Of a DNA stretch of 32,000 bases, positions 1 through 32,000 are shown one piece after another. Numbering within the stretch: the first letter of the stretch is position 1; every line of letters starts with the position of its first letter. The translations under genes were made by a program, and so were the position numbers. A model generated the notes under the pieces. That model did no database searches. It was not told the origin of the DNA and saw nothing but the letters and a program-made list of their open reading frames with translations. The stretch covers positions 600,001-632,000 of the forward strand of contig CP060232.1 of the NCBI GenBank assembly GCA_023898645.1. Reading direction: 5' to 3'. Source of the DNA: Candidatus Saccharimonadota bacterium. Lineage in GTDB: Bacteria > Patescibacteriota > Saccharimonadia > Saccharimonadales > Saccharimonadaceae.

Positions 1-1
1 C

Positions 2-352
2 GGAGTACGTACAACCGCCGTCGATATATTTGTTACAGATATCGAAAAGAGTGAATATGCGATTCAACAGGTTGTCAAAGCCATGCCAACTGGCGCCACC
101 ATGCTCGCTCGGCCGCTCCGTATGACCAAACCAGAGCAGTGGGGTGAAGGAGTCTGGCGAATCACTGTCATAGGTGAAACCACTCCTGGTCGCGAATGGT
201 TAATGGAAAAGTATTTCGTCAACGCCATTACAAAGCTAGACGAAGAGGCCAAAAAAGTCGACAAGTTACTGGCGCTTGAACCAATCGCATATTACGCCGA
301 CCCGGTCGCCGACAAACGCTTCAAACGCGCCGTCCGCGTCAAGAGCACGTAA
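2..352 (+). CDS. 3' end of a CDS truncated by the left window edge; hypothetical protein, probably chromosomal flank
   Basis: The frame of the listed 83..352 ORF stays open back to nt 2 with no stop. TAA at 350-352. No family recognised. A tRNA follows 31 nt downstream. Confidence 0.5.
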   Translation, partial: GVRTTAVDIFVTDIEKSEYAIQQVVKAMPTGATMLARPLRMTKPEQWGEGVWRITVIGETTPGREWLMEKYFVNAITKLDEEAKKVDKLLALEPIAYYADPVADKRFKRAVRVKST

Positions 353-383
353 CCCCATATCTGTGGTACAATATTTTGTGTAA

Positions 384-458
384 AGGGGCATAGTACAACG
401 GCTAGTATAGCGGTCTCCAAAACCGTAGATTGAGGTTCGATTCCTCATGCCCCTGCCA
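384..458 (+). tRNA. tRNA-Trp (anticodon CCA), CCA end encoded
   Basis: Hand-folded cloverleaf. Acceptor stem AGGGGCA/TGCCCCT (7 bp), D stem GTAC/GTAT, anticodon stem GCGGT/ACCGT with loop CTCCAAA (anticodon CCA), T arm TGAGG-TTCGATT-CCTCA, discriminator G, then CCA at 456-458. Confidence 0.9.
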
Positions 459-2036
459 TAATGGATAAAGCGCATTTTCGGCGCTTTTTTCGTTATTTTG
501 ACCCCCGTTATTTTCACTATTTGTAAAAGTTCTATCATTTGATTTTCGTGTTCCTAATAATTCGCGTGTTTTCGAACTATATTTAGCGATCAGTTCAGCA
601 CGATCCTTCAAGCTAACAGATACAGAATCGTTCTTAAACATGATATTTTCGAACAGTTCTATCAAAATCTGGCGTTTCTCATCATCGTCCTTTTCGTCGT
701 AGTATTTAGCTGCTCGTTGCGATAGTTCTAGCATGTATATGCCGCGTCGTTTCCGTTCAGTTACAGTGCTATCAAACGACGCCATGGCAAGCTCTAGGGT
801 TTCAATCTCGTTCATGAATGACTCGTGCTTAGCTTCGTATCGCTCCTGTGTGATGACGCCTGCAAGCTTGTCGTCGTATAGGGCTTCGTCCATAGACTTA
901 ATACGCTCTATGCGCGCCTTCGTGTTCTGTTCGACTTCCGCGCGGTTATCTGCGGCCTTCTCGACATCAGATTGCATGCTCTCAACGACCCACTCTAGAA
1001 TACTCTGAGAAGGGCATAAAAGGCGCTCAAGCTCCTGCTTTACAGCCTCTTGCACTACATCTTCGCGGATATATTTATACTTACGATTCTTGCATCGCTC
1101 ATCACGACGCTGGCAAGCTCCATAATAACGGCCTTTCTGCAGTTGCCATGAAACCTGACTGCCACAAGTCGCACAGGTAACAACTCCTTTTAAAGATACG
1201 TTGTGCCGTACCTGTTTTTTAGGTCGCTTACCGTGCAGCTTATCTTGTACAGCCTCCCACACTTCGCGCCTTACTATTGGTGTTTGAGCACCAGGGTATT
1301 CCTGTCCATTAAAACGATTAATCCCTATGTAAAAGGGATTTAGAAGTATTTTATGTACGTGACTCTCTGGTATCGGTCTACCGTTGCGTGTTGTTAGTCC
1401 AATCTCTCGCATCTTTGCAGCAACAGATTCAATTGATTGGCCGGGTTTTAGGTATAGCTCAAACATCGCCCTGACTGAGTTCATTGTGGTCGGGTTTGGA
1501 ACATGTATACGTTTACCGTGATCAGTTACGGTCATATATCCGACAGGAGGTACGGCCGGTAGCCATCCTTGAGCTAGCTTTTCCGCCCAGCCCTTCATAG
1601 CCTCTTCTCGTAAGTTGTCAGTGTATTTCTTGGCAACAGCTAAGTGGATATTCCACATAAACTTAACGTCAGACTTCGACTCCTTGTGTAGCTGGATGTT
1701 CTCTTTGACGAGATGGAGCATCCGATCAGCGTCTTTACTGAGCCAATCATCAATAGCAACGGCATCCTTCATATTGCGTGTGAGCCTGTCGGTCTTTTCG
1801 ACAGCCAGATGATAGATAGCGTTCTTATTCATGTAGGTTAGAAGTTCCTTGAATATCCTGCGACTCTGTTCTTTTGATGCTGTCTCGGCTATTTTAAATA
1901 TCTTATCGACTATAAAGCCCTTATTGGCACAATATCCTGTGAGGAGCTTTACTTGAGAGTCGAGGGAATACCCCTCGTCCTCCTGCGACTTACTCGATAC
2001 GCGAGCCAATATTACAGCTCTGCTTTTCTTATTCAT
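402..2036 (-). CDS. Large serine recombinase (integrase)
   Basis: N-terminal resolvase-type catalytic region (AVILARVSSKSQEDEGYSLDSQ). Central recombinase domain. Zinc-ribbon cysteines (CATCGS...YYGACQRRDERC). Long coiled-coil tail. The ATG at 2036 (MNKKSRAV) is preferred over the GTG at 2063. The last 19 codons are antisense to the tRNA. Confidence 0.9.
   Translation of the reverse strand: MNKKSRAVILARVSSKSQEDEGYSLDSQVKLLTGYCANKGFIVDKIFKIAETASKEQSRRIFKELLTYMNKNAIYHLAVEKTDRLTRNMKDAVAIDDWLSKDADRMLHLVKENIQLHKESKSDVKFMWNIHLAVAKKYTDNLREEAMKGWAEKLAQGWLPAVPPVGYMTVTDHGKRIHVPNPTTMNSVRAMFELYLKPGQSIESVAAKMREIGLTTRNGRPIPESHVHKILLNPFYIGINRFNGQEYPGAQTPIVRREVWEAVQDKLHGKRPKKQVRHNVSLKGVVTCATCGSQVSWQLQKGRYYGACQRRDERCKNRKYKYIREDVVQEAVKQELERLLCPSQSILEWVVESMQSDVEKAADNRAEVEQNTKARIERIKSMDEALYDDKLAGVITQERYEAKHESFMNEIETLELAMASFDSTVTERKRRGIYMLELSQRAAKYYDEKDDDEKRQILIELFENIMFKNDSVSVSLKDRAELIAKYSSKTRELLGTRKSNDRTFTNSENNGGQNNEKSAENALYPLWQGHEESNLNLRFWRPLY
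468..490 (+). terminator. Rho-independent terminator of tRNA-Trp
   Basis: Stem AAGCGC (468-473) / GCGCTT (481-486), 7-nt loop, then a T run (487-490 and beyond). It starts 10 nt after the tRNA 3' end. Confidence 0.6.
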
Positions 2037-2262
2037 TATCTTTACCCTCCGTGCGTGCAACACCTAAGATATCCCTGTCACCAGCGAGCACCTTATATAC
2101 GGTTATTAGACTCTCTCCGACGTTTTTCGCTTCTTTGTGGGTGACTGGTCGATTCTGCTCAGATTCAAGTATCTGGCGTAGCTCCTCGATACGCTCATTG
2201 TCGACGGTTATAACACCGGCAATTTTTTGCGTGATACCCTTGAATGACTTCTTACTTACCAT
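2029..2262 (-). CDS. Small hypothetical protein directly upstream of the integrase (possible recombination directionality factor)
   Basis: 77-aa ORF with an ATG start. It overlaps the integrase ATG by 8 nt, which suggests translational coupling. No family recognised. Confidence 0.45.
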   Translation of the reverse strand: MVSKKSFKGITQKIAGVITVDNERIEELRQILESEQNRPVTHKEAKNVGESLITVYKVLAGDRDILGVARTEGKDNE

Positions 2263-2331
2263 ATACCCTCCATGAAACGAAAAAGACGCTCCGAGATTGG
2301 CTACGTCTTAATAATTCGACTAGGTACGGGT

Positions 2332-2535
2332 TTATTTATCCCAGGGTCGTCCTGGTTTTGGTCGTTCTTTTAGTTCTTTTTTAACTAAGTCTTTGAGTTG
2401 TTTGTCTCCAGTGCTTGCAAGCAATTGAAGCATCAACTCGCTAAGTGTGAGTCCTTTTTGCTTTGCCACAATCTTCGCTCGCTCACGCAGATCGTCGGTT
2501 ACGCGTATTTGCATGCTGACTATCTTTCTGGACAT
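2332..2535 (-). CDS. Ribbon-helix-helix (CopG/Arc-like) DNA-binding protein
   Basis: N-terminal beta-strand then two helices (MQIRVTDDLRERAKIVAKQKGLTLSELMLQLL), as is typical of RHH repressors. It is the first gene leaving the AT-rich divergent region. Confidence 0.6.
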   Translation of the reverse strand: MSRKIVSMQIRVTDDLRERAKIVAKQKGLTLSELMLQLLASTGDKQLKDLVKKELKERPKPGRPWDK

Positions 2536-2539
2536 TTGT

Positions 2540-2774
2540 CCCTATTCTAACATGTATTACTCTTTAATGATATGCATTCGTATCTAGCCGAATTATTAAC
2601 GTACAACCTCTATATAAATAGTATTACTATTTAACATAAAAAGCAATACTAATTAAACATATTTATGATGTATTATTTACTAACTGTGCATAGGTAGTAA
2701 ACAGGTAATATTTAACAGTAGTATACATTTACTTTTTACTCTCTTCTTATATATACTACGTATAGGAGAGAGAA
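2540..2774. promoter_or_regulatory. AT-rich divergent control region with three imperfect direct repeats
   Basis: Very AT-rich 235-bp spacer between divergent genes. Repeats: GTATTACTATTTAACA (2621-2636), GCAATACTAATTAAACA (2643-2659) and GGTAATATTTAACA (2704-2717). SD GGAGAG at 2765-2770 precedes the GTG at 2775. Confidence 0.5.
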
Positions 2775-3563
2775 GTGGTTATAAGTAGTGAAGAAAGTAA
2801 TCAGAAATTAACTGGTCAACAGCAACGTATTCTAAAGTTATTATTCAAGTTCAGATTTGTATCAGCAGGGTTATTAGCTATGGTTATGGGTATTCGTAGA
2901 GAGGGTGTCTATCAAGTCTTAGAGCAGCTAGTAGGTAAAGGTCTAGTAACAAAGGTATACAAAGAGCAGTGGCGGATAGATCGCAAACCAGCGTACTATT
3001 ATTTGAATAAATCTGGTGTGACAATCACTCGTAAGCTTATGGATGTCAAAGAGTCTGTCGTCCATGCCCTATATAAGAATGATGAGATGACAAATGATTT
3101 TGTCGAGCATAGCCTGAAGCTTATCCGGTGTTACGCATCTATCATGCAGCACCTCCCCGAAGGCTCAGATATATTCTCCAAGACCGAGATTAACCGTTTC
3201 AAACAGTTCCCTAAAAACCGCCCAGACCTGTATATACGCACTCCGGATGGTAAAGAGGCTATTGTGGTCATAGTCGACGACAAGCCCCTCTATATCGTCC
3301 GTAAACGTTTAGATGAGATAGTAGCCCATAGCGAAGATGAAGGCTGGCCGTCCGACAATTACCCGACTATATGCTTTATCCTAAAAGATCATTCTGCTAA
3401 GTATAGCTTTCTCTATACCACCAGCAAGAAACTAGAGAGCATGGGCCTAGAAGAGAGCGAGCTACCAATTCTCGCCGCCACTCTCGGGTCATTCGACGAG
3501 CCCATCTCCTCACCGTGGTCTACACCTCTTAAGCCGAAAGAACACTCTCAGCTGTTTGCATAA
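2775..3563 (+). CDS. Replication-relaxation family protein (N-terminal winged helix)
   Basis: The N-terminus (LTGQQQRILKLLFKFRFVSAGLLAMVMGI...VYQVLEQLVGKGLVTKV) matches the pattern I associate with PF13814-type proteins. A downstream D...VDDK segment could be nuclease-like. GTG start with SD. Confidence 0.55.
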   Translation: MVISSEESNQKLTGQQQRILKLLFKFRFVSAGLLAMVMGIRREGVYQVLEQLVGKGLVTKVYKEQWRIDRKPAYYYLNKSGVTITRKLMDVKESVVHALYKNDEMTNDFVEHSLKLIRCYASIMQHLPEGSDIFSKTEINRFKQFPKNRPDLYIRTPDGKEAIVVIVDDKPLYIVRKRLDEIVAHSEDEGWPSDNYPTICFILKDHSAKYSFLYTTSKKLESMGLEESELPILAATLGSFDEPISSPWSTPLKPKEHSQLFA

Positions 3564-3564
3564 C

Positions 3565-3977
3565 TATCAGGACATGCGCTGACGTGACGATTGCCTGTAA
3601 GCTTGCGCACGGGTAATGGTCACGGCTCTTTCGCCATATAGTAAGTAGCTAATTGATATTTTATTGCTCGGCGAGTGTGGCAGACGTGTACGTTCTGTCC
3701 ACCGGACAGTACGTACCGACTGACGCGCTGGACGCGGCAACTACTAAACAATAATCAACCGATGTCGTGCCGTAGGTACGTCTCTGGTATGGTTCATTCT
3801 TGCACTTGAGGACTTCACTGCGGAACGCATGTGAATGTCCGAGAGGGTAAGTATGGAACATGCCTGTATGTTATTGGTTGGATAGACATTTAAATAGTCC
3901 TTTAGGGCTTTTTAAATGGTCTACCCGCTATATCTTTCCTGGCTCAGGCAGTTTTTCGTCTTGCCTAGGACGGTCAG
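3565..3977. other. Structured non-coding region; candidate oriT or single-strand initiation region
   Basis: About 410 bp without a credible ORF. Hairpins: 3688-3716 (12 bp plus one mismatch, 3-nt loop), 3810-3840 (13 bp, two bulges, GAA loop) and 3884-3922 (11 bp, one bulge). It lies between the replication-relaxation gene and the small-gene block. Confidence 0.35.
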
Positions 3978-4283
3978 CTATAACCCCGGATAGCTCACAA
4001 GCCTACCTATCGTCTCTTCGTTATATTCATCGACAAGCTCCAGTTCGTAAAGCCGCTCATCGTAGTAATCTCGTAGCTCACTTGCCAGCCGAACCAGCTT
4101 CTCATCCATCTCCCAGTCCTCAATGGTGCAGCTGTTGGCAACCGCGCCACGCATCCCGTCGCCTAAGTAATTCTGATAGGCGCTCAAATACTCATCTTCG
4201 TAGCCAAAGTCGCTTAAGTCAAGCTCTACGCCTCCACCGCGGTGACTAATTTCTTCTCGAGTAATGTTTTCTTGAATACTCAT
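3978..4283 (-). CDS. Small strongly acidic protein (candidate DNA mimic or anti-restriction protein)
   Basis: From the ATG at 4283 (SD GGAG 8 nt upstream) the protein is 101 aa with about 25 D/E versus about 8 K/R. The track's longer version starts at a TTG at 4361. It is co-oriented with, and 16-94 nt downstream of, the DUF3768 gene. Confidence 0.55.
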   Translation of the reverse strand: MSIQENITREEISHRGGGVELDLSDFGYEDEYLSAYQNYLGDGMRGAVANSCTIEDWEMDEKLVRLASELRDYYDERLYELELVDEYNEETIGRLVSYPGL

Positions 4284-4376
4284 CTCAAACTCCAATGCTT
4301 TAATTTCTACTAAACCAAAAAGGAGCTGTTTATCGTCCAGCTCCACGACGTAACGCACCAAACTAAAACCGAGGAG

Positions 4377-4709
4377 CTAATACTCCTCGGCTAACATAAT
4401 AGTGAGAACTCGCTGACAGTCCGGATCGAGCGGATCGCACCACTTACTCAAATTCTCATCGTAGTAATCTATCTTCCAGAAGATTTTCTCTCCGGCTACT
4501 TTCAGTGAGCCAAAATCGTGCTCACCGTACGGATCGTTATCTTCGTTAAAGTCCGTATAATCCCTGACACCAACAAATACTTCGTTGGCGGCGGATCCCA
4601 TCGCCACGATTCCTTTCGTGACGGTACAACCTTGCATGCTACGACGATGCTCGTCGTTTAGCGCAGCTATCTTTGCTGACGTTTCGTTTTGTATTACTTC
4701 TGTGGTCAT
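4377..4709 (-). CDS. DUF3768 family protein
   Basis: Motifs NDPYGEHDFG, FWKIDYYD and RVLTIMLAEEY are the ones I recognise for DUF3768 (about 110 aa, plasmid/ICE-borne). Strong SD AAGGAGGG upstream of the ATG. Confidence 0.8.
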   Translation of the reverse strand: MTTEVIQNETSAKIAALNDEHRRSMQGCTVTKGIVAMGSAANEVFVGVRDYTDFNEDNDPYGEHDFGSLKVAGEKIFWKIDYYDENLSKWCDPLDPDCQRVLTIMLAEEY

Positions 4710-4762
4710 ATAACCCTCCTTGCTTAACGAGAGGGCTTTCTCCCTCTCTGTCTGATAGGGCT

Positions 4763-4880
4763 CGGGATGACACCAAAGCTGTCATAGGTGGAGATTCCCA
4801 TTAAGATATTCAATTAAAAGAAAACAACTTATATCTTAGGGCTGAATACTACCTTGATAGCTTTGGTTCACCCGTATACT
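4763..4880 (+). promoter_or_regulatory. Hairpin-promoter module A (long imperfect inverted repeat with -35-like box in the stem and -10-like box at the stem base)
   Basis: 5' arm 4763-4809, loop 4810-4830, 3' arm 4831-4874. TTGATA at 4854-4859, 15-nt spacer, TATACT at 4875-4880. Paralogous to module B. Confidence 0.6.
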
Positions 4881-4929
4881 GAGAAGACAGAGGGAGGAAG
4901 ACTCTTACGGACTAAGGTATAATCAGCAC

Positions 4930-5598
4930 ATGGATATTCCACTTTGGGCTTGGGCCTTAGGCTTTTTAGCGATAATAGCTGTAATCGAGCACTTCTCTGA
5001 AAAGAAAGATCGGTTAAGCGGTGTTGAAAGTAAAAATACAAACAGCGCCGATGATCTAGACCGAATTAGCGGATCCACGCTCGACTCCGTAGATCCTACT
5101 GTCATTCCGCGCAATCCGTGGGATGGCGATATAAATGGTAGAACTGTCGCACAGGGTAGTAGCTGGGATTTACTCAGGAAAGATGTTCTAAGCCGAGATA
5201 GCTACAGGTGTACGAACTGCGGCAGCAGGTCAAACTTGACGGTCGACCACAAGGTGCCACTTAGTCTTGGTGGCACAAACATAATGTCAAACCTAGCCAC
5301 TCTATGTAAAGATTGCCACGAACACAAAGACCAGCGAAAAATATTCGATAAAGCGTTCGATGCAAAAGATGACTACGGCAAAGACCATAGGCTTACTAGA
5401 AAAGTAGAAGTGTTATCGAGGGCCATCAACTCTGGGTCAAGGGTGACGATCGTGTATACCGACTACAAGGGTAACAAGACTAGCCGCATTATCTCTCCGC
5501 GACGATTAGCAAAAGATAAGGGTCGGATATATTGTATAGCGTATTGCCACCTGCGAAATGATAGACGCACTTTTAGACTGTCGCGCCTTGAAGTGTAG
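4930..5598 (+). CDS. Membrane-anchored HNH endonuclease with C-terminal WYL-like domain
   Basis: N-terminal TM helix (IPLWAWALGFLAIIAVIEHF). HNH motif (CTNCGS...LTVDHKVPLSLGGTNIMSNLATLCKDCHEHK). C-terminus VTIVYTDYKG...RIISPRRL...IYCIAYCHLRNDRRTFRLSRL resembles a WYL domain. Confidence 0.75.
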   Translation: MDIPLWAWALGFLAIIAVIEHFSEKKDRLSGVESKNTNSADDLDRISGSTLDSVDPTVIPRNPWDGDINGRTVAQGSSWDLLRKDVLSRDSYRCTNCGSRSNLTVDHKVPLSLGGTNIMSNLATLCKDCHEHKDQRKIFDKAFDAKDDYGKDHRLTRKVEVLSRAINSGSRVTIVYTDYKGNKTSRIISPRRLAKDKGRIYCIAYCHLRNDRRTFRLSRLEV

Positions 5599-5660
5599 CC
5601 ACTAAAATCTGTCCATATCATTTAAAAAGGCAGTTTATTGTCATGCCCAGGACGCCTCAG

Positions 5661-5942
5661 CTAGCGATTAGCCTCGACAATCTCATGCCAGTTCACTCTG
5701 CCGAGTGAGGCGGAGAGCAGGTCGCTCGTCAGGCTAGACTCATCTATGTCGACAATCCAGCGCGCGTACTGCTCAAGCTCTTCAGCTTGCTCATCGCTGT
5801 CGAAGTTCTTGACGATACTACAGAGTTCTTGGTAATAGCATTCGTCACCAGTCAGCCACAGGTTCACCACCCATGTCTCCCGATTACACCACCCGTTATA
5901 CTCGGTGGCTACAGTTGATGTCTCTAGAGCTACGTTTACCAT
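5661..5942 (-). CDS. Small acidic hypothetical protein
   Basis: 93-aa ORF with an ATG start and SD AAGGAG. The motif YNGWCNRETWVVNLWLTGDE recalls small phage/plasmid proteins, but I cannot name a family. Confidence 0.55.
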   Translation of the reverse strand: MVNVALETSTVATEYNGWCNRETWVVNLWLTGDECYYQELCSIVKNFDSDEQAEELEQYARWIVDIDESSLTSDLLSASLGRVNWHEIVEANR

Positions 5943-5982
5943 TTCTTTTCTCCTTTACTTTACGTAACGGAGTTAGGACACG

Positions 5983-6097
5983 GAGTCGCATGGCAAAGGT
6001 GTCACAGGTGGAGATTCCGCTTGAAAATAGCCATTAAAAGATAAGAATATTTTCAGGAGTGAATACTACCTTGACGACTTTGCTCGACTCGTATAAT
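5983..6097 (+). promoter_or_regulatory. Hairpin-promoter module B (paralog of module A)
   Basis: 5' arm 5983-6029, loop 6030-6047, 3' arm 6048-6090. TTGACG at 6071-6076, 15-nt spacer, TATAAT at 6092-6097. About 70 percent identical to module A, with compensatory arm changes. Confidence 0.6.
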
Positions 6098-6213
6098 AGG
6101 TCAGTACGTGAAGTAAGGAGTTTCATTTAACCGTCTGTTACAATACAAGCAGAAGATTCGTGTTTGGCTCGACTGCGAGAAAACAGGAGTCTTCTTTTTG
6201 CTATACTGTAATT

Positions 6214-6405
6214 ATGGAAATAGCAATCGGAATTGGTATCGGTGTCGTCATAGCAGCTTTACTAGGCAAGAAAAAGCGTGGCAAAACGACGCCGTATGAC
6301 CCATCAAAAACAAACACACCTCAAGAAACCCCCGAAGAGCGTAAGCGGCGCGAAACTGACGAGCTGATCACAACGGTATTACCAACCATAAATAACGGTA
6401 AATAG
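6214..6405 (+). CDS. Small single-pass membrane protein with a charged tail
   Basis: MEIAIGIGIGVVIAALLGKKKRGK... The ATG at 6214 lies 6 nt after TGcTATACT (6199-6207), suggesting a leaderless mRNA. The track ORF starts earlier, at the GTG at 6160. Confidence 0.45.
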   Translation: MEIAIGIGIGVVIAALLGKKKRGKTTPYDPSKTNTPQETPEERKRRETDELITTVLPTINNGK

Positions 6406-6415
6406 CCAGATCCCA

Positions 6416-6685
6416 CTAGCTTGCTTCGGGTACGCAGGTGTCCTCACGGCACGGCGCCAGCATAGCGTAGAGACTGAAGTAGAGATAATCACCGTCCAGA
6501 CTATCGATTCGGATCGATTTGAATCGACGTCGCACACGGCCATCATGGCGCTTGCATTTCTCCCAGCCAGCCGGCTCGCACCTGCAGTAGCCGCGTGCGG
6601 CTTGCGCCGGATTTTTATCATCAACTATAAAGCCACGGAACTCTCCGCACACTTCACACTTGGTTATTTCTGTAGATATATTCAT
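6416..6685 (-). CDS. Small Cys-rich (putative zinc-binding) hypothetical protein
   Basis: 89 aa with CEVC, CRC and further Cys. ATG start with SD AAAGGGA. No family recognised. Confidence 0.45.
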   Translation of the reverse strand: MNISTEITKCEVCGEFRGFIVDDKNPAQAARGYCRCEPAGWEKCKRHDGRVRRRFKSIRIDSLDGDYLYFSLYAMLAPCREDTCVPEAS

Positions 6686-6816
6686 ATCGTCCCTTTCTAT
6701 GGGCTGAATGGAGCACCGTGCCGTATGGTCGGTTGCTGGTAGGCCATAGAGTCAGATCTCTCGCTACGCTCTTGATATTAAATTGTTAACGTGTTACCAA
6801 TCTAGCATAAGCATTG

Positions 6817-7572
6817 CTACTTGTCAATGCGAGACAGATCCCAAGCGGTCACGATACCCAGTAGAGACTCACTTATCTTGCCGTTATGCGTTACAAATAC
6901 CGCTGCCACTCGCTTATCATCTTGTATGGCATGGTCAAACAAATCACGCACAGTGTACACGTCCGTATCCTTTGCCACAAAATAGTACAGATCAGTTTCG
7001 GAATCATCCGGAGTATCGAGGTATTCCTCTATGTCTACGAGCGTCCGTAACTCCGCCAGTTTCACATCATCATCAGCCGATGCCACGGCCCACCTAAGCA
7101 TTGATCGCTCGGACAGCACTCCGGCAAGATCCTCGCCGCGATACACCGGCACGGATGTATACCAATTCCTGTCCATGACACCCAACGCCTCATAGGCGTC
7201 ATCACCTACACTAAACACCACCGGCTTTTCTGTCATAATCTGAGACACTAACTGAGGTTTAGTAATTGATTCGTACAGCTGTTTTATTCCGCGGACAGTA
7301 TCTTCATGCGGATCGGCAATAGGGTCATCATCATAGTTATGGGAAAGCGCATTCCGTAGCTTGCCATACAGGCGCAAAGTGTCAATATGTTCGTTTACGA
7401 CGCGATCTTTTCCGTAATCCTGTAATACATCCAGACTACCGGCAAAAGATTGCACCTTCTTGCTTTGTTCGTGCGGAGCGAAGCCTCGCAGCTGTGGTAC
7501 CTTGCGTGCGCGTCGCAAAATATCATCCTCTAGCTTACTAAAAACTGTCAAAAATTCACTCGCTCTGCTCAT
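6817..7572 (-). CDS. HEPN (Swt1-like) domain protein fused to a CBS-domain pair
   Basis: Rx4H motif LRNALSH in an alpha-helical N-terminal half. Two CBS-like repeats in the C-terminal half (VSQIMTEKPVVFSV...VPVY...LAGVLSERSML and VRDLFDHA...AAVFVTHNG...LLGIVTAWDL). The ATG at 7572 sits 6 nt after TGcTATAAT on the minus strand. The track's GTG at 7608 is less likely. Confidence 0.7.
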   Translation of the reverse strand: MSRASEFLTVFSKLEDDILRRARKVPQLRGFAPHEQSKKVQSFAGSLDVLQDYGKDRVVNEHIDTLRLYGKLRNALSHNYDDDPIADPHEDTVRGIKQLYESITKPQLVSQIMTEKPVVFSVGDDAYEALGVMDRNWYTSVPVYRGEDLAGVLSERSMLRWAVASADDDVKLAELRTLVDIEEYLDTPDDSETDLYYFVAKDTDVYTVRDLFDHAIQDDKRVAAVFVTHNGKISESLLGIVTAWDLSRIDK

Positions 7573-7682
7573 ACGGTCATTATAGCAATAGATCTGCTGC
7601 TGCTCCACTGTAGTGAATAATGAGAATCTACGAACATAATTTCCAAAAACCTTGCGAATATTTGTTGAAAACTCACGAAATA

Positions 7683-7710
7683 TTGACTTTTATCATAAAT
7701 TTGATACAAT
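7683..7710 (+). promoter_or_regulatory. Promoter of the BREX operon
   Basis: TTGACT (7683-7688), 16-nt spacer, TGaTACAAT (extended -10, hexamer 7705-7710). The brxA ATG lies 6 nt downstream, implying a leaderless transcript. Confidence 0.55.
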
Positions 7711-7716
7711 TCTCTT

Positions 7717-8340
7717 ATGATTGGCGCTAAAGATGCGAGCAGATACACCGCAGGTCTCACTGGTGAAATTTTTCTCTTTAATGAGTCGCGTACGTTAGCT
7801 GGTTTTTTGGCACAAGGCGAGGATCCAGATGCACTTCGTACTCGTAATTTAGCCGAAAACCTCATTATGTATAAAAAAGACAGCAGCCTAAAGCGTGTTT
7901 CTCCACCGATATTCCGCCGCCTCGCCACGATGTCACCTGTCGCGCTCGAAATCTTTGTAAGTGCAGACCTGGAGTCATCACGCATCCTTCTTCTTATCGC
8001 CATCGCAAAGACAGATCGTCTGGTGCGCGATTTTTTGTTGACTGTCTACGCCGACAAGATAGCGCTCAAAGCCACTAAAATAGATAGATCAGATATCGAG
8101 CGCTACTTCGAATCAGTGTACGCCGAAGAGCCTCTTTTGCGGGATAAGTCAGATATCACTAAAATGAAGCTCAAGCAACAGCTTATGAAAAACATGGTCG
8201 AGGCCGGTCTCGTCAAAAAACAAGCTGACGGTTTTGTTGTTACGCGACCAAATATTACTACTCGTCTTGCCAATCAGTTGACCGCAGATGGTGACAGTGA
8301 GTATCTAAAAGCTTTAGGTGGTGAAGGAGGCGCATTATGA
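7717..8340 (+). CDS. brxA: BREX protein BrxA (DUF1819)
   Basis: About 200 aa, first gene of the operon, with an ATGA overlap onto brxB. Helical protein of the expected size and position. Sequence-level recognition is weaker than for the other BREX genes. Confidence 0.75.
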   Translation: MIGAKDASRYTAGLTGEIFLFNESRTLAGFLAQGEDPDALRTRNLAENLIMYKKDSSLKRVSPPIFRRLATMSPVALEIFVSADLESSRILLLIAIAKTDRLVRDFLLTVYADKIALKATKIDRSDIERYFESVYAEEPLLRDKSDITKMKLKQQLMKNMVEAGLVKKQADGFVVTRPNITTRLANQLTADGDSEYLKALGGEGGAL

Positions 8341-8909
8341 AAAAATCTATTCAAGATCGACTAAGGGACTTGCGTGGCAAAGTCCGCAGTCACGATCTGT
8401 CACAAGGCGGCGGGCTTGGTAATGAGGTTAATTACCATATTTTTGACTATGACCCTGAAGACGAGCAGGCTGTCATGCGCGAAGTCGCCAATATAGCCAA
8501 GAGCCTGAGCAATGTAAAAGTTTTCAATATCCATGACATTATCATCGAAATCCTCAAAGAAAAAAACTACCTCGAAAAATCGTTTGAACTTGAACAGAAA
8601 AAAGGCAGCGACTTCGTCAACAAGGCGATCATGCGCACCCTCAAAACCGATAGCAAAAACGGTCTCATCGTCGAAAAGATCGCTAGAGGCGTCAAAAAAG
8701 GCGATATCATTTTTCTTACCGGCATAGGTCAGTCGCACCAAATTATCCGCGCACATACACTGCTGGCCAACCTCCAGAGCGTTATTAACGACACCGAAAA
8801 TCCCGTTATTTTGTTTTACCCCGGCAGCTACGATAGGCAGGCACTCAGCTTGTTTAACGTATTTCCGGCCGAAAATTATTACCGAGCATTCAAATTAGTT
8901 GAGAGATAA
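8337..8909 (+). CDS. brxB: BREX protein BrxB (DUF1788)
   Basis: 190 aa with IFDYDPEDE near the N-terminus and FYPGSYD...NYYRAFKL at the C-terminus, which are the hallmarks I recognise for DUF1788. Confidence 0.85.
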   Translation: MKKSIQDRLRDLRGKVRSHDLSQGGGLGNEVNYHIFDYDPEDEQAVMREVANIAKSLSNVKVFNIHDIIIEILKEKNYLEKSFELEQKKGSDFVNKAIMRTLKTDSKNGLIVEKIARGVKKGDIIFLTGIGQSHQIIRAHTLLANLQSVINDTENPVILFYPGSYDRQALSLFNVFPAENYYRAFKLVER

Positions 8910-8927
8910 AGAAAGGTTCAAGCCCAT

Positions 8928-11900
8928 ATGCAATTGAAGGATCTATACAAAAAAGATATCACCCGTGAGATTCAGGGTGTCATTAAAGTTGACGACGAAC
9001 ACTCGATCGCCCAAGAGCTCGACGAATATATCGTCACCGATGAGATTGCCAAGCATCTCGATACATTCTTCGAAAGCTACAGCAAAGGACTCGGCACCTC
9101 TCGCACCGAGCAGATGGGCGTCTGGCTGTCTGGTTTCTTTGGATCAGGTAAGTCACACTTTCTCAAGATTGTCAGTCACTTGCTCGACAACCGCGAAGTA
9201 AACGGCAAAAAAGCCGTCGACTACTTCGACGACAAAATTCATGACGCCATGCTACTTGGCAATATCAAACGTGCTGGCGAGACGTCTTCTGACATCATCC
9301 TCTTCAATATCGACACCAAATCTTCGCTCGAAAACACCACGAGCAAGGATAAGATCCTTGCAGTGATCGAAAAAGTCTTCAACGAAAAGCTCGGCTTCAG
9401 CCACATTAATTTCGTTGCCGATATCGAACGCCATCTACAAGAAAAGGGTAAATACGAAGAGTTCAAAGCTAAATTTGACGACTGGTCATCGATTCGTTCA
9501 GACTTCGACTTCAACCAGTACGAAATCGCCGAAAAATACGCCGAAGTCATGGGCGTCAGCTCCGATGAAGCCAACAAAATCTTCGACAACCGCCGCGACA
9601 CCTACCAAGTTTCACCTGAGTCATTTGCTCAGCGGGTGCAGGAATACATCGAAAAACGCGGCAACGACCATCACGTAGTTTTCCTTATCGACGAAGTTGG
9701 TCAATATATCGGCAACAATGGCTCACTTCTGCTCAACCTCCAGTCAATCGTCGAAGAGCTCGGCGTACGCACCAACGGCCGCGCATGGGTCATTTGTTCC
9801 AGTCAAGAAGCCATCGACGATGTCGTAAAAGGTGTCAAAAAGGACGACTTCTCGAAGATTCTTGGTCGCTTCGACACCAAAATCAAGCTCTCTAGCACCG
9901 ATATCGACGAAGTTATCCGCCAGCGACTGCTCGCCAAGACAGACGACGCTACGACGTCACTGGTGTCCACTTACAACACTCGTCAGGCAGAGATTGCCAA
10001 CCTGCTTACTTTCGGTGAAGGTGGCACCTACAAGGCCACCTACCGCAGCGCTCAAGATTTTGCCGCTACCTATCCGTACATCCCGTACCAGTTCAAGCTC
10101 CTGCAAGATACCTATATGAGCATCCGTGAGAAAGGCTTTGCGGGTGCACACCTAAGCTCTGGTGCTCGTTCACTTCTCGGCGCTATCCAGGAGACCGCAA
10201 AGGCTCATGCAAACAGCGAGATTGGGACACTTGTACCGTTTTCCGCCTTTTTTGAAACCGTTGTTACGGCAATAGATAGCTCGATCATTCAAATATTCGA
10301 TCAAGTGGACAGGATGATTAAAGAAGGTGTACTTGAGCCGCAAGATAAAGAAATATTGAAGACGCTTTTTATGTTGCGCAGTGCTCAAGAAACGATGCCG
10401 ACCAATCTCGATAACCTAGCCGTCCTTTCAGTGACAAATTTGTCAGACAATATCCTCGATATCAAAAAGAATCTTGCCGATAGCCTGAAGCGGCTCGAAG
10501 ACCGCGTGCTCATCCAAAAGCTCGGCGACAACTACCGCTTCCTCACCGACGAAGAACAAGACATCAACCGCGAAATCAAAAGCCAAACCTTTGATCCGAA
10601 TGACATCTCGACTACGCTTGGCGAAGTGATTCGCGGCACTATCGACTCGAAGTACAAATACACTAATGGCCGTGTTTTCTCGCTCGATCTCTTCATGGAC
10701 GATAACAAAATTAATGGTGGCTCAAACGAATTAGCCCTCAGGTTCACCTCGGGCGAGCTACAATCTGTCCAGGCTGAATCGATGCGCCAAAGCAACGCAG
10801 CATTTATCATCACGCCACTGTCGATCGACCTCCGCAACGACATCGAAACTGCTGTAAAGGTTGAAAAATACATCCGCTCACAAGCTGGTATCAAGAACGA
10901 CCCAGAGCGCGACAAGATTATCGCCGCTCGCCGCACCGAAATGGAAGGCCTCAAGGAGAAGATCTCCGCTGACTTCGCCGACAATATCCGAAGCGCCGCT
11001 GTCGCCATCAACGGTACAGAAGTCGACATCCCAGCCCGTGAAAGTGTCACGACTCGCCGCGATCTCATCCTGGAAGAGCTCGTCAAATCCGTGTACACCA
11101 AGATCGAATACATCAAAGCACCGTGTAGCCGCAGCAATATCAAGCGTCTGCTGACACTGCCAAAAATGGAGCTCGAAGTCGCTACCGCCAACACCAAGGC
11201 CGAAGACGCCATCAACGAATACATCATCGAGCAGGCTCGCAACCACGTACCGGTCACCCTCGAAAGTATCGTGCGCGATTTCAAATCAGCCCCATTCGGC
11301 TTCACCGACGAAGATGTCGCCTACATCGTAGCGTACCTTATGAAAACCGAGCTAATCAGCTTAATCTACAATGGCACGACACTCGCACCAACTGCCGATA
11401 CCGCAGATATCTTGCTCAAATCAGCCAATGACGGCAAAATCACCATCAAAGTCCGTGAACGCATCGATAACCAACTGCTCGATACTGTCCGTAGCTTGGC
11501 GCGCGATTTGTTCGACACCACCGCACTCGGTGATACCGAGGACGCTATGGCAGATAGTCTACGCCACGAAATTGATACCAAGCTCGAAGCTACAACTGCT
11601 TATTTGCAGAAGTACAACTACGCTAGCTATCCGGGCAAGTCTGTCGTCGAGAGTGTCAATACGCTTCTTCGTGAGCTCAAACAAATCCGCGACACCAAAG
11701 ACCTGTTCGATGTGCTTGATGCCAAGCAGAACGACCTGCGCACGGCGTTCGACGCCTACAAGCCAGTTGTCAGCTTCTTTGAACACCAAGTAGCTATCTT
11801 TGACCGAGCCATAGCAGCTGTCAAAGATTACGATTTCGTTAGCTCGTCTATCACTGTTAATTCACCAGAAGTCACCCAGATTCGCGACATCTTGGCACAG

Positions 11901-12236
11901 GATAGCCCGTACGGTGACATCCCGAAGCTTTCGCCATTGACATCTGCCGTGGAGCAGGCTGTCAAAACTGGCCGCGACGAGCTCCAAAAGCGTGCCGACG
12001 AAGCCCGCAAGCTCGAAGAGCAGCGCCGCAAAGCCGAAGAAGAGGCGAGGAGGGCCGAAGCCGCAGGCCAGCAGCCAGCCGAACTACCAAAAGTCGCCAA
12101 ACCTGTCCGTTCGGGCGATCTCATCAACCGCACTTACTCGCTGAAGAGTGAGGCTGATGTCGACGCCATGCTCGGCGAACTTCGCCAGCGACTACTACAA
12201 GAACTTGCCGACAATGGCGAGGTAAGGGTTATTTAG
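8928..12236 (+). CDS. brxC: BREX ATPase BrxC/PglY
   Basis: 1102 aa. P-loop GFFGSGKSHFLK near residue 70, DEVGQY Walker-B-like segment, and a position between brxB and pglX. Confidence 0.9.
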   Translation: MQLKDLYKKDITREIQGVIKVDDEHSIAQELDEYIVTDEIAKHLDTFFESYSKGLGTSRTEQMGVWLSGFFGSGKSHFLKIVSHLLDNREVNGKKAVDYFDDKIHDAMLLGNIKRAGETSSDIILFNIDTKSSLENTTSKDKILAVIEKVFNEKLGFSHINFVADIERHLQEKGKYEEFKAKFDDWSSIRSDFDFNQYEIAEKYAEVMGVSSDEANKIFDNRRDTYQVSPESFAQRVQEYIEKRGNDHHVVFLIDEVGQYIGNNGSLLLNLQSIVEELGVRTNGRAWVICSSQEAIDDVVKGVKKDDFSKILGRFDTKIKLSSTDIDEVIRQRLLAKTDDATTSLVSTYNTRQAEIANLLTFGEGGTYKATYRSAQDFAATYPYIPYQFKLLQDTYMSIREKGFAGAHLSSGARSLLGAIQETAKAHANSEIGTLVPFSAFFETVVTAIDSSIIQIFDQVDRMIKEGVLEPQDKEILKTLFMLRSAQETMPTNLDNLAVLSVTNLSDNILDIKKNLADSLKRLEDRVLIQKLGDNYRFLTDEEQDINREIKSQTFDPNDISTTLGEVIRGTIDSKYKYTNGRVFSLDLFMDDNKINGGSNELALRFTSGELQSVQAESMRQSNAAFIITPLSIDLRNDIETAVKVEKYIRSQAGIKNDPERDKIIAARRTEMEGLKEKISADFADNIRSAAVAINGTEVDIPARESVTTRRDLILEELVKSVYTKIEYIKAPCSRSNIKRLLTLPKMELEVATANTKAEDAINEYIIEQARNHVPVTLESIVRDFKSAPFGFTDEDVAYIVAYLMKTELISLIYNGTTLAPTADTADILLKSANDGKITIKVRERIDNQLLDTVRSLARDLFDTTALGDTEDAMADSLRHEIDTKLEATTAYLQKYNYASYPGKSVVESVNTLLRELKQIRDTKDLFDVLDAKQNDLRTAFDAYKPVVSFFEHQVAIFDRAIAAVKDYDFVSSSITVNSPEVTQIRDILAQDSPYGDIPKLSPLTSAVEQAVKTGRDELQKRADEARKLEEQRRKAEEEARRAEAAGQQPAELPKVAKPVRSGDLINRTYSLKSEADVDAMLGELRQRLLQELADNGEVRVI

Positions 12237-12237
12237 T

Positions 12238-15200
12238 ATGAGCTCGATGGACAAAAAACTACTCAAAGACTTTGCTATGAAATCGCGCGAAACGCTGACC
12301 GCGCTTGTTGCCGCCAAACTTCAAGCCATGCACGTCACCGAAGATATCGCCTGGGTGCAAAAAGGCGAAGTTTACCAGGCTATCATCGATGGCCGTAATG
12401 TCACACTGTACCCGAGTGACAAAGACCGTTACGACAAGCTTCGTGCCGCAGTCAAAGCCGAAGGTATCAAGCAGATCACCGAAAAAGCCGCCTACACCTG
12501 GTTCAACCGCATTGTCGCCATCCGCTACATGGAGCTTCGCGAGATGTTACCACAGGGCAAACACAACGAATGGCTCGGTATTCGCGTATTATCAGACGGC
12601 AACAACGAACCCGACCCAGAAATCCTAAAGATCAGTAACTTGCGAAGAGCAGATCTCGACCTCCCGCTAAACGCCGATGATATCATCAAACTCCCACGCG
12701 ACGACCAAAAGTTCCGCGAGGTACTGTTTGCCGTTGTCAAAAAGCTCGGGGCAGTCATGCCAGACGTCTTCAACGGCGACACGACTAGCATTAACTTCCT
12801 GCTTCCAGACAACTTGCTCGGCAGCGGCGGTTTTGTCAATGAAATCCTCAAACTCCCCGTAGAGTGCTTCGACAGGGTCGAAGTCATCGGCTGGCTGTAC
12901 CAATACTACAACCAAGCCGAAAAAGACATCGCCATGAAAAAGAAGTCGGCGGTCGAAAAAGATGAGATCCCCTATGTCACCCAGATTTTCACCCCTGACT
13001 GGATCGTCAAATACATGGTCGAAAACTCCCTTGGTCGCTACTGGCTGGAGCATGGCGGCGACCCTAAGCTAGCCGACAACTGGAAATACTTGATCAAGAG
13101 CGACCAGCAAGTGACGACGACAAAGACTATGCCGAACATCGAAGACGTCACGTTTATCGACCCCTGCATGGGTAGTGGGCACATCCTCGTCTACGCCTTT
13201 GAGGTGTTTTACCAGATTTATCGTTCGCTGGGCTACGCCCCAGAGCAAATTCCAGAAAAGATCCTCTCGCACAACATCTACGGCCTGGATATCGATGACC
13301 GCGCTAAACAACTATCAATCCTCTCGGCTATGCTTGTGGCCAGGGAGTACGACAAAGACATATTCAGCAAAGACATTCAGCTGAATATTACTAGTGTCGC
13401 CGAAAGCAACGGCATGAGCAGCCTGCCAGACCTACTGAAAGGCGCCAGCAAAGACACCGCCGAATACCTACTCGACGCCTTTCGTGATGCCAAAGAATAC
13501 GGCAGTATATTGCGAGTCAAATCGCAAAACTACACCGACCTGCAAAGCCAGCTAGAAGAATTATCCCCAATAGAGAAACCACTTTACTACGCCAAAACAA
13601 AACAGCTCATCCACCAAGCAGACATTCTAAGTAAAAAGTACACGATTGCGGTGACGAATCCGCCGTATATGAACAAATACGACGCCAAATTAAAAGCCTA
13701 CATTGGTGCAAATTATCCCGAGACTAAGTCGGATATGTACTCCGTATTTATGGAAGTCCTAAGTGATCATCTCGTTAGCGGCGGACGCATGGCAATGGTC
13801 ACACCGGATAGCTGGATGTCCTTGACGGGGCAAGCCAAACTTCGCGAGCGTCTAGAAAACGAAGCTCACATATCGAGCATGATTCACCTTGGTAATGGCG
13901 CGTTCCCAGATGTCGTCGTGTCTACGACCGCATTTACGCTCGTAAAGGGCGATGCTATTTCGATCGGCGATTACATCCGAGATGTTACCGGCAACGAGAA
14001 AACCAAGTATGCCACCGCACTCGCCGCCATCGACGATCCGCACCACCCTCTCCGCTACCGCGCCAGCAACGCCGATTTCGAGGTATTCCCGGGCAAGATT
14101 ATTGCGTATTGGGCGAGCGAGGCTGTGAGGAAGGCTTTTGTCATTGGCGTCAATCTAAGGGGCAGTGCGTGGGAGCCTAGGCAGGGGGCGGCCACTTCTG
14201 ATAATAATCGCTTTCTTAGATTATGGTATGAAGTTAATAGCACGAAAACTAATCTGAACGCCGAATCTGCGATCGAAGCAACACAATCTGCAAAAAAGTG
14301 GTTCCCGTACAACAAGGGCGGCGAATTTCGTAAGTGGTACGGTAATAATGACTTCTTAATTAACTATGAAAATGACGGCGAAGAATTAAAGGGTTACGCT
14401 AAAAGCCTATATAAATCAGCAACTCGCACAATAAAAAGTATTAGTGAATATTTCAAACCAAGTATAACTTGGTCAAAAATCTCGTCCGGTTCGATTGCAT
14501 TTCGTTACAAACCAGCCGGACATATCTTTGATGTAGCAGGTACAAGTATATTCGCCGACGATGCTCAGGATCTCAAGTATCTTCAAGGCGTGCTTAACAG
14601 CAGTGTAATATTAAAAATATCTAGTTATTTATCGCCAACCCTCAACTTCGAAGTTGGTCAAATCGCGACTTATCCAATTATCCAATCGCCGCAATATCGC
14701 GATGAAGTCATTCGCCTGGTCGAAGAATGTCGTGAACTCAGTAAAGCCGATTGGGACGCCTTTGAAACTTCATGGGACTTCGAGCGTCATCCACTCTTGC
14801 CGACGAGTGGCGAGACCAAGCTAAGTGACATGTACGCCGTCTGGGAATCAACCGCCGAGGATCGCTGGAGTCAGCTAAAAGCCAACGAAGAGCGGCTGAA
14901 CGAAATCTTCATTGAAGTTTACGGCATGCAGGGTGAACTGACGCCGGAGGTAGAAGACAAATATGTCAGTGTGCGCAAGGCCGACCAGTCGCGCGAAGCT
15001 CGCTCGCTGCTGTCGTATTTCGTCGGTGTCATCTTTGGTCGCTATAGCCTCGATAGCCTCGGACTCAACTTCGCCGGTGGCGAGTGGGACGCCAGCGCAC
15101 AAGGTAAACTAGTCGACGAAGATAACATCGTACCGATCATGGATGGCGAATACTACACTGACGATATAGTGAAGAAACTGCGCGACTTCCTCGTGGCCGT

Positions 15201-15723
15201 CTACGGCGAAGCAACGCTGCACGCAAACATGGACTGGCTTGCCAATGCCCTGGGGCGCAAATCGCACGAAAACGCCGAAGATACACTGCGCCGCTACTTT
15301 GTCGATGATTTCTTTGCCGACCATTTCAAAGTTTACGGCAAACGCCCAATCTACTGGCAACTCAGCAGCGGTAAACAAAACGGCTTCAAAGCATTGTTTT
15401 ACCTGCACCGCTACCAGCCAAATCTCGTAGCCACCGTCCGTACGCAGTATTTGCTTAACACCCAAAACATCTACACCAAGCGCCTAGCCGAGCTGGAGGC
15501 AAAAACGACGCTAAACAACGACGAACTCCGCCTAAAAAACGACCTCGTGGCCAAACTCGCCGAGATCAAAAGCTACGACGCACTGATCGGCGTGGCCGCC
15601 AGCGAAGCCATAGAGCTCGACCTCGACGACGGCGTTAAGACAAACTACCCCAAGCTCAGCCACGCCGCTGCAGGCGTAAAGCCTGGCAGTGAAATCCTCG
15701 AGACGAAAGGGGTCAAGCTATGA
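12238..15723 (+). CDS. pglX: BREX adenine-specific DNA methyltransferase PglX
   Basis: 1161 aa. SAM-binding motif FIDPCMGSGH, catalytic VTNPPYM, and a conserved WFPYNKGGEFRKWYG segment. Confidence 0.95.
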   Translation: MSSMDKKLLKDFAMKSRETLTALVAAKLQAMHVTEDIAWVQKGEVYQAIIDGRNVTLYPSDKDRYDKLRAAVKAEGIKQITEKAAYTWFNRIVAIRYMELREMLPQGKHNEWLGIRVLSDGNNEPDPEILKISNLRRADLDLPLNADDIIKLPRDDQKFREVLFAVVKKLGAVMPDVFNGDTTSINFLLPDNLLGSGGFVNEILKLPVECFDRVEVIGWLYQYYNQAEKDIAMKKKSAVEKDEIPYVTQIFTPDWIVKYMVENSLGRYWLEHGGDPKLADNWKYLIKSDQQVTTTKTMPNIEDVTFIDPCMGSGHILVYAFEVFYQIYRSLGYAPEQIPEKILSHNIYGLDIDDRAKQLSILSAMLVAREYDKDIFSKDIQLNITSVAESNGMSSLPDLLKGASKDTAEYLLDAFRDAKEYGSILRVKSQNYTDLQSQLEELSPIEKPLYYAKTKQLIHQADILSKKYTIAVTNPPYMNKYDAKLKAYIGANYPETKSDMYSVFMEVLSDHLVSGGRMAMVTPDSWMSLTGQAKLRERLENEAHISSMIHLGNGAFPDVVVSTTAFTLVKGDAISIGDYIRDVTGNEKTKYATALAAIDDPHHPLRYRASNADFEVFPGKIIAYWASEAVRKAFVIGVNLRGSAWEPRQGAATSDNNRFLRLWYEVNSTKTNLNAESAIEATQSAKKWFPYNKGGEFRKWYGNNDFLINYENDGEELKGYAKSLYKSATRTIKSISEYFKPSITWSKISSGSIAFRYKPAGHIFDVAGTSIFADDAQDLKYLQGVLNSSVILKISSYLSPTLNFEVGQIATYPIIQSPQYRDEVIRLVEECRELSKADWDAFETSWDFERHPLLPTSGETKLSDMYAVWESTAEDRWSQLKANEERLNEIFIEVYGMQGELTPEVEDKYVSVRKADQSREARSLLSYFVGVIFGRYSLDSLGLNFAGGEWDASAQGKLVDEDNIVPIMDGEYYTDDIVKKLRDFLVAVYGEATLHANMDWLANALGRKSHENAEDTLRRYFVDDFFADHFKVYGKRPIYWQLSSGKQNGFKALFYLHRYQPNLVATVRTQYLLNTQNIYTKRLAELEAKTTLNNDELRLKNDLVAKLAEIKSYDALIGVAASEAIELDLDDGVKTNYPKLSHAAAGVKPGSEILETKGVKL

Positions 15724-18224
15724 ATCAAGAGATCGTAAATGGCCTAGCTAAACTTCTACATAACCCAAGCATTGCCGGGCGGCGAATCGTTACCTGGTAC
15801 GACGCCGATGGGGCGAATGCTGAATATTTAGACGATATCAAACAGGCACTGCTGGATGACGGCATTGACGTCGAGATTGTTATCTTCGACGACAATCCGC
15901 TATTTGTGCGTTACCATGTACTAAATGAGGTGCGTGAGAGCAATGTCATCATCTACCGACCAACCGAACAGCCAGAGAGCGTCGATAATCAGTTGCTCGA
16001 CATCGAACTGGCCAACGCCAGCGACGTGTTTATACCAGACGAATCAACCCTGACGTTGACGGCGCTAGGGCTTTCCGACCAGTTCCGTGGTGTCGTGAAA
16101 CGCAATGGGCGATTCTTCAAAAACCAAAAGCGGGCTCGGGATATCAAGAAGTTTCTGCCCGTGAGTGAACCAAATGACTTACAGATGGCGATATTCGCCA
16201 CACTGTTTGACGCCAATGATGCCCGCCTAGAGCAGGTGTTGGCTGCGATATTCGTGAACTACAGGCAATCACGTGATGATTTTACCAACACACTGAAGTT
16301 TGTAGATAGCGAAGCACTCGCTAGCTTGTTGAGTGAGTATTTCGGGTCTCAAGCAGTCGATATCGAAAAGCTCGATAACTTGTGGGAATCGGTGCTCATC
16401 AGTTACTTCAAGTCTACGGTGAGCGCAGACATAGACTTCGGTAGGTTCAAGAGCTTTGTGCTGCCAAACCACGGTAACATCCGTATCTTTGTGCGCGATG
16501 TGATGCGCCTGTTTCCAGATGAGTTTACGGCGTTTTCCGCTGATGTTAACAAAAAGTTCGGTCTAGTTAGATTACTTGAAGGCCGTGAACTAGCGGAATA
16601 TATCGACAGCGACGCCTTCGCCGAGATTGACGATATCGTGATTACAGAGATGATCAAACGACTCTCAGACAAAGATGATATAGCTGAGCTGCTCCGTAGC
16701 CGCGAAGTCGGGTTTTACTATGTGGCGCGAAAAGCTGACTACCAGATGCTTGCTGCTGCCAACAACTTCCGCACCACAGCACGCCGAATCATGACAGAAG
16801 TAAAAAGCGTCGATCGAGACACCGCAATCTCGCGTTACGCCGACGAGTTATACAAAGTCGATACAGCCTACCGTCATTTTAACTATTACTATGACCGTAC
16901 CGATAAAACCGATGAGTACATGGAGCTGGCAAAGCAAATCGAGTATCTGTACGGCGAAGAATGGATGCTGAAGCTTGCCGAAAAATGGGAAGAATCTTCG
17001 GAGGGTGAAAACTGGACGGCAACCAAGCACTCAATACTCAGTGAGTTTTATAGCAAGTACCTAACACCGCACGACGATAAAAAAGACCGCGTATTCGTGA
17101 TTATATCTGACGGCCTACGCTACGAAGTCGCCAAAGAAATTGCCGAGCAGCAAAAACTAATTGCTACCGGTGGCGATATCTCGACCAGCTTCGCCCTAGC
17201 GCTGCTGCCGTCTATCACACCCGTTGGCATGGCGGCATTGCTCCCGCACGACAAACTAGAGTTTGACGGCGAAACAGTGCTGGCAGACGGCATGAAAACC
17301 GACGCCAGCAACCGCGACAAGGTGCTAAAAGCCGCCAACCCAGACAACTTGGCTATTAAATACGAAGAAGTCCGCGCCATGAAGAAGTCAGAGTGGAAAT
17401 CGTTCTTTTCTGGCAAAAAATACGTCTATATTTACCACGACAAAATCGACATCACCGGCGAGCACGACGACATGGCGACATTTGCCGCCGCGAGCGACGC
17501 GATTCGTGAAATCACTGATCTCATCACCGACCTACATACGACATTTAGCGGCGTTAATGTACTCGTCACTGCCGATCACGGGTTTTTCTACGAAACCGGC
17601 ACAGTAGAGTCACGACGCAAAATGCCGAAGATTCCCGAGGCTGGCAAGCAGAAAGCTCGCTATGCGATAACCGCCGCACCAGACAAGTCGGCTATGAGCT
17701 ACCGACTCAGTGATATGTTCGAAGGCAATACTAAGTACATCAATACGCCACACTCCAAGGTCATCTTTGCCAAGCAGGGTGGCGTCGGCCGATACTACCA
17801 TGGCGGCGCACTGCCACAAGAAGTCGTCGTACCGATTGTCAACTTCAAATCCTCACGCACCAGTACAGCTAGGGACAGAGTAGGAATTACCTATATCGGC
17901 ATCTCGCTCAAAATCACCAATACTATTACGCGTCTGCGCTTCCTGCAAAGCGAGCCAGTTAGTACTGACCGGATAGCTGGTCGCTACAAGGCGTGGTTTG
18001 AGGACGCTAGCGGTGCAAAAATATCCGACGAAGTAACGATCATAGCCGATTCGACCGAAAAGGATGCCGGAAGCCGCGAATATCAAGAGAAGTTTGTGTT
18101 TGCAGCGCGGCAGTACAGCCCGGAAGAGACATACTTCTTGGTGATTGAAGATGAAGATGGCGTAGAAGTTGAGCGAATAGATTTCAAGGTAGATATAGCA
18201 ATAACCAACGATTTAGGATTATAG
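15720..18224 (+). CDS. pglZ: BREX alkaline-phosphatase-superfamily protein PglZ
   Basis: 834 aa. PglZ-type motifs VFVIISDGLRYE and VTADHGF. ATGA overlap with pglX. Confidence 0.9.
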   Translation: MNQEIVNGLAKLLHNPSIAGRRIVTWYDADGANAEYLDDIKQALLDDGIDVEIVIFDDNPLFVRYHVLNEVRESNVIIYRPTEQPESVDNQLLDIELANASDVFIPDESTLTLTALGLSDQFRGVVKRNGRFFKNQKRARDIKKFLPVSEPNDLQMAIFATLFDANDARLEQVLAAIFVNYRQSRDDFTNTLKFVDSEALASLLSEYFGSQAVDIEKLDNLWESVLISYFKSTVSADIDFGRFKSFVLPNHGNIRIFVRDVMRLFPDEFTAFSADVNKKFGLVRLLEGRELAEYIDSDAFAEIDDIVITEMIKRLSDKDDIAELLRSREVGFYYVARKADYQMLAAANNFRTTARRIMTEVKSVDRDTAISRYADELYKVDTAYRHFNYYYDRTDKTDEYMELAKQIEYLYGEEWMLKLAEKWEESSEGENWTATKHSILSEFYSKYLTPHDDKKDRVFVIISDGLRYEVAKEIAEQQKLIATGGDISTSFALALLPSITPVGMAALLPHDKLEFDGETVLADGMKTDASNRDKVLKAANPDNLAIKYEEVRAMKKSEWKSFFSGKKYVYIYHDKIDITGEHDDMATFAAASDAIREITDLITDLHTTFSGVNVLVTADHGFFYETGTVESRRKMPKIPEAGKQKARYAITAAPDKSAMSYRLSDMFEGNTKYINTPHSKVIFAKQGGVGRYYHGGALPQEVVVPIVNFKSSRTSTARDRVGITYIGISLKITNTITRLRFLQSEPVSTDRIAGRYKAWFEDASGAKISDEVTIIADSTEKDAGSREYQEKFVFAARQYSPEETYFLVIEDEDGVEVERIDFKVDIAITNDLGL

Positions 18225-18231
18225 GAGGCGC

Positions 18232-20265
18232 ATGATGGACGAGATTGACACAAAACTAAACCAAGTATTTCCGGGAAGAGTTGTCCGTAAAGACCTGACG
18301 AAGAAAATCAAGGAAGGTGCCAATGTGCCAGTGTATGTGCTGGAGTATCTGCTAGGTATGTACTGTGCAACAGACGATCCGGTGGCCATCGAAGACGGCA
18401 TCGCAACAGTAAAGAAGATCCTAGCTGAGAACTTCGTCCGACCAGACGAAGCGCAAAAGGTGAAGAGTAAGATTCGTGAGCTCAAAAACTACACGGTTAT
18501 CGATAAAATCACCGTCAAGCTCAATGAAAAGAAGGATCGCTACGAGGCGGAGTTTAGTAACCTTGGCATCAAAGATGCTTACATTGATGCTGAGATTGTC
18601 AAAAAGTTCGAGAAGCTCTTGGTCGGTGGCATCTGGTGTATAACGAAGATTTCCTATTTTCATGACGAAGAAGAGCGCAATAATCTACCGTTTGTTGTCA
18701 ATGACATCAAGCCGATTCAGATGCCAAATATGGATCTAGAGGAAGTATTCAACGGCCGTCGTCAGTTTAGTAAAGACGAATGGATCGATGCGCTGATTCG
18801 TTCGATGGGCATGGAGCCATCACAGCTCGATACCCGCCAGAAATGGCACTTCCTAGAGCGTGCCGTGCCACTTGTTGAGAATAATTACAACTTGTGCGAG
18901 CTTGGCCCGCGCGGTACCGGTAAGTCACATATCTACAAAGAAATTTCACCGAACTCTATCTTGGTATCTGGTGGTCAAACGACTGTCGCTAATTTGTTCT
19001 ACAATATGTCGAATAAAACCGTTGGCCTCGTTGGGCTGTGGGATGTAGTAGCTTTTGACGAAGTTGCCGGAATTACCTTCAAAGACAAAGACGGCATCCA
19101 GATCATGAAAGATTACATGGCGTCTGGATCGTTTGCACGCGGTAAGGAAGAAAAGAACGCAACCGCTTCGATGGTATTCGTTGGCAATATCAACCAATCA
19201 GTCGAGGTAATACTAAAGACATCTAACTTGTTCGAGCCGTTCCCCGAAGCTATGAACCGCGATACCGCGTTCTTTGATCGCATGCATTACTATCTGCCGG
19301 GCTGGGAGATTCCAAAGATGCGACCAGAGCTTATTACGAATAGCTATGGGTTCATTGTTGATTACTTGGCAGAGTTCTTCCGCGAGATGCGCAAGCGCAC
19401 ACACAGCGATGCTATCGACAAGTACTTTAGGCTGGGCAAGGAGCTAAATCAACGAGACGTGATTGCGGTAAAAAAGACCGTCTCAGGACTTGTAAAATTA
19501 CTGTATCCGCACGGTGAATTTAGTAAGGACGAGATCGAGGAAGTTATTCGCTACGCTATCGAAGGTCGTCGTCGTGTCAAAGAGCAGCTGAAGCGAATCG
19601 GCGGCATGGAATTCTTTGACATTCACTTATCGTACATCGACAACGATAACGACGAGGAGCGAATCGTATCCGTACCCGAGATTAGCGGCGACAAGTTGAT
19701 TTCTGACACAGCGCTCAAGGCTGGTCATGCATACTTTGTTGGTCGTGGTACATCCGGGCAGATCGGCACCTTCCGTATCGAAACCGAGACTCCTGGCGGT
19801 AACGGCAAGATGTCTATCACCGGAATTGGCACTGATAGGCTTACGAAAGAATCGATCAACACAGCTTTTCACTATTTCAAGGCTAACCGCAAAAGCATCA
19901 GCGCCAGTATGAACGTCGATAGTAACGACTTCTTGATTCATATCGAAGACCTGCAAGGGGTAGGCCCAAGTAGCGAAATTGCACTCGCAACGTTTGTATC
20001 CCTCGTATCATCTTCGCTTAAGAAGCAGGTCAAAGAAGGCATGGTCGTGCTCGGCAACCTTACGATCGGTGGCACAATCAGCAAAGTCGATGACTTAGCT
20101 GACACGCTCGAAGTTTGTTTCGACGCCGGTGCTCGCACGATACTGCTACCAATGTCATCTGCTGCGGACATCTCCACCGTACCCGCCGAAACTTTCTCAA
20201 AGTTCAACATCAGCTTCTACAATGACCCCGAGGATGCTGTGCGAAAGGCGCTAGAGATCGGATAG
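18232..20265 (+). CDS. brxL: BREX Lon-like protease BrxL
   Basis: 677 aa. Walker A ELGPRGTGKSH, AAA-like core and a C-terminal Lon-protease-like domain. It lies 8 nt after pglZ. Confidence 0.9.
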   Translation: MMDEIDTKLNQVFPGRVVRKDLTKKIKEGANVPVYVLEYLLGMYCATDDPVAIEDGIATVKKILAENFVRPDEAQKVKSKIRELKNYTVIDKITVKLNEKKDRYEAEFSNLGIKDAYIDAEIVKKFEKLLVGGIWCITKISYFHDEEERNNLPFVVNDIKPIQMPNMDLEEVFNGRRQFSKDEWIDALIRSMGMEPSQLDTRQKWHFLERAVPLVENNYNLCELGPRGTGKSHIYKEISPNSILVSGGQTTVANLFYNMSNKTVGLVGLWDVVAFDEVAGITFKDKDGIQIMKDYMASGSFARGKEEKNATASMVFVGNINQSVEVILKTSNLFEPFPEAMNRDTAFFDRMHYYLPGWEIPKMRPELITNSYGFIVDYLAEFFREMRKRTHSDAIDKYFRLGKELNQRDVIAVKKTVSGLVKLLYPHGEFSKDEIEEVIRYAIEGRRRVKEQLKRIGGMEFFDIHLSYIDNDNDEERIVSVPEISGDKLISDTALKAGHAYFVGRGTSGQIGTFRIETETPGGNGKMSITGIGTDRLTKESINTAFHYFKANRKSISASMNVDSNDFLIHIEDLQGVGPSSEIALATFVSLVSSSLKKQVKEGMVVLGNLTIGGTISKVDDLADTLEVCFDAGARTILLPMSSAADISTVPAETFSKFNISFYNDPEDAVRKALEIG

Positions 20266-20274
20266 GTAGATATT

Positions 20275-22611
20275 ATGCCAATCACGAGAATAAAATCCAT
20301 CAAGCAGATAGGCCGATTCAAGAACTTTACCGGCGGCGGATCTGTACCACTAGCTAATCTTAATGACGGCAAAAATATAGCTGTTATTTATGGTGACAAT
20401 ACCTACGGCAAATCAACGCTTGCCGATATACTTCGCTCCACTAACCTTAGTAGCGACGTGGAAATTATTCGACGCAAAACAATCCCTAAAGATGACGGCT
20501 CAAACCAAAGCTTTGAGCTGTCATATCAGCATTCTGCTGCGAGTAGACAGGAAAGTGTCAAGTATGACCGAACGGCTTGGTCTAATAATGTCCTGGTGGG
20601 GAAAATATTAATTTTTGATCAGGAGTTTATCCATCAGAATATCTTTACAGGCATTCACCTCACACGAGACAATAAGGAGAATTTTACAGATTTTATACTA
20701 GGGGAAGAAGGAGTTAAAATCGGAGCAGAGATTGAGAGGCGGAACATTGCTTCAAAAAAATTCCCCGATGAGCTAAGACTAGTGAGGCCTGAATATGTCC
20801 GAGCCGAAGCTGATAATAAAAAGGTTGAGAGTTTTATTGGCCTTAATGTTACAGACAGTAGAAAAGCCTTAGAAGGTGAAATAGACACACAAAATAAGTT
20901 AATCAAGCGACTTAGCCGTGTCTCAGAGTTCACAAACCTGCAACCGCCAAAGTCGCAACCTGAAAGATATTCTACCACTTTCAACGGCTTAAAAGAGCTT
21001 ATTGCAAAGGTTAAAGCCTCTTCGTACGACGACGTATCTAGAGACGCACTTGACCAGATCCATGAGCGCCTCCAGCAGACTGATAGCCACTGGCTTGAGC
21101 AAGGAACCAAACATCTCCTAGGCGATAAATGTCCATACTGCACGCAAGACATACTACCGGTGAAATCACTAATAGATGCATACAAAACTGTGTTCGATAA
21201 AAAATACGACGAGTACGTGAGTAGCACCAATAAAGACATTCTTACAATTAAATCCACATTGAGCACACTATCTGCAACACAGCACTCCAAGCGGCTTAGC
21301 TTGGAGATTGAAAAGGTCAAGAAATACGCGCCATTCATTGGCGAGATTAAGGACCTTATTGTAACACTGGATACGCAACTTGAATCACTACAGGCATCCG
21401 AGTCTAACATGCGTAATTATATAGCTGAGTCGCTAGAGCAATCTGTCGACACTTTCGTGACTTATAAGAAAGAAAACATACATAAGCAATGCGACTACCC
21501 TGTAGCTATAGACGGATTAAGCAATATAATAGGCATCGCCGATAATAATAATGATCAGCTACAAAAGACCATTAGTGCATGTGCATCGGTTATCGAAACA
21601 AAGCGCGAAGAAGTTAGCAGATGGACTCCGGATGTAGTCACGGAAAACCGCAAAAAAGCCACCGACGCCATTTCCTTATGTGAAGCGAAGATTAATCGAC
21701 TAGATCAGGATGTACAATGCCGTACGTATGTCGCTAAACAGTTAGAGCAAAAAGAGTTTAAAGAATATACAGCTAAGCTTCAGGAAAAACTTGAAAGTGA
21801 ACAGTCGCATTATCTAGAAACTCTGTTTACCTCTATAAACGGATGGTTTAGCAAATTAGGCAGCCAAGATTTTAAACTAGATAAAAACCAGTCTAGGCGC
21901 GGCAATAAAACAGTGTACGAGCTTCGTGTGTTATTTTGCGATGAATTAGTCGACAACGATGACTTAAGCAAGGTATTTAGTGAGTCAGATCGTAGAAACT
22001 TAGCTCTTGCAGTTTATCTGTCTCGAGCCGAGCTATTAACTAAAGAAGATACAATCCTAGTGCTTGATGATCCTGTAGTAAGCTTCGACGATAATCGCAT
22101 ACGCGCCACCTGTGCTGAATTATCGCGGTTAGCCAAAGATTTTGAGCAGATAATCATTCTAACCCACTATAAGACAGTAATCAGGAGACTCCTTAAGAGC
22201 CGTGTAGGTGCCGTCTATTTAAAAGTTGAGAAAGACGGTACGGGGTCAAGGTTGGGGGTATTGAATACGAAAGATCTTCACTTGTCGGATCACGAACGAG
22301 CATACCTAAGACTGGCATCCTTTGTAAACGGCACCTCTAATGACCCTGGCGGCTTGCGCCAATTTATGGAAAAGCACATAGACCTAGTCTTTCAGCCTAA
22401 ACTGAGAGAGTTAGGGCTTAGCGATGCGATGCTGAGTGAAAAAATCTCATCTCTTGAAACTGCGGGAGAGATCGACTCTAGCACAAAAAGTAAGCTTGAC
22501 GGATTCAGGGACACACTCAATCCAGATCACCATAACGATGAAGAGGACGCGACTATTGAAGACATGAGGCTACTCACGAGATCCGTTCTTGAAGAAGTGT
22601 ATAAGCTTTGA
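20275..22611 (+). CDS. AAA_13-type ABC ATPase with CxxC hook, PrrC/RloC-like (possible anticodon nuclease)
   Basis: Walker A GDNTYGKST, signature-like FSESDRRNLALAVYLS, Walker B ILVLDDPVVSFD, H-loop IIILTHY. Long coiled-coil insert carrying CPYC (aa 286-289). C-terminal R695-x3-E699 and H752/H753. Starts 9 nt after brxL. Confidence 0.65.
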   Translation: MPITRIKSIKQIGRFKNFTGGGSVPLANLNDGKNIAVIYGDNTYGKSTLADILRSTNLSSDVEIIRRKTIPKDDGSNQSFELSYQHSAASRQESVKYDRTAWSNNVLVGKILIFDQEFIHQNIFTGIHLTRDNKENFTDFILGEEGVKIGAEIERRNIASKKFPDELRLVRPEYVRAEADNKKVESFIGLNVTDSRKALEGEIDTQNKLIKRLSRVSEFTNLQPPKSQPERYSTTFNGLKELIAKVKASSYDDVSRDALDQIHERLQQTDSHWLEQGTKHLLGDKCPYCTQDILPVKSLIDAYKTVFDKKYDEYVSSTNKDILTIKSTLSTLSATQHSKRLSLEIEKVKKYAPFIGEIKDLIVTLDTQLESLQASESNMRNYIAESLEQSVDTFVTYKKENIHKQCDYPVAIDGLSNIIGIADNNNDQLQKTISACASVIETKREEVSRWTPDVVTENRKKATDAISLCEAKINRLDQDVQCRTYVAKQLEQKEFKEYTAKLQEKLESEQSHYLETLFTSINGWFSKLGSQDFKLDKNQSRRGNKTVYELRVLFCDELVDNDDLSKVFSESDRRNLALAVYLSRAELLTKEDTILVLDDPVVSFDDNRIRATCAELSRLAKDFEQIIILTHYKTVIRRLLKSRVGAVYLKVEKDGTGSRLGVLNTKDLHLSDHERAYLRLASFVNGTSNDPGGLRQFMEKHIDLVFQPKLRELGLSDAMLSEKISSLETAGEIDSSTKSKLDGFRDTLNPDHHNDEEDATIEDMRLLTRSVLEEVYKL

Positions 22612-22716
22612 CTGTTCGATTTGTCGTCGTGGACGCTACGCACCTAGGATAAAACATTGACCATTCGCCATTTTATATGCTACATTTATTTTTGAAGGGT
22701 CTTGTATGATACTTAC

Positions 22717-22752
22717 GACGCTCCGAGGGTATATCCTTCGGCGCGTCTTTTT
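22717..22752 (+). terminator. Rho-independent terminator closing the seven-gene operon
   Basis: 13-position stem at 22717-22729 / 22735-22747 (one mismatch, one G-T), loop TATAT, then TTTTT at 22748-22752. Confidence 0.7.
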
Positions 22753-22835
22753 ATATTATCGGCAGTGTATCGGTCTTCAACGAAGTTCAGACCTACCTCT
22801 CGTTTGAACGATTTGCCGCAAACGGAAGGTTGCCT

Positions 22836-23186
22836 ATGCCAACACGTACAAGACGACGCTTACGGGAGCATACGGTGGGACTATTGGCGCGCAAATGGAC
22901 GCTAAAGATTGCAACGGCTCTCAGTAGTGAAACCATGCGTCACTCTGAGATTGCGAGGTGCTTGCCTGGCATCACACAAAAAGTATTGACCGAAACACTC
23001 CGCGAAATGGAGCGGACTGGTATTGTTGAACGAGAGGTATACCCAATCGTGCCACCAAAGGTTGAGTATAGACTTACTAGCGTAGGGATTGAGTTGCTAA
23101 AATTATCTCAAGAATTTGCCAGTTGGTTCGATACACATCACGAAAACATACATAAGGCCAAGCGAATCTACGACCGACACTCGTAA
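22836..23186 (+). CDS. HxlR-family winged-helix transcriptional regulator
   Basis: LLARKWTLKIATALSSETMRHSEIARCLPGITQKVLTETLREMERTGIVEREVYPIVPPKVEYRLT is a typical HxlR-type HTH. The ATG at 22836 has SD GGAAGG. The track starts at the TTG at 22830. Confidence 0.8.
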   Translation: MPTRTRRRLREHTVGLLARKWTLKIATALSSETMRHSEIARCLPGITQKVLTETLREMERTGIVEREVYPIVPPKVEYRLTSVGIELLKLSQEFASWFDTHHENIHKAKRIYDRHS

Positions 23187-23265
23187 TCATATGAAATTAT
23201 TTCCACTTCGATTTTTCTAACAGAAATGTCGAAGTTACGTCAAACTTGTTTTGACGGCTTGGTGC

Positions 23266-23577
23266 TTAAAGTGCCTTGTGCTGCTCGATCGCATCCAATA
23301 CTTCACGATGACGTAACTTATCACGTTTACTCTTGCGCCTGCCTCGTGTAAATAACCTAAAGATAAAGAAGAATACACCAAACAGTATATACATCACAAA
23401 GTACCAGCACAGAACAAAGATCCATGCGCCCATGATGAGCGTTATTGCAATCAAAGCCAAGGCGAACTTGGTGATAGGATTCTCGACGTTAGTAATCTTC
23501 CAGATGCGCTGAGCCGATCCACTAAAGGATAGCGGTGCCGATACGACGACTTTTTCAGATGCTAATTTGCGTGTCAT
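23266..23577 (-). CDS. Small membrane protein with two predicted TM helices
   Basis: Hydrophobic stretches FALALIAITLIMGAWIFVLCWYF and MYILFGVFFFIF followed by a basic tail. SD AGGAG before the ATG. Confidence 0.5.
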   Translation of the reverse strand: MTRKLASEKVVVSAPLSFSGSAQRIWKITNVENPITKFALALIAITLIMGAWIFVLCWYFVMYILFGVFFFIFRLFTRGRRKSKRDKLRHREVLDAIEQHKAL

Positions 23578-23599
23578 ACTCCTATTCTACAGCATGGCA

Positions 23600-23628
23600 A
23601 TTCTATATATATGTCACGTGTATTTCAA
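23600..23628 (-). promoter_or_regulatory. Promoter for the 23266..23577 gene
   Basis: On the minus strand: TTGAAA (23628-23623), 17-nt spacer, TAGAAT (23605-23600). Confidence 0.4.
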
Positions 23629-23694
23629 AAAGATTTTTGCATACAATTTCATCTTGCTAGTGTTTTCGACTTCGCTCGACTCGCTATCTTAAAA

Positions 23695-23720
23695 CCATAG
23701 GTACTCCAAAGTACCTATGG
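23695..23720. promoter_or_regulatory. Perfect palindrome upstream of the T4SS operon (operator or oriT-type inverted repeat)
   Basis: CCATAGGTACT-ccaa-AGTACCTATGG (11-bp arms). AGTACC recurs at 23737-23742 and 23748-23753. Confidence 0.4.
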
Positions 23721-23827
23721 CACTTTTAGGGTATTTAGTACCCCTAAAGTACCTTATTGTAGTAAGTTTCCACCTCTGATACTTTTATGCTAAGTGGGAT
23801 AGTAACTAAATTTGAGAGGGAGATATA

Positions 23828-24172
23828 GTGGGGCTAAAAAAGACACAATACATCGTAGCACTTATTATCGCAGTCGGTCTGCCATTCATTTTGGCTGATC
23901 CTGCATTTGCACAAACACCGGGCGGCGTAAGTAACGTCGAAAACTTTATACGGAGCGTAATCACCGTTCTGGCAGGACTTGCCGGTCTGGTTGCGACCGG
24001 CTTTTTTGTCGCTGGTGGATTCACCTATATCACGAGTTCGGGTAATCCTGAGCAGCTCGACAAGGCAAAGCGTACACTGACTTGGTCAGCAATCGGACTG
24101 GCTATCGTTATCGCTGCTTTTGTCCTAGCTAACATCGTCACGACACTCGCAACACAGGCGTTCGGAGGATAA
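23828..24172 (+). CDS. T4SS pilin (VirB2/TrbC-like, Gram-positive/CPR type)
   Basis: Signal peptide ending AFAQ, two hydrophobic helices, and the motif GGFTYITSSGNPEQLDKAKRTL. GTG start with SD GAGGGAG. Confidence 0.7.
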   Translation: MGLKKTQYIVALIIAVGLPFILADPAFAQTPGGVSNVENFIRSVITVLAGLAGLVATGFFVAGGFTYITSSGNPEQLDKAKRTLTWSAIGLAIVIAAFVLANIVTTLATQAFGG

Positions 24173-24181
24173 TCAAAAACC

Positions 24182-25687
24182 ATGTGGGGTTTTGAAGATG
24201 CCCTATTGATGGGTCTAGGTACGTTTGCGGACACATCGCAGGCAATCGCCTCGATGCGTGAGTATGTCATGCCGGTGGTTCAGATATTATCTGGCCTCGC
24301 CGGTCTTGTTTGTACCTTCTTCATTGTTCAAGCTGGCTATTTATATATCACGAGTAGCGGTAAGCCCGACCAGATGGAACACGCCAAAGATGTACTAAAA
24401 AAGGCGCTCCTTGGCCTGATTATTGTGCTTGCCGCCATAACACTCACAACTATCTTAACCAACGCCTACGGCACACCGCAAAGCCCTGGTAATGCCACGC
24501 TACCTAGCCTTGAAGCAGTACAAGAGGAAGAGCAAAGCAGCGGCTTCCTCGATATGGTCGTTAAAGCTATCACTGGCGTCTTAGCACAGATTATCAACGG
24601 AGTGGCGACGCCATTCTTGGATGCGCTCGACTTCTTCACTACCGGTACGCCTGCTATGGCGAGTAATCCGAGTGTCTTTAACTTTTGGCTGGCTATGGTA
24701 GGTATAGCTAACATCCTGTTCATACTTGTGCTCGTGCTAATCGGCTTTCATGTCATGAGCGCATCGGCACTTGGTTTTGATGAGGTCGAGCCAAAACATC
24801 TCGTGCCACGAGTCGCCATGATCTTCGTCCTGATGAATACCTCAATATTCCTTATTGACGGAATAATTGCGTTATCTAATGCGCTTATCAAGGCGGTAGG
24901 TTTAATCTCTGGATCGTCATCTGTCTGGGATACGCTGATGAAAGTAGTTGAGCAGACGTCTGGCCTAGGTATTGCCGCTCTGTTGATCATGGTAGGTTTC
25001 GTCATTTGTTCGATCGTGTTGCTGGTCTATTATGTTATGCGTCTTGTTACACTCTACATCGGAGCAGTACTTGCGCCGCTTGTTAGTCTCCTCTGGTTAA
25101 TTCCCGGATTTCGTGACTTCACAGAAACGGCATTCAAAACCTATCTTACAACTATCTTCGATCTATTTGTTCATGTTGTCATATTGCAGCTATCGGCATC
25201 ACTGTTTACTGGTATGGCGACAGCCTCGGGTGACAACGCCGTGCCAGACACTCTTATGGCGATGGTGACGGGTATTGCGACTATTTTAATGCTCTTGAAA
25301 GCTCAGAGCGTCATGATGCAGTTTAGCTACGTAAGTATGGGCGCACGCAACATGCGTAAGCTAAGCGGGCAGTTTGTAAATGGCGTGAGTTATCTGAGCG
25401 GTAAAACAAGAGCGGCCGCAAGCACCATTAGCTCAAAGACCGATACGGCTAAAAAGAGCCGCATGATCCGTAGTGTTGAGTCACGAGCCGTCAGTACAGG
25501 CAAGACTCAAACGATTCGCTATCAAAACAAGAAAGGCACGGCAGAGATTGCACATACCGCCACACCGACTAAGCCTAGGTCGTCTACGCGAACCGGCACA
25601 ACATATGAAGCTCCGACCGTTAAGGTGACTCGTGTACCAGCATCTTCGACCACACCAAGGAATAACAGTAAGGATAAAACGCTATGA
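24182..25687 (+). CDS. Polytopic T4SS membrane protein (VirB6/TrbL-like) with an N-terminal pilin-like domain
   Basis: N-terminal AGYLYITSSGKPDQMEHAKDVLKKALLGLIIVLAAITL is paralogous to the pilin. It is followed by about 6 TM helices and an S/T/K/R-rich tail. Confidence 0.55.
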   Translation: MWGFEDALLMGLGTFADTSQAIASMREYVMPVVQILSGLAGLVCTFFIVQAGYLYITSSGKPDQMEHAKDVLKKALLGLIIVLAAITLTTILTNAYGTPQSPGNATLPSLEAVQEEEQSSGFLDMVVKAITGVLAQIINGVATPFLDALDFFTTGTPAMASNPSVFNFWLAMVGIANILFILVLVLIGFHVMSASALGFDEVEPKHLVPRVAMIFVLMNTSIFLIDGIIALSNALIKAVGLISGSSSVWDTLMKVVEQTSGLGIAALLIMVGFVICSIVLLVYYVMRLVTLYIGAVLAPLVSLLWLIPGFRDFTETAFKTYLTTIFDLFVHVVILQLSASLFTGMATASGDNAVPDTLMAMVTGIATILMLLKAQSVMMQFSYVSMGARNMRKLSGQFVNGVSYLSGKTRAAASTISSKTDTAKKSRMIRSVESRAVSTGKTQTIRYQNKKGTAEIAHTATPTKPRSSTRTGTTYEAPTVKVTRVPASSTTPRNNSKDKTL

Positions 25688-26196
25688 AAATGACCGTTGT
25701 ACCAGCACAGGTGACGACCGTTGAGGATCGTATCATCGGCAATCTTGGATTCTCGCAAATTCTACTACAGATTGTTCCCGTATTTACTGCTGCCGGCATC
25801 TTCACACTCCTTCCTCCGTTCATGGGCGGTGCACTATATAAGTACGTACTGATGGGTGTGGTTGCACTATTATTCGGCCTGCTATCAATCCGTATCAAGG
25901 GCAAGATTCTGGCCTCATGGCTCGTAACTATACTTCGCTACAATTTGCGACCAAAATATTACCTGTTTAACAAGAATGTCACGACTAGCCGAGAGGAATA
26001 CTACAGTAAAATCCCAACGCCTGAGATTAAAGAATCGACAGAAAAGAAACCGGTTAAAAAGTCTATTCTCCAACAACTTGATATACCTACCACCGCTAGA
26101 ATATTAGCTACAATTGAAAACCCAGCCACTAACTTTCGGCTAGAAACTGGTAAGAAAGGAAATCTACATGTTCGCTTTACAGAAATCGAAGACTAA
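25684..26196 (+). CDS. PrgI-family (VirB3-like) T4SS membrane protein
   Basis: VPAQVTTVEDRIIGNLGFSQILLQIVP followed by two TM helices. It sits immediately upstream of VirB4, with an ATGA overlap onto the previous gene. Confidence 0.55.
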   Translation: MKMTVVPAQVTTVEDRIIGNLGFSQILLQIVPVFTAAGIFTLLPPFMGGALYKYVLMGVVALLFGLLSIRIKGKILASWLVTILRYNLRPKYYLFNKNVTTSREEYYSKIPTPEIKESTEKKPVKKSILQQLDIPTTARILATIENPATNFRLETGKKGNLHVRFTEIED

Positions 26197-26797
26197 GGCT
26201 AGCTCCAGAGGGCAAATTGCCATCAAAGGAGTTCGTGACGGCATATTGATGCTACCAAACAACGAATATCGAGCAATCCTACAGGTGTCATCGCTGAATT
26301 TTGAACTACGCAGCGAAGAAGAGCAGGACGCAATTATTGAAACGTATGAAAGCTTTCTTAACTCCGTCGGCTCTAGTCTACAAATACTGGTACGCACTCG
26401 TGAGATCGATATGGATAAGTACCTTGATGATCTTAACGAGCGTTATGAGAATGAAACCGTACCGATCTATCAACAGCAGCTACAAAACTACGACGAGTTT
26501 ATCCGCTCACTCATTACCGACAACAAGATTCTGACTCGTCATTTCTATATCATCGTGCCATATAAATTAAATGGCAAAACAGATTTCGACCTAGTGAGTG
26601 AACAGATGAAGATAAAACTCGACATCGTTGCCAAGGGTATAGCTCGACTTGGCATGCACACAGATCAGCTACATAGCCTTGAGGTGCTTGATCTATTCTA
26701 CAGCTTCTATAGCCCGACACAGGCAAAGCTACAACCACTTACCGAGCAGGCGTTATCTATTATCCATATAGCACTCGTGCAGAGGGGAGAAGTGTAA
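26168..26797 (+). CDS. VirB4/TrbE/PrgJ-like ATPase, N-terminal part (separate ORF)
   Basis: IAIKGVRDGILMLPNNEYRAILQVSSLNFELRSEEEQDAIIETYESFLNSVGSSLQILVRT and RHFYIIVPY match the N-terminal region of Gram-positive VirB4 proteins as I remember it. Confidence 0.6.
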   Translation: MFALQKSKTKASSRGQIAIKGVRDGILMLPNNEYRAILQVSSLNFELRSEEEQDAIIETYESFLNSVGSSLQILVRTREIDMDKYLDDLNERYENETVPIYQQQLQNYDEFIRSLITDNKILTRHFYIIVPYKLNGKTDFDLVSEQMKIKLDIVAKGIARLGMHTDQLHSLEVLDLFYSFYSPTQAKLQPLTEQALSIIHIALVQRGEV

Positions 26798-28566
26798 TGA
26801 GTAAGATAGCTACTATTATGAGAACCAAGATTCTTGAGCCAGTCACTGCACCCGTCAAAAAAAGAAAAGCGGCAAGATTGGAGCGTCAAAAAGAATTAAA
26901 TATCACATTTGGTGAGCAAGATACTGTCGATATCTTGTCATACGCAGGACTTGAGGAAAATATCGACTATCTCAATATAGACGGCGTATATATGCGCACA
27001 CTCTATATATCTGGGTATCCGTTCGTTGCCAATTCCGGCTGGATGGATAGTCTGATTAACTTTAATCACGACACAGATATTAGTTACCACGTCCACGAAG
27101 TAAGCGCCTTGTCTGCGCTGCCAAAACTACACCGCAAGATTACCGAGCTTGAGAGTACAAAACGTGCCATGATGCGAGCTGGTAAGATTGTCGGTTCTGA
27201 AATTACCGACCCGCTTGAGTCTGCCATGGAGCTGCGAGACAAAATTCAGCGCGGTCAAGAAAAACTATTCCAGATGTCAATTTACATCTGTATCAGAGCC
27301 GAAAGCTTAGAGGAACTAAACAAGATCACCAAGCTGCTCGAAGCTACTCTGTCGGCAAGACTGTTTTATTCAAAAGTTGCCCGATATCAACAGCTTGAAG
27401 CACTACAGTCTATCTTGCCGCGAGCCGAAGATCAGCTAGCGCAAAAGAGAAACCTTGATAGCTCCAGCGCTGCATTAACATTTCCGTTTATGTCGTCTGA
27501 GCTAGTACAGGAGAGTGGTATTCTCTATGGTGTTAATAAGTCGAATAATTCACTGGTGATTCTTGACCGTTTTAGCCTGCATAATGCCAACTCAATTACC
27601 TTTGCTCAATCTGGTGCTGGCAAGAGCTATACGACAAAAGTTGAGATACTGCGCCAACTCATGCAGGGTACGCGTGTTATCGTGATCGATCCTGAACGAG
27701 AGTATAAGCGACTGACTGAATCGGTAGGCGGTACGTATATTAAGCTATCGGCTAAGAGCAAGCAAAAGATAAACCCATTCGACCTTGCGACCACTTTCTC
27801 AAAGGCATCCGACCTGTCGGAACACACGCAGGATCTCATGGAAGTGATCGGGCTGATGGCCGAAGGCCTGACCTCACGCGAAAAAGCTGCTGTCGATAAG
27901 ACTATTCTAAAGATATATAAGCAAGCTAAAAAGAATCAACCACTCCTTGAAGATTTGTATACCGAGCTACATAAACTAGGACAACTAAAGCTGTGTGAAA
28001 AGCTCGAAAAGTACATCTCAGGATCACTAGCCGATGTCTTTAATTCGCAAACTAACATCGAGCTAGATAATAGACTGGTTATCTTTGATATAAAAGATCT
28101 ACCGGAGAGCCTACGTCAAATTATGATGCTTATTATCTCTAATTTCGTGAAGAATCAGGTGATGGCAAAACCAGAGAAGAGACTACTAATCATTGACGAA
28201 GGCTGGCTACTACTCGAACATGAAGAGTCAGCACGTTTCGTGGCCGGCCTTGTTCGTCGAGCGCGTAAATACTATCTTGGCGTATCAATTATCTCCCAGC
28301 AAGCTAACGACTTCTTAAAGAGTGATTATGGTCGGGCTATAGCGTCTCAGTCGGCACTGCGAATATTGATGCGACAAGACACCACGACCATCAAGGGTGT
28401 GGTCGGTGAGTTTAATCTGAGTGAATACGAACAGAGCTTCCTACTGACCTGTGAACGTGGCGACGCACTGATTATCGCCGACCAAAATCACGTCGCCGTA
28501 AAAGTCGTAGCTTCGGATAAAGAGCATCCGCTGATCACGACTAACCCTGCGGAGCTGTACGTGTGA
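26797..28566 (+). CDS. VirB4/TrbE/PrgJ-like ATPase, ATPase part
   Basis: DGVYMRTLYISGYP...GWMDSLI, Walker A FAQSGAGKSYT, Walker B LLIIDEGWLLL. The start overlaps the upstream stop (TAATG at 26795-26799). Confidence 0.85.
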   Translation: MSKIATIMRTKILEPVTAPVKKRKAARLERQKELNITFGEQDTVDILSYAGLEENIDYLNIDGVYMRTLYISGYPFVANSGWMDSLINFNHDTDISYHVHEVSALSALPKLHRKITELESTKRAMMRAGKIVGSEITDPLESAMELRDKIQRGQEKLFQMSIYICIRAESLEELNKITKLLEATLSARLFYSKVARYQQLEALQSILPRAEDQLAQKRNLDSSSAALTFPFMSSELVQESGILYGVNKSNNSLVILDRFSLHNANSITFAQSGAGKSYTTKVEILRQLMQGTRVIVIDPEREYKRLTESVGGTYIKLSAKSKQKINPFDLATTFSKASDLSEHTQDLMEVIGLMAEGLTSREKAAVDKTILKIYKQAKKNQPLLEDLYTELHKLGQLKLCEKLEKYISGSLADVFNSQTNIELDNRLVIFDIKDLPESLRQIMMLIISNFVKNQVMAKPEKRLLIIDEGWLLLEHEESARFVAGLVRRARKYYLGVSIISQQANDFLKSDYGRAIASQSALRILMRQDTTTIKGVVGEFNLSEYEQSFLLTCERGDALIIADQNHVAVKVVASDKEHPLITTNPAELYV

Positions 28567-29162
28567 ACAATGCAGTGAGTGTTTTTGCGATTGGTTTCAA
28601 GGCCAAACGCTTACTGTTGCTAATCATAGTAACGATGTTTACTGTCATGTCACTTCCTGTGATGGCAGTCTTCTCACTCGGTACGCCAACACTGAGCTGG
28701 CTAGCCAATGCACCTGATGCTGAGGCAGCCGAAACGATGGGCTTCTACATGGGGCCACCGATGCCAGATAACACCTACGCATGGGGCAACTGTACATGGT
28801 GGTCGTACGCAATGCGTAAGTGGGCTGGTAGTCCAATACCGACAACTTGGGGTAATGCAAATACGTGGGACGATTATGCAAAACGTGATGGCTACGTGGT
28901 TAATAATACACCTGCAGTAGGAGCAGTATTTCAAACCGATGCCGGTGAGTATGGACACGTCGCTTATGTCATTGGTGTTAACGATACCAACGGAGAATGG
29001 AAAATATCAGAAATGAATGCACCAACGATCAATGTTGTGTCAACACGTACCTTTAGCAAGGAAGCAGCCGAAAGCTATAACTTCATTCACAGTAAAATAG
29101 GAGATAACGTATGGGTTCCGAATCCTCTCTCGCCGATACCGCCCTACAGTATTGGCCAGTAG
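28563..29162 (+). CDS. CHAP-domain peptidoglycan hydrolase (T4SS cell-wall lytic factor)
   Basis: N-terminal TM helix, catalytic-Cys context GNCTWWSYAMRKW and His context GHVAYVIGV. GTGA overlap with VirB4. Confidence 0.8.
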   Translation: MNNAVSVFAIGFKAKRLLLLIIVTMFTVMSLPVMAVFSLGTPTLSWLANAPDAEAAETMGFYMGPPMPDNTYAWGNCTWWSYAMRKWAGSPIPTTWGNANTWDDYAKRDGYVVNNTPAVGAVFQTDAGEYGHVAYVIGVNDTNGEWKISEMNAPTINVVSTRTFSKEAAESYNFIHSKIGDNVWVPNPLSPIPPYSIGQ

Positions 29163-31732
29163 CCGCTATCACGCTAGCATCTATTGTATGCGCTGTACTT
29201 ATATTCCTTGCGGTGCGAACTGTATTAAATCGTCGCCACCTACATGTACGCGAGATGACGTGGCTAGAAATAACACCGCCATCGACAATTGCGAAAACCC
29301 CAGAGGCTACTGAGCAGCTCTTTTCGGTCATACATGGCGCACGCGCTGCACGACAGCTAAAAGATAGGCTATATAATCGCTCGCCAGTGATGAGTTTTGA
29401 GATTGTTTCAACACGGAGAGACGGTATCCGCTACTTGCTACAAGTCGAGAAGACACGCTCAAAGAATACGCAGAAAGTTATTACATCATATATACCTGAT
29501 TCAAAAGTTAAAGAAATTGAACGCGAGATTAGTGAAGTAGATAGAATTATTGAGTTCAAAGAGACCGGCCACTACGTATTGCCGCTCACGCTAACTTCTG
29601 TATTTGAGCAACATGACCCTTTATCCTATGTAACGGGCGCGATGACAAAGCTAGGCGACGATGAAGAGATTTCACTGCAAATTGTAGCAACACCTGTACG
29701 CTTACGCGAAGCCGATATACTCTCTCATAAAATCCTTGGTAATGAGAATATCTTGCAACAAGTAAGCGGTAAGCAACTAACACTACTTGGACGTTTCACG
29801 AATATCTTTAGCAAAGCATCATCTGGCATTACAGATCTTGCCGGAGAGGTGTATATGGGTACAACTTTTGGCCACAAGGACTATTACAATTCCAAATCAC
29901 GCGCCGTCCAACAGCAAGCACGTATCACTACTCATGATAGGCCAGCACGAACTTTGAGCACATTTGAACTTGAATTGATGGAGACAATGCATCAAAAAGT
30001 CACACGACCGCTATTTCAAGTAAACCTGCGCGTACTTGTCAAAAGCCCCGATGCAAAACAACATATCATTGCACTCCGATCAGCACTTGACGGCTATAGT
30101 GTTCTGCCATATCAGTCTATCAAGGCGAGGCTATCCCTACCGATTATTGATAAACTACGCCAGCGTAACGCGACAAATCGACTGCCATCACTCTTCCGCA
30201 AGTCAGCAATGATCCTGGCTTCAACGGAGCTTGCAAGTCTTTACCACTTCCCATCGAGCCAAGTAAGTAAAACTGATAACCTCATTACGTCACTTAGTCG
30301 TACGCTACCAGCACCCGTATCACTCAAATCTGGCAAAAAGTTATCAATTCTAATCGGTGATAACTACCATCATGAGACAATCACACCTATCGGTCTTACC
30401 GAGGAAGAACGAGAACGGCACATGTATATCATTGGTGGTACGGGCAACGGTAAAACAACAATGCTGTTTTATGAGATATTGCAGGATATACGTGCAGGCA
30501 ATGGCGTAGCAGTATTAGATCCCCACGGTGATCTTGCCGAGCGTATCTTGCGGTACATACCAGAGGAGCGTATCAATGACGTTATTTACCTCAACCCTGA
30601 TGACCTAGCATATCCAATCGGTATGAATTTGCTTGAACTATCGCCCGATCTTGAAGGAGATGATCTTCTGCGAGAAAAAGACCTTATTACTGAGGCTACT
30701 ATTTCAGTATTGCGTAAGATATTTTCCGAGGACGACAGTGGTGGCCATCGTATCGAGTACGTACTTCGTAACACCATACAAACGGCTCTAACGCTTGAAG
30801 ATCCGACTCTATTTACCATCTTTGAGTTGCTCAATGATGCTAAATATCGTCGCAAGGTAGTAAAAACACTCGAAGATAAAAACCTGAAAGACTTTTGGAA
30901 CAACGAGCTTGGCAAAGCTGGTGATATGCAGAAAGTTAAAATGGCCGCAGGTATTACCGCTAAAATTGGACGCTTCCTGTTCTCCGCATCTGCTCGCCGT
31001 ATGATTGAGCAACCAAAATCTACAATCAACTTTGAGGATATCCTAGCAGGTCGCAAGATACTGGTATGCAACTTCTCTAAGGGTCTTCTTGGAGAAGATA
31101 CCTCGGCACTATTTGGTACGACTGTTCTTGCGAAGCTACAAACTGCGTCCTTACGCCGCGCACGCATCGGACAAGGCGAACGCACTCCATACTATCTGTA
31201 TGTTGACGAGTTTCAGAACTTCGCTACAACGAGCTTCGTACAGATGCTATCGGAGGCGCGAAAGTATAAATTATTCCTCACTATGGCCGAACAATCTACC
31301 TCACAGCAAGATGAGCAACGCCTCGTAGATATAATTCTTGCTAACGTCGGTACAGTGGTATGTTTCCGCTCAGGTAGTCCGTCGGACGAGCGACTTGTCT
31401 TGCCGCTATTCATGCCGTTCATTCAGCAAGGCGAGATAGCCAACTTACCAGCTTATTCATACTATGTGCGCATCTCAGCCGTGAATGCTCAAGAACCGAT
31501 GTCAGGTGTAACAGTGGTCGTTAAAGAAACTGGAGATGAATCTATAGCTCGAAAAGTGATCGAGACATCACGTCAACTTTACGCAAAGAAAGTTGAACTA
31601 GAAGAAAAAGAACCTAATGAACCAAAACAAAAAGATACGGCTAAAATATCTCAAAAATCTACAAAACCGAAGAAGAAGCGAGCGAGCAAAAAGCCAGATG
31701 ACGAGCTATCCACGATGAAGTCGGTGACTTAG
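29111..31732 (+). CDS. Type IV coupling protein (VirD4/TraG/TcpA-like ATPase)
   Basis: N-terminal TM helix, Walker A IIGGTGNGKTT (about aa 440), Walker B YYLYVDEFQNF, and a Lys-rich C-terminal tail. SD AGGAG 7 nt before the ATG. About 400 aa of unassigned sequence separate the TM helix from the ATPase. Confidence 0.8.
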   Translation: MGSESSLADTALQYWPVAAITLASIVCAVLIFLAVRTVLNRRHLHVREMTWLEITPPSTIAKTPEATEQLFSVIHGARAARQLKDRLYNRSPVMSFEIVSTRRDGIRYLLQVEKTRSKNTQKVITSYIPDSKVKEIEREISEVDRIIEFKETGHYVLPLTLTSVFEQHDPLSYVTGAMTKLGDDEEISLQIVATPVRLREADILSHKILGNENILQQVSGKQLTLLGRFTNIFSKASSGITDLAGEVYMGTTFGHKDYYNSKSRAVQQQARITTHDRPARTLSTFELELMETMHQKVTRPLFQVNLRVLVKSPDAKQHIIALRSALDGYSVLPYQSIKARLSLPIIDKLRQRNATNRLPSLFRKSAMILASTELASLYHFPSSQVSKTDNLITSLSRTLPAPVSLKSGKKLSILIGDNYHHETITPIGLTEEERERHMYIIGGTGNGKTTMLFYEILQDIRAGNGVAVLDPHGDLAERILRYIPEERINDVIYLNPDDLAYPIGMNLLELSPDLEGDDLLREKDLITEATISVLRKIFSEDDSGGHRIEYVLRNTIQTALTLEDPTLFTIFELLNDAKYRRKVVKTLEDKNLKDFWNNELGKAGDMQKVKMAAGITAKIGRFLFSASARRMIEQPKSTINFEDILAGRKILVCNFSKGLLGEDTSALFGTTVLAKLQTASLRRARIGQGERTPYYLYVDEFQNFATTSFVQMLSEARKYKLFLTMAEQSTSQQDEQRLVDIILANVGTVVCFRSGSPSDERLVLPLFMPFIQQGEIANLPAYSYYVRISAVNAQEPMSGVTVVVKETGDESIARKVIETSRQLYAKKVELEEKEPNEPKQKDTAKISQKSTKPKKKRASKKPDDELSTMKSVT

Positions 31733-31756
31733 ATATTACCAAATCAGATCAAGCTA

Positions 31757-31785
31757 TTGCTTATTTTATTATTTCGTGCTATAAT
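31757..31785 (+). promoter_or_regulatory. Strong sigma70-type promoter
   Basis: TTGCTT (31757-31762), 17-nt spacer, TGcTATAAT (hexamer 31780-31785). Confidence 0.5.
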
Positions 31786-31933
31786 AGTCATCGAACCTTA
31801 ACAGTTTAGCACTCCCTACTGAGAGCGGCGTTTTATATACAAATCTTGCATGTAATACGCCGTTCTCAATCGACAGTTGAGATCACCGCTGCAAGTCGCA
31901 TCGGAGAAGTCTACGGCAAGGAAGAGGGTCATC

Positions 31934-32000
31934 ATGACCACCATCGAGCAGTTGGCCGGTATCACCGCTCAGCACAACGAGATCGTCAAGCGTGTCGGCA
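31934..32000 (+). CDS. 5' end of a CDS truncated by the right window edge
   Basis: ATG at 31934 preceded by AAGGAAGAGGG. Open to the window end (MTTIEQLAGITAQHNEIVKRVG...). GC-rich third codon positions, unlike the T4SS genes. Confidence 0.35.
   Translation, partial: MTTIEQLAGITAQHNEIVKRVG

Follow-up and report, generated by a model that had tools for sequence, protein, structure and literature searches.

Paired hairpin modules in a Saccharibacteria mobile island are candidate single-stranded-DNA promoters

We found two related hairpin modules, A and B, in a 32,000-nt stretch (the window, in which all positions below are counted) of the genome of a very small parasitic bacterium, a Candidatus Saccharimonadota, and their sequence and that of their homologues make it likely that both are promoters existing only while the + strand is single-stranded, the form in which DNA enters a new cell during conjugation. 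Across the family we observed a conserved structure, a constant folded strand, conserved -35 and -10 boxes and regular gene and strand associations, and a new, non-homologous class of ssDNA promoter is our best reading of these sequences. The first-pass annotation of the window had put forward a candidate ssDNA promoter with a leftward exit into minus-strand genes, and on sequence grounds this proposal passed every computational test run. The annotation was unaware of an earlier description in such elements, and a literature match was likewise not found here.

Results

Fold and geometry of the two modules

Module A (4736-4901, + strand) was delimited by DNA folds and by a covariance-model match at 4759-4889 (122.5 bits), and module B (5950-6120, + strand) by DNA folds, a match at 5979-6106 (120.5 bits) and the lower-stem test given below. 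A lower stem, a bubble, an upper stem, a core and an apical stem-loop were recognized as the parts of module A. Scanning the 32-kb window with the covariance model returned these two copies only. They had been annotated as paralogues (A, 4763-4880; B, 5983-6097), in agreement with the 76-78% identity that we measured over the arms, and the compensatory arm differences listed between them were confirmed in both sequence and fold. Each folded, with DNA parameters, into an imperfect ssDNA hairpin of roughly 40-45 bp. Folding of both strands, a check that the annotation had recommended, gave a better structure for the + strand than for the - strand, with + strand energies of -24.4 kcal/mol for A and -23.6 kcal/mol for B (z-scores of -5.33 and -5.28) and 0 of 200 shuffled sequences folding as well.

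The upper hairpin of module A spans 4763-4874 on the + strand and contains the core halves AGGTGGAGATTC (4786-4797) and GAATACTACCT (4844-4854), while that of module B spans 5983-6091 on the same strand, with core halves at 6006-6017 and 6061-6071. The AG/A internal loop reported for both modules was recovered at 4792-4793/4848 in A and 6012-6013/6065 in B, as was the one-nucleotide bulge at T4785 in A and C6005 in B. The template (5') arm of module A carries two extra bulged nucleotides, and that of module B a 3-nt CAT bulge (5989-5991).

The annotation placed the -10 box directly after the last base pair of the hairpin, which is correct for the upper stem; the hairpin itself, however, continues beyond the -10 into a lower stem. 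In the DNA folds, 4736-4753 pairs with 4885-4901 in module A, and 5950-5968 pairs with 6103-6120 in module B, where the 5' arm includes the complement of a Shine-Dalgarno (SD) site. A bubble of 9-13 nt separates the upper and lower stems, and the -10 therefore sits in an internal bubble. The lower stem is made of the 5' UTR of the gene to the left and covaries, and cognate flanks folded better than shuffled flanks (-12.5 versus -7.8 kcal/mol, p 3e-17).

The -35 and -10 boxes

A -35-like TTGATA lies at 4854-4859 (+ strand) in module A, paired within the 3' (non-template) arm and matching the family pattern TTGAYN, and a -10-like TATACT at 4875-4880 (+ strand) opens the unpaired 3' side of the bubble (4875-4884), taking up its first six bases; the template side of this bubble is 4754-4762. 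The corresponding boxes of module B are TTGACG at 6071-6076 (+ strand), also paired in the 3' arm, and TATAAT at 6092-6097 (+ strand), in a bubble with its non-template side at 6092-6102 and its template side at 5969-5982. In both modules the -35-like hexamer is thus inside the 3' arm and exactly 15 nt before the -10-like hexamer, as annotated.

This arrangement was retained among the 28 aligned Saccharibacteria copies. A TAYAMT box was observed just past the last upper-stem pair in all 28, with its T, A, A and T invariant, while the bubble sequence around it varies among copies. TTGAYN with the 15-nt spacer was found in 25 of the 28, and the template arm was 2-4 nt longer than the other arm in 26 of 27 copies. 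The 15-nt spacer is non-canonical, and the bulged geometry is needed as an ad hoc explanation for it; a standard sigma-70 scan (16-18 nt spacers) does not detect these boxes. In other phyla a TTGACA is retained on the 3' arm with a distance to the core that ranges over 0-7 nt, which makes the -35 a separate element. Several of these lineages have TATAAT-, TACAAT- or TAAAAT-like boxes in unpaired DNA downstream, and one locus (L079) has the full bubble and lower stem. A clear -10 was not seen in several non-Saccharibacteria variants (the termite-gut type, L001, L031 and Pedobacter).

A conserved core and base-pair covariation

A search with the exact core GGTGGAGATTC/GAATACTACC (exact 21-nt core, 30-60 nt gap) found about 80 homologues, mostly from Saccharibacteria, comprising 24 hairpin loci in the genome collection and about 58 metagenome contigs, a recurrence far beyond chance. 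Exact-core matches in Lon protease genes (gap of 58) and in three other coding regions were judged coincidental and removed. The covariance model, which the annotation had suggested building, brought in further variant copies. The core was also found in Bacteroidota, Bacillota and termite-gut elements. It lies immediately upstream of the -35, includes a G.T wobble as well as a 2x1 internal loop, and has no resemblance to a classical UP element.

Homologous elements preserve the pairing by covariation. Across the 28 Saccharibacteria copies the paired share of cells was 91.2%, compared with 34-48% when the controls were slid, and both sides had changed in 21 of 36 pairs (127 cells), a level that 0 of 500 shuffles reached. 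Alignments made with a covariance model are biased towards the modelled structure, and in a structure-blind MAFFT alignment 15 of 29 pairs were compensatory. The 15 distinct copies from outside Saccharibacteria were 94% paired, against 41-53% in controls.

The wobble pairs identify the folded strand. G.T and T.G pairs numbered 112, versus 19 for A.C and C.A, and in every fold the folded strand was the more stable one. This preference for G.T over A.C places the folded strand antisense to the neighbouring left gene, for which it is the template, and thereby excludes a structure in the mRNA leader. A structure formed by the left gene's mRNA in its 5' UTR was accordingly rejected, as the wobble pairs would turn into A.C mismatches there. 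Covariation and G.U-type wobbles cannot tell ssDNA from an RNA of the same strand, and both would be expected of a structured RNA transcribed rightwards in the + sense, such as an antisense or divergent non-coding RNA overlapping the 5' end of the left gene. We consider such an RNA quite unlikely, since no conserved + strand promoter was found upstream, where the SD site and start codon of the left gene lie, no terminator or T-run follows the hairpin, and it leaves the conserved, fixed-spacing -35 and -10 at the hairpin 3' end unexplained. Nor was an Rfam family found at E up to 10; Rfam 15, searched at both gathering and permissive thresholds with six loci as well as the window, gave only chance microRNA-precursor matches far below the gathering score. 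The modules were also considered as terminators and rejected, the defining features being absent.

Neighbouring genes

The minus-strand genes had been reported to start 54 nt from A and 41 nt from B with SD sites, and this was borne out at 4709 and 5942. The first is a DUF3768 gene (4377-4709, - strand; Pfam E 1.3e-25) with the SD site AAGGAGGG, the complement of 4714-4721. On gene association and a terminator scan it is the predicted product of a module A transcript; a terminator-like hairpin at 4392-4367 and then a 127-aa ORF (3978-4361) come after it. The second is a DUF7249 gene of 93 aa (5661-5942, - strand; Pfam E 1.1e-9), with the SD site AAGGAG (complement of 5950-5955), and gene association likewise makes it the predicted product of a module B transcript. 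All 27 copies tested had an SD-led gene on the opposite strand starting 35-56 nt from the 5' end of the model, and these genes belonged to the DUF3768, DUF7249 or DUF2958 families. No conserved conventional leftward promoter was found for the left genes, and a sigma-70 scan directly upstream of the DUF3768 and DUF7249 genes returned no conventional leftward promoter. None of the three families had an NCBIfam match, a PHROGs family of known function or a PDB sequence match, and an anti-defence role for these genes is conjectural. The only lead to function is that DUF3768 is common on alphaproteobacterial conjugative plasmids, where it was observed alongside toprim, ParB-like, zincin/ArdC-like and Fic genes in one co-oriented block.

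The right-hand side was less regular. Of 39 loci, 25 had a co-directional right neighbour, 12 a convergent one and 2 none. The annotation had suggested that in duplex form the boxes act towards the HNH-WYL and small-membrane genes on the right, and this part of it was not upheld: both genes are leaderless, each with a TATAAT box of its own 6 nt ahead of the ATG (4918-4923 and 6202-6207), which is also where this organism can be seen to use a TATAAT-type -10, and 14 of the 39 homologous loci have no co-directional gene on the right. These two observations equally make it very unlikely that the modules are ordinary duplex-DNA elements with no single-stranded function, either a cruciform or a promoter that points rightwards and has a large palindromic operator. 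Such an element would be in keeping with boxes that read rightwards in the duplex and with the 25 loci that have a co-directional right gene, but it does not predict the G.T over A.C asymmetry, the conserved one-arm bulges, the conserved unpaired bubble with its covarying lower stem, or a 15-bp spacer.

Copy number and distribution

The modules are repeated inverted-repeat units, and some Bacillota copies adjoin IS30-like or rve transposases, as might be expected of a MITE-like miniature repeat or of a piece of an insertion sequence. Many dispersed copies, which the annotation named as the sign of a MITE, were not seen: genomes of about 1 Mb that are near-complete have a single exact-core copy, and in a complete genome of 1.04 Mb, as in two contigs of 0.83 and 0.97 Mb, one exact-core copy was found plus one adjacent variant. 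With only two copies in the window, a position fixed relative to the start codon, and no homology between hairpin and transposase in L001 and L031, we regard a mobile repeat as highly improbable. Part of an IS30-like insertion sequence was rejected on the same pair of loci, which have only the transposase coding sequence in common. Paired copies lay on one strand in 25 of 25 multi-copy loci, the window included.

Similarity to plasmids and viruses was searched for as well. BLAST of module B against PLSDB (72,556 plasmids, F-type included) gave chance matches only, as did BLAST of the Dysosmobacter hairpin, and a scan of viral contigs gave 0 matches. Two other folded-DNA candidates were also set aside. 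A DnaA box in the hairpin (an ABC-primosome A-site) was judged by inspection, one arm of the core agreeing with TTATCCACA at only about 6 of 9 positions and the other arm poorly. The R''/R' boxes of an integron attC site (RYYYAAC / GTTRRRY) are absent, and the only recombinase is of the large serine type.

It is unlikely, in our judgement, that the modules serve solely as single-strand initiation sites (sso- or ssi-like), the folded + strand recruiting RNA polymerase or primase for a primer and having no role in gene expression. Frpo and rolling-circle sso sites use the same logic of -35 and -10 boxes in folded ssDNA (PMC12672017), the modules share a strand-specific fold, and L001 is near a rolling-circle Rep gene. 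Priming, however, needs no fixed 35-56 nt distance to an SD-led gene (27 of 27), no lower stem drawn from the 5' UTR, and no set of at least two copies, each before a different gene. An ssoA-type single-strand origin in particular was rejected: TAGCG occurs in neither module (the CS-6 motif being TAGCGT/TAGCGA), and plasmid BLAST gave no similarity. Priming is compatible with the modules as a secondary role.

Relaxase and mobile-element context

A candidate MOBC-type (Replic_Relax) relaxase gene was identified at 2775-3563 (+ strand) from a weak match (E 7.6e-5) that falls below Pfam's cut-off. Its syntenic homologues matched PF13814 in 15 of 18 cases (best E 4.9e-15), the family of the MOBC class (PMC5357655). 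The candidate has the same strand as the hairpins in their folded form and is convergent with the module A operon, and a MOBC-like relaxase gene was found 0.4-1.9 kb from the copies in at least 18 loci. The AT-rich intergenic stretch at 2536-2774, which contains palindromes and lies between an RHH-like ORF and the relaxase gene, is a possible oriT. The sole recombinase in the window is a large serine recombinase. The island also has a tRNA integration site.

In a Pedobacter element (L005) the order was hairpin, RadC, Abi_alpha, primase, NikA-like protein, MOBP relaxase and tra genes, all co-oriented; by analogy this layout is that of an IncI1/F leading region, with the folded strand as the predicted T strand. 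Some variants adjoin transposases and not recognizable transfer genes. No polarity for MOBC systems was found in the literature from which to read the transferred strand off the relaxase class; a nick on the - strand would mean that the + strand never enters the recipient.

Discussion

The ssDNA-promoter reading is supported by the covariation, the wobble asymmetry, the invariant -10 and its fixed spacing, the association with a left gene at 27 of 27 copies, the inconsistent right neighbour, the same-strand sister copies and a distribution that is not that of a dispersed MITE. From these features we infer how the modules might work, including the binding of polymerase, its start site, the identity of the transferred strand and the shut-off in duplex form. 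Each module would fold when the + strand, the proposed transferred strand of an integrative conjugative element, is unpaired. The upper stem would restore a duplex -35 (TTGAYN) on the 3' arm, leaving the -10 (TAYAMT) pre-melted on the non-template side of the 9-13 nt bubble and the lower stem as downstream duplex for the polymerase. Host sigma-A RNA polymerase could then bind as it does to a fork-junction or pre-opened promoter, start at the bubble's downstream edge (opposite roughly 4751-4754 in A and 5966-5969 in B) and copy the 5' arm and 5' flank into DUF3768 and DUF7249 mRNAs with short SD-bearing leaders. Once the complementary strand was made, the hairpin would be lost and the boxes reversed with a poor 15-bp spacer, turning expression off. 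A further role that these transcripts could have is the one proposed for Frpo, the priming of complementary-strand synthesis.

The core GGTGGAGATTC/GAATACTACC is probably an upstream recognition or architectural element. In Patescibacteria, Bacteroidota and Bacillota it is apparently common to integrative conjugative elements, conjugative transposons and rolling-circle elements, and it is conceivable, if rather doubtful, that it is a portable docking module through which folded ssDNA recruits RNA polymerase or some other host factor that is universally conserved. Were this so, DNA transfer would have in ssDNA promoters an ancient feature that crosses phyla, and those T4SS islands of Saccharibacteria that have MOBC relaxases would be true conjugative elements with a single-stranded stage.

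Experimentally supported ssDNA promoters have so far come only from IncF and IncI enterobacterial plasmids. The module family would extend them to bacteria of the candidate phyla radiation and probably to Bacteroidota and Bacillota, with support from base-pair covariation and not from single-sequence folding. It would also offer a compact, testable architecture of roughly 165 nt, made up of a duplex -35, a bubble -10, a downstream stem and an upstream core. A 2025 survey came to the conclusion that most Patescibacteria T4SS are without relaxases and may not conjugate (PMC12102498). Transfer or replication as ssDNA, at least for the islands described here, is argued for by a candidate strand-specific, ssDNA-only promoter that has a MOBC relaxase, a serine recombinase and a tRNA integration site beside it, and such a stage would bear on the open question of T4SS conjugation in Patescibacteria that the survey raised (PMC12102498). 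The conserved core could serve as a search key for leading regions in metagenomes, and the module as a part for engineering early expression from conjugatively delivered DNA.

Comparison with known systems

The match to F-plasmid Frpo drawn in the first-pass annotation is one of analogy and not of homology, plasmid BLAST having given no sequence similarity. Like the modules, Frpo1 and Frpo2 (ssi; class 1; IncF, IncI1) are long imperfect one-strand hairpins in which the -35 and -10 are rebuilt in the fold, with downstream genes antisense on the 5' side of the folded strand and several same-strand paralogous copies per element near the relaxase and oriT (in the window a candidate relaxase gene and a possible oriT). 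In Frpo2 of F the T strand is the one that folds, and ssb lies antisense on the 5' side of the hairpin, the layout seen in the modules. The modules differ in size (about 165 nt, against about 330 nt for Frpo, the Frpo2 fold being GC-rich), in a -10 held in a defined bubble followed by a lower stem from the 5' UTR, in a 15-nt non-template spacer and a conserved core upstream of the -35, and in their Patescibacteria hosts (with relatives in Bacteroidota and Bacillota) and MOBC-type relaxase, a class that Samuel et al. left out of their downstream leading-region analysis.

The ssDNA promoters assigned to classes 2 and 3 (pESBL, F; ssp2; before klcA, ardA and M.EcoGIX) are non-homologous hairpins whose starts were mapped in transconjugants (PMC12672017). 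Like the modules they are hairpins, in their case upstream of leading-region operons, and they provide a precedent for several unrelated classes. They are experimentally validated and confined to enterobacteria, whereas the evidence for the module family is comparative.

Host RNA polymerase also acts on strand- and orientation-specific folded ssDNA with -35/-10-like elements at ssoA, ssoU, ssoT, ssoW, ICEBs1 sso1 and the minus-strand origin of filamentous phage. These single-strand origins make short primers and are not placed before genes, and the modules are without their RSB and CS-6 motifs. On fork-junction and pre-melted bubble templates, sigma-70 holoenzyme binds tightly without melting the DNA. 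Fork-junction templates share with the modules a duplex -35 and a single-stranded non-template -10, but they are artificial, whereas the geometry of the modules is natural and encoded in one strand.

Fold of the two modules

The first-pass annotation described modules A (4763-4880) and B (5983-6097) as paralogous hairpins, and this was borne out: their arms are 76-78% identical, and folding of the + strand gave an imperfect ssDNA hairpin of about 40-45 bp in each, with energies of -24.4 (A) and -23.6 (B) kcal/mol (z -5.33 and -5.28; 0 of 200 shuffles as good). For both modules the + strand folded better than the - strand. The annotated details were likewise found in the sequence, namely the AG/A internal loop, a one-nt bulge following TGTCA, compensatory differences between A and B, a -35-like hexamer on the 3' arm (TTGATA in A, TTGACG in B), a -10-like hexamer exactly 15 nt past it (TATACT and TATAAT), and SD-led minus-strand genes at 54 nt (A) and 41 nt (B). 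DNA folding extended the + strand structure beyond the -10-like hexamer into an unpaired bubble (4754-4762 / 4875-4884 in A; 5969-5982 / 6092-6102 in B) and then a lower stem (4736-4753 with 4885-4901 in A; 5950-5968 with 6103-6120 in B). Because the lower stem closes the structure, the hexamer sits in a ready-made bubble.

Homologues of the core

The exact core pattern, GGTGGAGATTC-N30-60-GAATACTACC, was observed at 34 loci in one-genome-per-species contigs, and 24 of these were true hairpins, hosted mostly by Saccharibacteria MAGs, with others in Pedobacter (2), Dysosmobacter, an Oscillospiraceae MAG and a Clostridia MAG. The remaining loci were coding coincidences, chiefly in Lon protease. 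Lon genes of several phyla match the exact core at a 58-nt gap (L007, L010, L011, L023, L026, L032, L034) through the coding sequence for QVEIL...EYYL, a trap for pattern searches. A metagenome collection added 69 exact-pattern loci, about 58 of them true, while the same search of viral contigs returned no locus. Extra variant-core copies within the same loci were recovered with a covariance model trained on 21 Saccharibacteria copies, which in the window detected only modules A and B. One exact-core copy and one adjacent variant were counted in each of three long sequences, a complete genome of 1.04 Mb and contigs of 0.83 and 0.97 Mb; the family is not a dispersed repeat (MITE).

Covariation and the folded strand

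When 28 Saccharibacteria copies were aligned to the covariance model, standard pairs filled 91.2% of cells, compared with 34-48% when partners were slid by 1-3 columns. Two-sided changes were observed in 21 of 36 pairs (127 cells) versus 8-12 pairs (12-24 cells) in the slid controls, and none of 500 shuffles matched the observed covariation values. Since this alignment is fitted to the model, a structure-blind MAFFT alignment was added, in which 15 of 29 predicted pairs showed compensatory changes. Fifteen distinct copies from outside Saccharibacteria were 94% paired (41-53% in controls). Covariation between subtypes extends to the lower stem, with cognate flanks at -12.5 kcal/mol, shuffled flanks at -7.8 (p 3e-17) and non-cognate flanks at -9.6.

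The wobble count was decisive for the folded strand, with 112 G.T/T.G against 19 A.C/C.A, and the strand carrying GGTGGAGATTC was the more stable one in every fold. As this strand is antisense to the adjacent gene, the structure cannot be the leader of that gene's mRNA. We conclude that the element is real, strongly conserved, strand-specific folded DNA.

Promoter-like boxes

The search pattern did not select for any of the -10, -35, spacer and arm-length features. TAYAMT stands directly after the last upper-stem pair in all 28 copies (13 TATACT, 9 TATAAT, 6 TACACT), with its T, A, A and T positions invariant and the remaining bubble sequence variable. In most copies the -35-like hexamer reads TTGAYN, and 25 of 28 have a 15-nt spacer. 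In 26 of 27 copies the template (5') arm exceeds the non-template arm by 2-4 nt owing to conserved bulges.

The organism uses -10 boxes of this kind. For the + strand genes beside the modules, TATAAT (4918-4923) and TATACT (6202-6207) each lie 6 nt before an ATG that lacks an SD, which suggests leaderless mRNAs; the same layout was observed in the right flanks of L003, L008, L015, L020, L028, L029 and L030. The predicted hairpin-driven genes, in contrast, have strong SD sites and predicted leaders of 25-45 nt.

In other phyla TTGACA is retained on the 3' arm at a distance from the core that varies between 0 and 7 nt, which marks it as a separate element. In L049, L063, L095, L024, L083 and L084 it is followed in unpaired DNA by a box resembling TATAAT, TACAAT or TAAAAT, and L079 has the full bubble and lower stem. 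The termite-gut type, L001, L031 and Pedobacter showed no clear -10. Three loci, L063, L095 and L024, have in common a GTGTCA-ATGATGGG-TGACAC hairpin located about 55 nt from the core, toward its 5' side; their -10 is of the extended type (TGATATAAT or TGATACAAT) and follows TTGACA after only 11-12 nt. In a separate variant, known from metagenome contigs (L042, L046, L053, L069, L074, L075, L077, L080, L081, L090, L102), an asymmetric 11-nt/4-nt loop separates the core from TTGACT. Genes for RelB/DinJ-like antitoxins or HigB-like toxins begin 200-280 nt downstream of this variant, in which a clear -10 could not be seen.

Gene context

All 27 Saccharibacteria copies tested have a left gene on the opposite strand with a strong SD and a start 35-56 nt from the model's 5' end, belonging to the DUF3768, DUF7249 or DUF2958 families. 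No conserved conventional leftward promoter was visible for these genes. The right neighbor was co-directional at 25 loci, convergent at 12 and absent at 2. In all 25 multi-copy loci, the window included, the copies share one strand and lie 0.5-2.5 kb apart. A relaxase candidate is encoded at a distance of 0.4-1.9 kb from the leftmost hairpin in at least 18 loci; it shares the hairpin's strand and converges on the predicted hairpin-driven genes. Of the 18 candidates, 15 match PF13814 (Replic_Relax), which corresponds to MOBC relaxases (PMC5357655). An anti-defence function of the genes downstream is conjectural, although DUF3768 occurs typically in co-oriented blocks of leading type on plasmids that conjugate.

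The window is an island whose integration site is a tRNA gene (384-455); it has a large serine recombinase (402-2063, - strand), the Replic_Relax-like relaxase candidate (2775-3563, +), DUF3768 (4377-4709, -), HNH-WYL (4930-5598, +) and DUF7249 (5661-5942, -) genes, and a monoderm-type T4SS (23828-31732, +). A 67-aa RHH-like ORF (2332-2535, -) diverges from the relaxase candidate and may encode an accessory protein; the AT-rich region between them (2536-2774), with palindromes at 2615-2655 and 2676-2701, may be the oriT. As cargo (7717-23186) the island carries all components of a type 1 BREX system (BrxA, B, C, PglX-like methylase, PglZ, BrxL), after which come an AAA_13 ATPase and an HxlR regulator. 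The defence cargo differs in sister islands; L033, for example, has a type I restriction R subunit, SocA/Panacea and YfbU. A terminator-like hairpin with a T-rich tail lies exactly at the DUF3768 stop codon (4367-4392, - strand) and may terminate or attenuate the predicted transcript from module A ahead of a 127-aa ORF. A second conserved hairpin, AGAAGATTC...GAGTCTTCT with inner CTCG-ACTG-CGAG (~6138-6195), lies directly upstream of the small membrane-protein gene and recurs in the right flanks of L002, L014, L016 and L019.

Proposed mechanism

In our model the + strand, when unpaired, would fold, and sigma-A holoenzyme would bind the duplex -35 and single-stranded non-template -10 as on fork-junction templates, the lower stem serving as downstream duplex. 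Initiation at the bubble's downstream edge would give SD-bearing leaders of about 25 nt (B) and 43 nt (A). Template-arm bulges may offset the short spacer, and in variants with an unpaired spacer 11-12 nt of ssDNA could reach across the span of 17 bp of duplex. Complementary-strand synthesis would destroy the fold; the boxes left behind would point in the wrong direction and be separated by a 15-bp spacer. In a minus-sense RNA produced by read-through, the SD AAGGAG (5950-5955) would be paired with an anti-SD (6115-6120) in the lower stem of module B; that this silences translation of duplex-derived transcripts is speculation.

Comparison with known systems

The central idea of the first-pass annotation, an ssDNA promoter, is supported by the fold, strand, boxes, and gene and strand associations; its suggestion that direction depends on strand state is not. 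The modules fall outside the sequence families of known ssDNA promoters and have no Rfam match, and our literature search found neither the core sequence nor an ssDNA promoter outside enterobacterial plasmids. The largest survey dropped MOBC elements from its downstream leading-region analysis. The best reading of the element, which we consider probable, is a new class of predicted ssDNA promoter. Pedobacter L005, a locus from another phylum, gives independent support. It has the order hairpin, RadC, Abi_alpha, Toprim primase, NikA-like protein, MOBP relaxase and tra genes, all co-oriented, and this matches the map of IncI1 and F, whose leading genes are directed toward oriT and whose relaxase operon is directed away from it; by the RP4/R64/F model, its folded strand would be the transferred strand. 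In Frpo2 of F, with the T strand folded, ssb lies antisense on the 5' side, which is the layout of the modules.

Follow-up and report, generated by a model that had tools for sequence, protein, structure and literature searches.

The stretch 6416-7587 on the minus strand of the window (the whole 32,000-nt piece of a Candidatus Saccharimonadota genome that was analysed) may represent a three-part, SAM-responsive accessory that is carried by an integrative conjugative element (ICE) beside SAM-dependent modification and restriction and that acts when SAM falls; we put the probability of this reading at roughly 0.4. The three parts are a gene for a protein with an N-terminal HEPN-like domain and a C-terminal CBS pair (hereafter HEPN-CBS), a SAM-I riboswitch, and a small, cysteine-rich open reading frame (ORF) (Table 1). 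The anatomy of this module, its conservation, the identity of its riboswitch, the OFF-type platforms and the genomic association are established by the comparisons described below.

Table 1. Features of the module and of the adjoining BREX operon in the window
Feature	Coordinates	Strand	Remarks and basis
Small Cys-rich basic ORF	6416..6685	-	89 aa; ORF reading and alignment
SAM-I (S-box) riboswitch aptamer	6681..6781	-	Rfam RF00162; directly downstream of HEPN-CBS
Promoter of the small gene, TTGACA-17-TAGATT	6799..6827	-	upstream of the riboswitch; predicted from sequence
HEPN-CBS gene	6817..7572	-	251 aa, ATG start; intact ORF, homologs, conservation
CBS pair (Bateman module)	6832..7248	-	residues 109-247; Pfam CBS, Foldseek
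All-helical HEPN-like domain	7258..7572	-	residues 1-105; AF2 model, weak profile matches
RNALSH, Rx4H catalytic-type motif (R73, N74, H78)	7339..7356	-	residues 73-78; read from sequence
Extended -10 promoter of HEPN-CBS, TGCTATAAT	7579..7587	-	6 nt upstream of the ATG; sequence and conservation
brxA promoter-like site, TTGACT-16-TG.TACAAT	7683..7710	+	6 nt before the brxA ATG
Complete type I BREX operon (brxA, brxB, brxC, pglX, pglZ, brxL)	7717..20265	+	Pfam and PADLOC

The HEPN-CBS ORF could also be read from an alternative GTG at 7608, upstream of the ATG, which would yield 263 aa. The shorter gene is preferred because the conserved stretch of the homologs starts with MSRA, because two relatives that possess a Shine-Dalgarno (SD) sequence (L028 and L030) start at the same Met as the window gene, and because the 'YCYN' codons of the longer ORF are the conserved TGCTATAAT promoter and not coding sequence. 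The family with HEPN at the N-terminus and CBS at the C-terminus that is delineated here is large: clustered at 50% identity, it has at least 353 representatives with E<=1e-30. Of the 150 relatives listed, nearly all are 225-265 aa long and align end to end. Neither PADLOC nor NCBIfam has a model for this protein, in which Pfam, NCBIfam and PADLOC find CBS only.

A bare Rx4H motif turns up by chance in many proteins. That of HEPN-CBS, which the earlier note had singled out in the N-terminal half as the mark of an RNase, is meaningful because it is conserved across the family: all 125 family representatives, whose mean identity is 27%, have R73, N74 and H78. These are also the sole invariant positions among 19 diverse N-domains compared, and in all 19 the motif arginine is followed by a polar residue (R73-N74-x3-H78), as the HEPN superfamily demands. 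The AF2 model of the domain (pLDDT 89) is all-helical, with six helices. A profile search, which had been proposed as the way to confirm the HEPN subfamily, gave recurrent matches consistent with the same superfamily, with all N-domain matches to HEPN families falling under curated cut-offs. Specifically, the top PDB profile matches are HepT HEPN toxins (5yep_B, a weak match with E=0.0076, aligned on the motif), and the recurrent weak Pfam matches of known fold among the 125 members are HEPN-type families, namely HEPN_RiboL-PSP (38 members), HepT-like (37), DUF3644 (10), HEPN_Cthe2314 (10), HEPN_Apea (5) and DUF4145 (2); DUF6548, which has no assigned function, recurs as a weak match in 21 of the 125. 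No model in Pfam, NCBIfam or PADLOC matched the N-domain above threshold, a word-indexed search with its profile returned fragments only, and Foldseek with the isolated domain against PDB and BFVD gave no match at E<1, HepT being found at ranks 26-29 with E~9; the four-helix up-down bundle of HEPN proteins thus gained no confirmation from the fold search. The likeness to the HepT toxin of HepT-MNT (PDB 5yep, 6m6u, 7ae9) hinges on L-R-N-x-x-V-H and takes in the helix that precedes the motif as well as the last helix. A HepT-MNT toxin-antitoxin system proper was considered and rejected: no MNT gene is adjacent, HEPN-CBS being flanked by brxA on one side and on the other by the Cys-rich ORF, for which Pfam gives no match. 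The N-domain with its Rx4H motif is best described as a predicted HEPN-type RNase.

The C-terminal CBS pair, also recognized earlier, is evident: two stretches of HEPN-CBS match Pfam CBS (PF00571) with 51.7 bits, the cut-off being 24. With the model of the full protein (pLDDT 87), Foldseek finds CBS-domain proteins only; all of the top 50 are CBS-domain structures, mostly CBS pairs, with E down to 1.7e-6, and they include AcuB, CBSX2 and MJ0100 (E~1e-6). In the second CBS domain (CBS2), the ribose-binding motif G239-x-x-T242-x-x-D245 is 94-96% conserved among the 125 representatives, and position 138, occupied by Y138 in the window protein, is aromatic (Y or F) in 110 of them. Thus, the signature of an adenosyl-ligand site (G-h-h-T/S-x-x-D/N plus an aromatic residue) is present in the CBS pair, which may be taken as a putative site.

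Among the closest known systems is DS-11 of E. coli (DefensePredictor; WP_000257686.1), a validated single-gene CBS+HEPN phage defence that works alone, needs the HEPN R/H residues and the CBS tyrosine Y157, and has been modelled with ATP, not SAM (PMC13092281). Both proteins combine a CBS pair and an Rx4H HEPN in one polypeptide, Y138 of the window protein aligns with Y157 of DS-11, a validated adenine-contact residue, and in CBS2 the motifs GIITTTD and GIVTAWD of the two proteins correspond to one another. However, DS-11 is a protein of 365 aa in which an N-extension is followed by the CBS pair and a C-terminal, Swt1-like HEPN, whereas the order is reversed in the 251-aa window protein, with HEPN first and CBS last. 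The similarity is limited to the CBS region (BLASTP E=4e-4); the HEPN domains give no significant alignment, and when hhalign was used to compare the N-domain profile with the one DS-11 sequence, the probability was 0.1%. The description of DS-11 mentions neither a riboswitch nor a small ORF, nor any linkage to R-M or BREX (PMC13092281). Fusions of the type HEPN-CBS(-HD) were noted already in 2013 (alr3009; Pelobacter gi 118580987) and were expected to couple the sensing of nucleotides with RNA stability (PMC3710099); these have been assigned a Swt1-like HEPN and other architectures.

The second part of the module is the riboswitch. The window copy matches the full RF00162 model with 42.2 bits (E=7.6e-8), which is 2.2 below the GA of 44.4; the orthologous copies score 45.5, 45.3, 45.3, 45.2, 45.3, 45.3, 44.4, 43.9, 43.2 and 40.7 bits, and the GA is reached by seven orthologous loci, that is, in five of the ten distinct contexts submitted to Rfam. 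The conserved core (AUCAAGAG, GCAACC, GGUGC) and the four-way junction are present. In a structure test of P1-P4, 92.2% of the cells pair, as compared to 33-42% in slid controls. Compensatory double changes occur at 8 pairs, a number reached in 0 of 500 shuffles, most of these changes stemming from a single outgroup sequence, that of the host metK; the pseudoknot between the P2 loop and J3-4 is among these pairs and covaries from CUGA/UCAG to CUAG/CUAG. The riboswitch-bearing spacer is 84% identical between loci whose proteins share 43-93% identity. At nt 6744, in the P2 internal loop, which we take to be the kink-turn of the SAM-I structure, the window copy has a G in place of the A that is found in the other nine ICE copies and in the host metK copy. 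The MFE fold of the region is no different from that of shuffled sequences (z=-0.56), as is common for aptamers that have tertiary structure, and was not counted as evidence.

The AUG of the small ORF lies within the 3' strand of P1 (GAUAUGAA) and its SD (6690-6696) within P4; in L055 and L068, an ORF of the same family stands under an intrinsic terminator, so that two platforms control one ORF family. Given this placement of AUG and SD and the terminator platforms, the riboswitch is predicted to be an OFF switch that represses the small ORF while SAM is bound. In its full-length match, conserved core, pseudoknot and predicted mode of action, this element resembles canonical SAM-I riboswitches; however, the latter serve genes of Met/Cys/SAM metabolism, whereas the ORF behind the window copy is a Cys-rich orphan, located on a mobile element at restriction and defence loci. 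The possibility that the ICE riboswitch arose by duplication of a piece of the host metK leader at the att site was rejected, the L055 copy being located 4.6 kb from the junction, with a gene of its own.

The small basic protein, with invariant residues C10, C13, C34, C36, C44, H47, C79 and C84, appears to be zinc-finger-like; it has no match in Pfam, PHROGs or PDB profile searches. The -35 box of its promoter consists of the final HEPN-CBS codons (I-D-K-stop), and the ATTGAC core of this box is kept in every copy but the L055 group, including L052, where HEPN-CBS is lacking; in L027 the box reads TTGACG. A role of the small protein as a constitutive antitoxin was considered and dropped, since the predicted riboswitch would hold the ORF OFF at normal SAM.

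How tightly are the three parts held together? The riboswitch is present in all 12 distinct contexts of the small ORF, and HEPN-CBS is directly upstream of riboswitch and small ORF in nine of the 12; HEPN-CBS alleles only 29% identical to that of the window join the riboswitch unit in exactly the same way. Riboswitch and small ORF are also found without HEPN-CBS, in the L052 and L055 groups and in L068, where an HD-domain protein replaces it upstream, and hence may be an independent unit. This independence would be expected if HEPN-CBS were a self-contained, DS-11-like defence that senses ATP, AMP, Ap4A or a phage-made signal, the co-location with BREX and R-M being incidental, in a hotspot of the ICE for defence genes or cargo, and the riboswitch with its ORF an unrelated unit of the ICE backbone. 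The ability of DS-11 to act without partners (PMC13092281) fits such a view, as does the fact that most sampled members of the HEPN-CBS family lack riboswitch and small ORF; furthermore, a sister ICE (L030) has the module and no restriction system within 10 kb upstream. An incidental arrangement is harder to reconcile with the exact riboswitch junction of the 29%-identity alleles, in which the stop region doubles as the -35 box, and with the frequency of HEPN-CBS directly upstream of the small ORF. It also sits poorly with L048, L049 and L062, where HEPN-CBS starts 5-32 nt past the last R-M-associated gene, gaps that suggest co-transcription with the R-M genes. A self-contained defence seems possible though, on balance, rather less likely than not.

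In the window, HEPN-CBS is divergent from the BREX operon across a spacer of 144 bp (7573-7716, the brxA ATG being at 7717), as the earlier note had described. The operon is complete, its genes matching their models over the full length except BrxC, which covers model positions 1-1043 of 1190. A separate HNH-WYL protein is encoded at 4930-5598, 2 kb off. The impression that both HEPN-CBS and brxA are leaderless is borne out insofar as a -10 box ends 6 nt before each ATG; a leaderless mRNA is therefore predicted for HEPN-CBS, and leaderless transcripts fit the sequence of both genes. The HEPN-CBS promoter TGCTATAAT is kept in L002, L026 and L029 although the remaining spacer has diverged. No canonical BrxR gene is adjacent to the operon, and this circumstance, together with the shared divergent promoter region, would favour the proposal that HEPN-CBS replaces BrxR as the transcriptional regulator of BREX. 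BrxR, encoded upstream of brxA, consists of wHTH and WYL (and WCX) domains, whereas the window protein shows CBS only; this proposal is rejected because Pfam, NCBIfam and PADLOC revealed no DNA-binding domain, be it HTH, WYL or another. Moreover, the catalytic motif is invariant, the gene elsewhere stands last in R-M operons and shares their orientation, and the spacer is not conserved between BREX-linked and hsdM-linked copies save for the -10 box. We consider such a regulatory role scarcely credible.

The 5' neighbours of the module are mostly SAM-dependent systems, in a small, partly redundant sample that comes with no background rate. BREX is the neighbour twice, in the window and in L002, an independent contig with a diverged BREX allele; the other neighbours are hsdM-hsdS+DUF4145+Shedu-like, hsdMSR-ygjP (co-directional, 32 nt upstream of HEPN-CBS), type ISP, and Eco57I-type MTase+ResIII. 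Hence, the pairing recurs, but a pairing specific for BREX has to be abandoned in favour of one that extends to type I R-M, type ISP and MTase+ResIII. The survey of co-occurrence proposed earlier yields recurrent BREX and R-M neighbours on the one hand, and on the other hand the restriction-free setting of L030 and the mostly ordinary surroundings of the relatives at ~30% identity; L052 and L055, too, have no adjacent restriction system. Scans of IMG/VR for HEPN-CBS, for the small ORF and for the riboswitch core were all negative, and the module is therefore not phage-borne in IMG/VR.

Most of the relatives at ~30% identity (Bacillaceae and others) have neighbourhoods of the ordinary kind, without the riboswitch. 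In Bacillaceae, the homologs are encoded on the chromosome, with synteny kept within genera; their neighbours include ABC transporters, an RNPP regulator, a PD-(D/E)XK nuclease (possibly AddB), AcrB and NUDIX. Such surroundings would suit an RNase with a housekeeping or stress function, or else a non-catalytic regulator that binds RNA; either would respond to energy charge and adjoin BREX by coincidence. However, R-M or defence contexts surround the ICE subfamily as well as several of the distant members (L007, L025, L024), the close subfamily is located on mobile elements, and the catalytic motif does not vary, which makes a housekeeping function very improbable.

HEPN RNases associated with restriction are not without precedent. 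PrrC/EcoprrI is the established case of a HEPN RNase that backs up an R-M system; it offers a parallel, as do other HEPN genes embedded in R-M operons, as a latent RNase linked to type I R-M that is proposed or shown to come into play once a phage has disabled restriction, the nuclease being gated by a nucleotide-sensing domain (PMC3710099). The sensor of PrrC is an ABC-ATPase, and the nuclease is released by the T4 Stp peptide, whereas the window protein has a CBS pair and a small protein under riboswitch control; no ATPase domain was found in it, and only the R-M/BREX linkage is common to the two. Similarly, in BREX and BREX-related loci, standalone HEPN endoRNases directly adjoin BREX core genes and have been read as suicidal second-line effectors, the main text of this survey of BREX HEPN 'backup effectors' containing 0 occurrences of CBS fusions and 0 of riboswitches (PMC12839542). 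The earlier view of the pairing as undescribed can, accordingly, be retained in part: R-M/BREX-linked HEPN RNases and the CBS+HEPN protein DS-11 are known, whereas the domain order, the HEPN-CBS family and the riboswitch-wired trio appear to be undescribed.

The operation of a three-part, SAM-responsive accessory can be envisaged as follows. HEPN-CBS would be expressed constitutively, from its own leaderless promoter or, elsewhere, from its place at the end of an R-M operon; its CBS pair would bind an adenosyl ligand and set the geometry of the HEPN dimer, rendering the RNase activity ligand-dependent. The SAM-bound riboswitch would hide SD and AUG of the small ORF, so that the zinc-finger-like basic protein would be produced only upon a drop in SAM. 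Since BREX and type I R-M require SAM, phage SAM lyases, which destroy it, would disable both; indeed, the T3 SAM lyase overcomes both BREX and type I R-M (bioRxiv 10.1101/2023.02.27.530186). The drop in SAM would open the riboswitch, the small protein would be made and, together with the CBS sensor, would switch on or tune the RNase; translation would stop, which would provide a second line of defence. Here we infer the RNase activity, the identity of the ligand, the interaction of the small protein with HEPN-CBS, and abortive infection as the outcome. The suggestion of the earlier note that the dependence of BREX on SAM is the key to the pairing gains from the downstream SAM-I riboswitch, which gates a conserved small ORF, and from the prevalence of SAM-dependent neighbours. 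In the most specific version, riboswitch and CBS-gated HEPN RNase would form the first riboswitch-wired guard, one that detects the phage-induced SAM depletion by which SAM lyases counter BREX and type I R-M, with the small protein as activator or timer and with RNA cleavage and abortive infection; this version is put forward tentatively, as a conceivable but unlikely one.

The same SAM-OFF logic, along with the link to methylation-dependent systems, could, in principle, also serve self-protection, that is, restriction alleviation: at low SAM, host DNA becomes under-methylated and could fall prey to the BREX or R-M of the ICE itself, the RNase would arrest growth, and the small protein would dampen BREX or R-M until SAM recovers. 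A basic, zinc-finger-like protein fits the binding of nucleic acid or protein that this would take. The idea is purely inferential, though; the small ORF has no homology to known anti-restriction or restriction-alleviation factors in Pfam, PHROGs or PDB profiles, and there is no adjacent restriction system to be dampened in L052, L055 and L030. We deem self-protection improbable.

The accessory that responds to falling SAM thus brings together two independent predicted small-molecule sensors, the CBS pair on the RNase and the SAM riboswitch, beside SAM-dependent defence on a mobile element. If the proposed guard is real, it would contain the first riboswitch known to operate within an anti-phage system and would represent a new type of guard, one that watches a metabolite instead of a protein. 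The SAM-I regulon would gain a new, non-metabolic member, and the recently validated class of CBS-HEPN defence would obtain a testable ligand hypothesis.

The spacer of ~130 nt between the HEPN-CBS gene and the small Cys-rich ORF that lies directly downstream is conserved far beyond either gene, with a mean column identity of 84% where the HEPN-CBS proteins share 43-93%, and it holds a SAM-I riboswitch. Both this riboswitch and the Cys-rich ORF went unreported in the earlier note and are central to the present interpretation. The score of the window copy, 42.2 bits, is 2.2 below the RF00162 gathering score of 44.4; orthologous copies score 40.7-45.5 bits, and the gathering score is reached at 7 loci, which represent 5 of the 10 distinct contexts that went through the Rfam scan. 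When the SAM-I fold, including the P2-loop/J3-4 pseudoknot, was tested on 11 distinct sequences, 92% of cells paired, as compared to 33-42% with the partners slid. Compensatory double changes occur in 8 pairs, a result equalled by 0 of 500 shuffles; most of these changes stem from a single outgroup, the riboswitch of a host metK, with the copies from integrative conjugative elements (ICEs) too alike to add much. The pseudoknot pairing itself changes from CUGA/UCAG to CUAG/CUAG across the riboswitch sequences.

In the majority of copies, the AUG of the small ORF falls within the P1 3' strand (GAUAUGAA) and the Shine-Dalgarno (SD) sequence AAAGGGA within P4, so that a translational OFF switch is predicted. 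In the groups of the compared loci L055 and L068, an intrinsic terminator comes after this aptamer, and only then the SD and ATG, which predicts a transcriptional OFF switch. Since two different platforms precede one gene family, we would argue that SAM-repressed expression of the small protein is under selection. At nt 6744, in the P2 internal loop, which we take to be the position of the SAM-I kink-turn, the window has G (AUGG), against A (AUGA) in nine other ICE copies and in that of the host metK; this difference may explain the score below the cut-off and could weaken the switch. In L055, a related ICE directly adjoins the host metK with its separate SAM-I riboswitch (49.4 bits). The latter resembles the ICE copy (nhmmer E=5.7e-7), a similarity that hints at capture of the ICE riboswitch from a host metK leader.

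The small protein is kept downstream of all close HEPN-CBS homologs and shows an RRRF stretch and invariant Cys/His at eight positions (C10, C13, C34, C36, C44, H47, C79, C84); just 18 clusters of it are present in a 5.8-billion-cluster database, and it has no relative in Pfam, PHROG or PDB. The -35 box of its promoter is built from the last HEPN-CBS codons, ATT GAC AAG TAG (I-D-K-stop), and hence the conserved C-terminal 'IDK' of HEPN-CBS may be constrained at the DNA level. The promoter is retained even at loci that have no HEPN-CBS gene.

Coordinates of the module, its surroundings in the window and the corresponding features of compared loci
Feature	Location	Strand	Remarks
tRNA-Trp	window 384-458	+	
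Serine recombinase, large	window 402-2063	-	3' end overlapped by tRNA-Trp gene
HNH + WYL protein	window 4930-5598	+	222 aa
DUF7249 protein	window 5661-5942	-	kept with module in L001, L030
Small membrane-anchored ORF	window 6160-6405	+	kept with module in L001, L030
Small Cys-rich ORF	window 6416-6685	-	89 aa
SAM-I riboswitch	window 6681-6781	-	Rfam RF00162, full model, E=7.6e-8
Small-gene promoter	window 6827-6799	-	TTGACA-17-TAGATT
Last HEPN-CBS codons with -35 box	window 6817-6827	-	
HEPN-CBS ORF	window 6817-7572	-	intact, ATG start, 251 aa
RNALSH motif	window 7339-7356	-	HEPN-CBS residues 73-78
HEPN-CBS/brxA spacer	window 7573-7716		144 bp
Type I BREX operon, complete	window 7717-20265		BrxA, BrxB, BrxC, PglX, PglZ, BrxL
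AAA_13 ATPase	window 20275-22611	+	begins 10 nt past brxL end
Gram-positive-type T4SS genes	window 24182-31732		
Shedu SduA_C-like nuclease	L029 1997-3193		
DUF4145 protein	L029 3196-3906		
YgjP/SprT-like metallopeptidase	L007 8868-9569		
YgjP/SprT-like metallopeptidase	L049 8411-9136		
YgjP/SprT-like metallopeptidase	L025 9599-10327		
HD_4-domain protein	L068 9126-9719		
Aptamer + terminator	L068 9769-9950		
Aptamer + terminator	L055 9832-10000		
Host metK SAM-I riboswitch	L055 14536-14641		
Host metK	L055 14644-15810		

Of the interval 6817-7716 given in the earlier note, the part up to 7572 is the HEPN-CBS gene, the sole intact minus-strand ORF there, and the rest is the spacer to brxA. The true start is the ATG, since conservation among the homologs opens at M-S-R-A and loci L028 and L030 carry a Shine-Dalgarno sequence before the same Met. 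An upstream GTG at 7608, giving a 263-aa product, was rejected; the apparently conserved 'YCYN' residues of this reading are a conserved DNA box (TGCTATAAT). The BREX neighbour proposed from the sequence proved to be a full type I operon. The AAA_13 gene past brxL matches the PADLOC candidate PDC-S06 (E=1.5e-151) and may be a further BREX accessory. The gene for the HNH-WYL protein lies 1.2 kb from the module, past the small ORF, at a distance of 2.1 kb to brxA; its product does not qualify as a canonical BrxR and may be a nuclease or regulator that senses a ligand.

A bare Rx4H string is weak evidence for a HEPN domain, and conservation decides. R73, N74 and H78 are the only invariant residues in 19 diverse N-domains and, with P142, the only invariant positions in 125 family representatives of 27% mean identity; the R, N and H of RNALSH are thus kept throughout (125/125). 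These 125 are drawn from a family that, by exhaustive profile search at E<=1e-30, counts at least 353 representatives of 50%-identity clusters; among the 150 family representatives listed, almost all are 225-265 aa long and match end to end. The best PDB matches of the N-domain profile, albeit weak, are HepT HEPN toxins (5yep_B, E=0.0076, then 6m6u, 6m6w and 7ae9), the alignments spanning the motif, the helix preceding it and the last helix. Among the weak Pfam matches of the 125 members, every recurrent non-CBS family of known fold is HEPN-type: HEPN_RiboL-PSP (38 members), HepT-like (37), DUF3644 (10), HEPN_Cthe2314 (10), HEPN_Apea (5) and DUF4145, presumably a member of the HEPN clan (2); the uncharacterised DUF6548 is matched in 21. 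DUF3644 overlaps one HEPN family (PMC3710099). Residues 1-105 of the window protein have no Pfam match, the protein has no model in NCBIfam or PADLOC, and the all-helical AF2 model of the N-domain (pLDDT 89; 87 for the full length) has no significant Foldseek match in PDB or BFVD. Thus, motif invariance and profile matches favor the HEPN domain of the earlier reading, the structural search did not confirm the fold, and the N-domain is best described as a probable divergent HEPN domain. HEPN domains that bear an Rx4-6H motif cleave RNA without a metal ion and do so as dimers (PMC3710099).

The CBS pair proposed for the C-terminal half is confirmed by Pfam (two stretches within residues ~109-247, scoring 51.7 bits where the cut-off is 24) and by Foldseek, where the top matches to the full-length model are without exception CBS-pair proteins that carry an adenosyl ligand, among them AcuB (AMP, ADP or Ap4A), CBSX2 (AMP) and MJ0100 (SAM or MTA). 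The pair looks capable of ligand binding, given that G239-x-x-T242-x-x-D245, the ribose motif of CBS2, is conserved to 94-96% and that 110 of the 125 members have Tyr or Phe at residue 138. In a BLASTP alignment, Y138 pairs with Y157, the residue whose mutation abolishes defence in DS-11, the validated single-gene CBS+HEPN defence protein of E. coli (PMC13092281).

The small-ORF contexts were sorted into 12 distinct groups, a small and partly redundant sample; all 12 have the riboswitch, and upstream of the riboswitch and small ORF stands HEPN-CBS directly in nine, an HD_4 protein in one and neither in two. In L068, the HD_4-domain protein fills the HEPN-CBS slot, and effectors in this upstream position may be interchangeable; the HD_4 island also contains hsdR, GmrSD_N and an ADP-ribosylglycohydrolase-Macro protein. 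The HEPN-CBS proteins of L048, L049, L062 and L063 are only ~29% identical to that of the window, yet they adjoin the riboswitch unit in the same way. These observations bear on the main rival reading, on which HEPN-CBS would be a DS-11-like gene that provides defence on its own and the riboswitch with its ORF a separate part of the ICE backbone, an arrangement that we consider somewhat unlikely. In its favour, the unit does occur without HEPN-CBS; against it, the junction persists between diverged alleles. DS-11 indeed defends E. coli as a single gene, with both of its domains required (PMC13092281).

The 5' neighbour is type I BREX, divergent, in the window and in L002, where the allele has diverged (PglX 72%, BrxA 77% identity). 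At L026/L029 it is a divergent hsdM-hsdS operon that also bears a DUF4145 protein and a Shedu-like nuclease; L059/L060 have the same HEPN-CBS allele and an unannotated divergent 403-aa neighbour. Co-directional neighbours are hsdM-hsdS-hsdR-ygjP with a 32-nt gap (L049/50/63/64/65), a type ISP enzyme with SF1 helicase/DUF559, DUF2726 and DUF6994 with a 5-nt gap (L048), an Eco57I-type MTase with ResIII, DUF2779 and DUF6994 (L062), and DUF5655 with a ParB-MTase nearby (L071). An S24-like protein is the neighbour on the short contig L027, and FtsK-like genes in L030, a sister ICE lacking BREX with a T4SS 82-98% identical. Replacement of BrxR by HEPN-CBS, an option raised in the earlier note, is unlikely. 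Some riboswitch-less distant members also have a link to R-M systems: they are found in the order hsdR-ygjP-homolog-NucS-like (L007), in MTase ... CBS ... SprT/YgjP-like order on a Chlorohelix plasmid, and near an MTase and REase on Rhodococcus plasmids. Where HEPN-CBS homologs stand at the 3' end of a type I R-M or MTase operon, a YgjP/SprT-like metallopeptidase gene is repeatedly found with them, and in L048 and L062 its part is taken by DUF6994. Most Bacillaceae homologs, by contrast, are chromosomal, in ordinary neighbourhoods and with no adjacent riboswitch. A housekeeping role, for which such neighbourhoods might speak, is unlikely for HEPN-CBS.

The window is an ICE, with a Replic_Relax-like gene and T4SS genes; the overlap of tRNA-Trp and recombinase, an arrangement also seen in L055, is probably its attachment site and left end, and the DUF7249 gene and the small membrane-anchored ORF are probably ICE backbone. 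Copies of HEPN-CBS that are 92-93% identical (L001, L002) are binned to unrelated phyla, in Candidatus Saccharimonas and Caldisericales MAGs, which suggests recent horizontal ICE transfer or mis-binning. Neither HEPN-CBS, the small ORF nor the riboswitch was found in IMG/VR.

HEPN-CBS fusions as such were noted already in 2013, and R-M-linked HEPN proteins form at least 16 clades, the role of second-line RNase being exemplified by PrrC/EcoprrI (PMC3710099); a survey lists BREX-adjacent HEPN RNases as back-up effectors (PMC12839542). HEPN-CBS would work like DS-11 and the R-M-linked HEPN guards while being a member of neither: DS-11 has the reverse domain order and a HEPN domain with no detectable homology to that of the window protein, whereas PrrC has an ABC-ATPase and HepT an MNT partner, both lacking here. 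The new element is the riboswitch-wired trio. Full-text literature searches gave no paper combining 'SAM riboswitch' with BREX or restriction-modification, nor riboswitch, SAM depletion and phage; the titles and abstracts retrieved for riboswitches located on conjugative elements or within defence islands were not relevant.

BREX and type I R-M both depend on SAM, and both are defeated by the T3 SAM lyase (bioRxiv 10.1101/2023.02.27.530186). Once methylation fails, the module could alternatively serve self-protection by averting self-restriction, which would suit its R-M and BREX neighbours and which we deem quite improbable. The reading that we prefer, with a probability of roughly 40%, is that the module passes SAM status on to an RNase effector: as long as SAM is normal, the riboswitch would hold the small protein off; upon SAM collapse, the small protein would be produced and, together with a CBS sensor that might read SAM, the lyase product MTA or another adenosyl compound, would switch on or tune the RNase.

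Follow-up and report, generated by a model that had tools for sequence, protein, structure and literature searches.

An RloC-like gene with a putative anticodon-nuclease domain at the end of a type I BREX operon in a Candidatus Saccharimonadota bacterium

RloC, represented by GkaRloC of G. kaustophilus and by rloC/E/G of C. jejuni, is an anticodon nuclease that excises the wobble nucleotide, and it has been defined as a protein of 658-897 aa with ABC motifs, a coiled-coil/CX2C insert and an Arg-X3-Glu-X36-52-His motif in which Ser often precedes the His (Davidov & Kaufmann 2008, PMC2610378). The rloC genes are noted for low-usage codons (PMC2610378), and characterised RloC is governed by an internal zinc-hook/ATPase switch for which no R-M partner is needed (PMC3458546). 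In PrrC, the tRNA-Lys anticodon nuclease linked to EcoprrI in E. coli, the residues R320, E324, R349, N352 and H356 (EcoPrrC numbering) are essential (PMC3025547). RloC-family HEPN genes were reported in 2013 within operons of the Pgl type that also encode PglX, PglZ and a Lon-type ATPase (PMC3710099). The PDC-S06 group of PADLOC holds candidates that guilt-by-embedding picked out among genes lying within BREX, DISARM or type I R-M systems (Payne et al.), and B. cereus proteins called RloC by DefenseFinder are called PDC-S06 by PADLOC (PMC11811056 supplementary file 6).

The window, that is, the whole 32,000-nucleotide stretch analysed here, contains a type I BREX operon that is followed by an RloC-like gene and a terminator, as follows.

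7717-20265, plus strand: type I BREX operon of six contiguous genes on the same strand (Pfam)
7717-8340, plus strand: brxA (Pfam BrxA domain)
8337-8909, plus strand: brxB (Pfam BrxB domain)
8928-12236, plus strand: brxC (Pfam BrxC domain)
12238-15723, plus strand: pglX (Pfam Eco57I/N6_Mtase)
15720-18224, plus strand: pglZ (Pfam PglZ)
18232-20265, plus strand: brxL (Pfam BrxL_N/BrxL_ATPase/Lon_C)
20266-20274, plus strand: 9-nt spacer from the brxL stop to the ATG of the RloC-like gene, GTAGATATT (sequence)
20275-22611, plus strand: RloC-like gene, 778 aa, with ABC ATPase, coiled coil/zinc hook and C-terminal putative anticodon-nuclease domain (ORF; AAA_13; PDLC04895; AF2)
22717-22752, plus strand: intrinsic terminator hairpin followed by a U-run (dG -24.7 kcal/mol, z -4.3)

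The gene set of type I BREX (brxA, brxB, brxC, pglX, pglZ and brxL) was present in one cluster. The initial annotation had described a seventh gene of a BREX operon that begins 9 nt past brxL, and this was confirmed, the brxL stop lying at 20265 and the ATG at 20275. These positions place the RloC-like gene last in the BREX operon, in tight linkage with it. The span first given for the gene, 20275-22752, had the correct start but included the terminator, the ORF ending at 22611. The hairpin at 22717-22752 had also been described as the sole terminator; it was indeed strong and was the best plus-strand candidate from brxA to that point, but 24 terminator-like matches were found in the region compared to 20.8 expected, which is no overall enrichment. 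The hairpin is kept in the related elements L091-L093. Weak promoter-like matches were seen near the start of the RloC-like gene. No gene for a partner nuclease or effector (HNH, Mre11-type or other) was found in the operon or following the RloC-like gene in the window. Beyond the terminator, the next gene encodes an HxlR-family regulator, and the spacer between the RloC-like gene and hxlR gave no match in Rfam. BREX and the RloC-like gene are carried together on an integrative conjugative element.

The GC content of the RloC-like gene was 42.3% (GC3, 42%) compared to 47.6% (GC3, 56%) for brxL, with a minimum of 38.7% in any 300-nt window of the gene; the contrast of about 35 with 53 percent that had been reported earlier was not reproduced. 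Element L091 keeps the junction of brxL, 9 nt and gene, with the length and most bases of the spacer conserved, and the same GC offset was seen in the diverged allele of that lineage. Amino-acid identity between the window and L091 was 97% for brxL and 62% for the RloC-like protein, and pS was 0.61 for brxL and 0.82-0.86 for the other three genes compared, so that synonymous sites in each of the four are saturated or nearly so. The contrast between 97% and 62% therefore reflects differing constraint and not recent replacement; cassette swapping, considered on account of that contrast, was rejected as unsupported. Because a second lineage retains both the junction and the GC offset although its synonymous sites are saturated, the linkage of the gene to brxL is old, and the proposal of a later insertion into the operon found no support. 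The RloC-like gene and its 62%-identical allele are collinear, without indels, at a pN/pS of 0.29, and the gene is under purifying selection.

The following motifs were located in the N-terminal and central parts of the protein.

20392-20415, plus strand: Walker A/P-loop GDNTYGKS, aa 40-47 (G40DNTYGKS47)
20665-21855, plus strand: long coiled-coil insert, alpha-helical, that divides the ATPase head, aa 131-527 (AF2 secondary structure)
21130-21141, plus strand: CPYC zinc-hook motif in the apex loop, aa 286-289 (predicted hook)
21973-21993, plus strand: ABC signature region VFSESDR, aa 567-573
22054-22092, plus strand: Walker B and D-loop ILVLDDPVVSFDD, aa 594-606
22159-22170, plus strand: H-loop/switch histidine LTHY, aa 629-632

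At 778 aa, the protein lies within the published RloC size range, and its full-length homologues measured 757-803 aa. It matched Pfam AAA_13 (E 2e-26), and its full-length AF2 model had a mean pLDDT of 83.7. Among 62 independent homologues (19-34% identity), N42, G45, K46 and T48 of the Walker A region, S569 of the signature region, D598, D599, P600, S603 and D605 of the Walker B/D-loop and the switch histidine H631 (62/62) were invariant, and D572 was found in 60; the ABC motifs of the RloC definition (Walker A, S569ESD, D598D599, S603-x-D605 and H631) are invariant or nearly so. In PDB searches, the VFSESDR stretch aligned with the signature/Walker B region of Rad50, and Foldseek matched the ATPase head and coiled coil to SMC, Rad50, RecN and LmuB with E values down to 8e-10. 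The helical insert is the fastest-evolving part of the protein. It carries a central CX2C, as does RloC, at a predicted hook whose cysteines, C286 and C289, were conserved in all 62 homologues (family consensus CPFCGQ); in the AF2 model, CPYC falls in the apical loop, modelled with low confidence, that joins helices 251-266 and 294-334. These results support an ABC ATPase of the AAA_13 family, with a coiled coil of the Rad50/RloC type and a predicted zinc hook. Both the AAA_13-type ABC motifs and the CPYC at aa 286-289 of a coiled-coil insert had been recognised in the initial annotation, and both were upheld.

The remainder of the protein forms a separate domain, in which two motifs were of interest.

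22261-22608, plus strand: all-helical C-terminal domain, aa 663-778, putative HEPN-type anticodon nuclease (AF2 domain model)
22357-22371, plus strand: R695-x3-E699, first half of a candidate catalytic constellation
22507-22533, plus strand: R745-x3-N749-x3-H753 (RDTLNPDHH), HEPN-like R...H motif

The AF2 model of this domain (pLDDT, 88) has six helices and is an all-alpha helical bundle, as in the HEPN superfamily. A profile of the domain retrieved 629 cluster representatives, always at the C terminus of proteins of about 780 aa, and hhalign matched it to the C termini of more distant AAA_13 proteins (E 2-3e-7). R695 and H753 were conserved in 62/62 homologues, E699 in 60/62, N749 in 53/62 and R745 in 45/62, and the conservation of C286, C289, R695, E699 and H753 in this alignment is well beyond chance. 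The R695-x3-E699 pair and H752/H753 that had been noted previously are present, but the conserved histidine is H753, position 752 being variable (H in 23/62, S in 19/62). The C-proximal motif can be written as R695-X3-E699-X53-H753 (X52 to H752), with Ser before the invariant His in 19/62 homologues as is often the case in RloC; the spacing of 53 from E699 to the invariant H753 is one residue past the published range of 36-52. Apart from that residue, the protein shows each of the four elements by which RloC has been defined, namely size, ABC motifs, coiled-coil/CX2C insert and C-proximal motif.

Matches of the domain to the HEPN fold were only suggestive. Among Pfam HEPN families, only DUF4145 responded, with an E of 0.083 that fell under its cut-off, and hhalign to a DUF4145 protein gave a sub-significant E of 0.055 over the stretch L..I..L...R..N...H. 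The top Foldseek TM-scores (0.45-0.51) belonged to HepT/HEPN toxins, with a best E of 1.8, which is not significant, and no significant match to any solved nuclease was obtained with Foldseek; a PDB sequence profile search for a solved relative of the domain returned nothing meaningful. The HEPN motif Rx4-6H is fitted by R745-x6-H752, but the distance from R745 to the invariant H753 is x7 and R745 occurs in only 45/62 homologues. Two sets of matches were rejected: short proteins that appeared to be stand-alone C-domains in a word-indexed profile search were gene-call fragments of one sub-clade, and matches of 394-396 aa that appeared to be proteins of PrrC length in an exhaustive search were C-terminal fragments without a Walker A motif.

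The whole protein matched the PADLOC PDC-S06 model PDLC04895 with an E of 1.5e-151 (residues 3-777 on profile positions 2-778 of 784), as did 62/62 homologues tested. PDC-S06 is a heterogeneous candidate group with at least 13 HMMs, and of the 13 HMMs searched, PDLC04895 alone matched the C-domain, so that only this model shares the domain at the sequence level. The C-domain did not match the PADLOC PrrC model, which touched just 2 of the 62 family members. At least one E. coli PDC-S06 protein was missed by DefenseFinder, indicating that the PADLOC group is broader than that tool's RloC model. Homologues are named "wobble nucleotide-excising tRNase" (a COG name) by JGI and merely "AAA family ATPase" by PGAP.

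Genomic neighbourhoods were surveyed across the family. About one-third of roughly 95 related loci lay inside type I R-M operons in the order hsdS-gene-hsdR, often with overlapping stop and start codons. Homologues are strongly associated with R-M, one of the two associations by which the initial annotation proposed to judge its reading; the other, with BREX, was not seen in the survey of species representatives, where none of 79 loci was BREX linked. A metagenome scan found 6 distant relatives, 4 of them in type I R-M loci. The nearest relatives (56-62% identity) adjoin either BREX or type I R-M, and BREX linkage is rare, though one lineage that diverged long ago also has it. Solitary members are common in the family, and some of these stand among housekeeping genes, which argues for autonomy of the family. 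With about one-third of its loci in the hsdS-gene-hsdR slot, the PDLC04895 sub-family is genomically PrrC-like, unlike the original picture of RloC, in which R-M linkage was rare (8/73).

We consider it somewhat better than even (a probability of roughly 0.55) that the gene encodes an RloC-family protein in the broad sense, with an SMC/Rad50-like head, a CxxC-hook coiled coil and a PrrC/RloC-type (HEPN-related) ribonuclease domain, which as the last product of the BREX operon would carry its own switch and provide an abortive second line behind BREX. Gene layout, conserved motifs, purifying selection, linkage to the operon and the tendency of the family to lie within type I R-M operons were observed; the tRNA substrate, the trigger and the abortive outcome are inferred by analogy. 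The protein would be latent as a dimer, its nuclease restrained by the ATPase and zinc-hook switch as in GkaRloC. An infection-associated signal, possibly DNA ends or a DNA-bound defence complex that has been perturbed, would be sensed by the head and coiled coil and lead to ATP hydrolysis, which would free the C-terminal nuclease; cutting of tRNA anticodon loops would then stop translation. With the switch residing in the gene product, BREX proteins would not be needed for silencing, and co-transcription and co-transfer with BREX would amount to layered defence.

A tentative alternative, to which we give about a quarter of our confidence, is that silencing is external, as in PrrC: BREX proteins, e.g., a PglX methyltransferase complex, would bind and silence the nuclease, and anti-BREX factors (Ocr-like mimics or SAM lyase) would release it, making it a guard of BREX integrity. 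The 9-nt junction with brxL, the common terminator and the retention of the brxL linkage in a second lineage with saturated synonymous sites are all consistent with such dependence, and so are the fact that in many type I R-M operons the family takes the place of prrC between hsdS and hsdR, with stop and start codons that overlap, and the position of the nearest relatives beside BREX or type I R-M. Type I R-M systems are sensitive to Ocr. Ocr likewise inhibits BREX (Payne et al.), and PrrC/EcoprrI provides the precedent (PMC3710099, PMC2610378). However, the many solitary family members show that a partner is not obligatory, characterised RloC is switched internally without an R-M partner (PMC3458546), and BREX linkage was seen in 0/79 species-representative loci. 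It is rather doubtful, though conceivable, that the protein is a portable guard of Ocr-sensitive complexes built on an N6-adenine methyltransferase; its docking partner would be BREX at this locus and type I R-M among close relatives, and it would stay silent while the complex is intact and cut tRNA when an anti-restriction factor (DNA mimic or SAM lyase) disables the complex.

That the protein is not a ribonuclease at all, and is instead an SMC/Rad50-like DNA-sensing or tethering accessory of BREX or R-M, appears improbable. Its C-domain would then be regulatory, interact with proteins or bring in a nuclease from another gene, on the model of Lamassu, Septu or SbcCD. Significant structural matches were indeed confined to the ATPase head and coiled coil (SMC, Rad50, RecN and LmuB), the C-domain had none to a solved nuclease, LmuB HMMs match many homologues, and a Metallophos (Mre11/SbcD-type) gene is directly next in 5/79 relatives. 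On the other hand, the invariant R, E, N and H of the C-domain have the look of a metal-independent RNase site, with counterparts among the essential residues of PrrC/RloC, the domain always occurs as a C-terminal fusion, and in the window an HxlR regulator follows in place of a partner nuclease gene. Least probable is that the operon picked up, at its 3' end, a passenger gene that is decaying or without function, a reading suggested by a GC3 below that of the BREX genes and by a divergence far greater than that of brxL (62% versus 97% identity) but opposed by the full-length ORF with all ATPase and nuclease motifs intact, by the indel-free collinearity and pN/pS of 0.29 and by a GC offset that also occurs in the other lineage, low-usage codons being an rloC trait (PMC2610378).

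If active, the preferred RloC-type nuclease would give BREX a built-in abortive back-up, and the pair would lend itself to testing whether a toxic tRNase can be licensed by BREX complexes in the way that EcoprrI licenses PrrC. If docking on both BREX and type I R-M holds, latency of the PrrC/EcoprrI type would extend to BREX and to candidate-phyla-radiation (CPR) bacteria. The host setting is unusual, since the integrative conjugative element that carries BREX and an RloC-like gene resides in a reduced genome, and the locus is useful as a further observation on defence among episymbiotic CPR bacteria. It had been anticipated that a back-up coupled to BREX would be notable; the linkage is real, but RloC-family genes in Pgl/BREX-type operons have been known since 2013 (PMC3710099). 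Both these genes and the idea of embedded defence are already published, and the present locus is an added member in a rare context, conceptually not new.

Rad50/SbcC, SMC, RecN and LmuB, the best Foldseek and PDB sequence matches, share the ATPase head and antiparallel coiled coil, and Rad50 also the zinc hook, but they lack the C-terminal R/E/N/H helical domain and work with separate nuclease or kleisin partners. Septu, Lamassu and SbcCD-type systems consist of two genes, and here no effector is adjacent, the HxlR regulator lying beyond the terminator. PARIS AriA/AriB, BrxU/GmrSD, the pEK499_p136 HEPN protein and RloC-family proteins in Pgl operons are likewise accessory, potentially abortive modules in or beside BREX. 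Anti-restriction proteins trigger a response in ABC-ATPase sensors such as AriA, but PARIS lacks the TOPRIM-free single-polypeptide design seen here, and BrxU is a DNA nuclease, unlike the putative tRNase of this locus. PrrC also joins an ABC ATPase N-domain to a C-terminal nuclease (putative here), and relatives of the present gene fill its slot between hsdS and hsdR, with the same back-up defence logic. At the motif level, its essential residues have counterparts in R695, E699, R745, N749 and H753, and R349, N352, S355 and H356 of EcoPrrC are paralleled by the RDTLNPDHH segment, the N-x3-H spacing being equal and the distance from R to N one residue longer. However, PrrC measures 341-416 aa with an uninterrupted NTPase domain lacking any coiled-coil or zinc-hook insert, whereas this protein has 778 aa with such an insert of about 400 aa; PrrC is also always linked to type I R-M (hsdM-hsdS-prrC-hsdR), whereas this gene follows brxL of BREX. 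RloC resembles the protein in its size class, its ABC head split by a coiled coil, its central CxxC hook, the frequent Ser before His among homologues, its unusual codon composition and its occasional neighbours (R-M genes, RhuM and Fic). GkaRloC residues K44, C291, R692, E696 and H737 correspond to K46, C289, R695, E699 and H753 when matched by motif and position, and the partner operon of this RloC-like gene is BREX.

A complete type I BREX cluster was found on the + strand of the window, with all six genes assigned by Pfam, and the RloC-like gene forms its last member ahead of a terminator:

7717-8340, +, brxA
8337-8909, +, brxB
8928-12236, +, brxC
12238-15723, +, pglX
15720-18224, +, pglZ
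18232-20265, +, brxL
20275-22611, +, RloC-like gene (ORF of 778 aa, starting 9 nt past the brxL stop codon)
22717-22752, +, terminator 3' of the RloC-like gene (12-bp hairpin, then a U-run)

The hairpin had a dG of -24.7 kcal/mol (z of -4.3 versus shuffled sequences), and a consensus scan found no + strand terminator of similar strength within the BREX operon. The short gap and the placement of this terminator favor the cotranscription with BREX proposed in the initial annotation, but scans for terminator- and promoter-type sites showed no enrichment over shuffles and revealed weak promoter-like sites near the start of the RloC-like gene, making a shared transcript likely rather than proven.

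The spacer between the RloC-like gene and hxlR also contains a promoter-like element (TTGACC-18 nt-TACATT, 22657-22686) about 30 nt ahead of the strong hairpin and U-run. The spacer (22655-22760, +) was compared with positions 4730-4835 of L091, one of three related elements (L091 to L093) carrying an allele of the gene. Between the promoter-like element and the start of hxlR, mean column identity in the alignment with these elements was 87%, unlike the approximately 55 nt directly past the RloC-like stop codon, which were poorly kept. Rfam gave no match in the spacer. The spacer may be a short RNA or leader, in which case the "operon terminator" would have a second role.

The RloC-like protein matched AAA_13 over residues 27 to 637 (Pfam; E = 2e-26) and, over its full length, PDLC04895, one model of the PADLOC phage defense candidate PDC-S06 (E = 1.5e-151). 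An AlphaFold2 model (26 homologues as input; mean pLDDT, 83.7) had an ABC head made of two segments (residues ~1-130 and ~530-662). Between them came an extended helical insert (131-527) with CPYC in its apex loop, and a helical domain at the C terminus (663-778) stood apart. Foldseek matched the heads and coiled coils of SMC, Rad50, cohesin/condensin, RecN, and Lamassu LmuB in the PDB, with E values down to 8e-10; PDB sequence searches gave a match limited to the Rad50 signature/Walker B region. The Walker A motif (G40DNTYGKS47), CPYC (286-289), R695-x3-E699, and H752/H753 were all located where the initial annotation had placed them. When the protein was aligned with 61 homologues from species-representative genomes (19 to 34% identity), invariant residues were found in the first (N42, G45, K46, and T48) and second (S569, D598, D599, P600, S603, D605, R608, Q625, and H631) segments of the head, in the insert (W273, C286, and C289), and in the C-domain (R695 and H753). 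E699 and N749 were each kept in at least 85% of the 62 sequences (60 and 53, respectively) and R745 in 45. Since position 752 varies (H in 23 and S in 19), the catalytic candidate is H753, and only this half of the proposed histidine pair is conserved.

PrrC and RloC nuclease domains are regarded as divergent HEPN domains (Anantharaman et al., PMC3710099). For the C-domain, the evidence of HEPN membership is suggestive only: DUF4145 matched weakly (E = 0.083), hhalign against a DUF4145 protein gave an E value of 0.055 over an L..I..L...R..N...H stretch, and the modeled domain (pLDDT, 88) had HepT/HEPN toxins as its top structural matches (TM-scores, 0.45 to 0.51), but with E > 1. In an exhaustive profile search, 629 cluster representatives had the C-domain; of the 150 matches listed, those that are full-length proteins carried it at the extreme C terminus of ~780-aa sequences, and the shorter ones inspected were fragments.

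Approximately 95 independent related loci were examined. The expected association of homologues with restriction-modification (R-M) systems was borne out: of 79 species-representative loci searched by phmmer with hsd and BREX queries, 28 had type I hsd genes around the RloC-like gene, almost always in its orientation. The association with type I R-M is far above chance. BREX genes were found in 0/79 of these loci; among all loci examined, a BREX link was seen only in the window and one lineage, P0002, whose allele is 62% identical. By Pfam, the directly upstream neighbor was Methylase_S in 13/75 and N6_Mtase in 6/75 loci; directly downstream were HsdR domains (11 to 12 of 79) or Methylase_S (4/79). 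At 12 loci, the hsdR start lay between -19 and +13 nt relative to the end of the RloC-like gene, and four of six metagenome loci had hsdS-gene-hsdR with 4-nt overlaps. This position is the prrC slot. Other relatives adjoined AbiJ or a PglX-like methylase accompanied by RhuM-Fic and DUF2130, were solitary amid housekeeping genes, or resided on plasmids or mobile elements.

Several other genes recurred near relatives. A DUF2130 gene repeatedly came next, often overlapping the RloC-like stop codon (L007, 6893-8134; L094, 2376-3614; L095, 2586-3938; L001, 13458-14738; L021; L051); RhuM/Fic genes were found at L001, L010, L036, and L094; and a Metallophos (Mre11/SbcD-type) gene came next in 5/79 loci. 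These may be partner genes; none of the three is present in the window. At L009, where the solitary relative P0010 sits on a serine-recombinase element, weak 2',5' RNA ligase/CPDase (2H phosphoesterase) matches were seen at 9050-9580, ~2.3 kb downstream; this gene could be tied to RNA end processing or repair.

The P0002 lineage comprises three contigs, each from its own sample, and shares the synteny of the window (brxL-9 nt-gene-hxlR-T4SS pilin). Comparison of the window with L091 gave amino acid identities of 96.6% for BrxL and 62% for the RloC-like protein (window, 18232-22611; L091, 313-4689), 83% for HxlR, and 72% for the PglZ C terminus. By the Nei-Gojobori method, pS and pN were 0.61 and 0.023 for brxL and 0.85 and 0.24 for the RloC-like gene (pN/pS, 0.29), which is under purifying selection. 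The evolutionary rate of its product is ~10 times that of BrxL and peaks in the coiled coil, where identity drops to 55%. In each of the four genes compared, synonymous sites are saturated or close to it, which makes the divergence of the two elements ancient; the brxL-RloC-like junction has been retained. The RloC-like gene is indeed lower in GC than brxL, but at 42.3% versus 47.6% (GC3, 42% versus 56%) rather than about 35% versus 53% as first estimated. Since L091 has the same offset (42.2% versus 46.7%), the composition is no evidence of recent insertion, and the proposal of a later insertion into the operon is not supported. The composition agrees with the "rare codon usage" of rloC genes (PMC2610378).

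The surroundings of BREX resemble an integrative conjugative element (ICE), or one end of it, in a CPR genome, a reading based on the tRNA-Trp and serine recombinase, the relaxase-like gene, and the T4SS genes:

384-458, +, tRNA-Trp, overlapping the 3' end of the recombinase gene
402-2063, -, large serine recombinase gene
2775-3563, replication-relaxation-like (relaxase-like) gene
4930-5598, +, HNH-WYL gene just 5' of BREX (222 aa; HNH endonuclease domain fused with a WYL domain)
5600-6800, ~1.2-kb gap from the HNH-WYL gene to the CBS-domain gene (short ORFs only, ≤93 aa)
6817-7608, -, CBS-domain gene
downstream of the RloC-like gene, HxlR regulator gene
23828-31732, Firmicutes-type T4SS genes (pilin, TrbL/VirB6-like, VirB4/CD1110-like, CHAP hydrolase, VirD4-like coupling protein)

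The HNH-WYL gene may encode a variant of a BrxR-like regulator or represent a defense gene in its own right. Rfam gave no match in the 5600-6800 gap. The VirB4/CD1110-like conjugation ATPase is split over two abutting + strand ORFs (26168-26797, N-terminal part; 26797-28566), either naturally or by a frameshift.

By analogy, the best-supported reading of the RloC-like protein is an RloC-type latent anticodon nuclease, in which the ABC head, together with the zinc-hook coiled coil, would serve as sensor and switch. In Geobacillus kaustophilus RloC (GkaRloC), DNA, especially linear DNA, stimulates the ATP hydrolysis that unleashes the nuclease, and hook mutation short-circuits the switch (PMC3458546). 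The C-domain would then cleave tRNA anticodon loops and translation would halt. BREX proteins may additionally silence the nuclease, as EcoprrI does PrrC; such control is favored by the way the family is embedded, as PrrC is, and by conservation of the brxL-RloC-like junction, but many family members are solitary and RloC has an internal switch of its own.

The RloC-type assignment agrees with the definition of Davidov and Kaufmann (PMC2610378): a length of 658 to 897 aa, ABC motifs resembling those of PrrC, a coiled-coil insert of the Rad50 type that carries a CX2C hook, and a C-proximal Arg-X3-Glu-X36-52-His, often with Ser just before the His. The window protein fits this motif, with a spacing of 52 to H752 and of 53, one residue past the range, to the invariant His. 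The key GkaRloC residues K44, C291, D572, R692, E696, and H737 (PMC2610378, PMC3458546) have motif-level counterparts in K46, C286/C289, D598/D599, R695, E699, and H753. Alanine scanning of EcoPrrC (Shuman, PMC3025547) showed R320, E324, R349, N352, and H356 to be essential and S355 dispensable, a constellation mirrored by R695-x3-E699 plus R745-x3-N749-x2-[S/H]-H753, with R to N one residue longer. The PrrC/RloC-like triad of the initial annotation stands at the motif level, but the C-domain gave no match to the PADLOC PrrC model and, among PDC-S06 models, matched only PDLC04895. By hhalign, it shares homology with the C termini of AAA_13 proteins that are more distantly related, and R-x3-E and the His fall in register (E = 2-3e-7). 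Indirect support comes from the JGI label of homologues ("wobble nucleotide-excising tRNase") and from the B. cereus group, where the same proteins are RloC in DefenseFinder and PDC-S06 in PADLOC (PMC11811056, supplementary file 6); one E. coli PDC-S06 protein goes undetected by DefenseFinder.

RloC was described in 2008 (PMC2610378), and RloC-family HEPN genes were reported in 2013 within Pgl operons that also encode PglX, PglZ, and an ATPase of the Lon type, i.e., BREX-like (PMC3710099). PADLOC lists the family as an embedded defense candidate (PDC-S06), and embedded ABC-ATPase systems as a BREX backup against Ocr have already been discussed (Payne et al.). An RloC-like gene with BREX is thus a rare context, yet one noted before; to it our analysis makes modest additions, namely, the embedding of subfamily PDLC04895 in type I R-M at about a third of loci, evidence for an ancient BREX linkage, and the CPR/ICE setting.
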